Of a stretch of 64,000 nucleotides of DNA, positions 1 to 64,000 are shown piece by piece (positions within the stretch are counted from its first letter, which is position 1; every line of letters begins with the position of its first letter). Both the position numbers and the translations under genes were made by a program. A model generated the notes under the pieces. That model did no database searches and was not told the origin of the DNA. It was given only the letters and a program-made list of their open reading frames with translations. The stretch covers positions 637,483 through 701,482 of the forward strand of contig OY970216.1 of the NCBI GenBank assembly GCA_963713955.1, in the 5' to 3' direction. This stretch comes from an uncultured bacterium. GTDB lineage: Bacteria; Patescibacteriota; Minisyncoccia; UBA6257; GWB1-50-10.

Positions 1-945
1 GAGATACGGGAACGGCGTATCGGCGCACGCGAAGACGGCAACGATTTCCCCCTCCTCGTTCCTGAAGTTGTCGAGATCGCCCGCCCGCTTTCTCCCTTCA
101 AGAAATTTCAGGAGGCCGACCAGGGCGAACCCCGAACTCGGCCCGGCCATGAAACCACTCCGGATGAGAGACAGACTTTTTCGGTACGATTCGCCGGTCC
201 CCGCCTCGACCGTGAAATCAACCTCGGATTTCCAATCGAAGGAAATCATCTTCAGCCGTTCCGCCGTGCGGACGCCGGGAACGTCGCCGCCGGGTTCAAC
301 CACGACGCCCAAGACCGGCGCGCCGGATCTCATTTCCTTTAAATACTTCTTGACGCCGAGAATCATGCCTGTCGTCCCGAGCCCGGCGCAAAAGAGACTG
401 ATCCTCCCTTCCGTTTGCTTCCAAATCTGCTTACCCGTCCACCGGTAGTGGGCTTCAACGTTTGCCTGATTCTCATACTGGTCGAGGTTGAGAAAACCTT
501 CACTCTTCCCGGCTTCCCGGGCTTGCAGGGTCCCATCCTTCTCGCCGGGCCCAACTTTCCTCACCTCGGCGCCGGCCATCCGGAGCAATTTGAGCTTCCC
601 CTCTGCTATGTTCCCGGGCACGAACGTCACGACGTTCGCGATGCCGAACATTTTGCCGAGGATGGCAAGCGAAATCCCGGTATTGCCGGACGAGTTTTCG
701 ACAATCGTCTCGGTTCTCTCGAGACCGCCTTCGCGCTCCGCGTCGAGGAGCATGTTAAAAGCCATGACTGATTTGACGTTCAGGAGCGGCAAAAGATACA
801 TGAGCTTCGCGAATATCCTCACCTTCTCCCCGAGGAACGGGTTCAAATCCGATGGCAGCTCGACAAGCGGAATCATCGGATTCTCGTCCGGATTCATGAA
901 CGTCCTCACCGCATTTGGTCCCTTGAAAACGTTATTTTTTTCCAT
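1..945 (-). CDS. PLP-dependent cysteine synthase / cystathionine beta-synthase family enzyme (3' end runs off window)
   Basis: Reverse-strand reading from ATG at 943-945: MEKNNVFKGPNAVRTF..LNVKSVMAF..VENSSGNTGISLAILGKMFG..GAEVR; SGNTGI loop and PLP-lysine region typical of the CysK/CBS fold. Absent from the ORF track because it is edge-truncated. Confidence 0.7.
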   Translation of the reverse strand, partial: MEKNNVFKGPNAVRTFMNPDENPMIPLVELPSDLNPFLGEKVRIFAKLMYLLPLLNVKSVMAFNMLLDAEREGGLERTETIVENSSGNTGISLAILGKMFGIANVVTFVPGNIAEGKLKLLRMAGAEVRKVGPGEKDGTLQAREAGKSEGFLNLDQYENQANVEAHYRWTGKQIWKQTEGRISLFCAGLGTTGMILGVKKYLKEMRSGAPVLGVVVEPGGDVPGVRTAERLKMISFDWKSEVDFTVEAGTGESYRKSLSLIRSGFMAGPSSGFALVGLLKFLEGRKRAGDLDNFRNEEGEIVAVFACADTPFPYL

Positions 946-954
946 ATTTGATGA

Positions 955-2475
955 CTATACGAAACCCGGGAAAAAATCGCTTCTCACGTTCTTCTTCTCG
1001 ATGTCCATGCTCTCCAAAACTTCCTTGGAACCCTCGACCATGGAATGGGTCCCCGAAACGTAGAACAACCGCTCTTGGTAATCGGGGATTGCTTTTTCGA
1101 TCATTCGCTCGTCAATGCGCCCCCGTTCGCCGTCCCATCCCGCCGGCGCTTCTCCCGTCAGAGTGTAAACCGCTTTCACGCCCACCCTCCTCGCTTCGTC
1201 AAAAATGTCCCGGTACATGATTTCGTCGGCCGTCCGGTTGGAATATAAAAGAACGATGTCCCTCCGTTCGTTTCGATCTAAAAGATATTTCGCCATGCTG
1301 CGAAACGGCGTGATGCCGATCCCGCCCGCGATGAAAACGAGTTTCTTCCTCCTGTCTTTCGGCAAGACAAAATCTCCCGAGAGCTGTGAAGCGGTTATTT
1401 TTTCTCCTTCCTTGAGATACGCAAGTGCTTTCTTGAAAGAGCTGGGATTTTGATAAAACCGTACGCCCATCCGTATTCTCCCTTCGGTCGGCGAAGAAGC
1501 AATCGTGAAATATCTCCGGTTCCCCCTCGAATCCGGCCGCTTGTGCGGGAGCGTCCACTCCAAGTATTGCCCCGGCTTGAACCTCAGTTTCTCGTCAGAC
1601 CGGAAAACGAAATCGTAGAGGCCCGGCCCAATTCGTATTCGCTCCTCAAGCCTCAAGATGAGTTTCTTCTTGGAGCTCGCGAGGTACGAGAAAACGTTGC
1701 CGAGAAGAAGCGCGAGCTCCGGCGTGAAATAAAACGATCCCACGTGGACCTGCGGCGCGAAGAAAAAGCCGACGAGCGCACCGTAGACCATCCGGAGATT
1801 TTCGGTGGGCGGCGTGGTTAAGGGTTCCGTGAGCATGACGAACGCGAAGAAGAAAAGGGGCGAATCGAGAAAAGCCTGACTCGCAAGCCGCACGACGTCC
1901 TGGCCCCCAAAAAATCCGAAGGAGAACGTCGCGATGAGCGAAACTGCAAAGAAACTTATGACCAGATCGGATCGCAAAAGCTTCCTTGTCATCAAGAGCC
2001 CGCCGACGAGAACAAAAGGAAGCAGGGAAGCGGTTCCGACCCACCAGCTCGCCGATTGATTGATGGTGAGAGCGGTCAGGGCAACGCCGAACGCGGCAGG
2101 GTTGAAGACATGTTTCTTCTTGATGGCTAAGATGTATTTCGAAGCCATGGCCCAAACGGACGCCCAAACGGCGAGGGGAAAATACGAAGACGCACTCGAC
2201 GGAAAAAAGGGCGTTATGATGAGCGTGAGAATGAGCGCGGTGATGTAAACGGACTCAACGTTTGTCTGAGCCTCGAAGACGCGCGAGAAAAGGAGGTTCG
2301 TGAGCCAGCATACCGCCGTTATGAAAAATCCAGAGAACAGGAGCCCGCCCCACGAATAGGGAAGTATGTGGACGGCCGAAAAAACGACGGCGACGGCGAA
2401 AAGGCCGAGAAGGTAATAGAGCACCAGCCGGTACATTGTTATCCTGTTCAAAAAATTATCGATAAGATCAATCAT
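955..2475 (-). CDS. Fusion: RnfD/NqrB-like polytopic membrane domain + ferredoxin-NADP reductase-like FAD/NAD(P)-binding domain
   Basis: N-terminal ~250 aa are multi-TM with HVFNPAAFG and MLTEPLTTPP, matching RnfD FNPAM and LTDPVTASTT in order. C-terminal RRYFTIASSP (RxY[ST] FAD motif) and FIAGGIGITP (NAD(P) glycine loop), as in FNR/NqrF-type reductases. Confidence 0.7.
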   Translation of the reverse strand: MIDLIDNFLNRITMYRLVLYYLLGLFAVAVVFSAVHILPYSWGGLLFSGFFITAVCWLTNLLFSRVFEAQTNVESVYITALILTLIITPFFPSSASSYFPLAVWASVWAMASKYILAIKKKHVFNPAAFGVALTALTINQSASWWVGTASLLPFVLVGGLLMTRKLLRSDLVISFFAVSLIATFSFGFFGGQDVVRLASQAFLDSPLFFFAFVMLTEPLTTPPTENLRMVYGALVGFFFAPQVHVGSFYFTPELALLLGNVFSYLASSKKKLILRLEERIRIGPGLYDFVFRSDEKLRFKPGQYLEWTLPHKRPDSRGNRRYFTIASSPTEGRIRMGVRFYQNPSSFKKALAYLKEGEKITASQLSGDFVLPKDRRKKLVFIAGGIGITPFRSMAKYLLDRNERRDIVLLYSNRTADEIMYRDIFDEARRVGVKAVYTLTGEAPAGWDGERGRIDERMIEKAIPDYQERLFYVSGTHSMVEGSKEVLESMDIEKKNVRSDFFPGFV

Positions 2476-2635
2476 GGTTTTGTTCGGCTCATCCAGCCGA
2501 CTTACCGTGCGTCAACACGCGTCGGTCCGCCCCAGCCGGCGGACCGCGCTCGACCTCGTCCTCGCTCTTCTCGCTTCGCTCGAAACCATGCCCGCTCGGA
2601 CTCCGCACGGTTGACTTGACGATAAGTCGGCTGGA
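2476..2635 (-). promoter_or_regulatory. Structured leader / intercistronic element: 21-nt arms of a long inverted repeat enclosing a GC-rich hairpin, ending 15 nt before the start codon of the fusion gene
   Basis: atccagccgacttaccgtgcg (2486-2506) pairs with cgcacgg..taagtcggctggat (2603-2635); internal ggtccgcc..ggcggacc hairpin. Confidence 0.35.
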
Positions 2636-3382
2636 TTAAGTACAAACATATTTTTCAAAACCCGAAGTCATGGTTGCGACGCCCTTTTCATCGATCAGGT
2701 AGCCCTCCAGGCCCTCCCGTCGCTCTATGAAGAGTATGCCCTCCCGCCCCATCGCGAACGCAGCCGTCGCAAACCTGTCGGCTTCGTAGATATCGGGACC
2801 GATGACGCTTAAGCTCACGATTTCCGAAACCGGCTTGTTCCCTCCCCGGGGATTATAGATGTGTTTGCCCCGCTCGTACGTCCCCGAAGTGGCCATTCCC
2901 CCTCTTTTCAAAACGACGGTCTTCACGATTTCCGCGGTATTGAAGGGATTTCGGATGCCGATCCTCCACGCCCGCCCCTCGGCATTCGTCCCGCTAACCT
3001 CGATGTCTCCGCCGGCGTCAACGTAAAAGTTCTCAAAACCCCTTCCCCTTAAAATATCTGCGGCGTTCCGGATTGCCCACCCTTTCACCAACCCCGACGG
3101 GTCATACCCGCCGCCGGGAGCGACGATGTCGAAATAACCACTGGTTTCCTTTTTCGTTTCTTCCGCCAACCTGAAAATTTCTCTCATGTCGGAGCTTAAA
3201 CCCGACTCACCGATCTCTCCATTATTGATCCTCGTTATCTCGCTTGAATCTTTGTACGTGCTGAAAGTGTCATCAACGTATTCAAAATAGGAGAAGACTT
3301 CTTCAAGGTTCTCGGATGTGACATCGGCGTCGACAACCTCGACGGTCACCGGCATACCCATGAGTATTCGCGTCTCCTTCAT
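2636..3382 (-). CDS. apbE: FAD:protein FMN transferase (ApbE family flavin transferase)
   Basis: 248 aa; MKETRILMGMPVTVEV start (ApbE MGTxV-type), plus GWAIR.., DAGGDI, TSGTYERG motifs typical of ApbE. Confidence 0.8.
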   Translation of the reverse strand: MKETRILMGMPVTVEVVDADVTSENLEEVFSYFEYVDDTFSTYKDSSEITRINNGEIGESGLSSDMREIFRLAEETKKETSGYFDIVAPGGGYDPSGLVKGWAIRNAADILRGRGFENFYVDAGGDIEVSGTNAEGRAWRIGIRNPFNTAEIVKTVVLKRGGMATSGTYERGKHIYNPRGGNKPVSEIVSLSVIGPDIYEADRFATAAFAMGREGILFIERREGLEGYLIDEKGVATMTSGFEKYVCT

Positions 3383-3386
3383 GTCG

Positions 3387-3857
3387 TTAACTCGCTTTCG
3401 AGAGAGCGGAAGCTAAAGATTCCTGGAACGCCTGGCTCGTTTGCGTCGCTCCCGAAACGATGTCCACGTTCGAGCTTTGCGCTTGGATTGCTTCCCGAGT
3501 CAAAATGGGCATTGCCTTATTGCTCACGGAGCGGGAGTAAGATCGGTCGTTCGGATACTGGAGGAACGTGACGTCCGCGATTTTCCCCGACTTGATCGAA
3601 ACTTGCACCTCAACGTTCCCGAAAAAAGCGTTCGCGACATCGCCGATATACGCCCCATCTTTGTAGGCACCCGTCATACCGCCCATCGGCATAGAAGGAT
3701 TATTGCTTGATTGCTGCTGTGGCGGTGCTGACGCAGCCGGCGCCGGTGACACCAATGGAGACGTACTGGTCGAGCCGCTCCGGCCGCCGAGATGCTGTGC
3801 AATGACGTAAAAAACGAAAACGGCGACCACGGCCGAGGATAAGACTACTTTCTTCAT
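3387..3857 (-). CDS. Membrane-anchored FMN-binding domain protein (NqrC/RnfG-type FMN_bind) with SGAT flavinylation motif
   Basis: N-terminal TM helix, low-complexity Pro/Ser/Gln linker, then ..NVDIVSGATQTSQAF.. ([S/T]GAT[S/T] flavin-attachment motif). Confidence 0.65.
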   Translation of the reverse strand: MKKVVLSSAVVAVFVFYVIAQHLGGRSGSTSTSPLVSPAPAASAPPQQQSSNNPSMPMGGMTGAYKDGAYIGDVANAFFGNVEVQVSIKSGKIADVTFLQYPNDRSYSRSVSNKAMPILTREAIQAQSSNVDIVSGATQTSQAFQESLASALSKAS

Positions 3858-3899
3858 TGTTATGAATACGTTGTCTTCACCTTTTCTGTTTCATCATTA

Positions 3900-3930
3900 T
3901 ACAAGAAAAGAGGCCTTTAAAGGGCCTCCT
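3900..3930 (-). terminator. Rho-independent terminator after the Cys-rich gene, followed by a TATAAT box for the FMN-binding gene
   Basis: Minus-strand RNA GAGGCCCUUUAAAGGCCUC + UUUUCUUGUAUAAUG. Confidence 0.5.
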
Positions 3931-3955
3931 TTCCTTAATCCCGGTTCTCAATCGG

Positions 3956-4309
3956 CTATTGGCCGGTCGTGGTCGATCCCTGGGCACCGCTGTAATTCCC
4001 GTTCCAGCCGTACATCATGGGAACAGGGTATCTCGAACCGCCGCCACCCCGCATCATATAACGCACGGGCATTTCACGATACCCCCCGCCCCAAAACGAG
4101 AACATGGCGCCGAGTTTGAATCCGGCGCAGAAAACGATGGCGAGGACGATGATGCCGATGAGCCACCTGAGCCAGCGCCTCCGGCAGCCCCCGTGCATGA
4201 AGCAATGACACGAACCGCAGGCGCAACCGCCGCACGCTTCGCACTTGCCTCCGCTGCACATCGGACACTTGCATCCCTCGGGATGATCATTTTTTTGCTG
4301 CATCTCCAT
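3956..4309 (-). CDS. Small Cys-rich membrane protein (CxxC-rich N-terminus, one TM helix, Gly/Met/Tyr-rich C-terminus)
   Basis: 117 aa: GCKCPMCSGGKCEACGGCACGSCHCFMHGGC, then WLRWLIGIIVLAIVFCAGF TM, then GGGYREMPVRYMMRGGGGSRYPVPMMYGWNGNYSG. First gene of a same-strand tight cluster. The overlapping + ORF 3959..4462 is rejected. Confidence 0.55.
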   Translation of the reverse strand: MEMQQKNDHPEGCKCPMCSGGKCEACGGCACGSCHCFMHGGCRRRWLRWLIGIIVLAIVFCAGFKLGAMFSFWGGGYREMPVRYMMRGGGGSRYPVPMMYGWNGNYSGAQGSTTTGQ

Positions 4310-4371
4310 AAAATTATTTTTTACTTTAACATTAAACGACCTTTGTGCCTATTTTCATTATACTATAGTTG

Positions 4372-6801
4372 TCAAGACTTTTTCTTCGTCCCCTTTGTCC
4401 CGCCAGAAACGGAATGTCCGCCGAATTGGTTTCGGAGCGCGGAAAGAATGCGTCCCATATAACTCGGCGATTTTTTAGATCGCATGCGGAACTTGAAAGC
4501 ATCCTCAATGGCCGGCAACTTCATGTCCCGTTTGCGCGCCGTCAGGATCGTCCACTCGCCTTCTCCGGTCGCGACAACCGACCCCGAAATTCCTTTCAAA
4601 TCTTCACCGTGCGCGCGGAAGGCGTTCTCGAGCCACCCGACGAGCCTCGATTCGATGACGCTCCCCCGGTTGTAAACCGCCGCGACTTCTTTAAGATTCA
4701 ATTTGAAAGGAGATTTTTTCATGAGCGCGAAACCCTCCGCGAGCGATTGCATCATGCCGTACTCGATTCCGTTGTGCACCATTTTGACGAAATGCCCCGC
4801 GCCCGCTTCCCCGAAACGGGCATAGCCGCCGGGCACCGAGAGATCCGCGAAGAGTTTTCCAAGAGACTCAAACGTCTTCGGTTCCCCGCCTATCATGAGG
4901 GAACCGCCATGGCGCGCGCCGGAAGGCCCGCCCGAAAAACCGACGTCCATAAATCGTATGCCTCTTTTAGCGAGGAGTTTCGACCGACGGACCGTATCCT
5001 CGAAAAACGAGTTGCCGGCGTCGATGACGACGTCTCCTCTATCTAAAAACTTCGTCAAACCGCCTTTCCCGAAAAGAGCGTCATCCACTCCCTTTCCCGC
5101 CGTAATCATGAGCCACACAACCCTCGGGCGCTTGAGTTTCGATATGAGTTCCTCGATCGAGAAGGCCGTCTCGAAACCCTCCTCGCCGATCTCGTCCACG
5201 GGGCCCTGCGAGCGATTCGCCGCGACGACGCGCCATCCCTTGTCGCGAAGCTGGCGTGCGACGTTCCGACCCATCTTTCCCAGGCCGAAAATTCCTATCT
5301 CTCCCGCCGGGAGGCCGTTGAGAGAAACGCCGTTATCCAAAGCTTCCGCCTCGGCGGAAATCGAAGAGTTGTCCGGCCGGTAGTGCTTCAGAGGGACTGT
5401 GTTCTTCCGCCAGCCGGCGATTATGGAATCGATGAAGCGCCACATGGCGGATATTTCGGCGCTTGAGACGAAAAGCATCTGATTATCCGATATGCAATCG
5501 AGGAGGAGCTTTTCGTACTCTTCCGTATATTGCGTCCTCCGGCCAGTTTTCCGGAGATCGAAATCAAACGTTCGCTCTTCGAGCTCCATCGTGAGTCCCG
5601 GCTTCTTCGACCAAAAATGAATGGTAATACCCTCGGCGGGATCCTGTTTGAAAACAACGGAATTCCGGTAATGCTTGCCGGGCGGACAAAGGCAGGGCCG
5701 CGGATGCCTGAAAGTCACTTCTATTTCCGTTATCTCGCCGCGGGAGCCGGGATTCATGAGCCGTTTACCGGCTTCCATAATGAACGTCACGCCGCGCCAC
5801 CGGGGATGCGCAAGGGAAAATCTTGCCCTGAAGTAGGTCTCGGTATCGGAATCGGGACGCACGCCCTTCACGGAGCGGTACCCTTCGTACTGAGCCCGGA
5901 ATGTCTGTCGCTTGACTTCTTTAAAAGACAGAGGAACGAGCGTTTGGAGGATCGACGCGCGATTTTTCCTCACGGCGTCGGCTTCCAGGCTTTCCGGCTG
6001 ATCCATCGTGACCAAAGCCACCATCTGGAGAAGGTGGTTCTGGCCGACGTCCCGGAGCGCCCCCACCGCGTCGTAAAAGGGACCGCGGTCTTCCACCCCG
6101 ATGTTCTCGAATTCGCGGACGCGCACGCTCTCGATGAGTTCGTTCCCCCAATTGTCCTCGAAAAGATTGTTGAAGAACCGGAATGCCATCACGTTCTGGA
6201 ACGTTTCTTTGGCCAAGTAATGGTCAATCCGGTAAATCTGATCTTCGCTGAAAAGCTTGGCGAGTTCCGCGTCGAGTGCTTTTGCGCTCTTCTCGTCGCT
6301 GCCGAACGGTTTTTCCACGATTACCCTTGTCCATCCTTCTTCGGGTCCGCCGCACGGTTCGCTCAAGCCCGATGCCGAAATATTTTTCAGTATCTCCGGA
6401 TAAAAGCGCGGCGGCACCGCGAGGTACAAGAGTTTGTTCGAACACATACCCCAGCGACCGTCGACGGCTTTGAGCGCCTCGGAAAGCCTCGCGTAGTCGG
6501 CTTCGTTCTCAAACGTCCCCCGTTCGTAGGAGTAAAGCGAGAGGAATTTTTCAATGCGTTTCTTTTCGCGATTCACGTTTACATGTTTTTTGAGTATCTC
6601 CCTCACCCGTTCCCGGAAATCGCTGTCCGTTAGATCACGTCTCGCGAAACCGACGACGCGAAACATGCGCGGCAAAGAATCCTTCGCGAAAAGGTTATAG
6701 AGGGCCGGCACTATCTTCTTCGTCATGAGATCGCCGGTCGCTCCAATGATGACGACAATGGTCGGTATTCGAGGTTTTACGTCCTTCTTTTTTGCAGACA
6801 T
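4372..6801 (-). CDS. zwf: Bifunctional fusion: glucose-6-phosphate 1-dehydrogenase (Zwf) + short-form 6-phosphogluconate dehydrogenase (Gnd/YqeC-type)
   Basis: 809 aa. N-terminal part has IIGATGDLMTKKIVPALYNLF and RIDHYLAKE (G6PD signatures). C-terminal ~300 aa has IGIFGLGKMGRNVA, DAGNSFFEDT, GEAGAGHFVKMVHNGIEYGMMQ (6PGDH signatures). Confidence 0.85.
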   Translation of the reverse strand: MSAKKKDVKPRIPTIVVIIGATGDLMTKKIVPALYNLFAKDSLPRMFRVVGFARRDLTDSDFRERVREILKKHVNVNREKKRIEKFLSLYSYERGTFENEADYARLSEALKAVDGRWGMCSNKLLYLAVPPRFYPEILKNISASGLSEPCGGPEEGWTRVIVEKPFGSDEKSAKALDAELAKLFSEDQIYRIDHYLAKETFQNVMAFRFFNNLFEDNWGNELIESVRVREFENIGVEDRGPFYDAVGALRDVGQNHLLQMVALVTMDQPESLEADAVRKNRASILQTLVPLSFKEVKRQTFRAQYEGYRSVKGVRPDSDTETYFRARFSLAHPRWRGVTFIMEAGKRLMNPGSRGEITEIEVTFRHPRPCLCPPGKHYRNSVVFKQDPAEGITIHFWSKKPGLTMELEERTFDFDLRKTGRRTQYTEEYEKLLLDCISDNQMLFVSSAEISAMWRFIDSIIAGWRKNTVPLKHYRPDNSSISAEAEALDNGVSLNGLPAGEIGIFGLGKMGRNVARQLRDKGWRVVAANRSQGPVDEIGEEGFETAFSIEELISKLKRPRVVWLMITAGKGVDDALFGKGGLTKFLDRGDVVIDAGNSFFEDTVRRSKLLAKRGIRFMDVGFSGGPSGARHGGSLMIGGEPKTFESLGKLFADLSVPGGYARFGEAGAGHFVKMVHNGIEYGMMQSLAEGFALMKKSPFKLNLKEVAAVYNRGSVIESRLVGWLENAFRAHGEDLKGISGSVVATGEGEWTILTARKRDMKLPAIEDAFKFRMRSKKSPSYMGRILSALRNQFGGHSVSGGTKGTKKKS

Positions 6802-6844
6802 GTCTATCTATATACGCTTGGGAGACAATTTTGGTACAAAAAGT

Positions 6845-7936
6845 TCATTCGGCGAAATGCTTGGAAAGCTTCGCCTTCGATTGGAAAGAATAATTGGAGG
6901 TCCCAAGCGAATCGTAAAGGATCTCGGGGATTTCAGCCATCCGCTCAAACTTGATCTTCGCGATTGCCTGCTTGTTCCTGATAATCATATCCTCGAAAGG
7001 CCTCACTTCGAGCGTCGCGGGACGCCCTTTCCCCTCGCCTGCCTTGCCGTATCCCCATCCTGGATCGAAAAACCCCGCGTAGTGGGACCTAAATTCACCG
7101 CTCCGTTCATCCATCGGAGCGACTTCGAGCGCCATGGAGGGGGGGACCCGCACGGCCTCCTTGGTGGACAAAATGTAAAATCCTCCTTTCTTCAGGGAAA
7201 CGCTTTCTCCTTTCTTCATCAGCCTGAAAAAATCATCGGGATCGTAGAATTTCCTTTTTGAAAAATCCATCACCTTGTTCGATCCCAAGCATTCGTACCC
7301 GATTGCATCTTGATCGAGGTCTAATCTCAGGATCACCGAGCCGTCGCCGTCCCTTATTTTGATGTCTTCATAGCGTATCGGCTCTCCGTGGCTGTCGAAA
7401 ACGAGTGCTTCCTTGTCGAGGACGTCTTTGAGTTCATTTTCTGTAAGCCTCGTATCGCGGTTGAAAAACCGGACTTGCGTCAGCCGCTCGCCCGGAGAAA
7501 CCTTGATCGGATATGAACGCGGGTTCACAGCGAGCCACAGCGATCCCGCATACCCCCGAGGAATCGTATCATAGCGCGAAACCCCGTCCGCGAGCACGCG
7601 GACGTGAACGTCATTCCGGCCCGTCGAACTCTTCGGGTTACAATAGCCGTAGAGATCCGGCGGCAGAGCAATAACTTCATTGAGGCGCGCAAGATACGTT
7701 ACATCCCGTTCGAGCGGATTCTCGAAGTTGTGCTTCGAGTGTTCCGTTTTCTCCACGAGTTCTGCGATTGTTTCACCCGGACGCGGCAGAAATATTCCCT
7801 CCACCCGGTATATTTCTTCCGAAAGAGAGAGATCAATTGACGCGGGGTTCAGATTTTCATCGGCGGTGTTCTTAATCGACCCTCCCCGGATCAGTTCTTT
7901 CACCTCTTGATACGGCAAAGCTCCAAAGCCATCCAT
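6845..7936 (-). CDS. dUTPase-fold protein, long-form dCTP deaminase-like (DCD family-like)
   Basis: Start taken at internal Met (MDGFGALPYQEVKELIRGGSI), since the upstream 122 codons are antisense to a plausible + gene. NLNPASIDLSL and CNPKSSTGRNDVHV resemble Dcd motifs (ATVDVRLG, GRSSLARLG). 364 aa. Confidence 0.45.
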   Translation of the reverse strand: MDGFGALPYQEVKELIRGGSIKNTADENLNPASIDLSLSEEIYRVEGIFLPRPGETIAELVEKTEHSKHNFENPLERDVTYLARLNEVIALPPDLYGYCNPKSSTGRNDVHVRVLADGVSRYDTIPRGYAGSLWLAVNPRSYPIKVSPGERLTQVRFFNRDTRLTENELKDVLDKEALVFDSHGEPIRYEDIKIRDGDGSVILRLDLDQDAIGYECLGSNKVMDFSKRKFYDPDDFFRLMKKGESVSLKKGGFYILSTKEAVRVPPSMALEVAPMDERSGEFRSHYAGFFDPGWGYGKAGEGKGRPATLEVRPFEDMIIRNKQAIAKIKFERMAEIPEILYDSLGTSNYSFQSKAKLSKHFAE

Positions 7937-7954
7937 AGTATCATTAATGATATA

Positions 7955-8311
7955 ATGAATCCATCCATGGAAGCAATTTACTACCCATGCCGCTACTGCG
8001 GAAACCAAGTTCCTCCCGATGCTTATTTTTGCCCCGCGTGCGGAAAGCAGCTGAGAGAGAAGGAACTTTCGACTTCCGTCGCAAAGCAGATACTGATCTA
8101 CGCCGTGAGCTTCTTTTTGCCTCCTCTCGGACTCATGTGGACTTTCAAGTACCTGAAGCAGGAGAGCCAAAAAGCCAAAAATATCGGGATCATTTCTCTT
8201 GTCCTCACCGTTGTTGCCATAGCCGTCGCCGTCTGGGTCACGGCCGACATCGTGAACGGCCTGAACTCGTACCTCAACAATCAGCTTAACGGAAGTTTGC
8301 AACTGTACTAG
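7955..8311 (+). CDS. Zinc-ribbon (CxxC..CxxC) membrane protein, hypothetical
   Basis: MNPSMEAIYYPCRYCGNQVPPDAYFCPACGK, then two predicted TM helices. AT-rich upstream taatgatataatg. Confidence 0.5.
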   Translation: MNPSMEAIYYPCRYCGNQVPPDAYFCPACGKQLREKELSTSVAKQILIYAVSFFLPPLGLMWTFKYLKQESQKAKNIGIISLVLTVVAIAVAVWVTADIVNGLNSYLNNQLNGSLQLY

Positions 8312-8355
8312 GAACCCACTTCAAAATCCTTCATAAGGCGAAAGGATACTTAGAA

Positions 8356-8438
8356 GGGAGGCTCGGTGAGGCGAAAAAGTGGGTAAGACTTGGCCTAGCG
8401 GCCCGGAGCGCACACTTTTTCGGCTTGCCGGGCCTCCC
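8356..8438. repeat. Nested-palindrome intergenic repeat, family A copy 1 (MITE/REP-like)
   Basis: TIR-like arms gggaggc..gaggcgaaaaagtg / cactttttcgg..gcctccc. Core gaaaaagtgtgcgctccggg(c/g)cgctaggcca(a/ga)gtctt is shared, reverse-complemented, with 54925-55077. Confidence 0.6.
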
Positions 8439-8480
8439 GCTCCCGGTTGCTACTTTTGAAATAAATTCTAAAATAAATGT

Positions 8481-8738
8481 ATGGAAACTTACAACGAGAA
8501 TTGGGGCGACATGCCCAATGCCGTGAAGGACCTCGAGAGAGCCCGGCAGTCGCTCGTCGAGGAGCTTGAGGCAATTAATTGGTACGAGCAAAGGATCGAG
8601 GCGACGGACGACGGCGAACTGAGAAAGATCCTCACCCATAACAGGGATGAAGAAAAGGAGCACGCAGCTCTCCTCTTCGAATACATCAAAAAGCGCGACC
8701 CCGAGCAGGCGCGCGCCCTCGAGAAGTCAGACATCTAA
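8481..8738 (+). CDS. Encapsulated-ferritin-like (EncFtn-type) small ferritin-like protein
   Basis: 85 aa; VEELEAINWYEQRIEATDDGELRKILTHNRDEEKEHAALLFEYIKKRD closely resembles the EncFtn core (..EELEAVDWYDQR..NRDEEKEHAA..). No encapsulin shell gene nearby. Confidence 0.65.
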   Translation: METYNENWGDMPNAVKDLERARQSLVEELEAINWYEQRIEATDDGELRKILTHNRDEEKEHAALLFEYIKKRDPEQARALEKSDI

Positions 8739-8744
8739 GATTAT

Positions 8745-9539
8745 TTACCCAGCCACGGAATGTGCCGCGATGACGACGAGCTTGGAAAAGCCGAGGCCGC
8801 ACATGAGGGGTTTTCCTGCGCCTGTTTCTCTCTTCCAGAAATTCTCGTCCTCCAAGAGTTTGATGATCCACGGGAAATGCCCGTCTTGGGAAAGAATGAG
8901 GCCGCCCCGCGAGACCCGCGGATAGACGTACTTGACGCAATCCCTCGTCGATTCCGCGAGATCGGCGTTGATGCAGAGAACCGCGACTTTCCCTCTGAGA
9001 GGAGATAGCGTGTCTTTGAACCATCCCGGGAAAAACCGACACCGACTTATGACACCGTATTTGGCGACGTTCGCTTCGACTTCTTCAAGCCCCACGGCGT
9101 GGCTCCCTTTCGGGAAATGGTGCTCGCGGCCGAAGATGCTCCGGCCGTGCGCTTCGTTATTCTCCGGCATCCCCTCGAAAGAATCGAAAACCAAAAGATC
9201 CCGCTGGGCGAGCGCCGCGACGAGACTCAACTTTGCCGTGCTTCCTCCATGGAAAGCGCCGGCTTCCACGATCGCTCCTGGAACTCCCGGCCCGAGATCG
9301 AGAATCATGCGAGCTATCGAAAGAAGCTCGTGTTCGGTGTGCGGGCAGTCAACGCGGTACGAAATAGCGTAGAAACTTTTGACGGTGCACCACCGTTCCC
9401 GGAGCGTGGTTTTAGTCTCCAGCCGGCCGAAGAGGAAACGGACGGCGGCTACGAAGTCCTCCGGGAAATAATAAATCTTACGGTAGGTATAGAGGACCGG
9501 CCATGGCAGATGTCTTTTTATTTTGCTCCTCATGGACAT
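8745..9539 (-). CDS. Class I SAM-dependent O-methyltransferase, TylF/MycF (macrocin-O-MT) family-like
   Basis: GVPGAIVEAGAFHGGSTAKL and LLVFDSFEGMPE match the TylF-family GDxVExGVWRGGS / DSFEGxP motifs. Confidence 0.6.
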   Translation of the reverse strand: MSMRSKIKRHLPWPVLYTYRKIYYFPEDFVAAVRFLFGRLETKTTLRERWCTVKSFYAISYRVDCPHTEHELLSIARMILDLGPGVPGAIVEAGAFHGGSTAKLSLVAALAQRDLLVFDSFEGMPENNEAHGRSIFGREHHFPKGSHAVGLEEVEANVAKYGVISRCRFFPGWFKDTLSPLRGKVAVLCINADLAESTRDCVKYVYPRVSRGGLILSQDGHFPWIIKLLEDENFWKRETGAGKPLMCGLGFSKLVVIAAHSVAG

Positions 9540-9547
9540 CCATAAAA

Positions 9548-10267
9548 TTATACTCTTTTTCTCACGATGACGAAGGGGGTCATCTTGTTCCCCTGCCCCA
9601 GCGGATTGTCGAGGAGGACGAGTCGCGCGGTTTTCTTGTCGAGACCGACCCCTCTGCTCACGCCTAAAATCTTCACGTTAATGTAATTAGCGTCGGCCGT
9701 CACGGCAGGCATGCCGGTATTCTCTTCCACTTTATCGCAAACACCCTGCGGATCCGGCGGCGGCAAAACCGCCCACTCGGTGTAGGGATACATGTCTTCG
9801 GGTATGAATCCATCGATTTCGGAGACGCGATGGCCGGCGATAATCCAAAAAAGGCCGCGGATGCCGACGACCTTCCCGATGGCGCCCAAGATCATCGCCG
9901 GAATGATTCTCCACGCGCCAGCTTCTTCTATCGCAATCTGCACCTTTTCCGGCCTTGACCAGGCCGTCATGTTTTTATATTTCCTGACCCCCCTCGTCAC
10001 GATGCGCGCGAGGAATGTCACTTTGACCGTCGAAATGTGCCGCACGCGGTTCTCCGATATAGAAATTATCTTTTCCGATATCGCCACCCAGTCACCCTTC
10101 TTGAAATGCGGCTTCACGAACTCCCGGAGAACGTTTTCCAGATTTTCCCCGAACTTGATGAGGCACGGCACTTTGATGGGGTAGCGCTCATAAACGACTC
10201 CGCCGACCGTCTTCTCGATGGCCGGCTGCATTACCGATCCACTGGTTGTTCTTTCCGCCCTCGCCAT
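9548..10267 (-). CDS. CofE-like (F420-0:gamma-glutamyl ligase family) protein
   Basis: GDWVAISEKIISISENR and VLPPPDPQGVCDKVEENTG resemble CofE VVxSTVISKAEGR and LLPPLDPDGSAEKL..TG. Function here is uncertain. Confidence 0.4.
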   Translation of the reverse strand: MARAERTTSGSVMQPAIEKTVGGVVYERYPIKVPCLIKFGENLENVLREFVKPHFKKGDWVAISEKIISISENRVRHISTVKVTFLARIVTRGVRKYKNMTAWSRPEKVQIAIEEAGAWRIIPAMILGAIGKVVGIRGLFWIIAGHRVSEIDGFIPEDMYPYTEWAVLPPPDPQGVCDKVEENTGMPAVTADANYINVKILGVSRGVGLDKKTARLVLLDNPLGQGNKMTPFVIVRKRV

Positions 10268-10294
10268 GGAGTTTTTTGCAGACCAGGTCTTGTA

Positions 10295-10933
10295 TTATTC
10301 AAGTTCAATTCTGAAATTGCTCGGCTCGCCGCCGCAATATTTTTGGAATCCGGCCCACTCCACGTTCCCCGCCGCCGGCTGCTCCATCCGTCCTTGTTCA
10401 TCAATCATGCCGCCAAAGGAACTGCAGAACGACAGCGTATCGATCGGAACGTCATTCTTCTCGGCGCTTTCGAAGGCTTCGTTCACTTCCGACTTGAAAT
10501 CGTCATCCAAGTCGCGGACCACCGTCCCGTTCGTCGAGGAGGCCGAGAGCATTTCCTTCATCTCTTCGAGTCTCCGTTCGGCGAATTTCTGGTGGAGATA
10601 GGGCCTCTTCGCCGCCGGCGCGAGAACCAGCGTGACGTTTTCACCGAGGCGCTTGAATGAATAGAGAGGGTGCGTCGGACTCACGTTGCTCCCCTCCGCA
10701 AACGCCACGAGCGCGCCGTTCAGCGCCACGATGACGGCAAAGACGAGGGAATACTTGAAAAATTTGTTGAAACCTTTCCTCGCAAGTACGACCGCCCCCC
10801 GCGAAGCGGCGAGCGCGCCGAGAAAATCGGCCCGCGCTCTGTCAAGAAAACGCTTGTCGGGTTTCATCGCTCTCCTCACGAGCACAATCGCTCTCAGGAA
10901 GCACCATTTTGATTTGAACGGCCTAATTTTCAT
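10295..10933 (-). CDS. Putative membrane-spanning anti-sigma factor (start may be internal Met at 10867)
   Basis: Overlaps the stop of the upstream ECF sigma gene by 11 nt; single TM helix YSLVFAVIVALNGALVAFA; no other recognisable domain. Confidence 0.45.
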   Translation of the reverse strand: MKIRPFKSKWCFLRAIVLVRRAMKPDKRFLDRARADFLGALAASRGAVVLARKGFNKFFKYSLVFAVIVALNGALVAFAEGSNVSPTHPLYSFKRLGENVTLVLAPAAKRPYLHQKFAERRLEEMKEMLSASSTNGTVVRDLDDDFKSEVNEAFESAEKNDVPIDTLSFCSSFGGMIDEQGRMEQPAAGNVEWAGFQKYCGGEPSNFRIELE

Positions 10934-11471
10934 ATTGGTAGATTTCCTTTATTTTCTTTGCAATCCGGTGAGCCGAGACTCGGAGCGACACTTCCGTCTT
11001 CCCCGTGATCCCGGAAATCTCGCGGTACGACAAACCCTGAACGTACCGCAACGAAAAAAGCTCCTGCTCTTCTTCGGAAAATCCCCGGACGGTTCTCATG
11101 ATTTCCGCCAGGAATTCTTTCGTGTCGAGCGAATCGCTCGACACGAACTCGGCACCCTCCTCTTCGGTGAATTCCGAAAGCAAAACGTTCTTTCGTTCCC
11201 GGAAAAAATCATTGAGCGTATTCCTCGCGATCTGCCAGAACCAGGGAGTGAAATTGCCGAGCGACGGATCAAACGTATCGATCCGTGCCACCAGTTTCAC
11301 GAAAACGTCTTGGAGCAGATCTTCCGCCGTGCTCTTTGATCCGGTCCGCTGCATGAAAAACCTCAAAAACGAGGGGGCGAATTTGTTGAAAACCCTTTCC
11401 CCCGCTCTCACGTCTCCTCTTTTCAAATCCAAAGCCCACGAGTTGGTGTCGTCTCCCGAAGTTTTTCTCAT
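10923..11471 (-). CDS. ECF-type RNA polymerase sigma factor (sigma-70 regions 2 and 4)
   Basis: DLLQDVFVKLVARIDTFDP..FTPWFWQIARNTLNDFFRER (region 2) and LSYREISGITGKTEVSLRVSAHRIAKKI (region 4 HTH). Confidence 0.8.
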   Translation of the reverse strand: MRKTSGDDTNSWALDLKRGDVRAGERVFNKFAPSFLRFFMQRTGSKSTAEDLLQDVFVKLVARIDTFDPSLGNFTPWFWQIARNTLNDFFRERKNVLLSEFTEEEGAEFVSSDSLDTKEFLAEIMRTVRGFSEEEQELFSLRYVQGLSYREISGITGKTEVSLRVSAHRIAKKIKEIYQYEN

Positions 11472-11508
11472 AAAATATACGGACTATTTTGTCAATTGTT
11501 ACAGCCGG

Positions 11509-12414
11509 TCAGATGCTCAAATAGCGCCTCGTGGCTACGATACTGGAAACAATTCCGAGTCCCACCCCGAAGAGTACTTGATAAAGGAAGAGTGTCAGGA
11601 AGCCCGAGGAAAAATAAGAACCGAGATTCACTTCCGGTATGAAACTGTTCACATGGGGCGAGATGAACGTGATGACCGGTATCATAATGAGGAAGCTCAC
11701 GAGCGCCGAGATCAAGCCGTAGAGCGAACCCTCTACAACGTACGGACCCCTGATGAATTTGTTCGAAGCGCCGACGAGTCTCATGATCCCGATCTGCTCG
11801 CGGTTGGAAAAGATGGCGAGGCGTATGGTGTTGAACGTGACCGAGGCGGCGAGGAAGGCGAGGAAAATCGTCAGCACGAAACCGCCGGTCGTGAAATTGT
11901 CGACGATTGACACCAGCCGATTGATGACAACCTGGTTTTGGGCGTAGTTTACCTTATAGGTGATGTTCTGGAAATCGGGTTTTTCGAGGTACGCCGCGAT
12001 GGTGTCGTAATGGTGGATGTCTTTGGCCTTGATGTTGAGGGATGGCAGGAGTGGATTGGTGTCCAGCGTACTGAGCGTCTTCGTGATGGACTCGTCCCCC
12101 GCGTGGAGCGCTTTGAACGTAGCGAGCGCCTGTTCCTGTGAAACGTAGTCAACGTACTGGACCTCGTCCAGGCCTTCCAGCGATTTTTTGAGATTCAGGA
12201 TCGTATCTTCCGGAATATTGCTCTGGAAATAAACGGTGATGTCCACCTTGTTCTCGATGGTTTGCATGGCGCCTTTCGACACGACGTTGAAAAGGATGAG
12301 CCCTTCGAAAACGATGAGTGCCAAAATCATGATGGCGATCGTCGAAAACGAGAGCCACCCGTCCCGCAAAAAGTTCTGAATGCCGTATTTGAATATCCTG
12401 AAGAGGTTGATCAT
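11509..12414 (-). CDS. ftsX: Cell-division ABC transporter permease FtsX
   Basis: 301 aa, FtsX topology (N-terminal TM, periplasmic domain, three C-terminal TMs); immediately downstream of ftsE. Confidence 0.8.
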   Translation of the reverse strand: MINLFRIFKYGIQNFLRDGWLSFSTIAIMILALIVFEGLILFNVVSKGAMQTIENKVDITVYFQSNIPEDTILNLKKSLEGLDEVQYVDYVSQEQALATFKALHAGDESITKTLSTLDTNPLLPSLNIKAKDIHHYDTIAAYLEKPDFQNITYKVNYAQNQVVINRLVSIVDNFTTGGFVLTIFLAFLAASVTFNTIRLAIFSNREQIGIMRLVGASNKFIRGPYVVEGSLYGLISALVSFLIMIPVITFISPHVNSFIPEVNLGSYFSSGFLTLFLYQVLFGVGLGIVSSIVATRRYLSI

Positions 12415-12420
12415 ATGCTC

Positions 12421-13104
12421 CTAGTCTATTATAAACCTTCCGTGCGCTTCGTCCTTTATGACCTGCCCGTTTTCGAGGGTGATCACTCGCTCCCCGAGCG
12501 TATTCACGATCTCCTTGTCATGGGTCGCGAGAATCACGACGCTCCCCAGTTCGTTTATCTTCTTTAAAAGCTTTATCACTTCCCACGTGTTGAAAGGGTC
12601 GAGGTTGCCGGTCGGCTCATCCGCGATCAGGACGTCGGGCTGGTTTATCATGGCCCGCGCAATCGCGACTCGCTGTTTCTCGCCCCCCGAAAGTTCCGCC
12701 GGAAAGTTATGCACCTTGTCCTTGAGACCCACCATGTCGAGAACCTGTGGAACGAGTTCGTTTATTTCTTTTTGCGGTTTCCCCTCCACCTCGAGGGCAA
12801 AGGCAACGTTCTCGAACGCCGTTTTCTTGGGTAAGAGCCGAAAATCCTGGAATATGACGCCGATGTGCCTTCGGAACTCCGGCATCTCCCGCGGTTTCAA
12901 TTTCTCAACCTCGTAAGAGCCGAAAAAAATCTGCCCCTTCGTGGGCTTTTCCTCCCCGATCAAGAGCTTCACGACGGTTGACTTGCCTGCCCCCGATCTC
13001 CCAACGAGCGACACGAGCTCGTTGGGCTGTATCTTGAAACTCACTTTGTCGAGTGCGACGGTTCCGTGATTATAGGTTTTCGTTACATTTTGGAACGTTA
13101 TCAT
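12421..13104 (-). CDS. ftsE: Cell-division ATP-binding protein FtsE
   Basis: GRSGAGKST Walker [15 protein letters not shown] signature, [12 protein letters not shown] Walker B. Confidence 0.9.
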
Positions 13105-13178
13105 AATAAAAAACCCTGAGCGTAGGCTCCTAGTTTTGTTATTTCAATTATAAAACAAAAGAGCCTCAAGAACAACAG

Positions 13179-13907
13179 CTAGCTGCTTTTCATTTTCAAC
13201 AAATCGAGGTTCCCCTCCAGCACTTCCTCCACCTTCGTGATTTTAAGCCCCGTCCGGTGATCCTTCACCTGTTTGTACGGATGAAGAACGTAGGAGCGGA
13301 TCTCGTGTCCCCACTCCGGTTCCACCCTCACCCGCAAGTTTGTGATCTCCTTTTCGTGCTTTTCCTCCATGATTTTCGCGAGTTTCGATTTCAAAAGCAT
13401 CATGGCCTTTTCCCGGTTCTGCGATTGGGATCGCTCGGCCTGCGATGAAACGGCGATGCCCGTCGGGAGATGTACAATCCTGACGGCAGTCTCAACCTTG
13501 TTCACGTTTTGCCCTCCGGGCCCTGAAGATCTTGCAAACTCAATTTTCAAATCCTTCTCGGGGATGGCAATATCCTCCGCTCCCACCTTCCGGAAAGCGG
13601 GCAGAACTTCCACCAAGGCAAAAGAAGTATGCCGCAGTTTCTTGGCGTCAAAAGGCGAAATCCTCACGAGCCGGTGCACGCCCGCCTCATCTTTCAAAAT
13701 CTCATAGAGATTTTGTCCTGAGCTTGTCGAAGGACTACCTTTTATTTCGAGCGTACTGTCGTTCACGAAAGATTTTTTCCACCCTTTCCGCGTCGCGTAC
13801 TTTTCGTACATCGAAAGGAGGATACGCGCCCAATCCTTCGCATCTTCACCTCCCGCCCCCGGAAAAACGGACACATACACGATCCCCGTGTCGAAATGAG
13901 AGTCCAT
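13179..13907 (-). CDS. prfB: Class I peptide chain release factor, RF2-like but lacking N-terminal domain 1
   Basis: 242 aa starting MDSHFDTGIVYVSVFPGAGGEDAKDW (equivalent to E. coli RF2 residue ~125). Has SPFDAKKLRHTSF (SPF) and SSGPGGQNVNK (GGQ). In-frame TAA 21 nt upstream of the ATG; no CTT-TGA-C frameshift site. Confidence 0.75.
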   Translation of the reverse strand: MDSHFDTGIVYVSVFPGAGGEDAKDWARILLSMYEKYATRKGWKKSFVNDSTLEIKGSPSTSSGQNLYEILKDEAGVHRLVRISPFDAKKLRHTSFALVEVLPAFRKVGAEDIAIPEKDLKIEFARSSGPGGQNVNKVETAVRIVHLPTGIAVSSQAERSQSQNREKAMMLLKSKLAKIMEEKHEKEITNLRVRVEPEWGHEIRSYVLHPYKQVKDHRTGLKITKVEEVLEGNLDLLKMKSS

Positions 13908-13928
13908 ACCCTGTAGTACAACTTCGAA

Positions 13929-14216
13929 TTACTTTTTGCTTTCGTAGTAGACCTTTAATCTCTTGGCTAAAAACCTTGACCCGCCTGTAGTTTTCAAATA
14001 GTTCTCTCTCCTTCTGGCATCTTCCTCCATGAGACAACCCTCAAGGTAAATCAACTTCAGTGGCCTGCGATACCGAGTTGAAAAAACTCTCCCTTCCCGA
14101 TGTTCCTTGAGCCTCCGATTGATATTATCCGTGGAACCGATATATCTTTTCCCATCTTTCAAGCTTTCCAACACGTATGCCCAGAAGATGCCATTCGAAG
14201 TTGTCCTACGGGGCAT
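13929..14216 (-). CDS. GIY-YIG nuclease-domain protein (small, stand-alone)
   Basis: GIFWAYVLESLKDGKRYIGSTDNINRRLKEHREG is a canonical GIY-YIG module; 95 aa. Confidence 0.8.
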   Translation of the reverse strand: MPRRTTSNGIFWAYVLESLKDGKRYIGSTDNINRRLKEHREGRVFSTRYRRPLKLIYLEGCLMEEDARRRENYLKTTGGSRFLAKRLKVYYESKK

Positions 14217-14264
14217 GATTCATTAACTTTAGCAAAACGAGTTCTCCCCCGCAACGTGAGCGTT

Positions 14265-14780
14265 CTACGGATACGTTATTTTCCTGTTCTTCATTCTCAA
14301 AAATGGCGTTATTTTGTGGAGCTTCGCCGTTATCCGACTTGAAATGTGATATACCTTCCATCCTTTCTTTGTCATCGCATCAGCAATGAGCGATCGGTGA
14401 CACCGCCAGGGCACCGCCTCCGCGCACATGATGGCCGTGTTTTTCTTTTGTGCGATCGCCTGGAGTTTTTTCAATCCCTCTTCGAACTTGGATGTTTGCA
14501 TGTAATCGGCAAACCCGCGGAACGACAAGTTCTCCCAGCCGGTATTCTTCGAATCCTTCTTCGCGTGCCGGAGTCCCCCCAGCTCTTCCCCTAGCCACTT
14601 ATACCCTATGCCCTGCTTCCTGAGAAAAATTCCTAAATTTCCTCTCCCGAACTGCGGATTATGCCGCGACTTCGGAATCGTCCGGACATCCACCAGTTCT
14701 TTCACGCCGTGGGCTTGAAGCATCGAGACGAAATATTCAACCGTCCGCGTCGAATGCCCGATGCTAAAAAGCCTCTTCAT
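14265..14780 (-). CDS. DUF488 family protein
   Basis: AIMCAEAVPWRCHRSLIAD matches the DUF488 CAE..P..CHR signature. Confidence 0.6.
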   Translation of the reverse strand: MKRLFSIGHSTRTVEYFVSMLQAHGVKELVDVRTIPKSRHNPQFGRGNLGIFLRKQGIGYKWLGEELGGLRHAKKDSKNTGWENLSFRGFADYMQTSKFEEGLKKLQAIAQKKNTAIMCAEAVPWRCHRSLIADAMTKKGWKVYHISSRITAKLHKITPFLRMKNRKITYP

Positions 14781-15559
14781 GAGAAACTCACGACGAGCGG
14801 CAGATGATCCGAAACCTCGATCTCGGGAACAATAAAGAATTTTACCTCGATATCCGGCGAAACGAAGAAGTAGTCCGAAATGCGATCTTCCACTGCCTGA
14901 CCCCGATACTTTTCCCGGTTCAAATCGCTTCTCGTTGTCTCAATATGAAATTCACTTATGAGATTTCTCATGTCATGTCCCAAAAGAGCAATACTCTTGG
15001 TATCGGGATTTAGGTTGAAATCCCCGCACAATATCTTCGATCCTTCGATGCCGGAGAAAAACTCCTTCACTTTCCTGGACTGCTCCAATCTGGCCGTCGT
15101 GTCGTCCTTGGACCAAGCCGCAATGCCGTGCAAATTGCCAACAGCCAAAATCCGCTCCCCCGCCTTGAATTTACCGTACTGGAAAATGCCTACATCTTGG
15201 TTGTCTTCTTCGTGAAACTCCCGGAGAGCGCCGGCGGTGTAGAAACTTCCATTGTCGATTGGAATCAAGTTCTTTTTGTAGAATATAGCCGGTCCGTATT
15301 CTGCCTCTAAAGCCGCTCCGGCCGCGAAATCGTTAGCCTTGAATTCGGGAACGAAGTAATGATTGAAATCCGGCAGGATCGCCGTGAGTTCATTCAGGAG
15401 ATTGAAATGAGTACCGTCGTTCCCCACCCGCAAACACTCTTTAGAATCGTAGACTTCCTGAAAACAAAAAACATCCGTCTCGCCTGACACTTCTTTGAAA
15501 AATTTCGAGAGGGCATCGAATTCCCTTCCTCCCCAGACATTCAGAGAAACCAGTTGCAT
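14777..15559 (-). CDS. Endonuclease/exonuclease/phosphatase (EEP) family protein
   Basis: 260 aa; VFCFQEV.., ..ILCGDFNLNPD.., ..SDHLPLVVSF resemble EEP catalytic motifs. 4-nt overlap with the downstream gene. Confidence 0.65.
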   Translation of the reverse strand: MQLVSLNVWGGREFDALSKFFKEVSGETDVFCFQEVYDSKECLRVGNDGTHFNLLNELTAILPDFNHYFVPEFKANDFAAGAALEAEYGPAIFYKKNLIPIDNGSFYTAGALREFHEEDNQDVGIFQYGKFKAGERILAVGNLHGIAAWSKDDTTARLEQSRKVKEFFSGIEGSKILCGDFNLNPDTKSIALLGHDMRNLISEFHIETTRSDLNREKYRGQAVEDRISDYFFVSPDIEVKFFIVPEIEVSDHLPLVVSFS

Positions 15560-15583
15560 ACTTCCAATTCTAACATAAATCCC

Positions 15584-16270
15584 CTAAAGCCTGTCCGGAA
15601 AGTTGCTGAAAATGCCGTCGACGCCCATGGACTTGAATCGGGCGATTGCGGCTGCTCCGTCGACTGTCCAGACGAGGAGTTTCAATCCCTTCTCGTGAGC
15701 TTCCTTAATAAACTTCTCCTCGACGGTACTTGCCCGTGCCCCGATCCCCCATACCCGGAGATTGAGAGCCGTCGCAATGGACCGGCGAGAGTCTTCCCCC
15801 CACACCAATAGGATCCTTTTAAAATCCATGAGCCTGCCGGCCTCGGCAAGTTCATTCTCGGAAAAAGACGAAATGACGAAATCGTCGCTCTTCGCGCCGC
15901 CACTGAGACGCGAATTCAGGATGTCCGCTACTTCCCTGCTCAAGCCCTCGTCTTTTATCTCGATGTCAATGGGTACGCGGCCTGCGACCATGCCTAGAAC
16001 TTCGTCGAGCATCGGTATTCTCTCGCCCTGGCCGGCGTCGAGTGCTTGAATCTCGGCAAGCGTCAGGTCACTCACCCTTCCTTTCCCGTTCGTTGTCCGG
16101 TCAACCGTATCGTCGTGGATCACGACGACTTTTCCGTCCTTCGTTCCATGGACATCGAGTTCAATCACGTCGACGCCGAGCTCAAGCGCCCGCTTAAAAG
16201 AACGCAAGGTGTTTTCCGGTTCGTATCCCGCCGCCCCTCTATGACCTATACGTAAAAACATTTTTATCAT
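15584..16270 (-). CDS. Glycerophosphodiester phosphodiesterase (GDPD/UgpQ-like)
   Basis: Start at internal Met (MIKMFLRIGHRGAAGYEPENTLRSFKRALELGVDVIELDVHGTKDGKVVVIHD). The upstream 32 codons of the track ORF are a read-through of a hairpin repeat. Confidence 0.85.
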   Translation of the reverse strand: MIKMFLRIGHRGAAGYEPENTLRSFKRALELGVDVIELDVHGTKDGKVVVIHDDTVDRTTNGKGRVSDLTLAEIQALDAGQGERIPMLDEVLGMVAGRVPIDIEIKDEGLSREVADILNSRLSGGAKSDDFVISSFSENELAEAGRLMDFKRILLVWGEDSRRSIATALNLRVWGIGARASTVEEKFIKEAHEKGLKLLVWTVDGAAAIARFKSMGVDGIFSNFPDRL

Positions 16271-16272
16271 AC

Positions 16273-16301
16273 GGCTCCCGGTGCGAAGCCCCCCGGGAGC
16301 C
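16273..16301. repeat. GC hairpin repeat ggctcccggtgcgaagccccccgggagcc (family C hairpin module)
   Basis: Perfect 9-bp stem; the same module occurs at 21390-21420, 24375-24394 (partial) and 33153-33184 (inverted). Confidence 0.6.
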
Positions 16302-16316
16302 CAAAGTTGATTTCTA

Positions 16317-16769
16317 TTATCGCATTCCCCCGTATACCAAGAGAGAAACCACGACGAGAACGACATAGATGAACGCGGTGTGGAAATAGAACATGCTCCG
16401 GAAGGTCTCGCCGATCCGGTTTTCGTGCGTCGGCGGATGGGGAGAAGAAAAATCCTCCGGAAGATTTCCCCTTTCGAAGAACTCGCGGAGAGCCGCTGCC
16501 ACCCGGTCCCGCCGCGCCTTGTAATCCTGACGGAAGGATTTGCTGAGGCCGTCCAGAATCCAAAACATAACGATCGCTATCGATACCAGGAGCACGATAC
16601 CCTTGCTCTTGGTCTCGAACGACCATCCCATAGCCGCGACCCACAAAGTGATTGCCCAGCTTTTCACACGGTCGAGCGACCGGTCATATTTGTCCATCTG
16701 CCCCTGACAGAGTTCGAATTCCGATTCCACGATGTTTATCTTATCGTTCTCGTTTGCCATTTCTCTCAT
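16317..16769 (-). CDS. Hypothetical small membrane protein (two TM helices)
   Basis: 150 aa; architecture shared with 16796..17293 and 32487..32783. Confidence 0.45.
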   Translation of the reverse strand: MREMANENDKINIVESEFELCQGQMDKYDRSLDRVKSWAITLWVAAMGWSFETKSKGIVLLVSIAIVMFWILDGLSKSFRQDYKARRDRVAAALREFFERGNLPEDFSSPHPPTHENRIGETFRSMFYFHTAFIYVVLVVVSLLVYGGMR

Positions 16770-16795
16770 TCTATCATAACGCCATCTCCTATACC

Positions 16796-17293
16796 CTATC
16801 CCAAGTTTCCCGGTATAAACTTCTTGAAGACATCGCCGAGCTTTTCCACGATCCCCACTTTCACGTCTTCCTCATCCTTCAGCGGATGCTTCGAGATCGC
16901 CTCCCGCGGCGACGTATAGAGGATACCAATTGTGTTAATCATGAAATCCAGATATTTTTTCTGCTCGTCCGCCTTCGCGTGATTCACCTCTTTCTTCAAG
17001 AGATTAAGGTATCCGTCCATCGACCGCGCGACGAGCGACTTGAACGAATATTCCTCCAGATATTCCCGCGCCCCGGAGTACTGGGCATGAAAGAAAATTG
17101 CCGAGTAGACCAAAGGCAGCGCGACCGCGAATTCGAGCCACGTCGCCTTGCCGAAGCCGGCACTCGCCATCGGTCCGAAGAAAATGAGAATCGCGAGGAT
17201 GAAGAGCACCAGAATATTCACGATAAACCACTTCATCCACTTTGTCCTCGTCTCGTCGAGTTCCGCCTTCCGTTCCTCAAATAAATTTTCCAT
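16796..17293 (-). CDS. Hypothetical small membrane protein (paralog family MENxFEER...)
   Basis: Start taken at MENLFEERKAELDETRTKWMKWFIVNILVLFIL; paralogous to the 32487..32783 product (MENFEERVQRIEERNKK..). Confidence 0.5.
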   Translation of the reverse strand: MENLFEERKAELDETRTKWMKWFIVNILVLFILAILIFFGPMASAGFGKATWLEFAVALPLVYSAIFFHAQYSGAREYLEEYSFKSLVARSMDGYLNLLKKEVNHAKADEQKKYLDFMINTIGILYTSPREAISKHPLKDEEDVKVGIVEKLGDVFKKFIPGNLG

Positions 17294-17376
17294 ATTTTCC
17301 CCCTGCTTTTTCGACCTTTCGCGGCCGGGCACCGGGAAGCTCGCAGGTTCCCGGCGCCCCCAAATCAACAATCATT

Positions 17377-17925
17377 TTACTTCACCTCGAACGGCAATAC
17401 AGCAACTAAGACGTTTTCAATGTAAAGCTTGTACTCGTACTTTCCGGCTGATTGGGTTAAATTCTCACAACCCCCGCTGCCGCCGGCTTTGAGCTCCATC
17501 GGGAAAACCGTCTTCGGCTCACTATAACTCTTCGCCACTGTGTCGTATATCGCCGTTGCAATGCTCCCGGACGGAATCGTCTTCTTGAGTTGCATCATCG
17601 TGCAGAATTGATCCGCTCCACTCGTAAACGCGTTAGTTTCCACGGGGAAACCATCAGCACCGATTTTCTTGCCTACCGCCATCTTCCCCAGATAGATGCT
17701 GCTCAGATATTCGTCGAACTTCGCCTGATTTGGCTGCTCCGAGAGCGGTTCGTTGGCGGCCGCAGGTGCAGGCGTGGTCGCACTCGGAGTCGAAACTTCC
17801 GGCGTTTGGCCGATATTCTGCTCCGTAGACGGGCCTCCCTTGCTTCCCATGAAATAAGCCACCATCGCCACAATCACAACGACGAGGATTACAATGACTA
17901 TGTAGAGAACTTTCTTATTATTCAT
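17377..17925 (-). CDS. Hypothetical membrane-anchored extracytoplasmic protein
   Basis: N-terminal TM helix VLYIVIVILVVVIVAMVAYF, Pro/Thr/Ala linker, ~120-aa C-terminal domain. Confidence 0.5.
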   Translation of the reverse strand: MNNKKVLYIVIVILVVVIVAMVAYFMGSKGGPSTEQNIGQTPEVSTPSATTPAPAAANEPLSEQPNQAKFDEYLSSIYLGKMAVGKKIGADGFPVETNAFTSGADQFCTMMQLKKTIPSGSIATAIYDTVAKSYSEPKTVFPMELKAGGSGGCENLTQSAGKYEYKLYIENVLVAVLPFEVK

Positions 17926-17958
17926 ATTGACCCCCTCTTCAATCGGCCTTTTTGATAA

Positions 17959-18357
17959 TTATACCACTATTTTCCTCAATATTTTCCTGTCGTATTCGTT
18001 GGAAAGTTGACCCTCACTGTCGACCCACATGATGCCTTCTGCCTCAAGCGGTTTCGGCTCGCTGTTCCACTCTTTCACGAGATACACGAAAGATGAACAC
18101 CCGTCGTCATATAAAAACTCCCCGATGAAAATCGGGTTTTTCACTTTGACTCCCAGCTCTTCTTCCATTTCCCTCACAAGAGTCACCTCGGGAATTTCTC
18201 CTTTTTCAATCAATCCACCGGGGAACGTGACAAGCCCGGCGAAATGATCTTCCTGGATTCCGCGCTTCTCCGCCAGAAACTTCCCGTTCCTGCTCAAAAC
18301 CCCTACCGCGAATTTCTTTACTTCCAACACTTCGAATTTATTATAGCAAAGTCCCAC
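17959..18357 (-). CDS. NUDIX hydrolase
   Basis: Nudix box GGLIEKGEIPEVTLVREMEEELGV. Confidence 0.85.
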   Translation of the reverse strand: MGLCYNKFEVLEVKKFAVGVLSRNGKFLAEKRGIQEDHFAGLVTFPGGLIEKGEIPEVTLVREMEEELGVKVKNPIFIGEFLYDDGCSSFVYLVKEWNSEPKPLEAEGIMWVDSEGQLSNEYDRKILRKIVV

Positions 18358-18408
18358 CGATATCCGTTATTCGGTGGGACGCAACTTTGCACAAGATCAC
18401 CCCATAGG

Positions 18409-18585
18409 TTAAGGAGTTTCCTCTTTGGCCTTCGCCTCAGCCTCATCCAAGAGCTTATTCAGATAATCCCTGAGATCCCTTAGATTCTCGACCGTGTTCT
18501 CGCACGGTCTTTCGGCTTGGCCACGGATCCCCACGTCTTCTACCTCGAACCCCTTACCCCCATCCTGAGTTATAAGTATTCTCAT
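18409..18585 (-). CDS. Possible small protein (58 aa), below the ORF-track cutoff
   Basis: MRILITQDGGKGFEVEDVGIRGQAERPCENTVENLRDLRDYLNKLLDEAEAKAKEETP, with AAGGAG 7 nt upstream of the ATG. Confidence 0.3.
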   Translation of the reverse strand: MRILITQDGGKGFEVEDVGIRGQAERPCENTVENLRDLRDYLNKLLDEAEAKAKEETP

Positions 18586-18886
18586 CTCTTCTTTCTCCTT
18601 ATGCTTTTATCAACGGTTTTGTTTTACAGAAACCAGCGCTATCCTCGTGCTTTGGTTATAAGTCACACTCTCCCATTAGTCAACACGGTGACTGATAACT
18701 TCAAGCAACCTCCGCGTTGTAGCATTCCTCGCAGTACACAATCTCCTTCCTGTCGGGAGCGTATGTCGTCTCGAAGATGACTCACAATTTTGGCAAATTT
18801 TTTGCTCGGCGGCCATGTAAAGATTATACCCCTTATGAAAGAGCGAAGTCGTCGATGTCATCGGCGACTTGTGAAACAATGAAGAT

Positions 18887-19004
18887 CCCTTGGGAGCCGA
18901 TTCTCCTCTTACTCCGGCAACATTAAGAGTAAGGGAGATCGGCTTTCCGAACCAGGAAGGCGGTAGGGTGATCGGCTGTCCACCCTCCCAATTCCATCCA
19001 AGGG
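18887..19004. ncRNA. Candidate structured RNA / nested-palindrome element of unknown class inside a 550-nt non-coding gap
   Basis: Closing helix cccttgg...ccaaggg; internal 17-20-bp hairpin gccgattctcctcttactc/gagtaagggagatcggc; second hairpin agggtg..caccct. Confidence 0.3.
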
Positions 19005-19070
19005 TACAAAAAAGGCACATGTGAAAAGAACGTCTTTCCATAGTGCCATGATCGACAAAGCACTGTCAAC

Positions 19071-19129
19071 AAAAAGGGCTCTCGGTACTAAAAGTTCACC
19101 TGCCGATGAGGTAGGTCCCTCAGGAGCCC
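19071..19129 (-). terminator. Possible terminator downstream of tspO (GGGCUC..GAGCCC + U5)
   Basis: Minus-strand stem with a long loop followed by UUUUU. Confidence 0.3.
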
Positions 19130-19134
19130 AAATA

Positions 19135-19605
19135 TTAGTTCAAAAGCCAAATTGAAAGGTTCAAATAAGCCGCGAACGTCACCCAGAGGAGATACGGGAG
19201 GAGAGCCCACATCGCAGCGTGCGAGATTTTCCCGAACGCCATAATCGTTGCGACAATCGCGATCCAGAGAGCAATGACCGCGATGAAAGCGGCGAGAGGT
19301 GCATGGAGACCAAAGAAAATAACGGACCACAATATATTGAGAACGAGCTGGATTACGAAAACGCCGACGGCTTCTTTGACGCCCGCCGTTTTCCATCCCC
19401 TCCTCCAGACAAGGAAGAGTGCAATACCCATCAGAAAATATAAGAACGTCCAGACCGGACCAAAAAGCCACGCGGGCGGCATGAGCACGGGCTTCGTGAG
19501 AGAAGCATACCAGCCGGCAATGTTCGGCGTCGTGAAGATCGCACCGATTACCCCCGCGAGCTCGGAGATTCCCACATATACCACGAGCCCAATAATATTT
19601 TTCAT
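19135..19605 (-). CDS. tspO: TspO/MBR family tryptophan-rich sensory protein
   Basis: Start at MKNIIGL; PPAWLFGPVWTFLYFLMGIALFLVWRR and LLPYLLWVTFAAYLN are TspO hallmarks. Confidence 0.8.
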   Translation of the reverse strand: MKNIIGLVVYVGISELAGVIGAIFTTPNIAGWYASLTKPVLMPPAWLFGPVWTFLYFLMGIALFLVWRRGWKTAGVKEAVGVFVIQLVLNILWSVIFFGLHAPLAAFIAVIALWIAIVATIMAFGKISHAAMWALLPYLLWVTFAAYLNLSIWLLN

Positions 19606-19687
19606 CGTCTTATCCTTAATCATCAGTCTTATTATATCTAAAAAGTTGAAAGGATTCTTCGGACAAACCTGAAGAACTCTTTCATTT

Positions 19688-20029
19688 TCAAACTGCATGG
19701 GACTGATTATTTTCCTCTCCTAGCCCAAGTTTCCTATCATCCCTCAAGAGGAACATTGCCATCGGCCCAAATGTAGCTGCGAGTACAACCCCCATCACCA
19801 CACGTGACAGAACCTTCTCCATAGATCCGTAGGAGGACCTTTCCTCCTTTAGCGCCTTTACAAATCCCCTCATCACAACGAACGCGGCATAGATCGATCC
19901 GACAGACCAGTAGATCGCCAATCCATAAAGAAACGGATTCTTAGAGAGGAAATTAAGGTGAAAAGGAATCAGGGTGAAAACCACAGCCGCCAGCAGGGCC
20001 ACCAGGTTAAATTTTTTCCAGTGCACCAT
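19688..20029 (-). CDS. Hypothetical small membrane protein (113 aa)
   Basis: Start at [23 protein letters not shown]. The upstream part of the track ORF is antisense to ybjQ-like and rejected. Confidence 0.45.
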
Positions 20030-20215
20030 TTCTTGACTCCCTTCTTTTTTTGTTTGTGTGCTTGCAAAAATAATGACACGCCCTATACCATTTGTCAAAG
20101 CGCAAGCGCCAGCCCTCGGGGCACGCGAACGCGCCCCGAGGGCCCAAAACCAATCGACCCTCAAGGACTCAAGTGCTACAATAACGGTATGGACAAAAGG
20201 ACAATAGACCATTCC

Positions 20216-20536
20216 ATGGTCACAACGGCTTTTGAACTCCCCAACTACCGCATTGTGAAAAACCTCGGCGTCGCGCGGGGCATCGTCGTCCGGTCGCGTT
20301 CGATCATCGGATCGATTGGCGCCGGCCTCCAGACGATCGTCGGCGGCAACATAACGCTGTTCAGCAAGCTCTGTGAACGGACCCGCGAGGATTCCTTCGA
20401 TATCATGCTGGATCACGCAGCTGCGATGGGAGCGAACGCCGTGATCGGTTTCCGTTACGACGCCACGCAGATCGGCGGCGGCATCACCGAGGTCCTCGCC
20501 TACGGCACCGCCGTCCTCGTGGAACCAAAAGCGTAA
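20216..20536 (+). CDS. YbjQ/UPF0145 family protein
   Basis: [60 protein letters not shown] matches the YbjQ consensus (MIVTTT..GYEI..LG.V.G..V). Alternative start at 20189. Confidence 0.8.
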
Positions 20537-20544
20537 AAAAGGCT

Positions 20545-20584
20545 GGCCCTCGGGAGTCCTACGGATTCCCGAGGGCCTTTTATT
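20545..20584 (+). terminator. Rho-independent terminator after the ybjQ-like gene
   Basis: GGCCCUCGGGAGUCCUACGGAUUCCCGAGGGCC + UUUUAUU. Confidence 0.6.
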
Positions 20585-20639
20585 GATTTCCACACCCTGC
20601 ACCCCTGCCTCCTGCACGCGGAGACATGGCGCAGGCAGG

Positions 20640-21029
20640 TTATCCCCTCGTCACGACAACCCTCCTCTCCCGCGGCCCGTCGAACTCGATGAGCACCACT
20701 CGCTGCCACGTTCCCAAAACCAGCTTCCCGTTTTCGACCGGGAGCGTGAGCGACGTCCCGATGAGGGAGGAAAGAATGTGGTCCGGCACGTGCGCCGGAT
20801 TGTGCGGATGCCGGTAGTTCAGTTTCGGAATTAACTTCTCGAACGCATCCAGCATGTCGAGGTCCGTCCCCGGATCCAAATCAGCCGTCGTCAAAGCTGC
20901 CGTTGTGTGCGTGACAAAAACGTTCACCAAACCATCTTTCATTTTTTCCCCTCCTACGATTTCCTCCACCTGCCCCGTGATATCCACCACCTCCCGCTTC
21001 TTCTTCGTTTTGACGATCAATTCTTCCAT
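20640..21029 (-). CDS. YjbQ/UPF0047 family protein (secondary thiamine-phosphate synthase-like)
   Basis: Start at MEELIVKTKKK; VFVTHTTAALTTADLDPGTDLDMLDAFEKL..HNPAHVPDHILSSLIGTSLTLPVENGKLVLGTWQRVVLIEFDGPRERRVVV matches YjbQ. Confidence 0.8.
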   Translation of the reverse strand: MEELIVKTKKKREVVDITGQVEEIVGGEKMKDGLVNVFVTHTTAALTTADLDPGTDLDMLDAFEKLIPKLNYRHPHNPAHVPDHILSSLIGTSLTLPVENGKLVLGTWQRVVLIEFDGPRERRVVVTRG

Positions 21030-21033
21030 CTTT

Positions 21034-21309
21034 TTATTTCTTCTCGAGCTGGATGATCCAAAAGCCTTTTTCCTTGACGTCCTCGACGCTGTAGAACTGC
21101 AAGGGATTCCGGGCTGAGTGTTCAACTTTCTTGCATCCGAATTCCGCTGTGCGCCCCGTGTATTTTCCTGTCGCCGGATCGTACTCTTCAAAAACCAGCG
21201 TATCGCCGCTCTTCAAATCGAAATCCGCCAGTCTCAACTCGAACGTCCGGTCTCCCGAAACGAATTTCTCGAAGAACTCCGGCCAGCATTTTTTCTTTAT
21301 CGTCGCCAT
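21034..21309 (-). CDS. Hypothetical small protein (possibly ASCH/PUA-like)
   Basis: 91 aa beta-rich ORF; no firm motif. Confidence 0.4.
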   Translation of the reverse strand: MATIKKKCWPEFFEKFVSGDRTFELRLADFDLKSGDTLVFEEYDPATGKYTGRTAEFGCKKVEHSARNPLQFYSVEDVKEKGFWIIQLEKK

Positions 21310-21335
21310 GTTTTTATTCTATCACTCGCCGCCGA

Positions 21336-21420
21336 GTTATCCACAGATTTATGGAGAGCGGGAGGCCATATATTGGGAGATAACTCCGTTGCGGCTCCCG
21401 GTGCAAAGCCCCCGGGAGCC
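21336..21420. repeat. Intergenic repeat, family C copy 1 (gttatccacagatttatggagagcgggaggccatata..gataactccgttgcggctcccggtgc..cccgggagcc)
   Basis: Near-identical to 24298-24394; its 5' part recurs inverted at 31166-31196; the 3' hairpin recurs at 16273-16301 and 33153-33184. Confidence 0.65.
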
Positions 21421-21426
21421 CCAGAA

Positions 21427-22026
21427 TTAATTGAAATCAATCTTCTTGATTATTTTGTCCACCTGCCACCGCTTATTAACCCGGCAAAGATACATTTCCT
21501 TCGCGATGAACGAAAACCCAACGCCCTTCGTTCTTTCCCGAACCTCTAGGGCATCTCTGGGATTTTTCAAATACCCCATGCTGAAATGCGGGCTGAAACC
21601 GGTGGGACGGCCGTATTTCCCGAACTCCCGCAAGTCCTTTGCCGTCCAAGTTTTAAACGTGAGAAGCGGCATCGTCCCGGTTCTCAGCGGATGGATCCTT
21701 TCGAATACTTTCCTCTGCAAGGAAACCAGTGATCTCGTCCTTGCCACGGAAAATCCGACCGTCATTCCCCTCTTGACTTGAGAAGCGTGGAAATCGGCGA
21801 CGTTCACCGTGAAAGGTCTCAAATCCTCAGCTATCTTTTCGAGTTCTTCGGCTATTTTATTGATTCTCCCTCCGGCGGTATTGAGATGCCACAGGGAAAG
21901 ATGCGGAATCAGTTTAACGTTGTCGACCACGAACTCGGCCGGACACCCGGCGGTTTCTTTCCTCATCCTCCGGCCGATTTTCTCCCGCAACCCCGCCGGT
22001 GGCAATATGACCACATCCAGAAGCAT
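21427..22026 (-). CDS. 2H phosphoesterase superfamily protein (LigT-like RNA 2',3'-cyclic phosphodiesterase)
   Basis: Two H-x-[ST]-x motifs: PHLSLWHL and PHFSMGYL. Confidence 0.7.
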   Translation of the reverse strand: MLLDVVILPPAGLREKIGRRMRKETAGCPAEFVVDNVKLIPHLSLWHLNTAGGRINKIAEELEKIAEDLRPFTVNVADFHASQVKRGMTVGFSVARTRSLVSLQRKVFERIHPLRTGTMPLLTFKTWTAKDLREFGKYGRPTGFSPHFSMGYLKNPRDALEVRERTKGVGFSFIAKEMYLCRVNKRWQVDKIIKKIDFN

Positions 22027-22113
22027 ATTTTATCTTATCACAATCTCCCCGATTCCTTTCTCTTATTCGCTTATTCGCACGAATTAGAGATATGAGTGCG
22101 CGGGGGATTATTG

Positions 22114-22374
22114 TTATAAAAGCTCGATGATACGGCGGGCGGGCAATTTTTGAATCGATACCAACCGGTAGAACATCTGCAAGCTTCTTTGGTCCTTTTC
22201 GACCATATCCGCCGCCGACAGAATCCCGAGATGTTTGGATGTCGCCTTGAATGACAATTTGATCTCATGCGCGATTTCGCCGACGGGTGCTTCCTTGTTC
22301 TGCTTCAAATATTGCAGAATAGCCAACCGCCGCCGATTGGCCAACGCCTTCAATGTCCTCTCTAATTCCTTCAT
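22114..22374 (-). CDS. ArsR/SmtB family transcriptional regulator
   Basis: 86 aa; ANRRRLAILQYL..PVGEIAHEIKLSFKATSKHLGILSAADMV winged-helix signature. Confidence 0.8.
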   Translation of the reverse strand: MKELERTLKALANRRRLAILQYLKQNKEAPVGEIAHEIKLSFKATSKHLGILSAADMVEKDQRSLQMFYRLVSIQKLPARRIIELL

Positions 22375-22411
22375 CCCCTCTTACCCTTTTATTATATCAT
22401 CTTCCTCATCT

Positions 22412-22433
22412 AATTCTCTCATTCGCGCGAATT
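22412..22433. promoter_or_regulatory. Candidate ArsR operator (palindrome core ATTCGCGCGAAT); related half-palindrome at 22066-22087
   Basis: tctcattcgcgcgaattagaga between arsR and the divergent zinc-ribbon gene; ttattcgcacgaattagaga upstream of the LigT-like gene. Confidence 0.3.
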
Positions 22434-22545
22434 AGAGAACTTAAGAATGGACAAGGAGACCGCTAGCGTGGAAAAATGGACAAAAACCACGGCTCGTGGT
22501 AATACAAAACTAAATAAACAGCAATATTAAAAAGGAGAATAAGGT

Positions 22546-22797
22546 ATGAACTACTCAGCCAGAGGTCCGGAGCATATCCTCTATTGCGACGACTGCAACG
22601 AACCCCTCCGAATGATGGACCGCAGGGGGATCTACTGCCCCAAGTGCAAAGTAAGCGATTCCGGACGGAGTCCGAAATTCATTATGTCCTGCGTGGATTG
22701 CAATAAACCTCTGCAAGTCACAGAGGGCGGAGGGCTGTATTGCGAGCACTGCCTTTTCTATCCCAGCCTGCAGGATGTAGCACTCGAAGAGTGTTGA
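22546..22797 (+). CDS. Small protein with two tandem zinc-ribbon (CxxC..CxxC) modules
   Basis: YCDDCNEPL..GIYCPKCK and MSCVDCNKPL..GLYCEHC; AAAGGAG 8 nt upstream of the ATG; divergent from arsR. Confidence 0.55.
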   Translation: MNYSARGPEHILYCDDCNEPLRMMDRRGIYCPKCKVSDSGRSPKFIMSCVDCNKPLQVTEGGGLYCEHCLFYPSLQDVALEEC

Positions 22798-22820
22798 ACA
22801 TCCAGCCAGTATTCGCAACG

Positions 22821-22851
22821 AATACCCAACATCTGTTGGGTATTTTATTTT
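22821..22851 (+). terminator. Rho-independent terminator (possibly bidirectional) between the zinc-ribbon gene and pilin-like gene 1
   Basis: AAUACCCAACAUCUGUUGGGUAUU + UUAUUUU. Confidence 0.6.
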
Positions 22852-22978
22852 AGCTATTTCCTATCCCCTAAGCCCTAACTTCCACCTTCCCGCCGCCGCC
22901 CGCATAGGTTTTAGTTCTTGCTTTCAACAAAAATTTTTCGATTTCGGTTTTGGGCATTTTCTTATCCGCCTAAGTGCA

Positions 22979-24244
22979 CTACTTTTGAGCATTGTACATA
23001 GCCTGGATCTCAGCCGCAGACAATGCTCGATTATAGATGCGGACGTCGTCAAAAAGGCCATCCATCATCCATCCCGAAACACTTGAAATGCTGATGTTAT
23101 CCGAAGACAAAACATTCCCCGTCACCGAAGATATATTCACAGACCCTGATTGCTTTACTCCGTTCACGTAGACATATGCGAATCCCGCGGAACGATCGAA
23201 GACGATGGCGATATGAGCCCAGGTATTCTGAAGATCTGATGGCCGATACCCAGCGTCACATGCAACAAGTCCTGTCACTAAATTGGTACCATCATTGAAG
23301 TGGATGTTTATTCCTGTTGCACTATAGCTAGAATTGTCGATTGAATATCCAGGATGACCAGATTGATAAGAGTTACTGTTACCAATTGGGAAAAAGGCTC
23401 TTGGATAAACATAACTTCGGTGATAACCCCATCCCACGATCGTCAAACTTCCGGTTTGGGGATATAGGCTTGCATTGTTTCCAACGATCACATTATCATC
23501 CGTCCCATTGAAGTTCCCAGCGTATTGTCCCACCTTGCCTTGAGTATAGTAGGAACCATTGGTTATGGAACCAGACCACGTCCCCTGATTCCCATTCCCA
23601 CTCATATCATTAGGGTTTCCATCGAGGGGCCAGTAACCAACCAATCCATTCGTATTGAATAAGGGATTCAGGGAAAGGTTTGATCCATAAGCTATGACTC
23701 CAGGAATCATAGGAACCATAGGACTTCCTTCAATCTGAGACTTGTATTTCTGTGACTCAGGGAGACCGGTAAGTTCAAAGGAACCTCCCATGGTGTAGGT
23801 ATAGTAGAGGCCCGAACTCGTGGTGTTTATGGGATCAATAGGGAGCTTTGACAAAGGAGAACCTGATGAAATGAGGGTTAGATTGACGGGAATCCAGCCT
23901 GTTCCGTCTACCTTGGTTGAGGAAGAGCTTGGAACACAGTGATAACTCCAGCCTGTGGGAGGGGTAGGGAGACCCAAGGAGCCGCAGGTCGAAGAAGCGT
24001 TGTCGGGAACTGAGAGATAGAGGGTATTTGGAGTCCCTAAAGATTGACTCCACTCATCTGCCTGGAAGAGAGATAAAGCACTGTTTAAAGCTGCCAAGTC
24101 AGACAAACGAGTGGAATCTCTTCCCTGGGCCAGAAGCTGGGCAGGATTCAGGACGAGGACGACTGCGGTTGCGAGGACAGCAAGGATTGCTATCACAACC
24201 AGGAGCTCAATCAATGTAAAAGATTCTCTACTTCGCAGATTCAT
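22979..24244 (-). CDS. Prepilin-type N-terminal cleavage/methylation domain protein with C-terminal LamG (concanavalin A-like) domain, paralog 1
   Basis: Start at MNLRSRES|FTLIELLVVIAILAVLA (type IV pilin class III signal, Glu+5); C-terminal GLFDDVRIYNRALSAAEIQAMYNAQK (Laminin_G_3-type motif). The 51 upstream codons of the track ORF read through repeat C and are rejected. Confidence 0.8.
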   Translation of the reverse strand: MNLRSRESFTLIELLVVIAILAVLATAVVLVLNPAQLLAQGRDSTRLSDLAALNSALSLFQADEWSQSLGTPNTLYLSVPDNASSTCGSLGLPTPPTGWSYHCVPSSSSTKVDGTGWIPVNLTLISSGSPLSKLPIDPINTTSSGLYYTYTMGGSFELTGLPESQKYKSQIEGSPMVPMIPGVIAYGSNLSLNPLFNTNGLVGYWPLDGNPNDMSGNGNQGTWSGSITNGSYYTQGKVGQYAGNFNGTDDNVIVGNNASLYPQTGSLTIVGWGYHRSYVYPRAFFPIGNSNSYQSGHPGYSIDNSSYSATGINIHFNDGTNLVTGLVACDAGYRPSDLQNTWAHIAIVFDRSAGFAYVYVNGVKQSGSVNISSVTGNVLSSDNISISSVSGWMMDGLFDDVRIYNRALSAAEIQAMYNAQK

Positions 24245-24297
24245 TAGTTCAATTATAGCAGGAAAACGTCCTGCCTTTTTGTTCTGGGAGGAGAGTG

Positions 24298-24394
24298 TAG
24301 TTATCCACAGATTTATGGAGAGCGGGAAGCCATAATGAGAGCGGGAGGCCATATAATTGGGGGATAACTCCGTTGCGGCTCCCGGTGCGGAGTC
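24298..24394. repeat. Intergenic repeat, family C copy 2 (with an internal 20-nt duplication), just upstream of pilin-like gene 1
   Basis: agttatccacagatttatggagagcgggaagccataatgagagcgggaggccatataattgggggataactccgttgcggctcccggtgcggagtcc. Confidence 0.65.
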
Positions 24395-24463
24395 CAAATT
24401 TCTATTCCCTATCCCTCTAACCCGTCCGAGCCTTGAGGAGAAATCGAGTTAATGCATCTCTGT

Positions 24464-25255
24464 TCATAATTTGAATAACTTCTTCGCGTTTTTCCAGAAG
24501 ATCCTCTCCTTATCTCTCCCAGGGATCTTCAGCGAATTGATGAGATCGATATGTTCCTGGAAGCCGCATATAGCGTAGTCCGTTCCGAACAAGACGCTTT
24601 CCGGGTTGTCCCTCACGGTCCGTTCCAGAACATCCCTTATCTTATTCAGGCCGATTCTCCTCACCACTTCTTCGTCAGCGAGCCCGGAAGTGTCGAAATG
24701 GATATTCCTGAAACCTCTCGTCATGTCGTAGCAGTAGTCAACTTCCGGATAGAAATAGTGGGCGATGACGATCTTGAGATCCGGAAATTGTTTCGCGACT
24801 TCGACGATATGCTTCGGGTCGTTGTACTCCGCGGCCTCCGGGTGGTTCGGGTTCGAGCCGGTATGGATCACGATAGGGCGACCGTATTTCACGCAGAGTT
24901 TGTAAACGGGCATTAATCTCTCGTCCGTCGGATAGATCGGGTCGTGTCCCGGGAATATCTTGATGCCTCTTATCTTATCCTCCCTGAAAAGCCGGTCCAG
25001 CTTACCCATCCATTCCTTCCCGTCACTCCTCACGTCTATCGTTCCCAGGAGAAAAATATTTTTCTCGCTTTCGGTCAGCCTAAGGCATATATCCAGATCC
25101 CCTATTCCCGAACCGCGTATATTGTCGGGAATCATCACCGCGGCATCGATACCGCCATCCTTCATGTCGGAAAGAAGTTTCTTCTTTGCAACCTCGAAAT
25201 CAAAGCCCGAGCCGCTCTTCACAACAGGTAAGTGAACGTGTGCGTCTATTATCAT
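24464..25255 (-). CDS. Amidohydrolase-2 family metal-dependent hydrolase (TIM barrel)
   Basis: Start at MIIDAHVHLP (classic amidohydrolase HxH); ..VIHTGS.., ..IAHY.. further metal-ligand positions. Confidence 0.75.
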   Translation of the reverse strand: MIIDAHVHLPVVKSGSGFDFEVAKKKLLSDMKDGGIDAAVMIPDNIRGSGIGDLDICLRLTESEKNIFLLGTIDVRSDGKEWMGKLDRLFREDKIRGIKIFPGHDPIYPTDERLMPVYKLCVKYGRPIVIHTGSNPNHPEAAEYNDPKHIVEVAKQFPDLKIVIAHYFYPEVDYCYDMTRGFRNIHFDTSGLADEEVVRRIGLNKIRDVLERTVRDNPESVLFGTDYAICGFQEHIDLINSLKIPGRDKERIFWKNAKKLFKL

Positions 25256-25340
25256 ATTTTCATCCGGGCTTTCGATAAAAATTTTTCCAGTTCGGTTTTT
25301 ACAGCTGGAGGAGACATTTGTTCTAACTTTACTACTCCTG

Positions 25341-25613
25341 TTACTGCACCTCATTCTGAACTTCTTCAGACCCGACCGGAGCGGCAGGCACCTGTAGCGA
25401 TGATAGTTTTGTTCGTATAGACCCTAAAAGTGTATTGGTAACCTTGGAGATGTCACCTATTTCCTCCAGCAAGTTAACTATTTTATTTATTTTCCAATAC
25501 CAACAGAAAAACTCGCGCAAAATAATGAAAAGACATATCGCTATCACTATCCATGCTATAAAAACCAACGCGTTGGAACTGCTCACCAGTTGCCCAAAAA
25601 TAAATTGATTCAT
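25341..25613 (-). CDS. Hypothetical small membrane protein (island)
   Basis: 90 aa, one TM helix, AT-rich coding. Confidence 0.4.
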   Translation of the reverse strand: MNQFIFGQLVSSSNALVFIAWIVIAICLFIILREFFCWYWKINKIVNLLEEIGDISKVTNTLLGSIRTKLSSLQVPAAPVGSEEVQNEVQ

Positions 25614-25656
25614 ATTCAGTTTTTACCCCCTAACTTCCTCGACCTTTCAAAAACTA

Positions 25657-25992
25657 CTACTTCTTGGAGAAATTTTTATAAACCTTATTTATGAAGTAAG
25701 CAATGGCACCTAAAGAAATTACCTCTACCACTAACCCGGCCACAGGATTGATGCCACTAAGGAAAATGGATATAACTAATTGAATAATAGCTATTATCAA
25801 AAGAGCAATTGTAACAAACGTTAAAACCCTACTCCACCTTGTAGTATTTCCATCAAACTTCTCGATAGAATCCTTCAATCGTCGCATCATTTCAACTTGA
25901 GCACCTTGAGACTTGAGACCACTTGTTGTACCTATAACTGTCTCACTAGCCAAGTTTACCAATTCTTCGTCTTTTTTATTTTTAAATTCCAT
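25657..25992 (-). CDS. Hypothetical small membrane protein (island)
   Basis: 111 aa, two C-terminal TM helices. Confidence 0.4.
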   Translation of the reverse strand: MEFKNKKDEELVNLASETVIGTTSGLKSQGAQVEMMRRLKDSIEKFDGNTTRWSRVLTFVTIALLIIAIIQLVISIFLSGINPVAGLVVEVISLGAIAYFINKVYKNFSKK

Positions 25993-26151
25993 AATTTATC
26001 TCAATTATTTCTACAACTTCTATTGTTCTAGCTCCAATCTAACCACATTTCAAGGAAAAGCTGGGCCCGGGTCCTGCTTCCTGCCTGGGGCAACGTCTTC
26101 GCGGCCAACAATATTACCTAAGGTAAACTATTATGTTCTCGTTCCATAGTT

Positions 26152-26772
26152 CTATTTATTCCAACCAAAAAGGTAAACGAGATAAGCAATGACTAGGCCT
26201 ATAATAACTGTAGATATGATCTTATTTTTCTTAATCCAACGCCAGGCATTACCAAAAACAAGTCTCCAATACGCACGATGCGGATTTTTAACATCCTTAA
26301 TGGTAATTCCTTCTGGCGTGAATTCTTTCCCTACCTGGACAAAAGACACTGAACCACCAGCACCACCATCGCCGCCCTTGCTACCATTGAATCCATGACC
26401 ACCGTGACCGCCAGAAGCCTCAATTTTAGGTCCGGAGCTCTTCGGCTCGAACAATGACTTGAATTCCTCTTCGCCCATACTTTCTAGTTTCCCGTGTATA
26501 TAATTCAGATCCTGTATCACAGCATCAATATCATCGAGAATTTCCACATTGTTTGAAAAGGCAGAAAGATACACATCACTATTCTTGCTTAACGCGTTAA
26601 TATACTTCTCATACTTGCCGTAGGCCTGAGTCAATCCGGCCCGATGTATCAATAATGTCCGTTCCCGTGAGTCGGAAGATAACGAATAATCGGCGTTCAC
26701 AAAGGTTCGCCGGTAATTTTCAACCTGAGAACGAAAGACTGAAACTTGTGTTTTTAAATCATTAATTGTCAT
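26152..26772 (-). CDS. Hypothetical protein with Gly-rich segment and C-terminal TM anchor (island)
   Basis: Start at MTINDLKT; SGGHGGHGFNGSKGGDGGAGGS; C-terminal IISTVIIGLVIAYLVYLFGW. Confidence 0.4.
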   Translation of the reverse strand: MTINDLKTQVSVFRSQVENYRRTFVNADYSLSSDSRERTLLIHRAGLTQAYGKYEKYINALSKNSDVYLSAFSNNVEILDDIDAVIQDLNYIHGKLESMGEEEFKSLFEPKSSGPKIEASGGHGGHGFNGSKGGDGGAGGSVSFVQVGKEFTPEGITIKDVKNPHRAYWRLVFGNAWRWIKKNKIISTVIIGLVIAYLVYLFGWNK

Positions 26773-26798
26773 TACTCTCTGGCACACCTACTCATCTG

Positions 26799-26850
26799 GC
26801 AGTTCACTAACAATCCAAGCCGGGCGATGCCCGGCTTGGAAGTGATTGAC
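26799..26850 (-). terminator. Hairpin terminator downstream of the R-M pair
   Basis: CCAAGCCGGGCAUCGCCCGGCUUGG on the minus strand followed by AUUGUUAG. Confidence 0.4.
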
Positions 26851-26967
26851 TTTCGAGTCGGGGCTCTTTCTCTCTATTCCCCGCCTGCTCTTTATTCGAT
26901 TACCTTAATTTTAACCCTCTTAAATTAGAACACAAAGAAGTTGTCCACCTTGCCTCCAGAGCTTGGA

Positions 26968-27765
26968 TCAGATGATTGTCGTCACTTTTTCGTACAACAT
27001 TGGCAAACAATCCTGCCTCATGCGGAATTTTGTCCCATGATTGTGGCCAGTGCGGGCATCGAAATCAACAAGCACATTGCCCTTTTCTAAAGCCTTCAAG
27101 AATCCTTCGAAGCTAAATTTCTGCAACATCATCACTTTTGTATATTTGTAATATTCTTTTCCACGTTCTACCTTCGATTCCGCTTGAACATAGAAAGCAT
27201 TAAGTAATTTCGTACCAGCCTTATGTTCTAGATCATCAAATCCCCAATACGGTTGCGGATCAAGTTCACCTAACCCGGTTCGTTTCTTGACTAGCTTAAG
27301 CCAATCCTTGTGTCTAGGATCAACACTTTTGGCATTAAACGAAACTAAGACCTTCTCTTCCTTACGATCTATGGTAACTTTAAAACCACGATCGCTTCGT
27401 GACTTACCATGAATAGTTTGACGAAAACTCATCTCGCCTTTCCTATACAGCTTCCCCGCTTCCTCATGGGGCCATCCGTATAGAGGAAGTAAAACCTGGG
27501 GCACGAATCTTATAGCACGGGGCGACGGTTCAGTATGAAATAGTGTGGTTAGCGAGGTGGTGTTTGTCCTCTGCGCCTTCAATTCCCACTCCGCCGCGTT
27601 CGGGATTGGTAGGTTATTCTCTTTAATACCAAGCAGATCCTCAAGTGTATTACCTACGCCGCCAGTATTACCCCTCCGTGCGTTTGGGATCCACCCCATC
27701 GCAGAAATTTTTCTCAGTTTTGCTATCAATGCTGGTTTTGTATAGATTACTGGTCTCTTCTTCAT
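26968..27765 (-). CDS. Type II restriction endonuclease, MvaI/BcnI family-like
   Basis: N-terminal LRKISAMGWIPNARRGNTGGVGNTLEDLLGIKENNLPIPNAAEWELK resembles the MvaI/BcnI catalytic N-terminus; 3 nt downstream of an N4/N6 MTase. Confidence 0.6.
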   Translation of the reverse strand: MKKRPVIYTKPALIAKLRKISAMGWIPNARRGNTGGVGNTLEDLLGIKENNLPIPNAAEWELKAQRTNTTSLTTLFHTEPSPRAIRFVPQVLLPLYGWPHEEAGKLYRKGEMSFRQTIHGKSRSDRGFKVTIDRKEEKVLVSFNAKSVDPRHKDWLKLVKKRTGLGELDPQPYWGFDDLEHKAGTKLLNAFYVQAESKVERGKEYYKYTKVMMLQKFSFEGFLKALEKGNVLVDFDARTGHNHGTKFRMRQDCLPMLYEKVTTII

Positions 27766-27767
27766 AG

Positions 27768-28577
27768 TTATAAGAGCTTTGACTGGTGTTTATACTCTTT
27801 AATTCTCTTTTCTGCCATCTCACAATATTCTGGTGAGACATCTATTCCTATATAGTTTCGCTTATTGTTCATCGCAGCAATTGCTGTAGTACCAGAACCC
27901 ATAAATGGATCCAAGATCATCTTGGCATTCGTCGCGGAAACAATCCGGTCAATTAAATTAACCGGAAAGGCAGCGGGATGTTCATTATTCATTTCTTGAG
28001 TAAATTCCCAAACATCGCCACGAGCATTAGCTTTTGGCGAAAGTTTGAACTTAGGCTTGGCAATCAGATAGATTACCTCGTAAGTTGGAAGGAAATAACC
28101 CGGGTTGAAATTCAATCCCCCTTTTCGCTTCCAGATAATAATCTGGCGAATTGGAAAACCACTGACGATATCCTGACGATCTTGCAGTAAACCACCCTGC
28201 ACGCGCCACTTGTGGTTGTAAAAAATTGCACCATCATCTGGTATAACTCGCATCATCTCTGTCAGGCAATCTCTTTGCCACTTAACATATTCTTCGTGTG
28301 GCATACAGTCATCATGGTTCGCATACCCTTTTTGAAGTGCGGCATTGGCCCATTTGCCACCTCGACCATCTTTCATTCCATTGCCAGTAGAATTCTTCAA
28401 GTTATAGGGCGGCGAAGTGACCACCAGATCAACCGCCCCATCCGGTATCTGTCTCATTACATCAACTGCATCACCACAAATGATCTTGTTTATAAAATCT
28501 TTGGGAAATCTAATGTCTTTTGAGATTTGTTTATTCGGAGTAATAGTTCCTCTTTTTAATACTGTTGATGGTTTCAT
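27768..28577 (-). CDS. DNA methyltransferase, beta-class N4-cytosine/N6-adenine (SPPY motif)
   Basis: DLVVTSPPYNL (motif IV) and LDPFMGSGTTAIAA (FxGxG SAM-binding motif I) in circularly permuted beta order, as in M.MvaI/M.BcnI-type m4C MTases. Confidence 0.85.
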   Translation of the reverse strand: MKPSTVLKRGTITPNKQISKDIRFPKDFINKIICGDAVDVMRQIPDGAVDLVVTSPPYNLKNSTGNGMKDGRGGKWANAALQKGYANHDDCMPHEEYVKWQRDCLTEMMRVIPDDGAIFYNHKWRVQGGLLQDRQDIVSGFPIRQIIIWKRKGGLNFNPGYFLPTYEVIYLIAKPKFKLSPKANARGDVWEFTQEMNNEHPAAFPVNLIDRIVSATNAKMILDPFMGSGTTAIAAMNNKRNYIGIDVSPEYCEMAEKRIKEYKHQSKLL

Positions 28578-28722
28578 GATGGGAAGGATATAAGCTAATA
28601 TTACCCCATTTTTCTGTATTTTTCATCATCGAATATTATACGCAGCCGTGTTTAGTCATTTATTTAGATCCTTCCTTTTTCCCTTTTCTCCAACCACCAT
28701 TTCTTGAAAAACGGCATAAAAA

Positions 28723-29082
28723 TCAGAGCTCCGTATACTTTCTATGGCTCCCCCACGCTTTCTTGACGGGGTATTTTTTCTCGTTCTTCTCCATCTTCTT
28801 CTCCAAAGCTTTCTTAATGTCTATATCCAAATCGTGGCTCATAAGGAGCACCCAGTAGAGCACATCGGCCAGTTCTTCACCTATGTGCTCCTTGTGGGTT
28901 TTGATGTATTTTTTAATTTCCTCGCCATTCTTCCACTGGAAGTGCTCCAAGACTTCAGCGGCTTCCAAGGAAAGAGAAATGGCCACATCCTTCGGATTGT
29001 GAAACTGCTTCCAATTCCTGGCGTTCCTGAACTTTAAAATCCTGTTGGTTAGCGCTTTTATGTCGGACATGGTATCCCTCAA
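28723..29082 (-). CDS. MazG-like nucleotide pyrophosphohydrolase (all-alpha NTP-PPase)
   Basis: LSLEAAEVLEHFQW..EELADVLYWVLLMSHDL EExxE/D motifs. Confidence 0.7.
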   Translation of the reverse strand: MRDTMSDIKALTNRILKFRNARNWKQFHNPKDVAISLSLEAAEVLEHFQWKNGEEIKKYIKTHKEHIGEELADVLYWVLLMSHDLDIDIKKALEKKMEKNEKKYPVKKAWGSHRKYTEL

Positions 29083-29188
29083 ATTCTACCCCTTCCGCCT
29101 CTCCATAATCCGCCAGCCGGCGGATGTGGATAACCATCCCCCACCCCGCCGAAAAGCAGAAAGGCGCCATCTGAGTTAGAATATACCT

Positions 29189-29884
29189 ATGGACCTCAAT
29201 GGCAAAATCGTTGTTATTACAGGTGGCAGCAAAGGTTTAGGTAGATCTCTGGCTGAACTTTTGTCAAAAGAAGGTGCGAAACTGGCTATCTGTTCTCCCG
29301 AGGAGGAGGAAATTCTTGCGGTTGCGAAGGAGATTGGTTGCTTGGGAATACGAGCCGATGTACGCCGCGAAGAAGAAGTTAAAAAACTTGCTGAACTTAC
29401 GGAGCGGGAATTTGGAAGAATTGACATATGGATAAACAATGCCGGCATCCGGATTCCGAGAGTTCCACTCGAGGATACAGACATGAAAAGAGTGCACGAG
29501 ATGGTGGAAGTGAATCTTTTCGGGACAATGTACGGTTCCAAGGCGGCGATGATCCAAATGAAAAAACGAAAAGAAGGTACAATCGTAAACATACTTTCGA
29601 CAAGTGCACTTGAGGGAGCGAAATATTCCACCGGATACGGAGCCAGCAAGGGCGGAGCCATAGCTTTTACGAAATCGCTCAGAGTAGAACTTTCACCCTT
29701 TGGAATAAGTGTCATCGGTGTTTATCCCAAGGGAATGAGAACGGAGTTTTTCCGCGAGAATAAGCCAGCTGATTATGAAAAATACATGGACCCAAGAGAA
29801 GTAGCACGGCAAATCGTGAACAATCTCAAGAAAAACAAACCGGAAGAAGAATTCTTCATCAAAACTGATCCGTCTGCTCCTTAA
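29189..29884 (+). CDS. Short-chain dehydrogenase/reductase (SDR) family oxidoreductase
   Basis: ITGGSKGLG (TGxxxGxG), NNAG, YGASKGG (YxxxK). Confidence 0.85.
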   Translation: MDLNGKIVVITGGSKGLGRSLAELLSKEGAKLAICSPEEEEILAVAKEIGCLGIRADVRREEEVKKLAELTEREFGRIDIWINNAGIRIPRVPLEDTDMKRVHEMVEVNLFGTMYGSKAAMIQMKKRKEGTIVNILSTSALEGAKYSTGYGASKGGAIAFTKSLRVELSPFGISVIGVYPKGMRTEFFRENKPADYEKYMDPREVARQIVNNLKKNKPEEEFFIKTDPSAP

Positions 29885-29937
29885 GTTCTCCTCCCACAAA
29901 CAAAAAAGCATGGCGTTTTCCTGCTATAATTGAACTA

Positions 29938-31157
29938 ATGAACTTTCGTTTCAGAGAATCTTTTACCTTAATTGAGCTTCTTGTAGTCATAGCCATCCTT
30001 GCCGTCTTAGCAACCGCCGTCATCCTAATCCTGAATCCTGCCCAGCTCTTAGCCCAAGGAAGAGACTCCACCAGACTCTCTGATCTTGCAGCTCTGAATA
30101 GTGCTCTCTCCCTCTTCCAGGCTGATCAATGGAGTCAATCCATGGGATTAGCTTCCACCACCTATATCTCAGTCCCTGATCATCATCCACCTGTGGTAAT
30201 CTAGGCCTCCCTGCCTTACCTTCAGGCTATTCCTATCACTGTGTCCCCAGTGCTTCCTCCACGAGAATAGATGGTACCGGCTGGATTCCCGTCAATCTAA
30301 CCCTCATATCATCAGGATCTCCTCTTTCGAAGCTCCCCCTAGACCCCCTGAACACTACCTCGAGTGGAGAATACTATACCTATACGCCAGGAGGATCCTT
30401 TGAACTCACGGCCATACCCGAGTCCCAGAAGTACCGCGCTCAGTATCAAACCATTCCTCCCCTTCAGAACATTCCTGGAGTTATAGCCTATGGATCGAAT
30501 CTTTCCCTCTCTCCCCTCTTCAATACCCAAGGGTTAGTGGGGTATTGGCCGCTGGATGGAAACTCTAATGATATGTCTGGGAATGGGAATAATGGGAGTT
30601 TAACGGCGGGGGTAGGATGGGGAAACGGTAAAATTGGTTCAGCGTTGAGTTTAAATGGTAGTGGTAATGATTACGCTCGGGTTTCTCGTGTGGTGGCCAA
30701 TGATTTTTCAATTTGTTTATATGTTAAGGCATTGAGTGATTCTACGTCGGGATCGCAATGGTACCATGGACAGGGACTTTTTGATTCAGAGGTTAGTGGT
30801 GTCGTGAACGACTACGGCGTAGCATATCTTAATAACAAGGCTGCGTTTGGTACGGGGAACCCCGACACAACTATCCAGAGCACCCAATTCATAAACGATG
30901 GAATATGGCATCAAGTATGTGCTACCAGGATACAAAGTAGCGGAAGCATTTTTTTGTACGTAGACAGCAATTTACAGGCGAGTACAACTGAGGCGAATAC
31001 CGCATCTCTCACGGCACCGACATATTCTTATATGGGCAGCTCAAATGGAGGTGTCGGAAATCACGGGATCATTAATGGCCTCATCGACGACGTTCGCGTC
31101 TACAACAGGGCTTTGTCAGCAGCAGAGATTGCGGCTATATACAACGCCCAGAAATAA
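29938..31157 (+). pseudogene. Prepilin::LamG paralog 2, disrupted by a frameshift (4-nt deficit relative to paralog 3 near 30170-30200)
   Basis: Frame A 29938..30204 (MNFRFRES|FTLIELLVVIAILAVLA...SVPDHHPPVVI*); frame B continues ..SSSTCGNLGLPALPSGYSYHCVPSASSTRIDGTGWIPVNLT.. through 30537..31157 (..GLIDDVRVYNRALSAAEIAAIYNAQK). Confidence 0.6.
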
Positions 31158-31165
31158 ATACTCAA

Positions 31166-31196
31166 CCTCCCGCTCTCCATAAATCTGTGGATAACT
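31166..31196. repeat. Family C repeat, 5' module in inverted orientation, between paralogs 2 and 3
   Basis: cctcccgctctccataaatctgtggataact is the reverse complement of agttatccacagatttatggagagcgggagg. Confidence 0.6.
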
Positions 31197-31251
31197 ATCT
31201 CCTCCTTTCAAAAACAAAAAGCCAGGACATTTTCCTGCTATAATTAAACAA

Positions 31252-32478
31252 ATGAACTTTCGTTCCCGAAGCAGCTTCACTTTGATCGAGCTCCTTGTCG
31301 TGATCGCGATCCTGGCTGTCCTAGCCACAGCAGTCGTCCTAGTCTTAAACCCCTCCCAGCTCCTTGCTCAGGGAAGGGATTCCACCCGTCTCTCAGACCT
31401 GGCAGCTCTGAATAGCGCTTTATCCTTGTTCCAGGCTGATGCCTATACCCAGTCATTGGGGACTCCCAATACCCTCTACATCTCAGTCCCTGACAATGCC
31501 TCCTCCACCTGTGGATCCCTGGGTCTTCCCACCCCTCCCACAGGCTATTCCTATCACTGTGTCCCCAGTGCTTCCTCCACGAGAATAGATGGTACCGGCT
31601 GGATTCCCGTCAATCTAACCCTCATATCATCAGGATCTCCTCTTTCGAAGCTCCCTATTGATCCCATAAACACTACCTCATCTGGTCTCTACTACACCTA
31701 TGTCTCAGGAGGATCATATGAATTGACCGGTCTACCTGAATCACAGAAGTACAAGGCACAGATTGAAGGCAACCCAATGATTCCCATGATTCCCGGAGTC
31801 ATAGCCTATGGTTCCAACCTTACCTTATCTCCCTTGTTCAGTACCCAGGGGTTAGTGGGCTATTGGCCTCTCGATGAAGGGTCCGGCTCAACAGCCAATG
31901 ATATGAGTGGGAATGGGAATAATGGGACGTGGAATGGAAGTGGAACGCATTATGCTCAGGGTAAGGTTGGGGGGTTCGCTGGGCAATTCAATGGGACAAG
32001 CACACAAGATTACACTAGCGCTCCTTATAACACTTCACTCAATGTAACGAGTCTTACTATAACCGCCTGGGTCAAAAACTCGGCAACGGGAGAGAGGGTT
32101 GTCGCCTCAAAATTTGGTTCATCACCTTATCAAGGTTATTGGTTTGGCGAAGACAGTGGTGGTGGATTGCGGGTTTGCTTAGGTACAGGTGGTCAGACAT
32201 GTATTAATAAGGGACTTTTTCCTACCGATAATACCTGGCATTTTATTTCTTTTACTTATGACAATACGACCGGTACTTGGAATTTCTATATTGATGCTTC
32301 TACAACTGGTTCATCTACGGCAGTTACCGCTATAGCACCGGTTAATACGGATTTTCGGATCGGAGTCGGCCAGTGGAGTTCAAGCGACTATTTTCAGGGA
32401 CTAATCGACGATGTTCGTATCTACAACCGAGCGTTGTCCGCAGCGGAGATAGCTGCTATCTATAACGCACAGAAGTAA
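31252..32478 (+). CDS. Prepilin::LamG paralog 3
   Basis: MNFRSRSS|FTLIELLVVIAILAVLA..; C-terminal GLIDDVRIYNRALSAAEIAAIYNAQK. Confidence 0.8.
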   Translation: MNFRSRSSFTLIELLVVIAILAVLATAVVLVLNPSQLLAQGRDSTRLSDLAALNSALSLFQADAYTQSLGTPNTLYISVPDNASSTCGSLGLPTPPTGYSYHCVPSASSTRIDGTGWIPVNLTLISSGSPLSKLPIDPINTTSSGLYYTYVSGGSYELTGLPESQKYKAQIEGNPMIPMIPGVIAYGSNLTLSPLFSTQGLVGYWPLDEGSGSTANDMSGNGNNGTWNGSGTHYAQGKVGGFAGQFNGTSTQDYTSAPYNTSLNVTSLTITAWVKNSATGERVVASKFGSSPYQGYWFGEDSGGGLRVCLGTGGQTCINKGLFPTDNTWHFISFTYDNTTGTWNFYIDASTTGSSTAVTAIAPVNTDFRIGVGQWSSSDYFQGLIDDVRIYNRALSAAEIAAIYNAQK

Positions 32479-32486
32479 TTCCGTTT

Positions 32487-32783
32487 TTATTTATCTTTTT
32501 CCTTTTTTGAAAGCCCCCACGACCTATGCGTAGGTGTGCGGGTTAACCACCACTTCTTGAAGAAGGGCATCGTGAGCGTGGAAAGCATGAAGGCGACTGC
32601 CGGGACGACGGCATTCAGCCACGGGTTCGGAATCCTGATCGCCCACATATAGACGCCAAGCGCGAGGTACGTGAAGACTGTGAGGAGCCCGCGCCTCGTC
32701 CAACTCTTCTCCCACGCCTTGTCCCCCTCGACTTTTTTGTTTCTCTCCTCGATCCTTTGAACTCTCTCCTCGAAATTCTCCAT
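32487..32783 (-). CDS. Hypothetical small membrane protein (paralog of 16796..17293)
   Basis: Start at MENFEERVQRIEERNKK; two TM helices. Confidence 0.45.
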   Translation of the reverse strand: MENFEERVQRIEERNKKVEGDKAWEKSWTRRGLLTVFTYLALGVYMWAIRIPNPWLNAVVPAVAFMLSTLTMPFFKKWWLTRTPTHRSWGLSKKEKDK

Positions 32784-32787
32784 AGCT

Positions 32788-33108
32788 TTATTTCTTCTTT
32801 CTTTTCCCTCCCTGCTGCCCGGGTTTCGCATTCTTCACCGGAAGCTGCTTTTTGTTCTTCTTGACGATCTTCTCGATCACCTCTTCGAAGACGGCGCCGT
32901 TCCCGTTCGCGAGAAGCGCGAGGACCCAGTAGACGTCGTCGATATTATCTTCCACCTCTTCCCAGTCGTACTTCAGGAATTTCTTCAGAATCTCCGCATC
33001 CTCCTCCAATTTGACGGCATTCCGGAGCTCGCCGATCCCCGCGACGACGTTCAAAAGGAGATCCTTGGGATTCGAAATCTTGCCAGCCGGTATTTTGGTG
33101 TCAGACAT
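32788..33108 (-). CDS. MazG-like nucleotide pyrophosphohydrolase, second paralog
   Basis: 106 aa; ELRNAVKLEEDAEILKKFL..DDVYWVLALLA; Lys-rich C-terminus. Confidence 0.6.
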   Translation of the reverse strand: MSDTKIPAGKISNPKDLLLNVVAGIGELRNAVKLEEDAEILKKFLKYDWEEVEDNIDDVYWVLALLANGNGAVFEEVIEKIVKKNKKQLPVKNAKPGQQGGKRKKK

Positions 33109-33152
33109 GGTATTACCTGAATTCTAGCGCTTTTCCAAGACCACGACAATTT

Positions 33153-33184
33153 GGGGACTCCCGGGGACTTCGCACCGGGAGGCC
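33153..33184. repeat. Family C hairpin module (inverted): ggggactcccggggacttcgcaccgggaggcc
   Basis: Reverse complement ggcctcccggtgcgaagtccccgggagtcccc matches 16273-16301. Confidence 0.55.
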
Positions 33185-33211
33185 ATAGATCCTGGGGATA
33201 AACTGCAGTCA

Positions 33212-34450
33212 CTATCTTGAAAACCTTCGGGGAGATTCTCCTCTCCTCCCGAACCGCGAAGTGCGATAAGGGACATGCCGCCTCTCAAATCGCTTCGGTT
33301 CAAGCTTCAAGTGCAACGGATGAGGAGAAGGCAAAACAGGAAGCTTCGAAACGGGCAACACGGCTCGGATGAGACGCTCAATTGCGCGCACGTCTTGGCG
33401 CTGATTCGGGCGCGCGAAGGAGATCGCATGACCCGACGAGCCCGCGCGTCCCGTGCGGCCGATCCGATGCACGTAATCCCCCGGGTTTTCCGGAAGATCA
33501 TAGTTCACAACAAGCTCGATATTATTCACATCGATGCCGCGGGAAGCGATGTCCGTCGCGACGAGCACGCGATATCTCCCCCGTTTGAATCCCTCGAGCG
33601 CTTCCTGCCGCTGGCGGAGCGACCGATTCGAATGGATCTCGGCGGCGGTATGCCCGAGCCCGCGGAGCAGGGCGGCTATTTTTCTCGCGCCGTACTTCGT
33701 CCGCGAAAAAACCAGGACGGATCCCAAGTAGTCCTGCATCACTTTTTCCAAAAGGCGCGGCTTGTCTTCCTGCGGCACGAAAAATATCTCATGCGTCACG
33801 TCTTTTGCGGTTGTCCCCGACTTCGCGATCTCGACGCGGATCGGAAGCTTCATGTACGCGCGGGCTATCTTGACGATTTCGTCCGGCATCGTCGCCGAAA
33901 AAAGCATCGTCTGTCGCTCATGCGGAAGCACCGCGAGAATCTGTTTCAACTGCGGAGCGAAACCCATGTCGAGCATGCGATCGGCCTCATCGAGCACGAG
34001 TATCTCCGTTTTTTGAAGCGACACGGTTTTCTGTCTCATGTGATCTAAAATTCTTCCCGGAGTTCCGATGATAATCTGGGGATTGCGCTCGAGGTCGCGA
34101 CGCTGGCGCCATATCGGCTCGCCGCCGATCAGGGTCGCGGTTTTGAGTCCGAGCGAACCTCCGATTTTCCCCAAGGTCTCACTGATCTGGATCGCAAGTT
34201 CGCGGGTGGGCGCAATGACGAGACCCAGGGAATCGTTTTTCAAAATACGCTGGAGAAGCGGGACGCCGAACGCGAGCGTCTTTCCCGTTCCCGTCTGCGC
34301 AATACCCATGACGTCTTTCCCTTCCACGCCGACGGGAATCGCCTGCTCCTGAATGGGGGTAGGAACGGTAAAATGAAGTTTCGTCAGGATTTCCAGAATG
34401 CCGGGCGCGATGCCGAGGCCGTAAAAATTCTTTTTATCGAGGATTGCCAT
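33212..34450 (-). CDS. DEAD-box ATP-dependent RNA helicase
   Basis: Q-motif region, AQTGTGKT (motif I), VLDEADRMLDMGF (motif II), SAT, HRIGRTGRAG (motif VI); basic C-terminal tail. Confidence 0.85.
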   Translation of the reverse strand: MAILDKKNFYGLGIAPGILEILTKLHFTVPTPIQEQAIPVGVEGKDVMGIAQTGTGKTLAFGVPLLQRILKNDSLGLVIAPTRELAIQISETLGKIGGSLGLKTATLIGGEPIWRQRRDLERNPQIIIGTPGRILDHMRQKTVSLQKTEILVLDEADRMLDMGFAPQLKQILAVLPHERQTMLFSATMPDEIVKIARAYMKLPIRVEIAKSGTTAKDVTHEIFFVPQEDKPRLLEKVMQDYLGSVLVFSRTKYGARKIAALLRGLGHTAAEIHSNRSLRQRQEALEGFKRGRYRVLVATDIASRGIDVNNIELVVNYDLPENPGDYVHRIGRTGRAGSSGHAISFARPNQRQDVRAIERLIRAVLPVSKLPVLPSPHPLHLKLEPKRFERRHVPYRTSRFGRRGESPRRFSR

Positions 34451-34457
34451 CGCATTT

Positions 34458-35396
34458 TTATTTCCAGGGGAAGTCGCGGCCGAAATGGCCCCACGCGGCC
34501 GTGTCGGCCCATTTTACAGTATCGAGTTTCAGGAACTCGTAAATTCCTCTGGGCGAGAGATCATATCCCGCGATCTCCATCTCTTTCCCGTCAATCTCGG
34601 CGACAGCCATGACCGGATCCTTTTTCCCGATCGCGTAGGCAAGTTTTACTCGCACATTCTCCGCTCCATATTTCTCGAGATAGTCTACGGCAATCCGCCG
34701 CGCCATGTAGGCGCCGCTCCGGTCCACTTTCGTGTAATCCTTGCCCGAGAACGAACCGCCGCCGACGCCGATTTCCGGACCGTAGTTGTCAATCACAATC
34801 TTTCTTCCCGAAAGGCCCGAGTCAGCGTCGAATCCGCCGACCGGCCACTCTCCCGTCGGGTTTATCAAATACTTATCAGCTTGTATTATTTCCCGAGCCA
34901 GTTTCTCGAGATCCGGCGTTTTTGTGGTCTGGAAACTCGCGACGACAGTTTTTGCTCTGCCGTCTTCCACCGTCACCTGCGTCTTGCCATCAAAAGGATA
35001 TTTTTCATAGATCTTCCGACAGACATCACGCGCAAGCTCATATTCCAGAGGCATGTAGTTCTTGGTCTCGCGGGTCGCATACCCGATCATAATTCCCTGA
35101 TCGCCGGCGCCTCCGGCATCGACGCCCTGCCCGATGTACTGGCTCTGTTTCACGACGAACGTCCGAACCTCGAAACTCGGACCGACGAGATTCTTCACAA
35201 TCCCCACGATATCAACGTTCGCACCACTCGTGACTTCACCGGAAACAGTTATCTGACCGTGGCCGCCGACCGCTTCCAAGGCGACGCGGCTTTTCGGATC
35301 TCCCTTCATAAATTCATCGAGGAGGGTATCCACGATGACGTCGCACATCTTGTCGGGATGCTTCGGCGATACGAATTCTGCTGTTTTTATGTTCAT
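34458..35396 (-). CDS. metK: S-adenosylmethionine synthetase (compact, 312 aa)
   Basis: SPKHPDKMCD, GAGDQG, GGGSFSGKD, DRSGAY signatures. Confidence 0.85.
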   Translation of the reverse strand: MNIKTAEFVSPKHPDKMCDVIVDTLLDEFMKGDPKSRVALEAVGGHGQITVSGEVTSGANVDIVGIVKNLVGPSFEVRTFVVKQSQYIGQGVDAGGAGDQGIMIGYATRETKNYMPLEYELARDVCRKIYEKYPFDGKTQVTVEDGRAKTVVASFQTTKTPDLEKLAREIIQADKYLINPTGEWPVGGFDADSGLSGRKIVIDNYGPEIGVGGGSFSGKDYTKVDRSGAYMARRIAVDYLEKYGAENVRVKLAYAIGKKDPVMAVAEIDGKEMEIAGYDLSPRGIYEFLKLDTVKWADTAAWGHFGRDFPWK

Positions 35397-35418
35397 TGGT
35401 TTTTTTTAACTAAATACG

Positions 35419-37242
35419 CTACCAGCTGCCGCCGCCTCCCCCGCCGAAGCCGCCTCCGGAGAATCCCCCGGCGCCGAAGCCGCTCGTCGCGGGAGCCGAG
35501 GCAATCGAGAACGCCTGGTTGAACGAGGTGTTGAAAAACGCCAGATTCGCGACGAGGAGCGATCCGTTGAACGCGGTCATCGTCGGGTCCTCGTACCACG
35601 CAGGCATCGCGGTATAAATGCCTTCGAATTTTTTGGCCCATTCGTTTTCCACTCCGAGAACCATCGCGTACGGCAGGAATTTCTCGAATGTTTCCGGCTT
35701 CAGTTCCGGCGCATCCATCATCTTGAGCCTGTCCTCCTCGGTGTATCGCAAGAACTCCCGGAAGCCGAGAATTTGCTGGAGCGCCGCGACGCCCTTCGGG
35801 GTGAGCTCAGGAGTCGACGAGCGCCCAAATTCAATCACGGTAAGAACGACAGCCGCGAGCGCGATAAAGATCATGAGACCCGGATCCCCGCCGAAAAAGA
35901 TTCCCGCGAGGAGCAGGAGAAGCAAAACGAACATGCCGCCGCCGAAATACATCCTTGACTTGTCGCGCTTGGTCCGGGCGGCCGCGTCGAAGTATCCCTC
36001 GGCGTATATATCATCGTCCGTCACCTTCCCGACGTTTTTCAGAGTCTCAAAAAGGACTGCCCGCGAACCTTGGAGATCGCTCAGGGAAACGCTGCCCCGG
36101 GCGGTGAAGAGGAGATTGAAAATAATCTTTTCGGCCGGATGAACGAGATCGGAACCGTCCTTGAGCTTCACAAGCTCGAAATCTTTCTTGTCGGGCCAGA
36201 ACTTAATCTGCCGCACCGTATAGCGGATTTTGAGGTAGCCCCTCACGGCAAGATCCATGATGACCGACGAAACGTCAGCCATGTCAACTCGCCGGTCGAT
36301 GATCGTCCCCACGTCTATGGGCCGGAGATTGTCCGGCGGACCGTACGCGACGACAACCGGCTGATTCTTGAGTTCCTTCGGTATCACGGGTTTCGATTTC
36401 ATCCTGAGACTCACGCCCCCGAAGCCGCTACGACGGCGCCAGAGAGACGTCCTCACCGCAAAAACAATAAAAACAAAGAAGAAGATGAAACCTGGAATCA
36501 GAGAAAGATTCCCTCCCGAGCCACCACTTCCGGACGGGGCCGAACTCTCGGGAACAACGACCGCCGGAGAAACAGTGAGATGGCCCAGGGGAATCCCCAA
36601 AACGATCGACAACCCCTCGCCGGCATTCAAGGTTCTCGTCGCGGAATAGTTCACGCCCCCGGAAGCTTCACTGAAATTGCAGTCGGTTCCCTTCGCTCCG
36701 GCCGGACCGGTGTAGCACGCCATGGCAAGGCCACTCACCTCTTCCGGGAGTGCAACCGAAGCCGAAACGTTGCCGAGGGGCACGTTCCAGCCGTTGCCGG
36801 TCACGTTCCAGTACACTTCGTCGTGGTCGCTGAACTCGCGAACGGCGTTATGGACGACATAATTTATGACGTACGTCTCGACGCCGCTCACCGAAACGTT
36901 CGGATCTCCTATTTTCACGTCCAGCGTGTTGCCGGACACCGAATCGGAATACGGATAGCTCCTCCCTTGTCCGTCGTCCACGCCCGTAACGTCGACAACG
37001 AGATTGGGACCGTTCGGCGAGGCGAGGGGGATGTCGCGAAGAATGCCGTGCCGTTCGTTCGAATCAAAGTCGTATGTTATCGTCTCCGCGACGGAGAGCG
37101 TCCCGTCGCGTTCCAGAATGATCCGGGAGTTAAAACCGCTCACGGTTTCCGCGTCCGCGCGGACGGCGCGGGCCAAACCGAAAGCCAAGACGGAAAAACT
37201 CACCGCAGCGACGAAACCGAGAACGTATCTCTTAGTGATCAT
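35419..37242 (-). CDS. DUF2207-type membrane protein (signal peptide, extracytoplasmic domain, TM segments, Gly-rich C-terminus)
   Basis: 607 aa; architecture and pairing with the downstream LemA gene are typical of DUF2207. Confidence 0.7.
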   Translation of the reverse strand: MITKRYVLGFVAAVSFSVLAFGLARAVRADAETVSGFNSRIILERDGTLSVAETITYDFDSNERHGILRDIPLASPNGPNLVVDVTGVDDGQGRSYPYSDSVSGNTLDVKIGDPNVSVSGVETYVINYVVHNAVREFSDHDEVYWNVTGNGWNVPLGNVSASVALPEEVSGLAMACYTGPAGAKGTDCNFSEASGGVNYSATRTLNAGEGLSIVLGIPLGHLTVSPAVVVPESSAPSGSGGSGGNLSLIPGFIFFFVFIVFAVRTSLWRRRSGFGGVSLRMKSKPVIPKELKNQPVVVAYGPPDNLRPIDVGTIIDRRVDMADVSSVIMDLAVRGYLKIRYTVRQIKFWPDKKDFELVKLKDGSDLVHPAEKIIFNLLFTARGSVSLSDLQGSRAVLFETLKNVGKVTDDDIYAEGYFDAAARTKRDKSRMYFGGGMFVLLLLLLAGIFFGGDPGLMIFIALAAVVLTVIEFGRSSTPELTPKGVAALQQILGFREFLRYTEEDRLKMMDAPELKPETFEKFLPYAMVLGVENEWAKKFEGIYTAMPAWYEDPTMTAFNGSLLVANLAFFNTSFNQAFSIASAPATSGFGAGGFSGGGFGGGGGGSW

Positions 37243-37251
37243 GAATCTAAT

Positions 37252-37797
37252 TTAAAAGGAAACTTTCACGGCTTCCCGCTCGTTTTCCTCCGCACCGAAA
37301 AACTCGGTTTGCTTAAAACCGAGAATCCCCGCCACTAAATTGGCCGGGAAAACCTGGATAGCGTTGTCGAACTCCCGCACGGCGGCGTTGTAGAAACGGC
37401 GGGCGGACTGGATATCGTCTTCGAGCGACGAGAGTTCGTCCTGGAGTTTCTGGAAGTTCGCGGAAGCCTTGAGATCCGGATAATTTTCCGCGACGGCGAA
37501 GAGACTCTTCAAGGCGCCGCTCAATTGATTCTCCGCTTGGGCCTTGGCCGCTCCCCCGCCTGATACGTTCATCGCGCTCGTCCTCGCCTCCGTGACTTCT
37601 TGAAGAACCGACGCTTCGTAGTTCTTGTAACCCTTGACCGTCTCAACCAAGTTGGGAACCAAATCGTACCGCCGCTTCAACTGCACGTCGACGTCCGACC
37701 AGGCGTTCTGCATCATGTTCCTCTTTCTCACCAGCGAATTGAAAAGGAAAACGGCCCAAACGAGGATTATTCCTATGACTATCAATACGATGATCAT
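37252..37797 (-). CDS. lemA: LemA family protein
   Basis: N-terminal TM helix + NAWSDVDVQLKRRYDLVPNLVETVKGY..RRFYNAAVREFN LemA signature. Confidence 0.85.
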   Translation of the reverse strand: MIIVLIVIGIILVWAVFLFNSLVRKRNMMQNAWSDVDVQLKRRYDLVPNLVETVKGYKNYEASVLQEVTEARTSAMNVSGGGAAKAQAENQLSGALKSLFAVAENYPDLKASANFQKLQDELSSLEDDIQSARRFYNAAVREFDNAIQVFPANLVAGILGFKQTEFFGAEENEREAVKVSF

Positions 37798-37837
37798 GTT
37801 TTTTAAATTTTATTTATCGACCCTCTTTTCGTTTCTG

Positions 37838-37909
37838 AGCCGGAGGCGAGATTCGAACTCGCGACTTGCTGTTTACGAAACAGCTACTCTACCACTGAGT
37901 TACTCCGGC
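37838..37909 (-). tRNA. tRNA-Thr (anticodon CGU)
   Basis: GCCGGAGUAACUCAGUGGUAGAGUAGCUGUUUCGUAAACAGCAAGUCGCGAGUUCGAAUCUCGCCUCCGGCU folds as a cloverleaf: 7-bp acceptor stem, 4-bp D stem, anticodon loop UUCGUAA, 5-bp T stem with UUCGAAU loop. CCA not encoded. Confidence 0.85.
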
Positions 37910-37994
37910 AACGCTATGAATAAATGTAGCTAAAATAGGTGTTTTTGTAAACTCTGGCTTGAAAAAATCAATAAGATGGCATATACTTCAACCA

Positions 37995-38559
37995 GAGCAT
38001 ATCAAGCGACAGCCCGCCTGTATCCGTAAGGTTACGGCGGGAGGAAAGTCGGGACACCCTCGTTCGCTTCGCTCACAGCTTACGAAAGTACCAAAACATA
38101 CGAAATTACGAAACGGCAGATTTCGTACTTTCGTAGATATTCGTAACTTGCGAGCGGAGCGAGCGGAAACGTAGCGGCTAACAGCCGTCGTTCGGAAGAA
38201 TAGAGGTACGAGCAGTGACGTCTTTCGGCGAAAGCCGGAGGAAGACCCAATCCCAAGCTTGCTGGTCTAACTCCGCCATAGGGACAACAAAGCGGAGATG
38301 AAACGGCTAAATCCTTACGGGGTGCAAGGCCGTGCTCGCCAACAGCTACGCAGTTGCTGGCGAGAGCGCCGCCAGAGCCCGAGAGTAATTGAAGGCCCAG
38401 ACAGATTGTCGCGCCGGTTTTGTCTACCGCAGGTAGATACAAAACCGAGCGTCCTGAGTTTTTCGAAGGACATAAATCCCTCGACCCTGCTCGGGATTCT
38501 CGATTTTGCACCACCTCCGGTGGGCAAAATCGGAACAGAATCCCGCTTATGATATGCTC
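37995..38559 (+). ncRNA. rnpB: RNase P RNA (bacterial, unusually long at ~565 nt)
   Basis: P4 5' strand CGGGAGGAAAGUCGGGAC (universal GGAAAGUC); P4 3' strand ACAGAAUCCCGCUUAU near the 3' end; P1 GAGCAUAUCAAGCG pairs with CGCUUAUGAUAUGCUC. Track ORFs in this span (38080..38571 etc.) are rejected. Confidence 0.8.
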
Positions 38560-38564
38560 AAAAA

Positions 38565-38596
38565 GCCGCAACTTCAGTTGCGGCTTTCAGTCTCTT
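38565..38596 (+). terminator. Rho-independent terminator after RNase P RNA
   Basis: GCCGCAACUUCAGUUGCGGC + UUUCAGUCUCUU. Confidence 0.5.
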
Positions 38597-38757
38597 GAAC
38601 TTTCCTGCGGTAAAGCCATAACCCTATTCTCCTTCGCCCTGGATACCTCATCGCTTGCGATGAGGATGAAGGGCGAGGAGAACCCTTCCGTAGCCTTGGC
38701 GAAGGAGGGTTGGCTTCGGATGAATTCCGATACCGCACTGCTTGCAGTGCGGTATCT

Positions 38758-39378
38758 TCATTGTATAAAGTTTTTGCAAAAAGAGCGGCGGTGCACTTCC
38801 GAAAGACCGTGTTTCTTGATGGCCGCGATGTGCGCGCGCGTCCCGTAACCCATATGTCTCTCGAATCCGTACGCCGGATACCTCGCGGAAAGTTTCTTCA
38901 TATACCGATCTCGCTTCACTTTGGCCAGAATGGACGCCGCCTTCACGGCGTTTATCTTCTGGTCGGCCCTCACGACCGTATTCCCTCCCTCGACGTAAAG
39001 TCCACCGTCCAAAAAGACAACCGACCGTTCCCGCGGGATACCCTTTCGGGAAACCAAACGATCGAGCGATCGCTTCACGGCGAGATTCGCGGTATTTGCA
39101 ATGTTTATCTTGTCTATGACGGCCGGCGAAACGCTCGCGATCGCAAAGACAACTCCCTTTTCTTTCAATCTCCTCGACCACGCTTCCCGGGATTTCGCGG
39201 TCAATTTTTTCGAATCGTTTAACCTGACACCGTTCCCGAGCGGAGCGAATTTCATTCCCCTCCGGACGGCCGCGGCGCACACGGTGACGGGCCCGGCAAG
39301 GGGCCCCCGCCCGACTTCATCTATACCGATAGTAAACAAAAGCCTTTTTCGGTGTTGTTTTTCTCTGGTTACTCCCAT
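38758..39378 (-). CDS. rnhB: Ribonuclease HII
   Basis: GIDEVGRGPLAGPV, LNDSKKLT, AASILAKVKRDR signatures. Confidence 0.85.
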   Translation of the reverse strand: MGVTREKQHRKRLLFTIGIDEVGRGPLAGPVTVCAAAVRRGMKFAPLGNGVRLNDSKKLTAKSREAWSRRLKEKGVVFAIASVSPAVIDKINIANTANLAVKRSLDRLVSRKGIPRERSVVFLDGGLYVEGGNTVVRADQKINAVKAASILAKVKRDRYMKKLSARYPAYGFERHMGYGTRAHIAAIKKHGLSEVHRRSFCKNFIQ

Positions 39379-39409
39379 AGAATGAGAACGTCATTATCAT
39401 TGTAGTGTC

Positions 39410-42400
39410 ATGACCAAGTTTGTCCACTTACATACCCATTCCCATTTCTCATTGCTCGACGGACTTTCGAAAATAGACGGCATCGTGGACAAAGCCAAGA
39501 GTTACGGTATGGACGCGGTTGCCGTGACCGATCACGGCAATCTCTACGGCGCCGTGGAGTTCTATAAAAAAGCGAAAAAAGAGGGAATAAAACCGATCAT
39601 CGGCGTCGAGGCTTACCTCGCACCCTACGGACGCCTCAATAAGCGTCCCAAGGTGGACGAAACGAGGTATCATTTGATCCTCCTCGCCAAAAACGAAGCA
39701 GGCTGGAAAAATCTCATTCAACTCGTCACGTCGTCGCAAACCGAAGGATTCTACTACAAACCCCGCATAGACAAAGAGATCCTCGAAAAACGGAGCGAAG
39801 GTTTGATTTGCCTCTCCGGATGTTCTTCCGGGGAAATCTCGCGGCTCCTTGAAACCAACAAACTCGCGGAAGCAGAGGAGGCAGCTCGGTGGTACCGGAA
39901 AATATTCGGCGACGATTTTTACATCGAACTTCAGCCGCACACGCCGGAGCTAAACAAAAAAGCCGCGGCGCTCGCCCGGAAAACGGGCATCGCGGTCGTC
40001 GCGACCCAGGACAGCCATTACCTCGACATACCCGACCGGACCGAACACGAAATCCTCCTCGCGGTCCAGACGAACAACAGGGTGACCAACGACGAGCGAA
40101 TGAGCCTGAAAAATTACGATCTGCATTTTCGGAGCGGCGACGAGATGGCCGAACTCTTCAAGGACACCCCTGAAGCTTTGGAAAACACTCTGAAGATCGC
40201 CGACAAATGCAATTGGGAACTCGAGCTCGGCAAAATACACCTGCCGAGGTTCCCCGTGCCGGACGAGAAAACCGCGATGGGATACCTGAATGAACTCGTT
40301 GAAGAAAGGATAACGAAAAGATACGAGCGGGTAACCAAAGAGATACGAGAACGCGTCGAGCAGGAGCTCGCGGTTATAGAAAAAACCGGCTTCGCCGATT
40401 ACTTCCTCATCGTTCAAGATTACGTAAACTGGGCCAAGGATCACGGAATCGTCGTGGGGCCGGGCCGCGGCTCGGTCGCGGGGAGCATCGTTTCCTATAT
40501 TCTCGGCATCACAAGCCTCGATCCCCTCGCCTATGACCTCCTCTTCGAACGCTTCCTGAATCCCGACCGGATCCAGGCGCCGGATATCGACATCGATTTC
40601 ACCGACCTTAGGCGGGACGAGGTTTTGTCTTACGTCAAGGAAAAATACGGCGAAGATCGCGTTGCCCAGATCATCACCTTCGGCATGATGATGTCAAAAG
40701 CAGCGGTGCGGGACGTAACGCGCGCCCTCGGATTCCCCTATAGCTTGGGCGATCAGATAGCGAAACTCATACCGTTCGCCATGAATCTGAAGCAATCCTT
40801 GGAAACGATCCCCGAACTCAAGGCCATCTACGACGGGAACCCCGACGCCCGGAAGATCATCGCGTCCGCCATCAAACTCGAAGGAACGGCGAGACACGCC
40901 TCGGTCCACGCCTGCGGGGTCGTCATCGCGCCGGAACCCCTGACGAATTTCATGCCGCTCCAGCGGGCGCCCCAAGGAGAAAATTCCGTGATAACCCAGT
41001 TCGAGATGCACAGCGTCGAAGACCTGGGTCTCCTCAAAATGGATTTCCTGGGACTCCGGAACCTCTCCGTCATCGAAGAGACGCTCCGCGTCATCAAGGA
41101 AATGCACGGCACGACGATTGACATCGAGCGCCTGCCGCTCGACGACCGGAAAACGTTCGAGCTCCTCCAGACCGCCGAGACGACTGGCGTCTTCCAACTC
41201 GAGTCCTCGGGCATGCGGAGATATTTGAAGGATCTGAAGCCGACTTCCCTCGAAGACATCATCGTCATGATTTCGCTCTATCGCCCCGGGCCGATGGAAC
41301 TGATCCCCACGTACATAAAGAGGAAATTCGGCAAAGAAGAAGTTTCCTACCTTCACCCCAAGCTCGAGCCGATCCTCAAGACCACGTACGGCGTCGGCAT
41401 CTACCAGGAACAGATGATGAGAATCGCGCGGGATCTCGCTGGGTACACCTTGGCCGAAGCTGATACGCTCCGCAAGGCCATCGGCAAGAAGATCAAGAAG
41501 CTCTTGGACGAGCAGAAGGAAAAACTCGTGAACGGGATGGTCGCGAACGGCATCGACAAGAAGACGGCCAAGGAGATCTGGGAACTCTTCCCGCCCTTCG
41601 CGCGGTACGGATTTAACAGAAGTCACGGGGCCTGCTACGCGATGATCAGCTACGAAACGGCGTACCTTAAGGCCCACTACCCCGTCGAATTCACGGCGAG
41701 CCTCCTCAACATCTCCGGTACGGACATCGAGCGAATCAACTTCCTGGTCGGCGAGGCAAAACGTCTCGGCATCGTGGTCTTGCCGCCGGACATCAACCTG
41801 AGTTTCAAAACGTTCACCGTGGATACTTCGACAAGCTCGACCGGAGGCGGCAACATCAGATTTGGTCTCGCAGCCATCAAAAACATAGGAACCCACATCG
41901 TGGAAAAGATAATAGAGGAACGGACACTCGGGGGACCGTTCGAGGATTTGAGCGATTTTCTCTCGAGGATCCAAGACCGGGATCTGAACAAAAAATCGCT
42001 GGAAAGTCTCGTGAAGGCGGGAGCGTTGGATTCCCTCGGTTCCGAACGCGGACAACTCCTTGAAAGCATCGACGATCTCTTGGCTTGGAACGTCGCCGCT
42101 AAGAAGAATGCGTCAAGCAACCAATCTTCCCTCTTCGCCGGGGAAAAGCAATTCGGCAAACTTAAACTGAAACCGGCGAAGCCGGCGGACAAAAGATCGA
42201 TCATGGCGTGGGAAAAGGAGCTTTTGGGTCTCTATCTTACCGATCACCCCGTGAACGGACGCGCGGCAAAACTGGGAGGGAATGGAATGGTCAAGAACGT
42301 GCGATACGCTCTCGATCTTCCGAAGAACGGCGATCGATCATCCAAGATAATCCTCGCCGGTGTCATCGCGAAAACCCAGAAAATCGTGACCAAGAACGGC

Positions 42401-42583
42401 CAGCCGATGATGTTCGTAACCCTGGAGGACACGGCGGACTCGATCGAACTTTTGGTCTTCAACGATCTTCTGAAAGAGAGTCTGAATGCCTGGCAGGAAA
42501 ACAACGTGATCCTGGTGGAAGGGTGCGTCTCGTGGAAAAACGGCGATACGAAATTCATTTGCGATCGCGTGAAGGAACTATGA
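39410..42583 (+). CDS. dnaE: DNA polymerase III alpha subunit
   Basis: 1057 aa; PHP domain HLHTHSHFSLLDG; polymerase core and HhH regions. Confidence 0.9.
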   Translation: MTKFVHLHTHSHFSLLDGLSKIDGIVDKAKSYGMDAVAVTDHGNLYGAVEFYKKAKKEGIKPIIGVEAYLAPYGRLNKRPKVDETRYHLILLAKNEAGWKNLIQLVTSSQTEGFYYKPRIDKEILEKRSEGLICLSGCSSGEISRLLETNKLAEAEEAARWYRKIFGDDFYIELQPHTPELNKKAAALARKTGIAVVATQDSHYLDIPDRTEHEILLAVQTNNRVTNDERMSLKNYDLHFRSGDEMAELFKDTPEALENTLKIADKCNWELELGKIHLPRFPVPDEKTAMGYLNELVEERITKRYERVTKEIRERVEQELAVIEKTGFADYFLIVQDYVNWAKDHGIVVGPGRGSVAGSIVSYILGITSLDPLAYDLLFERFLNPDRIQAPDIDIDFTDLRRDEVLSYVKEKYGEDRVAQIITFGMMMSKAAVRDVTRALGFPYSLGDQIAKLIPFAMNLKQSLETIPELKAIYDGNPDARKIIASAIKLEGTARHASVHACGVVIAPEPLTNFMPLQRAPQGENSVITQFEMHSVEDLGLLKMDFLGLRNLSVIEETLRVIKEMHGTTIDIERLPLDDRKTFELLQTAETTGVFQLESSGMRRYLKDLKPTSLEDIIVMISLYRPGPMELIPTYIKRKFGKEEVSYLHPKLEPILKTTYGVGIYQEQMMRIARDLAGYTLAEADTLRKAIGKKIKKLLDEQKEKLVNGMVANGIDKKTAKEIWELFPPFARYGFNRSHGACYAMISYETAYLKAHYPVEFTASLLNISGTDIERINFLVGEAKRLGIVVLPPDINLSFKTFTVDTSTSSTGGGNIRFGLAAIKNIGTHIVEKIIEERTLGGPFEDLSDFLSRIQDRDLNKKSLESLVKAGALDSLGSERGQLLESIDDLLAWNVAAKKNASSNQSSLFAGEKQFGKLKLKPAKPADKRSIMAWEKELLGLYLTDHPVNGRAAKLGGNGMVKNVRYALDLPKNGDRSSKIILAGVIAKTQKIVTKNGQPMMFVTLEDTADSIELLVFNDLLKESLNAWQENNVILVEGCVSWKNGDTKFICDRVKEL

Positions 42584-42745
42584 GGCGGGAATAAATTCCT
42601 GCCATTTTTGTTTTCTGTCCATAAGAGGTAGATCTCTCTCCTCGAAGAAATCTCTCGCAGCGAGGTTATAGCTTCGCAAGCGAAGACGACCCTGAGATCG
42701 TCCGGGGATAAATTCGCGCCGATTTTTTCCTTGACCTCCCCCATT

Positions 42746-42779
42746 CCAAGTTAAAAAAGCCATGGCTTTTTTAACTTGG
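42746..42779. terminator. Bidirectional rho-independent terminator between convergent dnaE and a hypothetical gene
   Basis: Perfect 34-nt palindrome ccaagttaaaaaagccatggcttttttaacttgg with A/U runs on both strands. Confidence 0.6.
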
Positions 42780-42856
42780 AAAACAAAAGGACTCCTTCAA
42801 CAATTGTCGAAGGAGTCAAAGATACGAAAATATGAGGATTTCGAGGAGCCGAGATT

Positions 42857-43330
42857 TCAACTTCTGGACTCCTTACCGGAATGACCGACCCGGTGATACG
42901 AAGAGAAGTTACTATCGATCCAAGGCCATCGCAGAACCCAGAGTAAGCCATGCCCATCGAGACACGGGAAACGCCGGCTGTCACCGTCGTTCAAAACCAT
43001 TAACCCGGGTAAATCAATATAGATTTTACCGCGCATTTTCTGGAAGTTGGGGTACACAAGTTGATTCTTCGCAAGATACAAGCCCTGTTGGTAACCAAAC
43101 TTTCCCTCAACGGAACGTAGTCTGTATTCGTACTCTCTTCCGTTTATGGAATTTTCATCAGAACGAAAAACCGTTCCCAAGACCAGTGTGACTGGCTCGG
43201 TTGGGGAATTGTCAAACTCGATGGCTTTTATCCAAGAATACTTTCTTTGGAGTTCTTCAAGTGTTGGCCGGGGAATGGCAGGGATTTGAATCTTTAATTC
43301 ACCGGTTTCTCTAAAATAATCACCAACCAT
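42857..43330 (-). CDS. Hypothetical protein (157 aa)
   Basis: GGGAGG 9 nt upstream of the ATG; no recognisable motif. Confidence 0.5.
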   Translation of the reverse strand: MVGDYFRETGELKIQIPAIPRPTLEELQRKYSWIKAIEFDNSPTEPVTLVLGTVFRSDENSINGREYEYRLRSVEGKFGYQQGLYLAKNQLVYPNFQKMRGKIYIDLPGLMVLNDGDSRRFPCLDGHGLLWVLRWPWIDSNFSSYHRVGHSGKESRS

Positions 43331-43489
43331 ACTTAGTCGCCTCCCACTCTATAGCTTCCACCATCCGATCGTTTGTTCATGGACAGCAAAAACTGTTTAT
43401 GATGATGAACTTAGAGTTTACACAATACCACAAATCAATAGCGTGGTCAATGTGCGCAAAATGCCGGATTCAAATATAATAAATTCACT

Positions 43490-45235
43490 ATGGCGAAACT
43501 GGAGAAAGTAGAAGAAATCAGGCATTCCCTGGCGCACCTCCTCGCAGCCTCAGTTTTGAAAAAGTTTCCGAAGGCGAAATTGGGGATAGGACCGGTCATC
43601 GAGAACGGTTTTTATTACGATTTCAAGCTCCCCCGCCCCTTGACGCCGGACGATTTGAAAGAACTGGAACACACGATGCGTGCCCTCGTTATGGAAAAGC
43701 TCCCCTTCAAGGGAGAAAAGCTGACTCCGCTTAAGGCCAGGAAAGCGTTCAAGGATCAACCGTTCAAGCTGGATTTGATAAAGGAGTTCGTGAAAGGAAA
43801 GAAACCCCTCACGATCTATAACACCGGCGATGTTTTTTTCGATCTCTGCCGCGGGGGGCACGTAAAAAACACGTCGGAGATAAACACCGACAGTTTCAAA
43901 CTCACCTCGATTGCCGGCGCCTACTGGCGGGGCAACGAGAAGAATCCCCAACTCCAAAGAATCTACGGCGTCGCGTTCGAAACCAAAAAGGAACTGGACG
44001 ATTATCTCGCGATGCTCGAAGAAGCCAAGCGACGCGATCACAAGAAGCTCGGAGTTGAACTCGATCTTTTCACCTTCTCCGACCTCGTGGGCGGTGGCCT
44101 TCCCCTCTGGACGCCCAAGGGAACGCTCGTCCGAAATCTCCTCGACGACTTCGTTTGGGAACTCAGAAAAAAAGCCGGCTATGAACAAGTGGACATTCCG
44201 CACATAACCAAAAAGGAGCTGTATGAAACGAGCGGCCACTGGGAAAAATTCAAAGACGATCTTTTCAAAATCCAGACGCGCGAGGGACATCTCTTTGCGA
44301 TGAAACCCATGAACTGTCCCCACCACACGCAGATCTACGCGCGGCGTCCCTGGAGCTACCGTGATCTTCCTCAGCGATATGCCACGACGACGAAGGTGTA
44401 CCGCGACGAGCAAACCGGCGAACTTTCGGGCCTCTCGCGCGTCCGGGCAATCACTCAGGATGACGCCCATGTCTTTTGCCGTCTTTCCCAAACCAAAGAA
44501 GAATTCCTGAAAATTTGGGATATCGTCCAGACGTTTTATAAGCCGTTCGGCTTCAAGCTCCAAATAAGAGTTTCCACTCATGATCCAAAACACCCCGAAA
44601 AATATCTCGGAGACAAGAAGAAATGGAAATTTGCCGAAGAGATGCTCCAAGAGATCGCCGAAAGCAAAAAAGCTGATACGTTCGAGGGTATCGGCGAAGC
44701 CGCTTTCTACGGCCCGAAACTCGATTTCATGGGAAGGGATTCTCTCGGCCGCGAATGGCAGGTTGCAACCATCCAGCTCGACGTCGTGATGCCCGAACGG
44801 TTCAACTTGACTTGCATCAACGAGGAGGGCAAACCGGAACGGATTGTCATGATCCACGCCGCGATCATGGGATCCATCGAGCGGTTCCTTGCGATTATCA
44901 TCGAACACCTGGCCGGCGATTTCCCCGTGTGGCTCTCGCCCGTCCAGGCGCGCGTGATCCCTATATCAGACCGGCACCGCGAATACGCGGAAAAAGTTTT
45001 GAAAATGCTGAAGGACAACAACGTGCGGGCCGACGTCGCGTCAAGCGGCGAGACGCTCGGGAAAAACATCAGGCAAGGAGAACTAGAAAAAATCCCCTAT
45101 CTCCTCATCGTGGGAGATAAAGAAATCGAGAGCCGATCAGTCAACGTCCGGGAACGGCATAAAAAAGAAACATCCACGGTGTCCGTGGAAAAATTCATAG
45201 AGAGAATAAAGAAAGAAGACGAAGAGAAAAGATGA
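43490..45235 (+). CDS. thrS: Threonyl-tRNA synthetase (no N-terminal TGS domain)
   Basis: Starts in the second N-terminal (editing) domain (RHSLAHLLAASV); class II motifs including MKPMNCPHHTQIY; anticodon-binding C-terminus. Confidence 0.9.
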   Translation: MAKLEKVEEIRHSLAHLLAASVLKKFPKAKLGIGPVIENGFYYDFKLPRPLTPDDLKELEHTMRALVMEKLPFKGEKLTPLKARKAFKDQPFKLDLIKEFVKGKKPLTIYNTGDVFFDLCRGGHVKNTSEINTDSFKLTSIAGAYWRGNEKNPQLQRIYGVAFETKKELDDYLAMLEEAKRRDHKKLGVELDLFTFSDLVGGGLPLWTPKGTLVRNLLDDFVWELRKKAGYEQVDIPHITKKELYETSGHWEKFKDDLFKIQTREGHLFAMKPMNCPHHTQIYARRPWSYRDLPQRYATTTKVYRDEQTGELSGLSRVRAITQDDAHVFCRLSQTKEEFLKIWDIVQTFYKPFGFKLQIRVSTHDPKHPEKYLGDKKKWKFAEEMLQEIAESKKADTFEGIGEAAFYGPKLDFMGRDSLGREWQVATIQLDVVMPERFNLTCINEEGKPERIVMIHAAIMGSIERFLAIIIEHLAGDFPVWLSPVQARVIPISDRHREYAEKVLKMLKDNNVRADVASSGETLGKNIRQGELEKIPYLLIVGDKEIESRSVNVRERHKKETSTVSVEKFIERIKKEDEEKR

Positions 45236-46149
45236 GGAGGAAGAAACTCCTGGTGATCGTGGGGCCGACGGCTTCGGGCAAAAGCGCCTTGGCCATCAAA
45301 CTTGCTGAAAAGCTCAACGGCGAGATTGTATCTGCCGATTCGAGGCAAATATACAAAGGACTGGAGATAGGGTCGAATCACCCCTCAAAACGGGAATTAA
45401 AAGCCGTCCCCCATCACCTGATAGGTCTCATGGACCCGAAGAAAACTTTCACGGTTGCGGAATACCAAAAAAAAGCTCGAAAGATAATCGCCGACATCTG
45501 GAAACGCGGGAAGCTTCCGATACTTTGCGGCGGAACGGGGTTCTACATACAATCCGTTGTCAACGGGACCGTCATGCCGGAAGTGCCACCTCAAGAAACA
45601 TTGCGAAAGGAGCTCGAGAGGAAAACGACCGAGGAGCTGGCAGAAATCCTGAAAGAGAAAGATGCGACAAGATGGAAAACAATCGACCGCAAGAACAAAA
45701 GACGACTCATACGGGCGATCGAGATAGCGGCGGTACTCGGCAAAGTCCCGAAAATAAAAACGGATCCCCTGAAAGCCGAGGTGCTCGCGATCGGACTGAA
45801 TCCGGACAAAAAAATTCTCGAAGCGTCGATAAAGAAAAGATCGCGGGTGATGATGGAACGCGGTTTCATTAATGAAACCAAGACACTCCTCAAAAATGGA
45901 GTCAAAGAAGAAAAAATAGGAGAGCTTGGCTTCGAATATCAAAATGCCCTCAAATATATCCGCGGAGAAATCAAATCCAAAAGGGAGCTTGCCGACATCA
46001 TCTCGCAAGCGACCATGAAGTACGCGAAGCGGCAGATGACGTGGTTCAAAAGAGACAAGAAAATCCGCTGGTTCAAGAATGAGGAGGAAGCGGTGAAAGC
46101 GCTTCAATTGATCGAAGCGGTGAAATTCCAAGATTCAAATTCCAAATAA
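45232..46149 (+). CDS. miaA: tRNA dimethylallyltransferase
   Basis: VGPTASGKSALAI P-loop and DSRQIYKGLEIGS; overlaps the thrS stop (ATGA). Confidence 0.85.
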   Translation: MRRKKLLVIVGPTASGKSALAIKLAEKLNGEIVSADSRQIYKGLEIGSNHPSKRELKAVPHHLIGLMDPKKTFTVAEYQKKARKIIADIWKRGKLPILCGGTGFYIQSVVNGTVMPEVPPQETLRKELERKTTEELAEILKEKDATRWKTIDRKNKRRLIRAIEIAAVLGKVPKIKTDPLKAEVLAIGLNPDKKILEASIKKRSRVMMERGFINETKTLLKNGVKEEKIGELGFEYQNALKYIRGEIKSKRELADIISQATMKYAKRQMTWFKRDKKIRWFKNEEEAVKALQLIEAVKFQDSNSK

Positions 46150-46227
46150 CAAATAAATGCTCAAATTCGAAATTCGGAAATTGAATATTGTTTGAAATTT
46201 GGTGCTTGGGATTTAGTGCTTTACCTT

Positions 46228-47436
46228 CTATTTCTGCGCGTTATAGATAGCTTGAATCTCCGCTGCCGATAATGCTCGGTTATAGATGCGGACATCGTCA
46301 ATTAAACCGCTGAATTTAGAAAGAGTGCCCATATTAGGTGGACAGGGATAGTTATTTCCTCCTCCTATAATGGTACAACTGCCCCCGCCATTTACATTGA
46401 CCCCTGAAACTCCATTGCCGTTTTGAACGGCCAAACCGTCGATGTAGAGGTAGTAATTATCGCCTTGCCTAGTACCTACAATAAAGTGCCATTGGCTATC
46501 TGAAAAAACTGTTGTAGATAGTGTATGGTAAATCCCATCCGTACCACGAAGCGTATAGGCACCGTTATTCAACACAAACTCGGGTGTCCAGGAATAATTA
46601 CTCAATATTATATTCGAAGAACCAACACCAGATTTGAACCAACTGGATAGAGTTAAACTCCCCATGCCGAGGTTATCCATCCAAGTTCCGATGTTTATAT
46701 AGTCATCCGTCCCATTGAAGTTCCCAGCCTGGTTGATCTTCCCTCCTGTATAATAGGAACCATTGGTCATGGAACCATACCAGGTACCACTATTGTTGTT
46801 TCCACTCCTGTCCCCCGGGTCTCCATCGAGGGGCCACCATCCTACTAATCCCTCACTCCTTCCAATAAGGGAAAGGTCAGAACCGATCTCATACTTCCCA
46901 GGATCATAGCCTTGGTCCTGGGATGCAGTAGAACTGAGGTATTTCTGTGATTCCAAGGCACTGGATAAGGCATAGGAGCCTCCTGATACGTAGGTATAGT
47001 AGAGTCCAGTGCTTGTGGTATTCGTAGGGTCTATCGGGAGCTTGGATAAAGGGGATCCTGATGATAGGAGGGTAAGATTCACGGGAATCCAGCCTGTTCC
47101 GTCTACTCTTGTTGAGGAAGAGCTTGGAACACAGTGATAGGCCCATCCTATAGGAGGAGAAGACAGTCCCAGATTGGCACAGGTGGATGTGGTATCGGGG
47201 ACTGATACGTAGAGGGTATTCGGAGTCCCTAAGGACTGGGTATATTGATCTGCTTGGAAGAGGGATAAGGCACTATTCAGGGCTGAAAGATCAGAGAGCC
47301 TGGTTGAATCTCTTCCTTGAGCTAAGAGCTGGGCGGGATTCAAGACCAAGACGACGGCGGTTGCAAGGACGGCTAAGATCGCGATGACTACTAATAACTC
47401 AATGAGGGTGAAAGATTCTCTACCTCTGAGATTCAT
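46228..47436 (-). CDS. Prepilin::LamG paralog 4
   Basis: MNLRGRES|FTLIELLVVIAILAVLA..; C-terminal GLIDDVRIYNRALSAAEIQAIYNAQK; divergent LamG core. Confidence 0.8.
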   Translation of the reverse strand: MNLRGRESFTLIELLVVIAILAVLATAVVLVLNPAQLLAQGRDSTRLSDLSALNSALSLFQADQYTQSLGTPNTLYVSVPDTTSTCANLGLSSPPIGWAYHCVPSSSSTRVDGTGWIPVNLTLLSSGSPLSKLPIDPTNTTSTGLYYTYVSGGSYALSSALESQKYLSSTASQDQGYDPGKYEIGSDLSLIGRSEGLVGWWPLDGDPGDRSGNNNSGTWYGSMTNGSYYTGGKINQAGNFNGTDDYINIGTWMDNLGMGSLTLSSWFKSGVGSSNIILSNYSWTPEFVLNNGAYTLRGTDGIYHTLSTTVFSDSQWHFIVGTRQGDNYYLYIDGLAVQNGNGVSGVNVNGGGSCTIIGGGNNYPCPPNMGTLSKFSGLIDDVRIYNRALSAAEIQAIYNAQK

Positions 47437-47452
47437 ATGGATATATGTACAT

Positions 47453-48220
47453 CTATTTATCTCCGTCTGTATCTATTATTCTCTGTATTATCTTTTTCGT
47501 CTCTTTCGGGCCAGATACCTGGATAGCCTCCACACCCGCTTCTTTCGCTGGATAATCATTACCGCCCGGGAAGAGAGCATCGCCCACATAAAGCATTTCC
47601 GATCTCGGTATTTCCAAGTACTTCTCCATCTGCTTTATTCCGTACGCCTTGTCGATCCCCTTCCGCGTGACGTCAACCGAGGTCATACCCCCGATCTTCG
47701 CATCGAACCCGGGGATGCGCTCATTGAGGCGCTTTATGATCTCGTCGCGTTTCTTGTGATCTGGATCCCAAACGGCCTTCGCCGAGACCGGCGCCTGCTG
47801 GCCCAAAGCCGAAAAGGTTATTTGGGTATTCCTGTCCTCAATCTGCTCACCATAGAGTTTCTCCGGCTTATCGAAGCCAAGTTCGGCGACAGTCTCCTGC
47901 ATCGCCTTCGTAATTTCCTTCCTTTCCTCGATTGTGAGTTTTTCTTCATAGACATTCACCCATCCCCCTCCGCCATAGCGGTAAAACGCCGTGGCGTCGG
48001 TCGGAAAGAGATAGAGATTCCCCGCTTCCGCACCGGAAGAAAACCTGCTGACGAACTGCTCGTTGAATTTCTGCCATGAGCCGCCGCCGATGATTGCGAC
48101 CCTTTTCTTTCCCAAGAGTTCGCGGAGGAGTTCCGCCACCTCCAAATCCATCGGCTGCTTGCTCTCCGTAAGCGTCCCATCCAAATCGAAAACAATCAAT
48201 TTTTTGCTCTGGTAAGCCAT
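47453..48220 (-). CDS. HAD-IIB family hydrolase, phosphomannomutase-like
   Basis: Start at MAYQSKKLIVFDLDGTLT (HAD motif I); GGGSWQKF, ..VGDALFPGGNDY (motif IV-like). Confidence 0.6.
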   Translation of the reverse strand: MAYQSKKLIVFDLDGTLTESKQPMDLEVAELLRELLGKKRVAIIGGGSWQKFNEQFVSRFSSGAEAGNLYLFPTDATAFYRYGGGGWVNVYEEKLTIEERKEITKAMQETVAELGFDKPEKLYGEQIEDRNTQITFSALGQQAPVSAKAVWDPDHKKRDEIIKRLNERIPGFDAKIGGMTSVDVTRKGIDKAYGIKQMEKYLEIPRSEMLYVGDALFPGGNDYPAKEAGVEAIQVSGPKETKKIIQRIIDTDGDK

Positions 48221-48232
48221 TTCCCTCCGCAT

Positions 48233-49054
48233 CTACAACGCCACAGTTAAAGCGTTCACTTCGTCCATCACCGCGCGCACTTTCTTTTCTTTGAGACCCA
48301 GAGAAAAAAGCGCATCCGCGTTGACCTCTTTCGCGAGCACCAACCCCTTCTCCAAAAGGGTCCTTTTTGCCCACCCATCGAGCGTGAGGAGACTAGTCAG
48401 CGGATGAAGGTGCGACTGTTCTATCAAACGCTGCAAACTTCTCTCATGCGGATAATTCCAAGCGATGGCGGTGAGTCCGACGCAGGCGCTATATTCCCGC
48501 GCGTCGCCGGTCAACTTCGTATTCGTGACGAGCCATGCCTCGTCCCATCGGTCGACGCTCTTGATGTCCTCAAATCGCGAATGGACGTACATTGCGATTT
48601 TCACGTCGCTTTTGATACCCGGTTCGTTGTGATACTTGGCCTCGACCATAATTTGCCTCCCCTCTTTCTTCGCGACGACGTCCACTTCATGCGTGACGCA
48701 TTTGCCGCGAATCATGAGATTCGTCTCAGCCTCGTACCCCTCCGCCTTGAGAACCCACGCGACCAGCTTCTCGAACGGATGGCCAGTGGGACCGAGTTCC
48801 ATGATGGCTCGCTTCAGGCGGTATCGCGCCGCGAAGGGGCCTTCTTCTTTCCTTAAAAGTTCGAACGCTTGGTCGTGGATCTCGGAAGTTCTGGTTCTGT
48901 CCTTTACCTTTTGTTTTATTTTGCCGGCTATCCACTTGCTCAAGATGTCGCTCGCCCCCGCTCTCGCAAGAGATTGTCGCAATTTTTCTTCGGAAAAGGG
49001 CTCAATCTCGCCCGACGCCTTGAGGACGCTTATGGTTCCATTCATTTCATCCAT
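48233..49054 (-). CDS. ATP-cone domain fused to Mrr-like restriction-endonuclease-fold domain
   Basis: Start at MDEMNGTISVLKASGEIEPFSEEKLRQSL (ATP-cone). FEKLVAWVLKAEGYEAETNLMIRGKCVTHEVDVVAKKEGRQIMVEAKY matches the Mrr_cat D-(D/E)xK core. Confidence 0.55.
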   Translation of the reverse strand: MDEMNGTISVLKASGEIEPFSEEKLRQSLARAGASDILSKWIAGKIKQKVKDRTRTSEIHDQAFELLRKEEGPFAARYRLKRAIMELGPTGHPFEKLVAWVLKAEGYEAETNLMIRGKCVTHEVDVVAKKEGRQIMVEAKYHNEPGIKSDVKIAMYVHSRFEDIKSVDRWDEAWLVTNTKLTGDAREYSACVGLTAIAWNYPHERSLQRLIEQSHLHPLTSLLTLDGWAKRTLLEKGLVLAKEVNADALFSLGLKEKKVRAVMDEVNALTVAL

Positions 49055-49078
49055 TATAACAGAAAACCCCGGGTTTTC
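49052..49078 (-). terminator. Hairpin + U-run downstream of eno
   Basis: GAAAACCCGGGGUUUUC + UGUUAUAAUG on the minus strand. Confidence 0.5.
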
Positions 49079-49197
49079 ACCCGGAGTTATAAGAAAAAGA
49101 GGGGGTGTGGCCCTTTTTAGCCCTTGAGACCCGGCCACGGGGTTTCTTCTCTCAGGGGCGTTGAGGTATACGACCGACGGGGCCGTTTCGTTTCAAA

Positions 49198-50397
49198 TCA
49201 GCCGGAAATGCGGAGAAGTTCATTAAACTTGAATATTCGTTCCCGCGCCGGGGCTCCGATCTTGACGCCATAGGCGCCGGCCGCCTTCGCCAAATGAATA
49301 ATGAAAACATCGTCGGTTTCCCCCGACCGGTGGGAAACGACGGCTTTTATTCCTTCCTTATGAGCGGCACCGAGAGCCGCAGCGGTCTCGGTTACCGTTC
49401 CCGCTTGATTCGGCTTTATGATAACACCGTTTATGAGACCCTCTGAGGCGTACTTTTCAATGTAATCTTTGCTCGTGACCGTGAGATCGTCGCCCACCAC
49501 TATTTTACTTTTCAACTTCCCGGAAAGGAGTGAAAAGCCGGTTGTGTCGTTTTCCGAGAACGGATCCTCCAGCGAAAGCAGCGCCGGGATTTTTTTGAAA
49601 TAGCTCTCATATATGCCGGCGAGCTTCTCCGTAGTCACTTTTTTGCCGTCGAACGAGTATGCGCCGCGGGAGAAAAATCCGTTCGCGGCCGCGTCCATTC
49701 CTAAACGAGAACTGCCCGTGAGTCCGTTTTCCTTTATGAGATCCGAAAGGATGGCAAGCGGTTCAAGATTGTTCTTGAAGTCCAGCGAGTACCCTCCTTC
49801 GTCACCAATCGGTATGTTTGAAACGTGTTTCAGCTTGCCAAGTCTTTCGCCAAGCCCCCGGTAGAAGGAGATGAGTTTCCTCACGGCATTTTTCACGCCG
49901 CCCCTCGTTTCGACGAGGATCAGGTATTCTTGGATGTCGAGATTATTCCGGGCGTGCTCGCCTCCGTTTATGAGATTCGAGAAGATCACCGGCTCCCACA
50001 CCCGAATCGACCCCCTGAAAAACTCTTCTCGCAAAAATTCCCAGAGTTCCATCCCCCGCTCCGCCGCCAGGCCCCTAGCGAAAGACATGGAAAGGCCGAG
50101 CATGACATTCCCGCCGATTTTCCGTTTATTCGTCGTACCGTCGAGCTTGATAAGAAACTCATCGAACGACCGCTGAGTCGCAAAATCCTTGTCTTTTATG
50201 AAAGCGAGTTTTCTCATATTCTTTGCACTCGACGCTTCGGCAAAGCTCAAAACCGCGGCCTCCTTGGATCCGCGGCTTTTGCCGGCCGGGAGCGACGAGG
50301 AAAACGCGGAGCCGTTCCCGACGACGATCTTGACCTCAATCGTGGAATTTCCCCTCGAATCGAAAATCTCGTTGATCGCAAAATCCTTTATTCTCAT
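49198..50397 (-). CDS. eno: Enolase
   Basis: IKDFAINEIFDSRGNSTIEV.., SHRSGETDD. Confidence 0.9.
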   Translation of the reverse strand: MRIKDFAINEIFDSRGNSTIEVKIVVGNGSAFSSSLPAGKSRGSKEAAVLSFAEASSAKNMRKLAFIKDKDFATQRSFDEFLIKLDGTTNKRKIGGNVMLGLSMSFARGLAAERGMELWEFLREEFFRGSIRVWEPVIFSNLINGGEHARNNLDIQEYLILVETRGGVKNAVRKLISFYRGLGERLGKLKHVSNIPIGDEGGYSLDFKNNLEPLAILSDLIKENGLTGSSRLGMDAAANGFFSRGAYSFDGKKVTTEKLAGIYESYFKKIPALLSLEDPFSENDTTGFSLLSGKLKSKIVVGDDLTVTSKDYIEKYASEGLINGVIIKPNQAGTVTETAAALGAAHKEGIKAVVSHRSGETDDVFIIHLAKAAGAYGVKIGAPARERIFKFNELLRISG

Positions 50398-51401
50398 CCT
50401 TTCACCACGTTCGTCGGCGCTCCCGCGACGAACGATTTAATGTTTCCAATGGTCGTTGCCAAAATCCTTTGCAAGGCCTCCTTGGTATTGAACGCGTTGT
50501 GGGGGGTGATGAGAACGTTCGGGTGCTTCATGAGAACGTGGTTTTCGAGGACGGTTTTCAAATTAGCTTCCTTGGCCGCCGGATTGCTCAAAAACTCGAG
50601 TTCGTCTTTCGTTTCGCCTTCTTCCTCCAAGACATCCAAGCCGACCCCTGCGAAAATTCCTCCTTTCAATCCAAGGACGATCGCATCGGTGTCGACGATC
50701 CCTCCCCGGGCGGTATTCACGAGGTATACTCCCTTTTTGAAAAGAGTCACGTTTTTCTTGTTGATCAGGTGTTCCGTTTGCGGCGTCAAAGGGCAATGGA
50801 TGGTAACCGCATCGGCGCTTCTCAGGAGCTCTTCGAGCGACACGTACTTGACGCCGAACGCTTGCGCGAAATTGTAATCCGGGTACGGATCATAGGCATA
50901 GATCACCATGCCGAAACCACGGGCGATCCGGATCGCCTCCTTGCCAATCCGGCCCGTCCCCACGACGCCCATGATTTTCCCCTTGAGATCTATCCCCTCC
51001 AAACCCGCGAGCGAGAACGATTCTGTTTCTTTTATTTGGTCGATCGCGCGGTAGATTTTCCTCGTGAGGTTCAAGAGGAGGCCAAATGCGTACTCGGCGA
51101 CGGTGTTGTCGCCGTACCCCGGCACGTACGAGACCACGATGTTCTTCGATTTGCAGAACTCGAGATCGATGTGATCGAATCCCGTCGAACGCGTCGTCAG
51201 GAGCTTCAAATTCGGGAAATTTCCCAGGAGCTCACCGTCAATCTTCGAGCCAATGAACGTGGAGATAACGTCAAAATCTTTCTCCATCGGCAGATTCTCG
51301 ACGGCAAGCTTATCTTTTGACAGATACATTTCATCCCCGGGGAAAGATTGCTTTATCGTTTCGTCTTCCCATCCTTCGAGGTCAAAAAAAGCTATCCGCA
51401 T
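50394..51401 (-). CDS. D-isomer-specific 2-hydroxyacid dehydrogenase (NAD-dependent)
   Basis: GVVGTGRIGKEAIRIARGFGMVIYAYD Rossmann motif; 4-nt overlap with eno. Confidence 0.8.
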   Translation of the reverse strand: MRIAFFDLEGWEDETIKQSFPGDEMYLSKDKLAVENLPMEKDFDVISTFIGSKIDGELLGNFPNLKLLTTRSTGFDHIDLEFCKSKNIVVSYVPGYGDNTVAEYAFGLLLNLTRKIYRAIDQIKETESFSLAGLEGIDLKGKIMGVVGTGRIGKEAIRIARGFGMVIYAYDPYPDYNFAQAFGVKYVSLEELLRSADAVTIHCPLTPQTEHLINKKNVTLFKKGVYLVNTARGGIVDTDAIVLGLKGGIFAGVGLDVLEEEGETKDELEFLSNPAAKEANLKTVLENHVLMKHPNVLITPHNAFNTKEALQRILATTIGNIKSFVAGAPTNVVKG

Positions 51402-51458
51402 ATAGTCTCATTATAGCATACGTTGAAACAATCTCGCGCCAGACTATAATGAAAGAGA

Positions 51459-52184
51459 ATGATGAATTCCTATAGATCAAAACTCATCAAGAAGGAAGAG
51501 ATTGCGAAGGGTACCATGGCTTTCCACTTCGAAAAGCCGGACGGCTTCTCTTTCGTGCCCGGCCAGTACGCGGATCTTACCATGGTGAATCCGAAGGAAA
51601 CGGATGAGGAGGGCAACATCAGAACCTTCACGATCGCGAGCGCCCCCCTCGAAAAAGATCTCATCTTCGCGACCCGGATGCGCGACACGGCCTTCAAGCG
51701 CGAGCTTGGCAAAATGCCGGAAGGAGCGGAAATCGAGATTGATGGGCCATTCGGCTCCTTTACGCTCCATACCAAAAGAGAGAAACCCGCCGCCTTCATC
51801 GCCGGCGGCATCGGCATCACACCGTTCTTGAGCATTCTGAAAACCGCGGCCGAAGAAAAACCCGACCGGAAATTCTATTTGTTTTATTCCAACCGGACCG
51901 AGGATGATGCTCCATTCCTCCGCGACCTTTCCAGCCTGACAAAAGGAACTCCCGGTTTCACGTTCGTGCCAACGATGTCCAACCTCCCGCCGGGAGAAAA
52001 CGGGTGGAAGGGGGAAACCGGTTACATCAACGGCGACATGATAAAGAAACATCTTCCCACGATCGACGGCCCGATATACTACCTCGCAGGGCCTCCGCAA
52101 ATGGTCGCTGCCATGAGGAAAATGCTTTCCGAGATGGGAGTATCCGAGGATGACATTCGCTTCGAGGAATTTTCAGGCTACTAG
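51459..52184 (+). CDS. Stand-alone ferredoxin-NADP reductase-like FAD/NAD(P)-binding oxidoreductase
   Basis: RTFTIASAP (RxY[ST]-type) and FIAGGIGITPF; paralogous to the C-terminal domain of 955..2475. Confidence 0.75.
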   Translation: MMNSYRSKLIKKEEIAKGTMAFHFEKPDGFSFVPGQYADLTMVNPKETDEEGNIRTFTIASAPLEKDLIFATRMRDTAFKRELGKMPEGAEIEIDGPFGSFTLHTKREKPAAFIAGGIGITPFLSILKTAAEEKPDRKFYLFYSNRTEDDAPFLRDLSSLTKGTPGFTFVPTMSNLPPGENGWKGETGYINGDMIKKHLPTIDGPIYYLAGPPQMVAAMRKMLSEMGVSEDDIRFEEFSGY

Positions 52185-52202
52185 CCCCATATCCTTACCG
52201 CA

Positions 52203-52868
52203 ATGACTACCGAGCAATTAAAAACAAGAAAGGCTAGAGCCAAGAAAATCGTCGCTGCTCTCAACAAGCTTTTTCCGAAAGCCGGCATCGCCCTCAAATA
52301 CAGAAACAACTGGGAGCTTCTGGTCGCCGTCGTCCTTTCAGCCCAATGCACGGACAAGAAAGTCAATGAAGTGACGGAAGAACTCTTTAAAAAGTATAAG
52401 AAATTGGACGATTATGTGAACGCGAAGCAGGCCGAATTTGAAAAAGACATCCGCCCAACCGGTTTCTACCGGAATAAAGCGAAGAACATCCTCGCGGCGG
52501 CGAAGATGGTGAAGGAAAAATTCCACGGTAAAATTCCCCGCACGATGGAAGAGATATTGACAATCCCCGGCGTCGCGCGGAAAACCGCGAATGTCGTCCT
52601 CGGGAACGCATACGGCATTGTGGAAGGCATTGCTGTCGACACGCACGTCAGGCGTCTCGCGATGAAACTCGGACTCACGAATCACGACAATCCGGTGAAA
52701 ATCGAGCGTGACCTCATGGAAATATTTCCGAAGAAAGACTGGTTCACGGTGACTTACAAACTCATCGAATACGGCAGGCACGTCTGCTCCGCTCGGCCGC
52801 ACGACTGCGCGAATCATCCGCTCACGAAAATCTACCCTCCGGCTGCGAACATTTGGCCAAAACACTAG
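52203..52868 (+). CDS. nth: Endonuclease III-like DNA glycosylase (HhH-GPD); FeS-cluster cysteines not conserved
   Basis: LLVAVVLSAQCTD, HhH PGVARKTANVVL, catalytic D (AVDTHV). C-terminus CSARPHDCANHPL has 2 Cys instead of Cx6Cx2Cx5C. Confidence 0.75.
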   Translation: MTTEQLKTRKARAKKIVAALNKLFPKAGIALKYRNNWELLVAVVLSAQCTDKKVNEVTEELFKKYKKLDDYVNAKQAEFEKDIRPTGFYRNKAKNILAAAKMVKEKFHGKIPRTMEEILTIPGVARKTANVVLGNAYGIVEGIAVDTHVRRLAMKLGLTNHDNPVKIERDLMEIFPKKDWFTVTYKLIEYGRHVCSARPHDCANHPLTKIYPPAANIWPKH

Positions 52869-52870
52869 GG

Positions 52871-52957
52871 CTTGCCATCCACCCCTCGCTCAGGCTGTCT
52901 CCGGGGCGACGCCCAAGTCTTAGCCTTCGCAAGGGATGGATGGCTCGCTTTTTTCGG
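52871..52957. repeat. Nested-palindrome repeat family B copy 1, acting as a terminator between convergent nth and pilin-like gene 5
   Basis: gccatccacccctcgc..cctcgctcaggctgtctccggggcgacgcccaagtcttagccttcgc..gcaagggatggatggc + ttttttcgg; the core recurs inverted at 55848-55894. Confidence 0.6.
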
Positions 52958-52961
52958 AAGG

Positions 52962-54149
52962 TTACTTTTCTGCGTTGTACATCGCTTGAATCTCGGCTGC
53001 GGAAAGTGGACGGTTGTAGATACGAACATCATCGATCAAGCCGTTGAAATAACCGTTACCGGCACCAATGACTGGATTTCCAGAAATCGAGGTTATGCTC
53101 CCGGGAACGTATGTCTTGGAACTCACCATAACGCCGTTTATGTAAAGCTTTGTCACTCCCGAGATGGCATCGCCGGTACCCGCCGCATAATACCATGTAC
53201 CATAAGAGGGAATTACATAACGCGGAGTTGCATCCTCTCTAGTACTATTCACGTTAATCTCTCCGACTATTTGTCCGTTGCCATCTATCCAGACACCATT
53301 CATGTATCCCCAACCTACAACTTGCGTACTTATCTGGCTGTTTGGCCTAACCCATGCCGAAAAAGAAACTTGGTTCGAGGTGGTGATGAGCGAATTCAGG
53401 GCAGCACTCAAATTCACGGAAGCGTTGCTACTCGTCCCGTTGAAACTTAAGCACCCTCCAACCTTACAGCCTGAAGTCCACATGGGGCTGTTCACTAATG
53501 TCCCATTATTCCCATTCCCACTCATATCACTCGCATTCCCATCCAGCGGCCAGTACCCCACGAGCCCACTTGCATTGAATAAGGGAGAAAGATTGAGGTT
53601 GGAACCATAGGCAATGACTCCAGGAATCATCTGGATCATAGGATTTGTCTCAATCTGGGCTTTGTACTTCTGTGACTCAGGGATAGCGGTAAGCTCAAAG
53701 GAGCCTCCTGGCGTATAGGTATAGTAGAGTCCTGAGGACGTAGTATTCACGGGATCAATCGGGAGCTTGGATAATGGGGATCCTGATGAAATGAGGGTGA
53801 GATTGACGGGAATCCAGCCAGAACCATCTGTTCTTGTGGAAGAAGCAGCTGGAACACAGGCATAGGAGTAACCTCCTGGAAGGGCAGGGAGCCCCAGGTT
53901 GCCACAGGTACTTGAGGAGTCAGGGATAGAGACATAGGTAGTGGAGGCATTTCCTAAGGGTTGGTTCCATTGATCGGTCTGGAAGAGGGATAAGGCACTA
54001 TTCAGAGCTGAGAGATCAGAGAGTCTCGTGGAATCCCTTCCTTGAGCGAGAAGCTGGGAAGGGTTCAAGACCAAGACGACGGCGGTTGCGAGGACCGCAA
54101 GGATCGCAATCACGACCAGGAGCTCGATCAGGGTGAAGGATTCCCTCAT
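52962..54149 (-). CDS. Prepilin::LamG paralog 5
   Basis: MRES|FTLIELLVVIAILAVLA..; C-terminal GLIDDVRIYNRPLSAAEIQAMYNAEK. Confidence 0.8.
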   Translation of the reverse strand: MRESFTLIELLVVIAILAVLATAVVLVLNPSQLLAQGRDSTRLSDLSALNSALSLFQTDQWNQPLGNASTTYVSIPDSSSTCGNLGLPALPGGYSYACVPAASSTRTDGSGWIPVNLTLISSGSPLSKLPIDPVNTTSSGLYYTYTPGGSFELTAIPESQKYKAQIETNPMIQMIPGVIAYGSNLNLSPLFNASGLVGYWPLDGNASDMSGNGNNGTLVNSPMWTSGCKVGGCLSFNGTSSNASVNLSAALNSLITTSNQVSFSAWVRPNSQISTQVVGWGYMNGVWIDGNGQIVGEINVNSTREDATPRYVIPSYGTWYYAAGTGDAISGVTKLYINGVMVSSKTYVPGSITSISGNPVIGAGNGYFNGLIDDVRIYNRPLSAAEIQAMYNAEK

Positions 54150-54267
54150 ATTGCTTTCATTGTAACATAGTTTTCCTTCTTGATTACTTGTTACTCGTTA
54201 CTGATTATCTTTTTAATTTGACTTCCTTCGGAAATAACATATAATAATGAGGCTAAATTGAACTACT

Positions 54268-54462
54268 ATGGGTGGAGTACCTACCAAACATCATTCAAAA
54301 TCGAAAGTCGGCAGACGTCGTTCCCAGCTGGCTCTCAAAAAAGTTAACGTGATCCCCTGCCCCCAGTGTGGAGGTCCGGCGCTTCCCCACCGAATTTGTC
54401 CTCAGTGCGGAACCTACGTCAAGCAGAATTCCAAGCACCAAGCATCAAATCACAAACAATAA
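54268..54462 (+). CDS. rpmF: 50S ribosomal protein L32 (zinc-ribbon type)
   Basis: HHSKSKVGRRRS..CPQCGGPALPHRICPQCGTY. Confidence 0.85.
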   Translation: MGGVPTKHHSKSKVGRRRSQLALKKVNVIPCPQCGGPALPHRICPQCGTYVKQNSKHQASNHKQ

Positions 54463-54489
54463 CAAAATATCAATGACCGAAACAAGCAC

Positions 54490-54924
54490 ATGGCCACTCG
54501 CCATTTGATCAGATCGATAGTTCTTCAGTCACTCTATGAGTGGGACTTCTACAACAAGAAGACCGATCTCACGGCGATCATGCAAAGGAATCTCGAGGAG
54601 TTCGGGCCGGGAATCGACGAGCCGGAATTTGCCTGGCGGCTCCTCAAGGGCATCATCGACCATCTCCCTCAGATAGACGAACTTATAAAAACGTACGCGA
54701 GCGAATGGCCAATAGACCAAATAGCCATCGTGGATCGAAATATATTGAGAATCGGGCTTTACGAACTACTCTACGCCAATAAAGAAGAGGTGCCGCCGAA
54801 GGTAGCCATCAATGAGGCCATCGAAGTAGCCAAAAACTACAGCGGGCAGAACTCGCCGCGTTTCATCAACGGCGTTTTGGGAACCGTTTACAAGGAACTG
54901 GAGGAAGGAAAGATATCCAGATAA
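54490..54924 (+). CDS. nusB: Transcription antitermination factor NusB
   Basis: [13 protein letters not shown].., ..[25 protein letters not shown]. Confidence 0.8.
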
Positions 54925-55077
54925 GATTCGGTAAGTCGAAAAAGTGTGCGCTCCGGGGCGCTAGGCCAGAGTCTTCTTTTGGCGAGCGAGGAGCAAAACG
55001 AGAGTTTCTTACTATCGCTTTGTCCGAGCGATGGCAAAAAGAGCGAAGCTCTACCCACTTTTTCGCCTTCCCGAATC
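54925..55077. repeat. Nested-palindrome repeat family A copy 2 (MITE-like, 24-nt TIRs, ~80-nt internal insertion relative to copy 1), overlapping the 3' end of tmk
   Basis: gattcggtaagtcgaaaaagtgtgcgctccggggcgctaggccagagtctt...cccactttttcgccttcccgaatc. Confidence 0.6.
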
Positions 55078-55773
55078 TTTTCTTAAGAGGCGGAGTTGTA
55101 CTTTTTCCCACACGAGTTCGTGTATTTCGGGGACAGTCATAAGCCGCCCCTTTTTGACACATTCTATCAAAGTAAAATCCTTCGGGAACATTTTTACCAT
55201 TTCGAGGTACGTACGTTCGGCCTGCCTTAAGTGGGAGATATCTTTTTCGTGGATATCCCTCATTTTGCCGCCCAAATACTCACGGGATCTTTTCCTGCCA
55301 ATGAGATCGTAGGCGATCTCGGCCGGCACGTGAAGTATGATCGAGAGATCGGGCTTCGGGATGCCCATGATCCCGTATTCGAAATCGTAAACCCAGTGCA
55401 GAAATCTTTTTCTCTCCACCCTGTTCCCTACCTTGGCGCCTTGGTGGCCCATGTTAGAAGGAACATATCGGTTGGAAACGACGACGTGGCCGGACGAGAC
55501 CCATTTTCTTATTTTTGGTCCGACGTCGAATCGATCGAGGCCGTAAAAAATAGATGCCCGATAGGGGCCGACATCGCGCCAACCTCCATAGGAGCCGTTC
55601 AGATACCGTTCCACGAAAAAAGCCGACGGTTTCCCGTACTGCGGAAAGTCGAATGTCGCCGTCTTGAAACCTTCGGATTTAAGCCTTTTCAAGAGGAGGT
55701 CAAATTGTTTGCTTTTGCCGGAGCCATCGATGCCCTCGAGAACTAAAAACTTTCCTCTTCGCATGGCCTTCAT
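55051..55773 (-). CDS. tmk: Thymidylate kinase
   Basis: Start at MKAMRRGKFLVLEGIDGSGKS (P-loop); the last ~9 codons lie inside repeat A. Confidence 0.75.
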   Translation of the reverse strand: MKAMRRGKFLVLEGIDGSGKSKQFDLLLKRLKSEGFKTATFDFPQYGKPSAFFVERYLNGSYGGWRDVGPYRASIFYGLDRFDVGPKIRKWVSSGHVVVSNRYVPSNMGHQGAKVGNRVERKRFLHWVYDFEYGIMGIPKPDLSIILHVPAEIAYDLIGRKRSREYLGGKMRDIHEKDISHLRQAERTYLEMVKMFPKDFTLIECVKKGRLMTVPEIHELVWEKVQLRLLRKDSGRRKSG

Positions 55774-55833
55774 TATAGCACAAGAAGAGAGACTCCCGAG
55801 CGCCTTCAATGCTCAGGAGTCATAGAAATAAAC

Positions 55834-55921
55834 GAGCTCAGTAATCCCGCGAAGGCTAAGACTTGGGCGTCGCCCCGGAGACTGCCTGAGCGGGAATACT
55901 GAGCGAGTTGATTTAATCAAC
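55834..55921. repeat. Repeat family B copy 2 (inverted) plus gttgatttaatcaac palindrome overlapping the rplK stop; terminator-like
   Basis: gagctcagtaatcccgcgaaggctaagacttgggcgtcgccccggagactgcctgagcgggaatactgagcgag. Confidence 0.55.
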
Positions 55922-56338
55922 TACCTCTATACCCATGTTCTTCGCGGTGCCGGCAATAATCTTTATCGCAGCCTCAATATTGTTGGCGTTCAGATCAATC
56001 ATCTTTTTCTCGGCGATCTTTTTCAAATCTTCGCGTGTCACTTTCCCAACCGACTTGCGGCCGGGTTCCGCAGAAGCCTTATCGATGCCCGCAGCTTTTT
56101 TGAGAAGCGCGGAAGCCGGCGGCGTCTTTAGCTTGAATTCAAAAGACCGGTCCTCGTAGATTGTGATCTCCGCAGGAATCACGTCCCCCTTCATGTCCTT
56201 CGTCGCTTCGTTGAACTGCTGGCAAAAAGCTCCAATATTCACGCCGTGTTGTCCCAAGGCCGGTCCTATGGGAGGCGACGGATTCGCTTCTCCAGCCTTT
56301 ATTTGAAGTTTCAAGACTGTTTTTATCGGTTTCGCCAT
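55913..56338 (-). CDS. rplK: 50S ribosomal protein L11
   Basis: [35 protein letters not shown]. Confidence 0.9.
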
Positions 56339-56346
56339 AGTATAGC

Positions 56347-56901
56347 TTATAGTTTCCTTACCTGGAGCGAGTCCAACTCGACGACCGTGTCCCTCCCGAA
56401 TATCGGCACGAGGACTTTGATTCTCCCCCGTTCTTCGTCTATTTCCGAAATTTTTCCTTCTTGATCCTTGAATGGACCGTCTGTAATTTTTACCATTTCA
56501 TCAACCTTAAAGTCAACCTTAAATTTCGGCTCTTGGCCGCCCATTCTCAGCATGAGTTCGGCAACCTCATCCTTGGAGAGGGGCGTCGGCTTGGTCGAGT
56601 CTGCACCCACAAACCCGGTAACGCGCGGTGTGTTCCTGACCACGTACCAGGAATCGTTGTCGAGAGTCATATGCACAAGAACGTAACCCGGATAGATTTT
56701 TTCCTCAGTCTTTTGCCTCTTTCCATTTTTCACTTTTATTTTAACTTCCTTCGGGACCACAACGTCGAAAATCTTGTCGTTCATGCCGAGCGAAGATATT
56801 CTCTGTTTCAGATACTTGGCCACCGCATCTTCATAACCGGAATAGGTATGCACTGCGTACCACGCCTTGGTTTTTTTGGTTGTTTCTCTTTCTTGTTCCA
56901 T
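56347..56901 (-). CDS. nusG: Transcription termination/antitermination factor NusG
   Basis: [17 protein letters not shown] domain + C-terminal KOW. Confidence 0.9.
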
Positions 56902-56961
56902 GAACTTCTCTACGAAGTCAGTTTTCGTATATTCGTATTGTTTCGTATTTCGTAGCCATAA

Positions 56962-57147
56962 TTAAAACACTATCCTCTGCAAAACCTGCAAAAATACAAA
57001 ATCCAAAATACCCAGAAAAACAGAAAGGCCCACCGACAAACCTATGACGAAGAGAGTGTACCGGACGGTCTCTTCTCTCGTGGGCCAATTCACTTTTTTC
57101 AGTTCCTGCCTGGATTCCCTGAGAAAATTGGCTACCTTTTCGAACAT
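56962..57147 (-). CDS. secE: Preprotein translocase subunit SecE
   Basis: 61 aa; VNWPTREETVRYTLFVIGLSV single TM helix. Confidence 0.8.
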   Translation of the reverse strand: MFEKVANFLRESRQELKKVNWPTREETVRYTLFVIGLSVGLSVFLGILDFVFLQVLQRIVF

Positions 57148-57746
57148 GACAATACGTATAAATTACCACGAAAAGCGCCTTCGCGCAACACCCGGGGCTT
57201 TCCGCCAACGAGCGAAATGAGCGTCGATGATTTAGATACCAAATCGCCAACAGAAACGTAAAAATCGACGCCGTCGCCGAAATATTCTTTCGCCTCGCGC
57301 ACATTCTTCGCCGGCTTTTTGCCCTCCACATTGGCGCTCGGCGCAACGAGCGGCCCGGACCTCTTGAGCAGATTTCTCAACCAAACGGATCCCGGCATCC
57401 TGAACGCAAGAGTACTCCCACCTCTTTTCAGATAATCGAATTTCCCCGATTTCGATCTTAAAACGACACTCACGGGGCCCGGCCAAAGCTTTTTCAAAAT
57501 ATCTCCCTCCCGAACGCCGAGGCGAACGCCAAAAATCTTGAGATCGCCGAGGGAAGAAATAAGTATGATGAAAGGTTTGTCCGGTCTCCTCTTTCGGAGG
57601 ACGTAGATTCGCTCCACTGATCTTTCGAGGAACGCGGAACCTACAATCCCGTAGAGCGTGTCGGTGGGCAAAACGCCCACCGCCCCGCCCTTGAGGGAAA
57701 GTGCCAGATTAAGCGCGAGCTTCCTCGGTAAGCGGAGGTTTTTCAT
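57132..57746 (-). CDS. tsaC: L-threonylcarbamoyladenylate synthase (TsaC/YrdC/Sua5 family)
   Basis: GGAVGVLPTDTLYGIV, ..PGPVSVVL.., ..SANVEGKKPA. Confidence 0.8.
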   Translation of the reverse strand: MKNLRLPRKLALNLALSLKGGAVGVLPTDTLYGIVGSAFLERSVERIYVLRKRRPDKPFIILISSLGDLKIFGVRLGVREGDILKKLWPGPVSVVLRSKSGKFDYLKRGGSTLAFRMPGSVWLRNLLKRSGPLVAPSANVEGKKPAKNVREAKEYFGDGVDFYVSVGDLVSKSSTLISLVGGKPRVLREGAFRGNLYVLSCSKR

Positions 57747-58260
57747 TGTTCTTCTTCAAGAACAGAAACTTAAAAACCCAGAAAGTCAAAAATCCGACGA
57801 GAATGCCCGCAAGGATATCCGATGGCCAGCTCACCCCCACAAAGACATCCGCGATACTGCTCATGGAAGAGAAGATCAAAAACCATATGCCCCACTTCCT
57901 ATTGAGCGCAAGGAGAATCAGCGAAACGGCGAAGAAAAATGCGGCATGGCCGGAGGGAAATGAAAATCCGCCCCTCCCGACGAGCGGCGAAAAGCCAAGG
58001 GAGACAAAAGGTCTTGCCCGTGGTACGAAAAACTTCAAAACGGAAACGAGGACGTATCGCGAGACGATACCGGCAAAAACGAGATAAAGAAAAGCCGAAA
58101 CTTTTTCCTTCAAACCTTTCCTTTTGAAAATGAAAACCAGAAGGGCCGCTCCCAAAAGATACGGCAGATATTCCGCCATAAAAACCCCCGCGAAATCCAA
58201 TATGCCGGATATCCCCGCCGTCCCGTGTATGACATTGAAAAGTCCGGTGTCGAGGGGCAT
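57709..58260 (-). CDS. PAP2-family phosphatase (undecaprenyl-diphosphatase-like)
   Basis: SFPSGHAAF and SRVYLGVHWP-like VGVSWPSDILAG motifs; multi-TM. Confidence 0.75.
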   Translation of the reverse strand: MPLDTGLFNVIHGTAGISGILDFAGVFMAEYLPYLLGAALLVFIFKRKGLKEKVSAFLYLVFAGIVSRYVLVSVLKFFVPRARPFVSLGFSPLVGRGGFSFPSGHAAFFFAVSLILLALNRKWGIWFLIFSSMSSIADVFVGVSWPSDILAGILVGFLTFWVFKFLFLKKNNEKPPLTEEARA

Positions 58261-58266
58261 GTTCGC

Positions 58267-58476
58267 TTATTTTCTGACGAAGGGCATGAGACCCATCGCC
58301 CGCGCTTGCTTTATAGCCTTCGCGAGTCTCCGTTGGTGCTTGGCACAAACGCTCGTATGCCTTGGATCTATAATTTTGAGCTGGCTCGAAACGAACTTTC
58401 GGAGCGTCTCAACGTCCCGGTAATCTATGATTCGGGAATTTTGAGAACAAAAAAAACACTGTTTTTGCTGTTTCAT
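58267..58476 (-). CDS. rpsR: 30S ribosomal protein S18
   Basis: CFFCSQNSRIIDYRDVETLRKFVS..KIIDPRHTSVCAKHQRRLAKAIKQAR. Confidence 0.85.
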   Translation of the reverse strand: MKQQKQCFFCSQNSRIIDYRDVETLRKFVSSQLKIIDPRHTSVCAKHQRRLAKAIKQARAMGLMPFVRK

Positions 58477-58543
58477 CCTCTTGGAAAATTAAAACTTTTC
58501 GACAGTATACCTCCCCCGCGGCAAAAACTCAAGACAGAACTTC

Positions 58544-58996
58544 TTAAAACGGAATATCTTCAGTTTTTATCTCAGAATCCTCCAGATTGATCTCCGGCAA
58601 CTCCTCCTCTTTTACTTCATCGCTCGTGGAAGAATCACCGCGGCTCTCCGGCGCGGCAGCCCCGAAATTGGTCCGTTGCCCGAGTTGCATCCTCTCGGCG
58701 ATTATTTCCGTCGTCTTATGCTGAATTCCCTGCTTATCCTGCCAAGAACGCGTTTGGAGCCTTCCCTCAATCAAAACAGAACTGCCTTTTCTCAAAAACT
58801 GGTTAGCCACTTCGGCCTGTCTCCCCCAGAGCACGACGTTGTGAAACTCGGTCCTCTTCTGCTTCTGCCCGGATCGGTCTGAAAAGAAACTGTTGGTCGC
58901 GACTCCAAACGAGCAAACCGACTGCCCGCCGGGCGTTTGCCTGAGCTCAGGGTCCCTCGTCAGGTTCCCGAGAATGAACACTTTATTGAGATTCAT
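58544..58996 (-). CDS. ssb: Single-stranded DNA-binding protein
   Basis: MNLNKVFILGNLTRDPELRQTPGGQSVCSFGVATN OB fold; acidic C-terminus ending ..DIPF. Confidence 0.9.
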   Translation of the reverse strand: MNLNKVFILGNLTRDPELRQTPGGQSVCSFGVATNSFFSDRSGQKQKRTEFHNVVLWGRQAEVANQFLRKGSSVLIEGRLQTRSWQDKQGIQHKTTEIIAERMQLGQRTNFGAAAPESRGDSSTSDEVKEEELPEINLEDSEIKTEDIPF

Positions 58997-59107
58997 CCCG
59001 TTAGAAAATTAAACCGAATACATTTATCGATGCGACCTTCTTTCCCATTATAGCACTCCCGGGAAAACGATGAAATGCTCATAATTTTCCAACGGGATGA
59101 ACGGGTT

Positions 59108-59542
59108 TTAATTCAAAATTTCCTCGATCTTCTTTTCGAGGCTCTCATTGGTCAAAACGTCTTCTTCCTTTTTGCGAGCCGGCGACGGATAGGCAGCTCT
59201 CTCCCGGAACGATGAAAAGCCGCTTCTCGCGTTGTCGACGGTTTCCCTCGGGGGTGCCGCTTTCCTTTCATCCATACCCGTCACGGCGTATCGGAGAACC
59301 ATGTGATCAAGGTTCAGGGAATCCCCGATCTTCCGCACCGCTTCCGGACGGGAGGCAAAGGTCACATTCCCCAGAAAAGCGAAGCGTTCCTTTTTAATCG
59401 GGTAGGCGAGCTGCATCTTATGGATTTCTTTCTCCTCCAGAACGTCACATCCGTTCGCGCGGAGCACGTCCTTCACGGGTGCGCCGTTTTCTTCCTTCAG
59501 CCAGAAGGTTATTTCATATTTTTTCTTCTCGGTTTCTTCCAT
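59108..59542 (-). CDS. rpsF: 30S ribosomal protein S6 (with C-terminal extension)
   Basis: KKYEITFWLKEE..KEIHKMQLAYPIKK; sits in an rpsF-ssb-rpsR arrangement. Confidence 0.8.
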   Translation of the reverse strand: MEETEKKKYEITFWLKEENGAPVKDVLRANGCDVLEEKEIHKMQLAYPIKKERFAFLGNVTFASRPEAVRKIGDSLNLDHMVLRYAVTGMDERKAAPPRETVDNARSGFSSFRERAAYPSPARKKEEDVLTNESLEKKIEEILN

Positions 59543-59544
59543 AA

Positions 59545-61125
59545 TTATTTTTGAGGTTCTTCTTTGACTTCGCCACCTTGACCCCCTTCTTTCACGGTTA
59601 CGGTATCAGAAAGAGTAGGACCTGTCAATTGAATCCTTAATTCCTCAAGCTCTTCGGCGGGTATCTTCCGCACCCCCGTGCCGGCTGGTATCAACCTTCC
59701 AATGATCACGTTTTCTTTCAAGCCTCTCAAGTTATCCACTTTGCCGGAGACAGAGGCTTCAACTAAAACTCTCGCCGTTTCCTGGAAAGAGGCTGCGGAA
59801 AGGAAACTCTCCGTCCCAAGAGCGATTCTCGTTATGCCGAAAATTTTCTGCACTGCCCGCGGGGGTCTCTTTTTCGTTTTCTTCATCGCCCGCACGGCGC
59901 CGATGAACCGGGGTTTGCCGACTATTTCCCCCATCATGAACTCGGAATCGCCCGGATCCTTGACCACGACTTTGGAAAGCATTTGCTTCATCATTATTTC
60001 GACGTGCTTGTCGTTGATGACCGAACCCTGGGAAACATATATTTTCTGCACTTCGTTTATGACGTAATGGATCAAAGCATCGAGTCCCCGATAAGCCAGA
60101 ATCTCCCGTAAATCAAGCGGACCCTCATATATCTGATCTCCTTTTTTGACTGCATCCCCGACTTTGACCCTGATCCCGGCCCGCGGAGGAACCAGATATT
60201 CGTAAACGTTCGCATCTTTGGAGGAAGATTTCCTGCCTCTCCTCTTTGGTTTTGACGGTTTATTTTCCGAAACGGATATGACGGTCGAGAGCCCTCGCTC
60301 CGCTATGTCGGTTACCACCCCTTCCGCCCTCACGAGCGCAGCTTTGCCTTTCGGGACTCTCGCTTCAAAGACCTCTTCTATCCTCGGCAAGCCGTGGGTG
60401 ATGTCCGCACCCGCGATGCCGCCGATGTGGAACGTCCGGAGTGTAAGTTGGGTCCCCGGCTCGCCGATGGATTGGGCGGCTATCACACCGACCGCCTCAC
60501 CGATCTCAACTTTTTTGTTTCTGCCCAGATCCACGCCATAGCACGTAGCACAAACCCCGGAAAGAGATTTGCAGGTTATGGGCGATCTTACTTTGACCAA
60601 TTCCAGCTTGGAGTTGTGTATCTCCTTGGCCGCCTCCCTCGTAATCGACTCATTTGCTTTGACGACGACGCGCCGATCAATCCTTATATCTTCCAGCGCC
60701 GTCCTCGAAAAAATCCTCTCGGCAAAAGAATAACCGTACTCGTCGCCCTCGCTCCTCAAGATCTCGATGCCGCCCTTAGAGCCGCAATCATCCTCTCTCA
60801 CGAAAACATCCTGAGCAACGTCGACCAGCCTCCTCGTGAGATAGCCAGCCGCGGCGGTCTTCAAAGCCGTGTCAGTGGAGCCCTTTCTGGCTCCATGGGC
60901 ACTTATGAAATATTCAAGGACACTCAATCCTTCTTTGTACGAAGACTTAGCCGGCAACTCGATGGTTTCCCCGCGGACGTCTTGTATCAAACCTTTCATC
61001 CCGATCATCTGGATCATCTGCGACCAGCCGCCGCGGGATTTCGAATCCAGGATGAGATACAGAGGATTGTCTTCTTTCAAGGTAGCCGGCAAAACTTTGG
61101 CTATCCTCTCTCTGCATCGGTCCAA
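59545..61125 (-). CDS. rpoC: RNA polymerase beta' subunit, C-terminal segment (frame shifted relative to the upstream segment)
   Basis: ..GLSVLEYFISAHGARKGSTDTALKTAAAGYLTRRLVDVAQD.. The track ORF starts at a TTG inside the overlap. Confidence 0.85.
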   Translation of the reverse strand: MDRCRERIAKVLPATLKEDNPLYLILDSKSRGGWSQMIQMIGMKGLIQDVRGETIELPAKSSYKEGLSVLEYFISAHGARKGSTDTALKTAAAGYLTRRLVDVAQDVFVREDDCGSKGGIEILRSEGDEYGYSFAERIFSRTALEDIRIDRRVVVKANESITREAAKEIHNSKLELVKVRSPITCKSLSGVCATCYGVDLGRNKKVEIGEAVGVIAAQSIGEPGTQLTLRTFHIGGIAGADITHGLPRIEEVFEARVPKGKAALVRAEGVVTDIAERGLSTVISVSENKPSKPKRRGRKSSSKDANVYEYLVPPRAGIRVKVGDAVKKGDQIYEGPLDLREILAYRGLDALIHYVINEVQKIYVSQGSVINDKHVEIMMKQMLSKVVVKDPGDSEFMMGEIVGKPRFIGAVRAMKKTKKRPPRAVQKIFGITRIALGTESFLSAASFQETARVLVEASVSGKVDNLRGLKENVIIGRLIPAGTGVRKIPAEELEELRIQLTGPTLSDTVTVKEGGQGGEVKEEPQK

Positions 61126-63248
61126 ATGGTTATGATCCTGCTCTTCCGTTCCTCGAAGGTCAAAAGCCCTTCGTTGTACTGTTCTTCAACCACGCCAACT
61201 TTTTCCTCAGCTTCACTCAAGATCGTCTTTTTCTCTTCCGGCAAAATGGTATCAAGCATCCCCCACGTGACCGATGAAAGCGTCGAGTATTGGAAGCCGA
61301 GATCTTTTATCCTGTCGACGTATAACCTGCTTTCGTCGACGCTGTAGCGTTCTATGATCTTGCCGACGAGGCCTTTTAATCCCCCCTTATCGAGAACGGT
61401 ATTCACGAAACCGAAATCCGGAGGCAAGATAGCGTTGAAAATCAAGCGGCCATAGGATGTCTCGACAGGCTCGTTTTCCACCCGAATTTTAACCAGCGCG
61501 TTGATATCAACGATGCTGTTTTCATAAGCAAGTTCCAGCTCTCTGAAATCTGCGAAGATTTTCCCCTCTCCCTTGGCTCCCCTTTTTACGCGGGTCAGGA
61601 AGTAAATGCCCAAAATGACGTCGTTCGTCGGCGTCACAATGGGACCTCCATCGGCCGGCTTCAGGAGATTGTGGCCGGCATCCATGAGTTCCTTGGCTTC
61701 ATACTGAGCTTCAGCGGTCAAAGGCAAATGGACAGCCATTTGATCGCCGTCGAAATCGGCGTTGAACGCGGCGCAAACGAGGGGCGGAATCCTAATGGCC
61801 AAATCTTCTATGAGAAGCGGCTTGAAAGCTTGAATCCCCAGACGATGGAGTGTCGGCGCTCTGTTTAAGAGCACTCTCCTCGATTGAATCACCTCTTCGA
61901 GGATCGCCCACACCTCCGGAGGCCCCTGCTCGATGAGACGGTTCGCCTGTTTTATGTTAAACGCCAGACCCCGTTCTATTATCTTATTGATAATGAAGGG
62001 GCGGAAGAGTTCGATGGCCATGTTTTTGGGAAGACCGCACTCGTTGAGTTTCAGTTCGGGGCCGACCACGATGACCGATCTTCCAGAGTAGTCAACACGC
62101 TTGCCCAAGAGATTTTGGCGGAACCTGCCCTGTTTGCCCTTCAGCATGTCTGCCAGCGATTTGAGAGGCCTTCGCCGCGAAGACAAAAGCTGGCTTCCCA
62201 GCCTCGCCGTGTTGTCTATGAGAGCGTCGACCGCTTCCTGAAGCATCCTCTTTTCATTGACGATAATGACTTCGGGCGATTTGAGCTCCATGAGCTTTTT
62301 CAACCTGTTGTTCCTGTTGATGACGCGTCCATAGAGATCGTTCAAATCCGCCGTGGCGTAAAAACCGCCGTCCAAGACCACCATGGGCCGGAGTTCTGGC
62401 GGCAATACCGGCAAGACCGTCATCACCATCCATTCAGGCCTCACGTTCGCTTTCATCATCGAGCGCGCGAGTTTCAGGCGGAGTAGTATTTTTTTCTGTT
62501 TCAAGACATCGCCGGCTTCTTGAAGTTCCTTCTGGAGTTCTCTCGACAAAACCTTGAGATCCACCGTCTCCAAAATTTTCCGCACGGCTTCGGCTCCCTG
62601 CCCCGCTTCGAACACGTCGCCGAATTTATCCACCAGATTGTAATACTCATCCTGACTCAAGATGAGGCCGACTTTCAAAAGTGAAATGATTTCCTTCACT
62701 TCACTTTGCTTTTTCTTGAGTTCTTCCGTCTTAAAACCTTCGCCCTTCAGCTCCTTGAATTCCTTGGTAAGGCTGTCAAGAGCCCGCTTCTTGTTTTCCT
62801 CGTTGACTCTCGTCACGATGTACGCCGCGTAGTAAATCACCTTCTCAAGTTTCGGCTCGGAAATGTTCAAAACAAGGCTGAGCCGCGAGGGAACCGTTTT
62901 CAAAAACCATATGTGAGTCGTAGGCGTTGCGAGCTTGATGTGTCCCATTCGTTCCCGCCGAACCGACGAGTGGGTTACCTCGACTCCGCACTTCTCACAG
63001 ACGATGCCCTTGAACTTCACTTTCTTGTACTTGCCGCAGTAACATTCATAATCCCTCGTCGGCCCGAAGATTCTCTCCGAGAACAAACCGTCTTTCTCCG
63101 GACGTTGCGTCCGGTAGTTCAGGGTTTCTGGTTTGGTAACCTCTCCGTACACCGTGGAACCATCCGACCCCCGGTGAGCTGACCACTCGAGTATTCCCTC
63201 CGGCGAAGCCAGCTTGATGCCTATTCTTTTGATGTCATCTCTCGTCAT
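61101..63248 (-). CDS. rpoC: RNA polymerase beta' subunit, N-terminal segment (ends at a TAG created by a +1 frame shift in a GAGAGAG run)
   Basis: Zn-binding CYCGKYKKVKFKGIVCEKCGVEV, NADFDGDQMAVHLP catalytic motif; ends ..IWTDAERG* where homologs continue ..DR[VS]KAMM.. Confidence 0.85.
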   Translation of the reverse strand: MTRDDIKRIGIKLASPEGILEWSAHRGSDGSTVYGEVTKPETLNYRTQRPEKDGLFSERIFGPTRDYECYCGKYKKVKFKGIVCEKCGVEVTHSSVRRERMGHIKLATPTTHIWFLKTVPSRLSLVLNISEPKLEKVIYYAAYIVTRVNEENKKRALDSLTKEFKELKGEGFKTEELKKKQSEVKEIISLLKVGLILSQDEYYNLVDKFGDVFEAGQGAEAVRKILETVDLKVLSRELQKELQEAGDVLKQKKILLRLKLARSMMKANVRPEWMVMTVLPVLPPELRPMVVLDGGFYATADLNDLYGRVINRNNRLKKLMELKSPEVIIVNEKRMLQEAVDALIDNTARLGSQLLSSRRRPLKSLADMLKGKQGRFRQNLLGKRVDYSGRSVIVVGPELKLNECGLPKNMAIELFRPFIINKIIERGLAFNIKQANRLIEQGPPEVWAILEEVIQSRRVLLNRAPTLHRLGIQAFKPLLIEDLAIRIPPLVCAAFNADFDGDQMAVHLPLTAEAQYEAKELMDAGHNLLKPADGGPIVTPTNDVILGIYFLTRVKRGAKGEGKIFADFRELELAYENSIVDINALVKIRVENEPVETSYGRLIFNAILPPDFGFVNTVLDKGGLKGLVGKIIERYSVDESRLYVDRIKDLGFQYSTLSSVTWGMLDTILPEEKKTILSEAEEKVGVVEEQYNEGLLTFEERKSRIITIWTDAERG

Positions 63249-63257
63249 GGGTTTAAA

Positions 63258-64000
63258 TTATCTTTCACTCTCCCGTTCCCCTTCATCTTCGCGGCCTTTT
63301 TCATATTCATAGTTGACTTCGAGTCCCAGCGATTTCATCTCGCTGACCAGTACGTTGAACGAGGCAGGAACGTTGGGTTTCTTGATTTCCTGCCCCCGGA
63401 TAATCGCTTCAAAAGCGGCCGATCGGCCCAAAACGTCGTCGGATTTTATGGTCAGCATCTCCTGGAGCGTGTGGGCGGCTCCGTACCCTTCGAGCGCCCA
63501 AACCTCCATTTCCCCGAAACGCTGGCCGCCGAGATTCGCTTTCCCGCCCAAGGGCTGCTGGGTAATAAGGGAATAAGGCCCCGTCGATCTCACGTGCATC
63601 TTGTCTTCAACCAAGTGGTTCAGCTTCATGATATACATGTAGCCGACGGTCACGGGCTCCGAGAAAGCTTGACCCGTGAGGCCGTTATAAACCGTCATCT
63701 TGCCGGTCGGTGAATACCCCGCGGCCGTAAGTTCATCTTTCACGTCTTCCTCGGAGGCGCCCACAAAACCGTGGACGACGGCCCGATAGCCCTGCTTCTT
63801 GGCGGCAAGGCCCAAACTCACTTCCATGATTTGTCCCAGGTTCATGCGGGTCACGACGCCCAAGGGATTCAAAACGATGTCAACCGGCGTACCGTCTTCG
63901 AGATACGGCATGTCTTCGACTTTCCGGATCTGGGAAATCACACCCTTGTTCCCGTAACGCCCCGCCAATTTATCGCCGGCTTTTATCTTCCGGAGTTGCG
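63258..64000 (-). CDS. rpoB: RNA polymerase beta subunit, C-terminal part (5' end outside the window)
   Basis: ..[57 protein letters not shown].. Confidence 0.9.

What the first reader, a model, noticed from the sequence alone, without database searches (positions are those of the whole stretch)
13179..14216. Release factor 2 homolog lacking domain 1, immediately preceded by a stand-alone GIY-YIG gene
The 242-aa prfB-like ORF starts at the residue equivalent to E. coli RF2 ~125. It retains SPF and GGQ. An in-frame stop lies 21 nt upstream, and only 21 nt separate it from the GIY-YIG gene stop. No N-terminal domain and no programmed +1 site (CTT TGA C) is present in any frame upstream. It could be a naturally domain-1-less RF (plausible if RF3 is absent). 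It could also be a gene whose 5' part was disrupted by insertion of the GIY-YIG/DUF488/EEP block.
Basis: partly seen in the sequence, partly recalled or inferred. Interest (0 to 1): 0.6.

Follow-up and report, generated by a model that had tools for sequence, protein, structure and literature searches.

The report
Release factor 2 naturally lacking domain 1
This ultra-small (Patescibacteria/CPR) bacterium and a whole clade of its relatives carry an intact, strongly conserved stop-codon release factor RF2 that has lost its N-terminal RF3-interacting domain. This is an inherited lineage trait, not damage from the neighbouring GIY-YIG gene, and I found no description of it in the papers searched.

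Summary
Window 13179-13907 (-) encodes a 242-aa RF2 that aligns to E. coli RF2 residues 122-355. It has SPF and GGQ. An in-frame TAA lies 21 nt upstream, and that TAA is the stop codon of a 95-aa GIY-YIG gene. No domain 1 and no CTT TGA C site lie upstream.

The truncation is natural and old. All 120 best database homologues (66-100% identity) start at the same position. They form one clade next to full-length Wolfebacteria-like RF2. The gene sits in the same tRNA-Thr(CGT)-prfB-ftsE-ftsX locus as the full-length relatives. Synonymous sites are saturated while dN is only 0.10-0.23.

UGA is used as a stop codon in this window, so RF2 activity is needed. RF1 has also lost or shrunk its domain 1 in related Kaiserbacteria-like lineages.

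The disruption-by-insertion idea is rejected. Close relatives without the GIY-YIG block have the same N-terminus.

Most likely this is the canonical UGA/UAA terminator, working without RF3-coupled recycling. I could not test whether prfC, a second prfB or a separate domain 1 exists elsewhere in the genome.

It is a new variant of a known kind, of moderate interest.

The parts
13179..13907 (-). Short prfB: 242-aa release factor 2 made of domains 2, 3 and 4 only
   Evidence: Aligns to E. coli RF2 residues 122-355. Matches TIGR00020 profile positions 112-346 of 353. The AF2 model (pLDDT 79, pTM 0.78) matches free RF2 structures 2ihr and 1gqe at TMq 0.73-0.75 over its whole length.
13650..13658 (-). 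SPF tripeptide (residues 84-86), the RF2-type stop-codon 'anticodon'
   Evidence: TCG CCT TTT on the minus strand. S84 and P85 are invariant in the 30-sequence alignment of the short clade.
13509..13517 (-). GGQ motif (residues 131-133), the peptidyl-tRNA hydrolysis loop
   Evidence: GGA GGG CAA on the minus strand. G131, G132 and Q133 are invariant in the short clade.
13908..13928 (-). 21-nt spacer between the GIY-YIG stop (TAA, in frame with prfB) and the prfB ATG
   Evidence: The sequence reads TAA TTC GAA GTT GTA CTA CAG GGT ATG on the minus strand. It has no alternative start codon, and no promoter-like or terminator-like site was found.
13929..14216 (-). Stand-alone 95-aa GIY-YIG nuclease-domain gene; an incidental neighbour specific to this genome
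   Evidence: PF01541 at 9.2e-15. It is absent from this position in relatives L004, L007, L087 and L088. Two Logan contigs (L002, L003) end exactly at its stop codon, window 13932.
11509..13104 (-). ftsE (12421-13104) and ftsX (11509-12414), the conserved downstream partners of prfB
   Evidence: Pfam ABC_tran, and FtsX_ECD plus FtsX. The prfB-ftsE-ftsX order is kept next to both short and full-length CPR prfB.
37838..37909 (-). tRNA-Thr(CGT), the ancestral immediate upstream neighbour of prfB, here displaced by about 24 kb
   Evidence: ARAGORN and Rfam. In L007, L087 and L088 (short prfB) and in L096, L097 and L099 (full-length prfB) this tRNA ends 0-25 nt before the prfB start (0-5 nt in all but L007).
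13929..37837 (.). Block of about 24 kb between tRNA-Thr and prfB that is absent from the closest relatives
   Evidence: Synteny comparison with L088. Content includes LemA, DUF2207, metK, a DEAD-box helicase, LamG pilin-like genes, an MvaI/BcnI restriction enzyme with a methylase, an amidohydrolase, GDPD, EEP, DUF488 and GIY-YIG.

Best explanation
This is the organism's ordinary prfB gene in a derived, three-domain form.

Origin. In the ancestor of a Parcubacteria clade (Jorgensenbacteria-like, plus unnamed 'Patescibacteria/Minisyncoccia' genomes), the roughly 330 nt that encode RF2 domain 1 were deleted in place. The deletion lay between the upstream tRNA-Thr(CGT) gene and codon ~119. Where it existed, the +1 frameshift autoregulatory site was lost with it.

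Inferred function. The remaining protein keeps the codon-recognition superdomain 2/4 with SPF and the GGQ domain 3. [quoted passage not shown] It would do so without the helical domain that contacts the L11 stalk and couples class-I factors to RF3. Its release from the ribosome must then be spontaneous, that is, RF3-independent.

Neighbours. The GIY-YIG, DUF488 and EEP genes are later, genome-specific neighbours and have nothing to do with the truncation.

Shown here: the architecture, its clade-wide conservation, positional orthology, purifying selection, and use of UGA as a stop codon.

Inferred, not shown: that this is the sole RF2, that it has release activity, and that it works independently of RF3.
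For: - Homologue lengths. All 120 best homologues (66-100% identity) are 221-278 aa. They come from NCBI, JGI, ENA and Logan, on contigs up to 805 kb. The few forms of 248-278 aa owe their extra N-terminus to a translated tRNA gene (VAQLVEQ...GSNP), which is a gene-calling artefact. The start Met is an invariant alignment column.
- Different upstream neighbours, same start. The upstream neighbour is GIY-YIG here, an MBL-fold gene ending 3 nt before the start in L004, and tRNA-Thr in L007, L087 and L088.
- Single clade. In an NJ tree the short forms are one clade, sister to full-length P0128 and P0129. The P0128 cluster contains Wolfebacteria entries.
- Clean boundary. Every full-length relative found is at most 62-63% identical in the core. 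Every listed hit at 66% or above is short.
- Positional orthology. Full-length relatives L096, L097 and L099 have tRNA-Thr(CGT) ending 5-6 nt before the full-length prfB. prfB-ftsE-ftsX is shared by short and full-length CPR loci.
- Lost frameshift site. Full-length CPR relatives L008 and L009 carry the canonical CTT TGA C frameshift site. The short genes do not.
- Purifying selection. dN is 0.10-0.23 with synonymous sites saturated. Conserved residues include SPF, RHTSF, GGQ and the EW...IRSYVLHPY switch and domain-4 region.
- Fold. The model matches RF2 in its compact form over all 242 residues.
- RF2 is needed. Stop codons of 60 long ORFs in the window are TAA 27, TAG 18 and TGA 15. The TGA-terminated ORFs include dnaE, thrS and ftsX.
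- No split gene seen. All 56 metagenome loci that matched CPR domain 1 have it fused to the core, apart from 3 cut by contig ends.
- Parallel case in RF1. Kaiserbacteria, Paceibacterota and Minisyncoccia RF1 are 251-265 aa with no domain 1, or 307-317 aa with a reduced one. They sit in an rpmE-prfA-rpsB-tsf locus with only 129 nt between rpmE and prfA.
- Literature. PMC1586002 summarises Mora et al. 2003. Domain 1 is dispensable for codon recognition and hydrolysis but needed to act with RF3. That paper also notes that prfC is missing from small genomes.
Against: - Only 64 kb of a genome of about 805 kb could be read. A second, full-length prfB, a separately encoded domain 1, or prfC elsewhere cannot be excluded.
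- In E. coli, domain-1 deletions are reported to slow growth (reviewer comment in PMC1586002). Loss may therefore need compensation that I did not identify.
- The basic core does not date cleanly to the truncation. The short clade has a median net charge of +7, against -2.5 for the same region of full-length representatives. The FtsE control is neutral. However, one full-length relative, L008, also has +7.
- No biochemical data exist for any member.
- RF1 length in this particular genome is unknown.
Confidence: 0.8

Rival explanations
1. Pseudogene or remnant: the 5' third of prfB was destroyed when the GIY-YIG/DUF488/EEP block (or the larger 24-kb block) was inserted, and what remains is a decaying fragment.
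For: A block of about 24 kb absent from the closest relatives does lie directly upstream. Its boundary is immediately 5' of the ATG. GIY-YIG genes are often mobile, and two Logan contigs break at its end.
Against: Relatives without the block have the same start, MDSHFD.... At least 120 clusters share the architecture. dN is 0.10-0.23 with saturated dS, and all catalytic and decoding motifs are invariant. The ORF is intact with its own ATG.
Confidence: 0.02
2. Assembly or gene-calling artefact: the missing 5' segment exists but was lost by misassembly, or it is hidden behind an unrecognised frameshift.
For: Canonical prfB has a programmed +1 frameshift that gene callers mishandle. Metagenome assemblies can be chimeric.
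Against: The canonical frameshift is at about codon 25 and would hide about 25 residues, not about 118. No domain-1-like coding potential and no CTTTGA exists in any upstream frame. An independent ENA assembly (L001) is 100% identical over 6 kb across the junction. Dozens of independent assemblies show the same start.
Confidence: 0.01
3. Split gene: domain 1 is encoded elsewhere as a separate small protein that associates with the short RF2 in trans, so the factor is functionally four-domain.
For: Domain 1 is a flexible, semi-autonomous helical module (PMC1586002). Only 8% of the genome was visible.
Against: No domain-1-like segment exists in the window. All 56 metagenome matches to CPR RF2 domain 1 are fused to the core, except 3 at contig ends. 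Graded reductions of domain 1 (N-termini of about 105, 90, 45 and 0 residues) occur among related RF2 representatives. Graded RF1 forms (about 310 and about 252 aa) occur too. This looks like erosion rather than fission.
Confidence: 0.05
4. Specialised paralogue: the short protein is a rescue or quality-control factor comparable to PrfH or ArfB, and a canonical full-length RF2 does normal termination.
For: PrfH and ArfB are known RF homologues that lack domain 1. The protein gives sub-threshold hits to both models.
Against: It scores far better as prfB (295.9 bits) than as PrfH (89, cutoff 166.65) or ArfB (59.9, cutoff 100). It keeps the RF2-specific SPF and RHTSF decoding elements. It has no RtcB neighbour. 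It occupies the orthologous tRNA-Thr-prfB-ftsE-ftsX slot and nests within canonical CPR RF2 in the tree.
Confidence: 0.08

Closest known systems
Canonical bacterial RF2 (prfB; TIGR00020), e.g. E. coli 1gqe and T. thermophilus 2ihr
   Same: 41-45% identity over domains 2-4. SPF, GGQ, the RHTSF decoding residues and the switch-loop Trp are present. The fold is the same (TMq 0.73-0.75). The locus is the same as in full-length CPR prfB.
   Different: It lacks the whole N-terminal helical domain 1 of about 118 residues. It lacks the +1 frameshift site. It scores below the curated family cutoff (295.9 against 370). The core is markedly basic (pI about 9.3).
Engineered domain-1 deletions of E. coli RF1/RF2 (Mora et al. 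2003, as summarised in PMC1586002)
   Same: The architecture is the same: domains 2-4 only. Those constructs recognise stop codons and release peptide in vitro but no longer work with RF3.
   Different: Those are laboratory constructs with a reported growth cost. This is a natural form fixed across a clade, under purifying selection, and probably the only UGA reader.
PrfH (RF-H), partner of RtcB2
   Same: It is a class-I RF homologue that naturally lacks domain 1 and keeps GGQ and a codon-recognition-like domain.
   Different: PrfH has a divergent 'anticodon' region and always sits next to rtcB. This protein has canonical SPF and no rtcB neighbour, and it reaches only 89 bits against a 166.65 cutoff.
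ArfB (YaeJ) / ICT1
   Same: A GGQ domain that acts without domain 1.
   Different: ArfB also lacks the codon-recognition domain and has a basic C-terminal tail. This protein keeps domains 2/4 and reaches 59.9 bits against a cutoff of 100.
Short RF1 of Kaiserbacteria, Paceibacterota and Minisyncoccia (251-265 aa; annotated 'peptide chain release factor-like protein')
   Same: A parallel loss of domain 1 from the other class-I factor in related Parcubacteria. It also sits in its conserved locus, rpmE-prfA-rpsB-tsf.
   Different: It is a different paralogue (a P-x-T type motif, here PLT, with an RF1-type C-terminus). It was not shown to co-occur with short RF2 in one genome.

Membership tests
RF2 (prfB) | SP(F/Y) tripeptide with the flanking RHTSF decoding residues | tested here: met
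   RISPFDAKKLRHTSFA, residues 82-97. S84, P85, H93, T94 and S95 are invariant in the clade.
RF2 (prfB) | GGQ hydrolysis motif in domain 3 | tested here: met
   GPGGQNVN, residues 129-136, invariant. Pfam RF-1 at 1.3e-39.
RF2 (prfB) | Fold of domains 2/4 and 3 | tested here: met
   AF2 model with pLDDT 79.4. Foldseek gives 2ihr at E=1.9e-22 (TMq 0.73) and 1gqe at TMq 0.75.
RF2 (prfB) | N-terminal helical domain 1 (the interface with RF3 and the L11 stalk) | tested here: not met
   The alignment starts at E. coli residue ~119-122. An in-frame stop lies 8 codons upstream. No domain 1 was found in the window.
RF2 (prfB) | Score above the curated TIGR00020 cutoff (370 bits) | tested here: not met
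   295.9 bits, covering profile positions 112-346 only. The shortfall is explained by the missing N-terminus.
RF2 (prfB) | Orthology with bona fide prfB by position and by phylogeny | tested here: met
   tRNA-Thr(CGT)-prfB-ftsE-ftsX is shared with full-length CPR prfB. The gene nests beside full-length P0128 and P0129 in the NJ tree.
RF2 (prfB) | Programmed +1 frameshift site CTT TGA C (common but not universal) | tested here: not met
   Absent here. Present in full-length relatives L008 and L009.
RF2 (prfB) | UGA/UAA-dependent peptide release on the ribosome | not testable with these tools
   Needs biochemistry. The indirect evidence is that UGA ends 15 of 60 long ORFs.
PrfH | TIGR03072 cutoff, a divergent anticodon loop, and an adjacent rtcB gene | tested here: not met
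   89 bits against 166.65. Canonical SPF is present. The neighbours are GIY-YIG and ftsE.
ArfB | GGQ domain plus a C-terminal tail, with no codon-recognition domain (NF006718 cutoff 100) | tested here: not met
   59.9 bits. The PCRF codon-recognition half is present.
GIY-YIG nuclease superfamily (the upstream gene) | PF01541 catalytic domain above its gathering score | tested here: met
   55.2 bits against 22.6, residues 12-80 of 95. It has no DNA-binding domain. The group I intron endonuclease model scores below cutoff (23.3 against 56.05).

The most novel reading that the evidence does not exclude
A large branch of Parcubacteria may terminate all translation with three-domain class-I release factors. 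RF2 has lost the RF3- and L11-stalk-interacting domain in the Jorgensenbacteria-like clade. RF1 has lost or shrunk it in Kaiserbacteria-like lineages, and graded intermediates exist elsewhere. If so, these bacteria run a termination cycle with no RF3-assisted recycling. They also lack prfB frameshift autoregulation, and their start codons abut a tRNA gene, so the mRNA would be nearly leaderless after tRNA processing. I found no description of this in the searchable literature.
Probability: 0.45. Interest if true: 0.65.

Novelty: new variant of a known kind. Interest (0 to 1): 0.55.

Why it matters
- **Textbook view.** Bacterial RF1 and RF2 are described as four-domain proteins. A comprehensive survey of release-factor diversity (PMC6514570) lists only PrfH and ArfB as forms lacking the N-terminal domain.
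- **In vivo evidence.** A clade-wide, selected, domain-1-less canonical RF2, with a parallel case in RF1, would be natural in vivo evidence that domain 1 is an accessory module for RF3-coupled recycling. That idea has so far rested on E. coli deletion constructs.
- **Use in experiments.** It offers ready-made minimal release factors for structural and kinetic work. It also predicts co-variation with prfC and with features of the L11 stalk across Patescibacteria.
- **Annotation.** These essential genes fall below the curated prfB and prfA thresholds. They are therefore labelled 'release factor-like' or 'PCRF domain-containing', which could be misread as loss of RF2 or as stop-codon reassignment in genome surveys.

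Tried and rejected
- **Other RF segments in the window.** tblastn with this ORF, and with E. coli RF2 from memory, found none.
- **Literature.** Eight searches combining release factor, prfB, prfC or RF3 with CPR, Patescibacteria or Parcubacteria found no description of truncated CPR release factors. The release-factor review PMC6514570 mentions CPR only in a figure legend.
- **First route to CPR RF1.** A search with the RF1-like C-terminus of the chimeric P0137 returned only gene fragments of 76-153 aa. One of them (L090) sits on an error-rich contig. I pieced its RF1 together across frameshifts and used the result as the next query.
- **RF1 in this genome.** I could not link any RF1 to this window's own genome. 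No hit had a longest contig of 804,691 bp.
- **Stand-alone domain 1.** The first alignment was too divergent for the scan. A three-sequence alignment worked and found only fused genes.
- **GIY-YIG copy number.** The exact-protein look-up found nothing on record. There is no second copy in the window.
- **Promoter and terminator scan** around the junction gave nothing above shuffled expectation.
- **dN/dS.** The ratio could not be computed because dS is saturated. Only dN is reported.
- **Charge compensation.** The basic core is real. However, the full-length relative L008 shares it, so I do not claim that it evolved to compensate for the loss.
- **The 24-kb block as a mobile island.** No integrase was seen in the ORFs scanned. 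The block includes housekeeping genes (metK, a DEAD-box helicase), so it may be a rearrangement rather than an island.
Full report
**1. The observation**

The ORF at window 13179..13907 on the minus strand is 242 aa long, with an ATG start and a TAG stop.

- Pfam finds the RF-1 (GGQ) domain and only the C-terminal half of the PCRF domain, profile positions 98-194 of 194.
- NCBIfam's prfB model TIGR00020 matches at profile positions 112-346 of 353. The score is 295.9 bits, below the curated 370. The prfA, PrfH and ArfB models score far lower.
- Against PDB sequences, residues 4-236 align to E. coli RF2 (1gqe) residues 122-355 and to the equivalent parts of B. subtilis and T. thermophilus RF2.
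- SPF is residues 84-86 and GGQ is residues 131-133.
- On the minus strand the junction reads TAA TTC GAA GTT GTA CTA CAG GGT ATG. The in-frame stop 21 nt upstream is therefore the stop codon of the 95-aa GIY-YIG gene (13929-14216; PF01541). No alternative start codon lies in between.
- No CTTTGA occurs on that strand between 13000 and 16500. The three upstream frames contain only the GIY-YIG and DUF488 genes.
- tblastn finds no other release-factor-like segment in the 64 kb.

**2. The truncation is a clade-wide trait, not local damage or an artefact**

A search of 5.8 billion proteins returned 120 best hits with 66-100% identity. All are 221-278 aa long. Where named, they come from Patescibacteria, Jorgensenbacteria, Parcubacteria or Minisyncoccia. 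Some sit on contigs of 0.6-0.8 Mb.

The handful of forms of 248-278 aa have N-terminal extensions that read VAQLVEQRFRKAWV.GSNP. That is a translated tRNA gene. ARAGORN finds tRNA-Thr(CGT) ending 0-25 nt before the true start in L007, L087 and L088.

In an alignment of 30 members, the initiator Met is an invariant column just before the first beta-strand of domain 2.

The upstream neighbour differs between genomes:
- GIY-YIG in this window;
- a metallo-beta-lactamase-fold gene ending 3 nt before the start in a Jorgensenbacteria contig (L004);
- tRNA-Thr in the closest relatives.

An independent ENA assembly (L001) is 100% identical to the window over 6 kb spanning the junction.

**3. Where it came from**

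An exhaustive HMMER search of cluster representatives at 50% identity shows that the nearest representatives are full-length RF2. P0128 is 347 aa and 63% identical. P0129 is 337 aa. The P0128 cluster includes Wolfebacteria entries.

In a neighbour-joining tree of the core region, all sampled short forms make one clade, sister to P0128 and P0129.

Several lines point to positional orthology:
- In the GTDB species-genome scan, the reading frame stays open for at least 86 codons upstream in most of the other CPR loci and in the non-CPR loci. These include several Saccharibacteria, Azambacteria, another Parcubacteria genome and UBA6130. It closes within 0-26 codons in the window, L004 and L007.
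- Both short and full-length CPR prfB are followed by ftsE-ftsX.
- In the Wolfebacteria-like full-length loci L096, L097 and L099, tRNA-Thr(CGT) ends 5-6 nt before the full-length prfB start.

The ancestral arrangement was therefore tRNA-Thr-prfB(full)-ftsE-ftsX. The short gene is that same gene after an in-place loss of about 118 codons.

Two full-length CPR relatives (L008, L009) still carry the classical frameshift cassette (...GRL, then CTT TGA C). The short clade has lost it.

Among related representatives there are also partly reduced domain-1 forms with about 45-55 residues (P0130, P0148, P0134, P0143, P0147). There are further zero-N-terminus forms in other branches (P0145, P0136). This suggests repeated erosion of the domain.

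**4. Is the gene functional, and is it needed?**

Between the window and L087, L088 and L004, dN is 0.10, 0.15 and 0.23. Synonymous sites are saturated.

The invariant residues include SPF, RHTSF, GPGGQNVNKVETAVR and the EW..EIRSYVL.PYK switch and domain-4 segment.

An AlphaFold2 model (mean pLDDT 79.4, pTM 0.78) superposes over its whole length on free RF2. TMq is 0.73 for 2ihr and 0.75 for 1gqe. It also superposes on pre-accommodated ribosome-bound RF2.

The genome uses all three stop codons. Among 60 long ORFs, TAA ends 27, TAG 18 and TGA 15. The TGA-terminated ORFs include dnaE, thrS and ftsX, which have the same lengths as their orthologues. UGA is therefore a stop codon here and an RF2 activity is required.

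**5. Parallel loss in RF1**

I pieced together an RF1 from an error-rich contig (L090) and searched with it.
- Kaiserbacteria, Paceibacterota and Minisyncoccia RF1 come in two forms: 251-265 aa, starting about 25 residues before the ...ELRAGAGG strand, and 307-317 aa, with a shortened domain 1.
- Clean contigs show rpmE-prfA-rpsB-tsf with only 129 nt between rpmE and the 262-aa prfA (L092 and L093). The 310-aa form sits in the same slot (L094).
- I could not show which RF1 form the window's own organism has.

**6. Mechanism**

Baranov et al. (PMC1586002) summarise Mora et al. 2003 and related work.
- Domain 1 is the least conserved RF domain.
- It is not needed for stop-codon recognition or hydrolysis.
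- It is needed for the interplay with RF3.
- prfC is dispensable in E. coli and is missing from small genomes.

The simplest reading is that this clade's RF2 decodes UGA and UAA and releases the peptide as usual, then leaves the ribosome without help from RF3. That part is inference.

One possibly related feature is that the core of the short clade is basic.
- Median net charge is +7 and pI 9.4. The same region of 106 full-length representatives has a median of -2.5 and pI 6.3.
- FtsE from the same genomes is near neutral.
- One full-length relative (L008) is also +7, so the shift may have come before the loss rather than compensating for it.

**7.

Compared with L087 and L088, the window keeps the order miaA, thrS, dnaE (39410-42583), rnhB (38758-39378), a weak RNase P RNA match (37994-38466) and tRNA-Thr (37838-37909). 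It also keeps prfB-ftsE-ftsX-sigma-DUF5667. About 24 kb lie between tRNA-Thr and prfB.

The block holds:
- LemA, DUF2207, metK and a DEAD-box helicase;
- several LamG pilin-like genes;
- an MvaI/BcnI restriction enzyme with a methylase;
- an amidohydrolase, TspO, NUDIX and GDPD;
- EEP, DUF488 and GIY-YIG.

An insertion or rearrangement did happen next to prfB. Its edge is outside the ORF, and the N-terminus is the same as in relatives that lack it. The GIY-YIG adjacency is specific to this genome. Two Logan contigs end exactly at its stop codon, which hints at repeat or population variation. I could not follow that up.

**8. Rivals**

- Pseudogene, and assembly artefact: contradicted by sections 2-4.
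- Split gene with domain 1 supplied in trans: no support. All 56 metagenome matches to CPR domain 1 are fused to a core, except 3 at contig ends. That search was of limited sensitivity.
- Specialised PrfH- or ArfB-like paralogue: disfavoured by model scores, motifs, neighbours, phylogeny and positional orthology.
- None of the last two can be formally closed without the whole genome.

**9. Novelty and score**

The protein works like RF2 and is the orthologue of prfB. It fails two formal membership features: domain 1 and the curated score cutoff. Public annotation reflects this, labelling these proteins 'peptide chain release factor-like' or 'PCRF domain-containing'.

I found no paper that describes natural domain-1-less RF2 or RF1 in CPR. 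The library is not exhaustive.

I rate it a new variant of a known kind, with interest 0.55. It would surprise a termination specialist moderately. It also makes the role of domain 1 and RF3 directly testable with natural proteins. The underlying principle, that domain 1 is dispensable for catalysis, was already known from E. coli constructs.

Noticed in passing
L087 8055-8132; L088 7922-8003; L096, L097 and L099 about 2422-2503: In relatives, the prfB start codon (short or full-length) lies only 0-5 nt after the 3' end of tRNA-Thr(CGT). That leaves no room for a Shine-Dalgarno sequence outside the tRNA. The mRNA may be effectively leaderless after tRNA 3' processing.
   Followed up: partly
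window 13929-37837: A block of about 24 kb separates tRNA-Thr from prfB here but not in relatives with 79-85% identical RF2. It mixes housekeeping genes (metK, a DEAD-box helicase) with variable ones. The variable genes include an MvaI/BcnI restriction enzyme at 26968-27765, a methylase at 27768-28577, LamG pilins and GIY-YIG. No integrase was seen in the ORFs scanned.
   Followed up: partly
window 13932 (start of Logan contigs L002 and L003): Two independent Logan assemblies of the same strain break exactly at the GIY-YIG stop codon. This suggests the GIY-YIG gene is repeated or variable in the population. The gene is not called in the public gene tables.
   Followed up: partly
window 59545-61125 and 61101-63248 (-): rpoC appears as two ORFs that overlap by 25 nt. 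One is 715 aa with Rpb1 domains 1-3 and the other is 526 aa with domains 4-5. This is either a natural split or a frameshift.
   Followed up: no
window 37994-38466 (+): A full-length but weak match to bacterial RNase P RNA class A (40.2 bits against a gathering score of 100, E=6.5e-11). It is 84-86% conserved with L088, so it is probably a divergent CPR rnpB that the standard threshold misses.
   Followed up: partly
P0137 (286 aa, ENA contig of 1572 bp): An apparent RF2/RF1 chimera. The N-terminal two thirds resemble the short-RF2 clade (SPF). The C-terminal domain 4 is RF1-type (GDRSEKIRTYN..DRVTDHR). It may be gene conversion between paralogues or an assembly chimera.
   Followed up: no
window 22979-24397, 30537-31157, 31252-32478, 46228-47436, 52962-54149: Five paralogous genes with a LamG (Laminin_G_3) domain. 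Four also carry an N-terminal type IV pilin methylation motif.
   Followed up: no
window 4372-6801 (-): An 809-aa fusion of glucose-6-phosphate dehydrogenase and 6-phosphogluconate dehydrogenase domains, as listed in the Pfam table for L001.
   Followed up: no
L092/L093 2501-3289; L094 2501-3433: RF1 of Kaiserbacteria-like CPR exists as a form of about 252-262 aa with no domain 1 and a form of about 310 aa with a shortened domain 1. Both sit in the rpmE-prfA-rpsB-tsf locus, and the decoding tripeptide reads PLT.
   Followed up: partly

What the first reader, a model, noticed from the sequence alone, without database searches (positions are those of the whole stretch)
18586..19134. 550-nt non-coding gap with multiple stable hairpins and a 118-nt closed multi-stem element (18887-19004)
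No credible ORF. The track ORF 18676..19041 is Arg/Ser-rich with no signals. The region contains several GC hairpins and a domain closed by cccttgg/ccaaggg holding a 17-20-bp hairpin and an agggtg/caccct hairpin. It could be a novel ncRNA (6S-, SRP- or tmRNA-like candidates were not confirmed: no tRNA-like T-arm, no GGAAGCAGC SRP motif), a large REP cluster, or a degraded gene.
Basis: seen in the sequence. Interest (0 to 1): 0.5.

Follow-up and report, generated by a model that had tools for sequence, protein, structure and literature searches.

The report
Missed zinc-ribbon gene among terminator hairpins
The 549-base "non-coding" gap is an ordinary spacer between genes: it holds terminator-like hairpins, one very stable hairpin of unknown role, and an overlooked 38-codon zinc-ribbon gene whose frame is broken by what is probably a one-base assembly error.

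Summary
The gap (18586-19134) and its hairpins are real, and no Rfam family matches it even at E<=10. It is not one RNA gene. Read on the minus strand, the strand of all neighbouring genes, it contains:
- two terminator-like hairpins with U-runs directly after TspO;
- the 118-nt domain (19004-18887);
- a weak hairpin;
- TATAAT-N6-ATG at 18828-18814, a start signature that is 7-fold enriched in this window and precedes real genes;
- a 38-codon CxxC-x17-CxxC zinc-ribbon ORF (18816-18701), readable only if one base is restored at 18783/18782;
- the leader of an orphan 58-aa ORF.

The repaired peptide hits PF23477 (27.0 bits, E 3.6e-6) and TIGR04272 (E 2e-5). The essential gene rpoC carries the same kind of 1-nt break, so both are probably assembly errors.

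The 118-nt domain folds well (z -5.5), but nearly all of that comes from one 50-nt hairpin (z -6.2). The closing stem and second hairpin add only z -2.2. The domain is single-copy in the 64-kb window and no homologue was found. The organism has no close relatives in the searched collections, so conservation could not be tested. Its function remains open. Overall the finding is ordinary and of low interest.

The parts
19076..19129 (-). T1: branched hairpin closed by GGGCUC/GAGCCC, 5 nt after the TspO stop codon, followed by UUUUUGUUG (19075-19067). Terminator-like.
   Evidence: Folds. Alone it is not significant (z -1.47). The U-run is read from the sequence. The simple terminator scan did not report it, because its loop exceeds 8 nt.
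19014..19047 (-). T2: hairpin GGCAC..UGGAAAGA-CGU-UCUUUUCA..GUGCC followed by UUUUUUGU (19013-19006). Probable second intrinsic terminator of TspO.
   Evidence: -14.5 kcal/mol, z -3.66, 0 of 200 shuffles as good. The U6 run is on the minus strand only.
18887..19004 (-). 118-nt three-way-junction domain. P1 is 19004-18998 / 18893-18887. Hairpin A is 18994-18980 / 18963-18949 (15 bp, 5 of them G-U, formed on the minus strand only). Hairpin B is 18944-18926 / 18915-18895. Function unknown.
   Evidence: z is -5.52 (minus) and -4.45 (plus). Beyond hairpin B the closure is marginal. Single copy in the window. No Rfam hit.
18895..18944 (.). Hairpin B: near-perfect 18-19-bp hairpin with two single-T bulges and a 10-12-nt loop. 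It is the only strongly non-random part of the domain, and its pairs work equally well on either strand.
   Evidence: z -6.15 (minus) and -5.77 (plus), 0 of 200 shuffles as good.
18932..18981 (+). Two direct copies of AGGGWGATCGGCTNTCC (18932-18948 and 18965-18981, 15 of 17 identical, 33 nt apart). An inverted partial copy lies at 18891-18905. The core is ATCGGCT; the full GATCGGCT is present only in the two direct copies.
   Evidence: families D1 and D3; no other good copy in the window.
18846..18870 (-). Hairpin C (AAGUCGCCGAU / AUCGACGACUU), 17 nt upstream of the TATAAT box. It is weak.
   Evidence: I3; z -1.79, with 12 of 200 shuffles as good.
18823..18828 (-). TATAAT box, 6 nt upstream of the ATG at 18816. 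Leaderless-type promoter and start signature of the zinc-ribbon gene.
   Evidence: TATAAT-N6-9-ATG occurs 12 times in the window against 1.8 expected (maximum 7 in 200 shuffles). Ten of the 12 open ORFs of 88-581 aa, including ThrRS, the probable L1 gene (55764) and TspO.
18701..18816 (-). Unannotated CxxC-x17-CxxC zinc-ribbon gene of 38 codons. MAAEQKICQNC is read at 18816-18784. One base is missing at 18783/18782. VIFETTYAPDRKEIVYCEECYNAEVA plus the stop is read at 18781-18701.
   Evidence: PF23477 scores 27.0 bits (E 3.6e-6) with Gly at the junction, 22-23 bits with X or Glu, and gives no hit with no residue there. TIGR04272 scores 24.2 bits (E 2e-5). The native second half alone scores 18.3 bits (E 0.0019).
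18655..18701 (-). Hairpin D (GUUAUCAGUCAC / GUGACUUAUAAC), directly after the zinc-ribbon stop codon.
   Evidence: I2; z -1.89, not significant.
18595..18600 (-). AAGGAG Shine-Dalgarno sequence, 9 nt upstream of the ATG (18585) of the orphan 58-aa ORF. That ORF is probably co-transcribed with the zinc-ribbon gene.
   Evidence: Sequence read. The ORF is an orphan.

Best explanation
The gap is a composite intergenic region read on the minus strand, not a single ncRNA gene. Steps marked "shown" rest on tool results. Steps marked "inferred" rest on sequence signatures only.

1. Transcription of TspO ends at two tandem hairpin-plus-U-run terminators, T1 and T2. The anatomy is shown; function is inferred.
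2. About 190 nt further on, a TATAAT box 6 nt before an ATG starts a leaderless-type mRNA. The signature and its enrichment are shown; the transcription start is inferred.
3. That mRNA encodes a 38-residue CxxC-x17-CxxC zinc-ribbon protein. Homology is shown after a 1-nt repair.
4. It probably also encodes the SD-led orphan 58-aa ORF (inferred).
5. The frame break at 18783/18782 is most likely a 1-nt deletion error of the assembly (GG read as G, so that Gly-12 is lost). The essential gene rpoC in the same window has the same kind of break.
6. The 118-nt domain lies between terminator T2 and that promoter. Its only strongly non-random part is one long hairpin. My best guess is that it is a minus-strand RNA hairpin at the end of TspO read-through transcripts. 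It would act as an extra terminator, a 3'-end stabiliser or an insulator in front of the next promoter, like the other long intergenic hairpins in this genome. This last step is inference only.
For: **Gene orientation and annotation.** All neighbouring genes are on the minus strand.

**Terminators.** T2 has z -3.66 and a U6 run on the minus strand only. T1 has a U5 run.

**Start signature.** TATAAT-N6-9-ATG occurs 12 times against 1.8 expected. Ten of the 12 open real genes, and one is the ATG at 18816.

**Zinc-ribbon gene.**
- The two halves sit in two frames and align colinearly to one 37-position profile at positions 7-35.
- Adding exactly one residue gives the family's defining x17 spacing. 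Removing it abolishes the hit.
- Cys8, Cys11, Gly12, Pro21, Val27, Cys29 and Cys32 are shared with intact family members from L006 (68.8 bits) and L008 (48.1 bits).
- Small proteins of this family are real, bind zinc, and are often unannotated (PMC12704099).

**Assembly error.** The two rpoC ORFs, joined across a 1-nt shift, align without interruption to B. subtilis beta' residues 616-806.

**No other coding signal.** The other six-frame fragments of 29 aa or more, ten in all, give no Pfam hit below E 0.06 (the shorter fragments were not scanned).

**No known RNA.** No Rfam family matches.

**The domain.** Its significance is mostly hairpin B. Other long intergenic hairpins occur after the L11 and S6 genes, after dnaE and elsewhere.
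Against: - There is no expression data, so every transcript boundary is inferred.
- T1 alone is not significant, and the simple terminator scan reported neither T1 nor T2.
- If T1 and T2 terminate efficiently, little read-through would reach the domain, so a role in the TspO 3' end is weak.
- The PF23477 score reaches the curated cut-off only with my choice of Gly at the junction. TIGR04272 stays below its cut-off (24.2 against 36).
- The word-index protein search found no close homologue of the repaired peptide.
- The three copies of the sequence (window, L001, L002) are identical over 7-12.5 kb and probably derive from the same data. They neither confirm nor exclude an error.
- The closing stem, the G-U-rich minus-strand hairpin A (p about 0.02) and the triple ATCGGCT-core motif are not explained by a simple terminator or stabiliser role.
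Confidence: 0.6

Rival explanations
1. The 118-nt three-way junction, possibly together with hairpin C as its terminator, is a novel lineage-specific small RNA transcribed on the minus strand.
For: - The domain has z -5.52 on minus against -4.45 on plus.
- Hairpin A forms only on the minus strand, through 5 G-U pairs.
- Closure beyond hairpin B is reached by only 5 of 300 shuffles.
- The domain sits between a terminator (T2) and a hairpin followed by a U-rich stretch.
- Rfam thresholds do miss divergent RNAs in this organism: RNase P scores only 40 bits.
Against: - No TAnAAT box lies upstream of the domain on either strand. The only candidate is TTGACA-N18-CACTAT, which has a poor -10 box (sequence).
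- Hairpins A and C are individually at chance level.
- There is no homologue and no covariation.
- No Rfam match even at E<=10.
Confidence: 0.12
2. The domain is a DNA-level element. It could be an array of protein-binding sites (two direct copies and one inverted copy of an ATCGGCT-core motif) upstream of the zinc-ribbon promoter. Or it could be the relic of a small mobile or palindromic element.
For: - The 17-nt direct repeat is 15 of 17 identical at 33-nt spacing, with an inverted copy.
- The domain lies about 70-190 nt upstream of the inferred promoter.
- Hairpin B is built almost only of Watson-Crick pairs and is equally stable on both strands.
- The domain still folds as single-stranded DNA (z -3.51).
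Against: - The motif occurs nowhere else in the 64-kb window.
- No regulator, transposase or recombinase gene is adjacent.
- No target-site duplication flanks CCCTTGG/CCAAGGG (sequence).
- There are no copies elsewhere in the window.
Confidence: 0.12
3. The zinc-ribbon ORF is a true pseudogene, with a real 1-nt deletion in the organism, rather than an assembly artefact.
For: - The sequence is identical in the window, an ENA assembly and a Logan assembly.
- The protein is unusually short for the family and lacks the basic tail seen in L006 and L008.
- It scores only at or below the cut-offs.
Against: - rpoC, an essential gene, carries the same kind of 1-nt break and cannot be a pseudogene.
- The start signature is intact and both halves are free of further stops or substitutions at the seven family-invariant positions.
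- The three records are 100% identical over 7-12.5 kb, so they are probably not independent.
Confidence: 0.2
4. The domain is a cis-regulatory 5' leader (riboswitch or attenuator) of the zinc-ribbon / 58-aa operon.
For: - A three-way junction lies directly upstream of the gene on the same strand.
- It is followed by hairpin C and a U-rich stretch.
- The repeated motif offers alternative pairing partners.
Against: - The promoter signature TATAAT-N6-ATG puts the transcription start at the ATG, downstream of the domain.
- Blocking the 5' arm of hairpin B does not produce the alternative pairing.
- No Rfam riboswitch matches.
- The two loops are not complementary to each other (read from the sequence).
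Confidence: 0.05
5. The gap is a REP/BIME-like cluster of repeated extragenic palindromes.
For: Several palindromic hairpins lie in one spacer.
Against: - The hairpins are unrelated to each other in sequence.
- The gap has no second copy in 64 kb by blastn at word size 7 or by covariance model with filters off.
Confidence: 0.03

Closest known systems
CxxC-x17-CxxC small zinc-ribbon proteins (Pfam PF23477 zf_Tbcl_2; NCBIfam TIGR04272 cxxc_cxxc_Mbark)
   Same: - Two CxxC knuckles lie exactly 17 residues apart after the 1-nt repair.
- The CxxCG knuckle, the central Pro, and V-Y/F before the second CxxC are present as in intact members.
- It is a small protein missed by annotation, like the zinc-binding Methanosarcina mazei members (PMC12704099).
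   Different: - The frame is broken in the assembly.
- It has only 38 residues, with no Gly/Arg-rich or basic tail.
- The score is at the Pfam cut-off and below the NCBIfam cut-off, so it is a divergent member at best.
Tandem Rho-independent (intrinsic) terminators
   Same: Both are GC-containing hairpins immediately followed by a U5-U6 run, on the sense strand only, directly after a stop codon (T1, T2).
   Different: Both stems are interrupted or branched. The simple consensus scan did not call either. T1 is not better than shuffles.
Three-way-junction riboswitch aptamers (for example the purine riboswitch) and small structured sRNAs
   Same: A P1 stem closes two hairpins, in roughly 120 nt.
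   Different: - No Rfam match.
- No loop-loop complementarity.
- The stems are much longer and near perfect.
- The element lies upstream of the inferred promoter, not in a 5' UTR.
- Conservation is untested.
REP/BIME extragenic palindromes
   Same: An imperfect palindrome in an intergenic spacer.
   Different: Single copy in 64 kb. No RAYT/TnpA gene is seen nearby.

Membership tests
CxxC-x17-CxxC zinc ribbon (PF23477 / TIGR04272) | Two CxxC motifs separated by 17 residues in one reading frame | tested here: inconclusive
   Met only after one nucleotide is restored at 18783/18782. As assembled, the two CxxC motifs are in different frames. With one residue added the spacing is exactly 17. With none (x16) the Pfam hit disappears.
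CxxC-x17-CxxC zinc ribbon (PF23477 / TIGR04272) | Profile score at or above the curated cut-off | tested here: inconclusive
   PF23477 scores 27.0 bits against a cut-off of 27 with Gly at the junction, and 23.4 (Glu) or 22.2 (X) otherwise. TIGR04272 scores 24.2 against a cut-off of 36.
CxxC-x17-CxxC zinc ribbon (PF23477 / TIGR04272) | Zinc binding by the four cysteines | not testable with these tools
   Shown experimentally only for M. mazei members (PMC12704099).
Known bacterial ncRNA families (tmRNA, 6S, SRP, OLE, riboswitches, ribozymes; Rfam 15) | Covariance-model match | tested here: not met
   There is no gathering-level hit in the gap. At E<=10 over 18350-19250 there are only two noise hits (mir-542, PVT1_3), both outside the 118-nt domain. 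ARAGORN finds no tmRNA.
Intrinsic terminator | Stable GC-containing stem-loop directly followed by a U-run on the transcribed strand, downstream of a stop codon | tested here: met
   T2 has z -3.66 and U6. T1 has U5 but z -1.47. Neither was called by the strict consensus scan, which requires a loop of 3-8 nt. Termination itself was not tested.
REP/BIME repeat cluster | Many related copies dispersed in intergenic regions of the same genome | tested here: not met
   There is no second copy in the 64-kb window. The rest of the 804-kb genome was not available.
Riboswitch / 5' leader | Location inside the 5' UTR of the regulated gene | tested here: not met
   The genome's own start signature places TATAAT 6 nt before the ATG, so the domain is 71-188 nt upstream of the inferred transcription start. 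This is inference from sequence, not from mapped 5' ends.
Novel structured RNA (general criterion) | Conservation with compensatory base changes in homologues | not testable with these tools
   The only other copies are 100% identical. All neighbouring proteins are singletons at 90% identity. The best TspO relatives are at most 58% identical over the full match (one 46-residue fragment, L044, is 61%), and their loci give no DNA or covariance-model match to the gap. No hit in viral contigs, phages or plasmids.
Retron ncRNA (msr/msd) | Adjacent reverse-transcriptase gene | tested here: not met
   No RT domain appears among the called genes within the 6 kb fetched on each side.

The most novel reading that the evidence does not exclude
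The 118-nt three-way junction (19004-18887, minus strand) is a previously undescribed, lineage-specific structured small RNA of an uncultivated bacterium with no sequenced close relatives. Its repeated ATCGGCT-core motifs would serve as alternative pairing or protein-binding sites.
Probability: 0.1. Interest if true: 0.45.

Novelty: new member of a known kind. Interest (0 to 1): 0.15.

Why it matters
The value is mainly practical.
- An apparently empty 549-nt spacer in a poorly sampled genome hides a real small-protein gene of a family that annotation pipelines routinely miss.
- This assembly carries 1-nt deletions that break genes, including rpoC. Other "gaps" and "pseudogenes" in this genome should be read with that in mind.
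- The organism uses a simple, highly predictive start signature (TATAAT 6-9 nt before ATG). It can be used to find further small genes in this genome.
- The unexplained long hairpin is a modest lead. It would become interesting only if transcription and conservation were shown.

Tried and rejected
**Known RNA families.** Rfam at gathering thresholds and at E<=10 gave nothing. ARAGORN found no tmRNA.

**Repeats inside the window.** Nothing was found by blastn at word size 7, by motif search with 3 mismatches, or by covariance model R1 with filters off.

**Comparative genomics.**
- Exact-protein look-ups returned only 100% identical copies of the same contig.
- TspO relatives in GTDB genomes and JGI metagenomes are at most 58% identical over the full match (one 46-residue fragment is 61%), and their loci give no DNA or R1 match to the gap.
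- Homologue searches with the 58-aa ORF and with NUDIX returned only the query itself.
- An exhaustive HMMER search with the 58-aa ORF found only coiled-coil noise.
- The repaired zinc-ribbon peptide found no word-sharing relatives.

**Other collections.**
- Phage and plasmid blastn gave no match.
- Viral-contig pattern scans gave 85 and 2 matching loci. R1 found nothing in any of them at E<=1, and the two three-motif loci, which I read, are unrelated sequence.

**Other hidden genes in the gap.** Ten further six-frame fragments gave no Pfam hit below E 0.06.

**A riboswitch-like alternative fold.** Blocking the 5' arm of hairpin B does not recruit the repeated motif.

**Programmed frameshifting in the zinc-ribbon gene.** Rejected. 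The only slippery-like run (A AAA AAT) would lead straight into a TGA and lose the first CxxC (sequence).

**Genetic code 25 (TGA read as Gly).** Rejected. The long ORFs read normally under table 11.

**Retron, integron attC and MITE readings.** Rejected for lack of a reverse transcriptase, of core sites and of target-site duplications.

**The other apparent gaps of about 440-550 nt in my ORF list** (8303-8744, 55810-56346, 58997-59544). These turned out to hold ordinary genes shorter than 150 aa, including the L11 and S6 genes.

Full report
**Observation**

The stretch 18586-19134 lies between the stop codon of a TspO/MBR gene (19135-19698, minus strand; Pfam E 3.5e-48) and the start of a 58-aa ORF (18409-18585, minus strand). 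A NUDIX gene follows. All neighbouring genes are on the minus strand.

The gap folds better than dinucleotide shuffles on both strands: z -4.06 on plus and -3.61 on minus. It folds to -59.0 kcal/mol on the minus strand (z -5.52) and -54.3 on the plus strand (z -4.45). The sequence features are therefore real.

**How special is the structure?**

Taken apart, the signal is uneven.

| Element | z (minus) | z (plus) |
|---|---|---|
| Hairpin B (18895-18944; 18-19 bp, two 1-nt bulges) | -6.15 | -5.77 |
| T2 (19047-19014) | -3.66 | not folded |
| Hairpin A of the domain | -1.74 | -0.94 |
| T1, hairpin C, hairpin D | -1.5 to -1.9 | not folded |

Holding hairpin B fixed and shuffling the rest of the domain gives z -2.2 on minus (5 of 300 shuffles as good) and z -1.7 on plus (18 of 300). 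The "closed multi-stem" architecture beyond one long hairpin is thus only marginally better than chance.

A sliding 120-nt scan of the window, corrected for GC content, shows about eight other places that fold comparably well. Several lie directly after genes (dnaE, L11, S6) or just ahead of a gene start. One is a region that overlaps a divergent RNase P RNA. Long stable intergenic hairpins are a habit of this genome.

**Known RNA families**

Rfam 15 finds only one tRNA in the whole window at gathering thresholds. In a permissive scan of 18350-19250 at E<=10 it finds only two noise hits, both outside the domain. ARAGORN finds no tmRNA. The permissive mode does work in this organism: it recovers a full-length but low-scoring RNase P RNA elsewhere (40 bits, E 6.5e-11).

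**A hidden gene**

On the minus strand an ATG at 18816 opens MAAEQKICQNC. Two bases later, in another frame, the sequence reads VIFETTYAPDRKEIVYCEECYNAEVA-stop, ending at 18701. Joining the two with one residue for the two left-over bases (GA at 18783-18782 plus one missing base) gives a 38-residue peptide with CxxC-x17-CxxC.

| Junction residue | PF23477 zf_Tbcl_2 (cut-off 27 bits) |
|---|---|
| Gly | 27.0 bits, E 3.6e-6, profile positions 7-35 of 37 |
| Glu | 23.4 bits |
| X | 22.2 bits |
| none (x16 spacing) | no hit |

- With Gly the peptide also hits NCBIfam TIGR04272 "CxxC-x17-CxxC domain" at 24.2 bits (E 2e-5, cut-off 36).
- The second half alone, as encoded, scores 18.3 bits (E 0.0019) against the same profile.
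- Intact family members happened to lie in two fetched TspO loci: L006 at 68.8 bits and L008 at 48.1 bits. They share Cys8, Cys11, Gly12, Pro21, Val27, Cys29 and Cys32 with the repaired peptide.
- Small proteins of this family in Methanosarcina mazei were detected by mass spectrometry, bind zinc, and were mostly unannotated (PMC12704099).
- Ten other six-frame fragments of the gap, each of 29 aa or more, hit nothing in Pfam below E 0.06.

**A start signature**

The ATG at 18816 is preceded by TATAAT (18828-18823) at a distance of 6 nt. TATAAT-N6-9-ATG occurs 12 times in the window, against 1.8 expected from block shuffles (maximum 7 in 200). Ten of the 12 open ORFs of 88-581 aa, including ThrRS, the probable ribosomal protein L1 gene, TspO (at 19623) and pilin-like genes. 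Relaxed TAnAAT versions precede NUDIX, DUF3850 and others.

In sigma-70-type promoters transcription starts about 7 nt after the -10 box (established knowledge). This pattern therefore implies leaderless or nearly leaderless mRNAs. That is an inference, with no 5'-end data behind it. It marks 18816 as a genuine gene start. It also places the 118-nt domain upstream of that promoter rather than in its mRNA.

**Frameshift: error or decay?**

In this window rpoC is split into two ORFs (61101-63248 and 59545-61125). The split is a shift within GCAGAGAGAGGATAGCC. The joined peptide aligns without interruption to B. subtilis beta' residues 616-806 (E 1.4e-52). An essential gene cannot be a pseudogene, so the assembly contains at least one 1-nt deletion. 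The zinc-ribbon break is of the same kind: one base missing, plausibly GG read as G, which would restore the family's CxxCG.

The other records that carry this locus are 100% identical over 7-12.5 kb and are probably not independent. I therefore judge an assembly error more likely than true decay, by about 3 to 1. Only the reads can settle it.

**Anatomy on the minus strand**

1. TspO stop codon.
2. T1 (19129-19076), followed by UUUUU.
3. T2 (19047-19014), followed by UUUUUU.
4. The 118-nt domain (19004-18887).
5. Weak hairpin C (18870-18846).
6. TATAAT (18828-18823).
7. The zinc-ribbon gene (18816-18701).
8. Hairpin D (18701-18655).
9. AAGGAG (18600-18595).
10. The 58-aa ORF (18585-18409).

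The U-runs follow T1 and T2 only on the minus strand, which fits termination of TspO. The strict consensus scan did not call them, because their stems are interrupted. The 58-aa ORF has a good Shine-Dalgarno sequence but no homologue anywhere.

**The 118-nt domain**

It contains two direct copies of AGGGWGATCGGCTNTCC, 33 nt apart, and one inverted partial copy that forms the other arm of hairpin B. The motif occurs nowhere else in the window.

- Blocking the 5' arm of hairpin B does not bring the second copy into play, so there is no sign of a switch.
- No TAnAAT box lies upstream of the domain on either strand. The only candidate is a TTGACA-N18-CACTAT with a poor -10 box (sequence).
- The domain is single-copy in the window by blastn and by a covariance model with filters off.

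**Search for homologues**

None of the following gave a relative of the gap:
- Exact-protein look-ups gave only the same contig.
- TspO relatives in GTDB genomes and JGI metagenomes are at most 58% identical over the full match (one 46-residue fragment is 61%), come from unrelated lineages, and their loci give no DNA or R1 match to the gap.
- The 58-aa and NUDIX proteins have no relatives that share words with them. All four neighbouring proteins are singletons at 90% identity.
- Phages, plasmids and viral contigs gave nothing.

Conservation and covariation could therefore not be tested.

**Conclusion**

The finding is a composite, mostly ordinary intergenic region. The part that can be positively identified is an overlooked small zinc-ribbon gene with a leaderless-type start, probably broken only in the assembly, together with the terminators of the upstream gene.

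The part that motivated the finding reduces largely to one very stable hairpin of unknown role. My best guess is a minus-strand RNA hairpin that acts as an additional terminator, 3'-end stabiliser or insulator. A small RNA or a DNA-level element is not excluded.

Interest is low (0.15). The most novel reading that remains open, a new lineage-specific structured sRNA, has a probability of about 0.1.

Noticed in passing
window 59545-63248 (break at about 61105-61125), minus strand: rpoC is split into two overlapping ORFs by an apparent 1-nt deletion in GCAGAGAGAGGATAGCC. The joined peptide aligns continuously to B. subtilis beta' residues 616-806. This indicates indel errors in the assembly.
   Followed up: yes
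window 37994-38466, plus strand: A full-length but low-scoring match to bacterial RNase P class A RNA: 40.2 bits against a gathering score of 100, E 6.5e-11, model positions 1-367 over 473 nt. It lies next to tRNA-Thr, is missed at gathering threshold, and overlaps a spurious 163-aa ORF. It is probably a divergent RNase P RNA with insertions.
   Followed up: partly
whole window; for example 43475-43492, 55764-55777, 19623-19636 and 18814-18828: TATAAT (or TAnAAT, often TGnTAnAAT) sits 6-9 nt before the start codon of many genes: 12 exact cases against 1.8 expected. This implies widespread leaderless mRNAs and gives a useful start-site predictor. It also suggests that TspO starts at 19623 (162 aa) rather than 19698.
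   Followed up: partly
L006 1853-2179 (also present in L026) and L008 3328-3501: Intact CxxC-x17-CxxC small protein genes (PF23477 at 68.8 and 48.1 bits) lie about 230-480 nt upstream of TspO, on the same strand, in two unrelated MAG loci. They are the only such genes in 247 kb of TspO loci. In the window the family member lies about 320 nt downstream of TspO. This may be a real TspO / zinc-ribbon linkage or a coincidence.
   Followed up: partly
window 21335-21370, 24299-24334, 31166-31196 (and near 29900-29937): A 30-36-nt repeat (..AAAAAGCCAGGACATTTTCCTGCTATAAT..) is the shared promoter and start region of paralogous pilin-like (N_methyl / Laminin_G_3) genes.
   Followed up: no
window 28531-28626, minus strand: The only other TATAAT-N8-ATG that does not open a long ORF opens a 31-codon ORF (MKNTEKWGNISLYPSHHETINSIKKRNYYSE). 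It may be another unannotated small gene.
   Followed up: no
window 58970-59110 and 55810-55950, minus strand: Long imperfect hairpins fill the spacers after the S6-like gene and after the L11 gene. The first contains a TATAAT box and sequesters the ATG at 58996 of the next ORF (150 aa, not identified). The second lies just upstream of the probable L1 gene (start 55764 or 55809). They may be regulatory structures.
   Followed up: no
window 4372-6801, minus strand: A single 809-aa ORF combines glucose-6-phosphate dehydrogenase domains with 6-phosphogluconate dehydrogenase domains. This looks like a gene fusion of two consecutive pentose-phosphate enzymes.
   Followed up: no
window about 13980-14265, minus strand: A small GIY-YIG nuclease-like ORF (..FWAYVLESLKDGKRYIGSTDNINRRLKEHREG..) lies just upstream of a 242-aa release-factor-like gene that has PCRF and RF-1 domains but is shorter than usual for a release factor.
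   Followed up: no

What the first reader, a model, noticed from the sequence alone, without database searches (positions are those of the whole stretch)
21336..21420. Repeat family C: a composite intergenic element (5' module gttatccacagatttatggagagcgggagg plus 3' GC hairpin ggctcccggtgc..cccgggagcc), preferentially next to pilin-like genes
Full copies lie at 21336-21420 and 24298-24394 (the latter with an internal 20-nt duplication). The 5' module alone is inverted at 31166-31196, between pilin copies 2 and 3. The hairpin module alone is at 16273-16301 and, inverted, at 33153-33184. All sit in short spacers between same-strand genes. They could be REP-like elements, recombination hot-spots for the pilin family, or regulator binding sites.
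Basis: seen in the sequence. Interest (0 to 1): 0.5.

Follow-up and report, generated by a model that had tools for sequence, protein, structure and literature searches.

The report
Mosaic palindromic intergenic repeats, CPR bacterium
The repeats are real: a small, locally clustered family of non-coding palindromes between genes of an ultra-small (Patescibacteria) bacterium, shared in outline with a related species, probably acting as gene-boundary punctuation or protein-binding sites and not specifically tied to the pilin-like genes.

Summary
I found six copies or fragments, one of them new, all within window 16.3-33.2 kb. None occurs in the other ~90 kb of this genome that I could sample.

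The element has two palindromic modules. One is a GC hairpin just after the upstream gene's stop codon.

A related species (81% identical helicase) has the same layout: stop codon, hairpin, 49-nt palindrome, then a -10 box. Its outer arms are the same (AGTTATCC[A/C]CA), but its inner sequence and flanking genes differ. These arms match the strong DnaA boxes R1 and R4 of E. coli oriC over 11-12 nt.

The pilin link is incidental. Only 2 of 7 sampled pilin-like genes carry the element, and those two are paralogues that share their whole upstream region.

There is no Rfam match. No integrase or transposase lies in the window, and none with matching ends was found in the sampled DNA. There are no target-site duplications and no U-tract.

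Best reading: a REP/BIME-like mosaic repeat serving as intergenic punctuation, with the conserved arms as a protein-recognition site. The mechanism is inferred, not shown.

The parts
16273..16301 (.). Copy E: GC hairpin module only (GGCTCCCGG-11 nt loop-CCGGGAGCC). It starts 15 nt after the stop of the DUF2270 gene (stop at 16317-16319, minus strand). It ends 2-11 nt before the likely GDPD start (ATG at 16270 or 16261).
   Evidence: Folds at -22.7 kcal/mol, z -2.84. Similarity to copy A runs on to 16312 (D16). Neighbouring genes.
21335..21385 (.). Copy A, 49-51-nt imperfect palindrome: AGTTATCCACAGATTTATGG-AGAGCGGGAGG-CCATATATTGGGAGATAACT. The left arm carries a perfect TTATCCACA.
   Evidence: GTTATC-N37-GATAAC. 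Aligns without gaps to the relative's 49-nt palindrome, 34/50 identical with all of the outer 7 nt of each arm identical.
21393..21420 (.). Copy A, GC hairpin (9-bp stem, 10-nt loop). It starts 6 nt after the stop codon of the ligT-like gene (21427-21429, minus strand).
   Evidence: No T-run on either side.
21316..21321 (-). Context: extended -10 box (TGaTAGAAT) of the DUF3850 gene, whose ATG is at 21309. The palindrome's end (TGGATA) falls at the -35 position, 16 nt upstream.
   Evidence: The homologous GCGGCGA..TAGAAT follows the relative's palindrome.
24299..24369 (.). Copy B, the same palindrome with a 19-nt tandem duplication (24318-24336 / 24337-24355). It lies 52 nt upstream of the pilin-like gene's ATG at 24246 (minus strand).
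   Evidence: (D13, D19).
24376..24394 (.). Copy B, truncated hairpin: 5' arm and start of the loop only (GGCTCCCGGTGCGGAGTCC). It lies 69 nt after the amidohydrolase stop codon (24464).
   Evidence: This copy's fold is not better than shuffles (z -1.3 and -0.24).
29095..29135 (.). Copy F (new): degenerate 5' module CCGCCTCTCCATAATC[CGCCAGCCGGCGGA]TGTGGATAACC with a palindromic 14-nt insertion. It sits in the divergent promoter region between the MazG-like gene (start 29082, minus) and adh_short (start 29189, plus).
31166..31196 (.). Copy C: 31-nt fragment (one arm plus loop), inverted. It lies between pilin-like copy 2 (stop 31157) and copy 3 (ATG 31252). It is identical to copy A over all 31 nt.
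   Evidence: (I23, I15, I17).
33155..33203 (.). Copy D: hairpin (33155-33184, one mismatch in the stem) fused to one palindrome arm (33185-33203, containing TTATCCCCA). It is inverted relative to copy A. It starts 8 nt after the DEAD-helicase stop (33212) and ends 46 nt before the MazG-like ATG (33108).
   Evidence: (D12, I24). The relative's copy Y2 occupies the same post-helicase position.

Best explanation
**What it is.** Family C is a lineage-specific family of mosaic palindromic intergenic repeats. The genome is a Parcubacteria/Patescibacteria (CPR) genome, a single 804,691-bp contig. The element has two separable palindromic modules:
- a ~28-nt GC-rich hairpin placed directly behind the stop codon of the upstream gene;
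- a 49-nt imperfect palindrome whose outer arms, AGTTATCC[A/C]CA, are sequence-conserved between species.

**How it spread.** Copies spread within a 17-kb stretch. Two travelled with gene paralogues (the pilin-like pair B/C). At least one copy (A) has flanks unrelated to the others, which points to gene conversion or recombination.

**How it most likely works (inferred, not shown).**
- The cassette is transcribed at the 3' end of the upstream gene.
- It folds into stable stem-loops that end, attenuate or protect that transcript.
- It sits just ahead of the next gene's own promoter, a -10 box 6-13 nt from the ATG.
- The invariant arm sequence is a recognition site for a protein.

There is no specific link to the pilin-like genes.
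For: **Real repeats with sharp boundaries**
-.

**Position**
- All six copies are intergenic.
- The hairpin or arm starts 6-15 nt after a stop codon in copies A, D and E.
- Downstream genes carry their own TAGAAT or TATAAT box next to the ATG.

**Structure**
- Copy A folds as two hairpins at -40.3 kcal/mol, z -2.9.
- Copy E's hairpin folds at -22.7 kcal/mol, z -2.8.

**Cross-species evidence**
- The relative L022/L023 has a helicase 81% identical in protein and 79.8% in DNA.
- It has its own hairpin repeat, AATCTATCGAGGCCnGGCCTyGATAGATT. Five copies occupy four consecutive spacers, abutting stop codons and preceding -10 boxes.
- One composite copy in the relative reads stop, hairpin, 49-nt palindrome (GTTATCCCC...GGGGATAAC), GCGGCGATAGAAT. 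Copy A has the same order, the same 49-nt span and the same outer arms.
- The genes flanking that composite copy have no homologue next to copy A.
- The spacer after the helicase gene holds copy D here and copy Y2 in the relative. It holds a canonical terminator (CTGCGGC-GCAC-GGCCGCGG-TTTTTTT) in an 82% relative and a long hairpin in a 78% relative. That position therefore calls for a stem-loop.

**Sequence-specific constraint**
- GTTATC is present in 9 of 10 arms across the two species.
- Copies B and C are 97-100% identical within the module. Their paralogous flanks are 82-91% identical, and the pilin-like coding sequence 79% (I1, I15, I17, I23).

**Not pilin-specific**
-.
Against: **Against the terminator reading**
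- No U-tract follows any family-C hairpin. The terminator scan did not flag them, although the same genome has canonical terminators, for example at 20545-20577 and 42744-42781.
- Copy E's hairpin ends 2-11 nt before the likely GDPD start. A strong terminator there would block that gene.

**Against a function needing a fixed strand or an intact copy**
- Copy D's hairpin is inverted relative to the genes.
- Copy C has no hairpin potential.
- Copy B's hairpin is truncated, and its fold is no better than shuffles.

**Favouring the rival explanations**
- In copy A the arm keeps a perfect TTATCCACA at the cost of base pairing: 4 mismatches in 21 pairs. That fits sequence recognition on DNA better than RNA structure.
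- The conserved termini, conserved length and different gene contexts also fit a non-autonomous transposon.

**Limits of the data**
- No expression data were available.
- Only about 13% of the genome could be sampled.
Confidence: 0.45

Rival explanations
1. DNA-level operator. The palindrome arms are binding sites for DnaA or another dimeric regulator. Binding would control the adjacent promoters, or the sites would form a local DnaA-binding cluster. On this reading the GC hairpin is an unrelated neighbouring terminator-like element.
For: **Match to DnaA boxes**
- Four arms carry a perfect TTATCCACA (21337, 24301, 29125, 31186). All four are intergenic.
- With flanks they read GAGTTATCCACA and CTGTGGATAAC. 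These are the same 11-12-mers as boxes R4 and R1 of E. coli K-12 oriC.

**Pattern of conservation**
- The outer 7 nt of every arm is invariant between two species while the interior diverges. The 49-bp span is kept.
- The perfect box is kept at the expense of stem pairing.

**Single boxes next to promoters in other species**
- L025:20696 is TTATCCACA, 6 nt upstream of TTGACA-17-TATAAA ahead of tuf.
- L008:16606 is TTATCCCCA, 7 nt upstream of TTGACA-17-TAATAT.
- L023:57 is TTATCCACA, 3 nt upstream of TAGAAT.
Against: - The DNA specificity of CPR DnaA is unknown, and I found no paper on it.
- Three of the four perfect boxes are copies of a single 31-nt repeat, so they are not independent observations.
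- The partner arms are poor boxes: TTATCTCCC and TTATCCCCC.
- The distance from box to -10 varies: 16, 29 and 41-44 nt.
- TTATCCCCA also occurs inside a coding region (L008:427).
- There is no GC-skew switch in the window, so this is not oriC.
Confidence: 0.2
2. Selfish non-autonomous mobile element, MITE- or REPIN-like. A transposase encoded elsewhere would recognise the terminal inverted repeats AGTTATCC.../...GGATAACT. The fragments are decay products, and the host gains no function.
For: - Terminal inverted repeats are conserved and overall length is kept at 49 nt, while the interior diverges.
- Copy A's flanks are unrelated to those of copies B and C.
- The same cassette sits in front of non-homologous genes in two species.
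- Truncated and rearranged forms exist (copies C, D, F) and there is a 19-nt internal duplication.
- A short-read contig, L003, breaks inside the module.
Against: - No target-site duplication flanks copies A, B or Y45.
- There are only two full copies. All six copies lie within 17 kb of the ~107 kb sampled, with none in L021, in the new part of L027, or in L030.
- The window encodes no transposase, RAYT or integrase.
- The end of the nearby IS3-type element that could be read (the other lies beyond the fetched locus) is unrelated.
- Copies D and Y2 occupy the same position after the helicase gene in two species. That argues for inheritance in place.
- An exact 20-mer of the module is absent from 185,579 species genomes, from the JGI metagenomes (one chance hit) and from IMG/VR.
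Confidence: 0.2
3. Recombination sites. The elements would be junctions used to shuffle gene modules: pilin-family recombination hot-spots, integron-attC-like cassette boundaries, or the inverted ends of the low-GC island.
For: - All copies sit at junctions between unrelated accessory genes.
- Copies A and D are mutually inverted. They bracket the low-GC segment at ~22.0-32.5 kb (GC 0.37-0.50 against 0.50-0.59 outside).
- That segment carries a restriction-modification system, an amidohydrolase whose best relatives are archaeal or from other phyla, and three pilin-like genes.
- In the relative, the ligT-like gene lies next to the helicase with none of this segment between them.
- Copy F lies at the edge of the only plus-strand gene block.
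Against: - No integrase or recombinase is encoded in the window.
- The core-site order is the reverse of attC: GTTATC...GATAAC rather than RYYYAAC...GTTRRRY. Neither heptamer fits the attC consensus.
- Most spacers in the region have no copy.
- Only 2 of 7 pilin-like genes have a copy.
- There is no copy at the right edge of the inverted block (32478-32487).
Confidence: 0.07
4. A small RNA gene, riboswitch or cis-regulatory leader for the downstream gene.
For: - Copy A has a stable predicted fold on both strands.
- It sits upstream of genes.
Against: - There is no Rfam match at gathering score, and none at E<=1 in 16-34 kb.
- The -10 boxes lie downstream of the element, 6-13 nt from the ATG. 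The element is therefore not in the leader of the downstream gene.
- The downstream genes are unrelated to one another.
- Fragments lack the fold.
- Both orientations occur.
Confidence: 0.03

Closest known systems
REP / BIME elements of enterobacteria and pseudomonads (including REPIN-RAYT systems)
   Same: - Short, non-coding, imperfect palindromes in spacers between co-directional genes.
- Mosaic combinations of modules that occur in either orientation.
- Transcribed in 3' UTRs, where they act as stem-loops.
- Some BIMEs have a protein-binding motif between inverted palindromes.
   Different: - No conserved GTAG-type head.
- No RAYT gene seen.
- Few copies, confined to 17 kb of the DNA sampled.
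- The arm sequence is conserved across species while the GC hairpin is species-specific.
BOX elements (Streptococcus pneumoniae), ERIC/IRU and Correia elements (Neisseria)
   Same: - Modular or palindromic intergenic repeats of 50-150 nt.
- They can be co-transcribed, fold into stem-loops and sit next to promoters.
- They have terminal inverted repeats.
   Different: - No sequence similarity.
- No TA duplication, which Correia elements have.
- Much lower copy number.
- Host is a CPR bacterium. Neither of my two literature searches brought up a paper describing such elements in this group.
Intrinsic (Rho-independent) terminators
   Same: A GC-rich stem-loop a few nucleotides after the stop codon. 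The orthologous spacer in an 82% relative holds a canonical terminator.
   Different: No U-tract follows the stem, although this genome has terminators that do carry one. The sequence is also repeated almost identically at several loci.
DnaA boxes and DnaA-box clusters (E. coli oriC R1/R4, datA, DARS; Bacillus subtilis DBCs)
   Same: The arms contain TTATCCACA, with the same flanks as E. coli R1 and R4 over 11-12 nt. The boxes are intergenic, inverted and clustered.
   Different: - Not at an origin of replication.
- Only one good box per element.
- Binding was not tested.
- DnaA specificity in CPR bacteria is unknown.
Integron attC sites
   Same: Imperfect palindromes of 50-100 nt at the 3' end of small, same-strand accessory genes.
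   Different: - The core sites are in the wrong order and do not fit the consensus.
- No integrase is present.
- The genes have their own promoters.
- Most gene junctions lack a copy.

Membership tests
REP / REPIN (RAYT-mobilised) | Short imperfect palindrome in extragenic DNA | tested here: met
   Hairpins at 16273-16301, 21393-21420 and 33155-33184, plus the 49-nt palindrome at 21336-21384. All are intergenic.
REP / REPIN (RAYT-mobilised) | Conserved GTAG-like tetranucleotide at the 5' end of the palindrome | tested here: not met
   The hairpins are preceded by (A/C)TTTGG or TTCTGG. The palindrome begins AGTTATC.
REP / REPIN (RAYT-mobilised) | Many copies dispersed over the genome | tested here: not met
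   Six copies, all within 16.3-33.2 kb. None was found in the other 47 kb of the window or in L021, the new part of L027, or L030. About 107 kb was sampled, or 13% of the genome. The rest could not be scanned.
REP / REPIN (RAYT-mobilised) | A RAYT (Y1 transposase) gene in the genome | not testable with these tools
   None is present among the genes of the window or the fetched loci.
MITE (non-autonomous DNA transposon) | Terminal inverted repeats | tested here: met
   AGTTATC...GATAACT in copies A, B and Y45.
MITE (non-autonomous DNA transposon) | Target-site duplication flanking the element | tested here: not met
   Flanks are CAACGG/CGGCGG for copy A, CAACGG/ACACTC for copy B and GATAAA/GCACAT for Y45. 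None is a direct repeat.
MITE (non-autonomous DNA transposon) | A parent IS with the same ends | tested here: inconclusive
   The only IS seen is IS3-type, at L027 20460-21502. The one end that lies within the locus is unrelated. Most of the genome was not sampled.
Intrinsic terminator | GC-rich stem-loop shortly after the stop codon of the upstream gene | tested here: met
   Gaps between stop codon and element are 6 nt (copy A), 15 nt (copy E) and 8 nt to the arm of copy D. Stems are 9 bp with 8 GC pairs.
Intrinsic terminator | U-tract immediately 3' of the stem | tested here: not met
   The stems are followed by GCAACGG, GTATGAT or CCAAATT. None was listed by the terminator scan.
Integron attC | R'' (RYYYAAC) ... 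R' (GTTRRRY) core sites in that order | tested here: not met
   The order is reversed: GTTATCC first and GGATAAC last. Each heptamer has 2 mismatches to the consensus.
Integron attC | Integron integrase nearby, or a dense array with one attC per cassette | tested here: not met
   Pfam finds no integrase across the whole window. Most spacers in 14-35 kb have no copy.
DnaA box (high-affinity, E. coli type) | 9-mer TTATCCACA (TTATNCACA) | tested here: met
   Perfect at 21337, 24301, 29125 and 31186. One mismatch at 33193. The flanks equal those of E. coli oriC R1 and R4.
DnaA box (high-affinity, E. coli type) | Bound by the organism's DnaA, with the same box used at its oriC | not testable with these tools
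   The dnaA/oriC region of this genome could not be fetched. No paper on CPR DnaA boxes was found.
Rfam RNA families | Match to a curated covariance model | tested here: not met
   At gathering score the window yields only a tRNA. No hit on the elements at E<=1 in 16-34 kb.

The most novel reading that the evidence does not exclude
The invariant arms, AGTTATCC[A/C]CA, would be genuine high-affinity DnaA boxes, or sites of another global regulator. The 49-bp inverted pair would be a protein-binding architecture conserved among Parcubacteria. It would tie a local cluster of promoters, or a datA/DARS-like DnaA-titration locus, to the replication initiator. That would be a rare glimpse of gene regulation in organisms with very few transcription factors.
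Probability: 0.15. Interest if true: 0.65.

Novelty: new variant of a known kind. Interest (0 to 1): 0.4.

Why it matters
CPR/Patescibacteria genomes are tiny and gene-dense, and almost nothing is known about their non-coding DNA, promoters or regulators. My two literature searches for intergenic, REP- or MITE-type repeats in this group brought up no paper describing them.

This family keeps its architecture across two species: stop codon, GC hairpin, 49-nt palindrome, -10 box. The inner sequence and the neighbouring genes change. So something other than chance maintains it.

If the arms do bind DnaA or a global regulator, they give a directly testable handle on transcription and replication control in an uncultured lineage. 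If they are only REP-like stem-loops, the result is ordinary, but it removes a false lead about pilin-gene recombination.

Tried and rejected
**Collection scans for an exact 20-23-mer of the 5' module**
- GTDB species genomes: 0 hits.
- JGI metagenomes: 1 hit, which is a chance match inside a coding region of an unrelated low-GC contig.
- IMG/VR: 0 hits for both modules.

**Second genome scan**
- I spent it on the amidohydrolase next to copy B. It returned only relatives at <=64% identity, from archaea, CPR and other phyla.
- That gave no orthologous locus. It does hint that the gene was horizontally acquired.

**Paralogue look-ups**
- Look-ups for P0003, P0013, P0014 and the rpoC fragment were not on record.
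- Only ~43 kb of extra DNA from this genome was obtained (L021, L027, L030).

**Readings considered and rejected**
- Rfam, at gathering score and at E<=1: nothing on the elements.
- Sigma-54 or ECF promoter: rejected by eye, because the spacing does not fit.
- Integron attC: rejected on core-site order and absence of an integrase.
- Binding site of the local ArsR-type regulator (22114-22374): rejected. A different palindrome, TCTCTAATTCGyGCGAAT, sits upstream of that gene and its neighbour.
- Diversity-generating retroelement: rejected. There is no reverse transcriptase, and the element is upstream of the genes rather than at their 3' ends.
- oriC: rejected, because GC skew is negative throughout the window.

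**Other checks**
- A weight-matrix scan for further arms found none above the level of known copies in this genome or the relative.
- A TTATCCCCA-N3-TAGAAT match in L008 turned out to lie inside a coding region.
- One fuzzy-regex script timed out.

Full report
**1. Observation**

The sequences are at the stated coordinates.
- The 30-nt 5' module GTTATCCACAGATTTATGGAGAGCGGGAGG occurs at 21336 (+), 24300 (+, one mismatch) and 31166 (-). Shuffles give 0.00 expected matches.
- The hairpin core CTCCCGGTGC occurs four times, at 16275, 21395, 24379 and 33172, against 0.19 expected.
- The full hairpin GGCTCCCGG-loop-CCGGGAGCC is at 16273-16301, 21393-21420 and, inverted with mismatches, 33156-33183.

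Five corrections are needed.
- The duplication in the 24.3-kb copy is 19 nt (D13).
- That copy has only half of the hairpin.
- The 33.15-kb copy also carries one palindrome arm, 33185-33203.
- A sixth, degenerate copy lies at 29095-29135. It is the module with a 14-nt palindromic insertion.
- The "5' module" is the left part of a 49-nt imperfect palindrome, GTTATCC...GATAAC, at 21336-21384.

**2. Anatomy and context**

Almost all genes around the elements are on the minus strand. Read in gene direction, copy A runs as follows:
- the stop codon of a ligT-like 2'-5' RNA-ligase-superfamily gene, then 6 nt;
- the GC hairpin, then the linker GCAACGG;
- the palindrome AGTTATCTCCCAATATATGG-CCTCCCGCTCT-CCATAAATCTGTGGATAACT, then 13 nt;
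- TGaTAGAAT, then 6 nt, then the ATG of a DUF3850 gene.

The other copies sit as follows.
- Copy B lies between an amidohydrolase and a pilin-like gene (N_methyl + Laminin_G_3).
- Copy C lies between pilin-like copies 2 and 3.
- Copy D lies between a DEAD-box helicase and a MazG-like gene.
- Copy E lies between a DUF2270 gene and a GDPD gene.
- Copy F lies between a second MazG-like gene and adh_short, which are divergent.

Copy A folds as two hairpins at -40.3 kcal/mol (z -2.9). Copy E's hairpin folds at -22.7 kcal/mol (z -2.8). The truncated copies B and D fold no better than shuffles.

About a quarter of the genes in the window have a TAnAAT box that starts 11-19 nt upstream of the ATG, leaving about 6-13 nt between the box and the ATG. 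Many genes therefore look like separate, nearly leaderless transcription units.

No family-C hairpin has a U-tract, and the terminator scan did not list them. Canonical terminators do exist in the same region.

**3. Organism and sampling**

- Pilin-like and helicase homologues carry names from Patescibacteria (Paceibacteria, Jorgensenbacteria, Wolfebacteria and others).
- The proteins of the window sit on a contig of 804,691 bp.
- The same DNA appears on ENA contigs of assembly ERZ25039477. The stretches read there (copies A and B) are identical to the window.
- A Logan contig stops inside the module.
- The exact module is absent from the GTDB species genomes, from the JGI metagenomes (one chance hit) and from IMG/VR.
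- By protein look-ups I obtained about 43 kb more of this genome (L021, the new part of L027, L030). It holds no family-C copy.
- All six copies therefore lie within 17 kb of the ~107 kb sampled.

**4. Pilin association**

The window has five pilin-like genes, and L021 and L030 hold one each. Only the genes at 24246 (-) and 31252 (+) have the module upstream.

These two, and the one at 29938 (which has no module), share the sequence CTCCTCCC..AACAAAAAGGCAGGACGTTTTCCTGCTATAATTGAACTAATGAA, running on into the coding region. So the module travelled with a gene duplication.

The module is 97-100% identical between copies B and C. The adjacent paralogous DNA is 82-91% identical and the coding region 79%. 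That indicates either constraint or recent gene conversion.

Copy A has unrelated flanks. At least one copy was therefore made independently of its neighbours.

**5. Related species**

The closest helicase relatives are 82%, 81%, 78% and 75% identical.

In the 81% relative (L022/L023; two samples, 99.95% identical):
- Four consecutive spacers hold five copies of a different palindrome, AATCTATCGAGGCCnGGCCTyGATAGATT. The copies abut stop codons and precede TAGAAT, TATAAT or TACTAT boxes.
- At L022 8775-8890 the order is stop, hairpin, GTTATCCCCAATATTATTGAGGCCCGGCCTTGATAGATTTGGGGATAAC, GCACATTGCGGCGGGAACTTGCGGCGATAGAAT.
- That palindrome spans exactly 49 nt, as in copy A.
- It aligns to copy A without gaps at 34/50 identity. 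The outer AGTTATC and GGATAAC are fully conserved, and the GCGGCGA..TAGAAT tail is shared.
- The flanking genes are not homologous to those around copy A.
- A further AGTTATCCACA lies at L023:57.

The spacer after the helicase gene differs among species:
- copy D in this genome;
- copy Y2 in the 81% relative;
- a canonical terminator in the 82% relative;
- a long hairpin in the 78% relative.

**6. The arms**

- GTTATC is present in 9 of 10 arms across the two species.
- Four arms carry a perfect TTATCCACA.
- With their flanks they equal boxes R4 (GAGTTATCCACA) and R1 (CTGTGGATAAC) of E. coli K-12 oriC, which I read directly.
- Single boxes lie 6-7 nt upstream of perfect TTGACA-17-TAnAAn promoters in two other Patescibacteria loci (L025, L008).
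- These are anecdotes. One similar match lies inside a gene.
- GC skew shows no origin in the window.

**7. Interpretation**

Shown:
- a real, local, mosaic family of palindromic intergenic repeats;
- an architecture and arm sequence conserved across two species;
- no specific pilin link;
- no match to Rfam;
- no integrase, transposase or RAYT in the window;
- no target-site duplications.

Inferred, with the confidence I give each reading:
- *Punctuation cassette (0.45, preferred).* A 3' stem-loop for the upstream transcript plus a protein-recognised palindrome ahead of the next promoter, homogenised locally by gene conversion.
- *DNA-level operator for DnaA or another regulator (0.2).* This and the mobile-element reading below are the serious rivals.
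- *Selfish MITE/REPIN-like element (0.2).*
- *Recombination-site reading (0.07).* It has only circumstantial support. Copies A and D are mutually inverted and bracket a low-GC accessory segment at 22.0-32.5 kb.

**8. Novelty and score**

Intergenic palindromic repeats are a well-known kind. This family fails the strict REP, MITE, attC and terminator definitions (see the membership table). It lies in a group where my two literature searches brought up no paper describing such elements. I rate it a new variant of a known kind, with interest 0.4.

The most novel reading not excluded is a conserved DnaA or regulator-binding architecture, at probability about 0.15.

Noticed in passing
window 8345-8445; partial copy at 54929-54968; also L027 13690-13765, L021 ~5899-5979 and ~8672-8748, L030 20775-20845; relatives L023 1-25 and L028 5590-5650: A second repeat family of ~95-nt near-perfect hairpins. 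The apical module is conserved (AAAAAGTGGGTAAGACTTGGGCTAGCGCCCCGGAGCGCACACTTTTT). The basal stems differ between copies but stay paired. It is dispersed (6 copies in ~107 kb), shared with related species and has no Rfam match. At 8430-8445 it reads GGCCTCCCGCTCCCGGTTGC, which joins the two family-C motifs.
   Followed up: partly
window 52887-52930 and 55849-55892: A 44-nt inverted pair, 98% complementary and 2.9 kb apart, bracketing the nusB and thymidylate-kinase genes. Its core, CCGGGGCG..GCCCAAGTCTTAGCC, resembles the apical module of the hairpin family above.
   Followed up: no
L022 4416-4445, 6430-6459, 8444-8473, 8778-8807, 8815-8844: The related species has its own intergenic palindrome, AATCTATCGAGGCCnGGCCTyGATAGATT. 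Five copies sit in four consecutive spacers, in both orientations, abutting stop codons.
   Followed up: yes
window ~22000-32500: A low-GC segment (0.37-0.50 against 0.50-0.59 outside). It carries a type II restriction-modification pair (N6_N4_Mtase + MvaI_BcnI, 26968-28577), an amidohydrolase whose best relatives are archaeal or from other phyla (<=64% identity), and three pilin-like genes. It is probably an acquired accessory island. In the relative, the ligT-like gene sits next to the helicase without this segment.
   Followed up: partly
window 29938-31157: Pilin-like copy 2 is split over two reading frames: the N_methyl part at 29938-30204 and the Laminin_G_3 part at 30537-31157. It is probably a pseudogene or carries a frameshift.
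   Followed up: no
window 24258-24274, 29915-29931, 31223-31237: A small hairpin, GCAGGACGTTTTCCTGC (GCATGGCGTTTTCCTGC in the copy upstream of pilin-like copy 2, where it pairs less well), sits immediately upstream of the extended -10 box (TGcTATAAT), the TG being part of the hairpin's last bases, in all three closely related pilin-like paralogues. It is a candidate operator for these genes.
   Followed up: no
window ~22030-22090 and ~22380-22440: A shared motif, TCTCTAATTCG(C/T)GCGAAT, lies upstream of both the ArsR-type HTH gene (22114-22374) and the ligT-like gene (21427-22026). It is probably that regulator's operator.
   Followed up: no
window-wide, for example upstream of 21309, 29189, 31252, 33108, 51401 and 51459: About a quarter of the genes have a TAnAAT box that starts 11-19 nt upstream of the ATG (about 6-13 nt between box and ATG), with no obvious Shine-Dalgarno sequence. 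This suggests frequent leaderless or very short-leader mRNAs.
   Followed up: partly
window 19688-20617 (minus) and 20225-20536 (plus): The 309-aa minus-strand ORF called in the public assembly is probably spurious in its first two-thirds. A YbjQ_1 gene lies on the plus strand (20225-20536), flanked by GC hairpins at 20112-20143 and 20545-20577. The second hairpin is a canonical terminator.
   Followed up: partly
window 59545-61125 and 61101-63248: The RNA polymerase beta' subunit is encoded as two overlapping ORFs: Rpb1 domains 1-3 in one and domains 4-5 in the other. This is either a natural split or a frameshift.
   Followed up: no
L027 20460-21502 (about 8-9 kb upstream of the window start): An IS3-type transposase (HTH_Tnp_1 + rve). 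The one end that lies within the fetched locus is unrelated to family C.
   Followed up: partly
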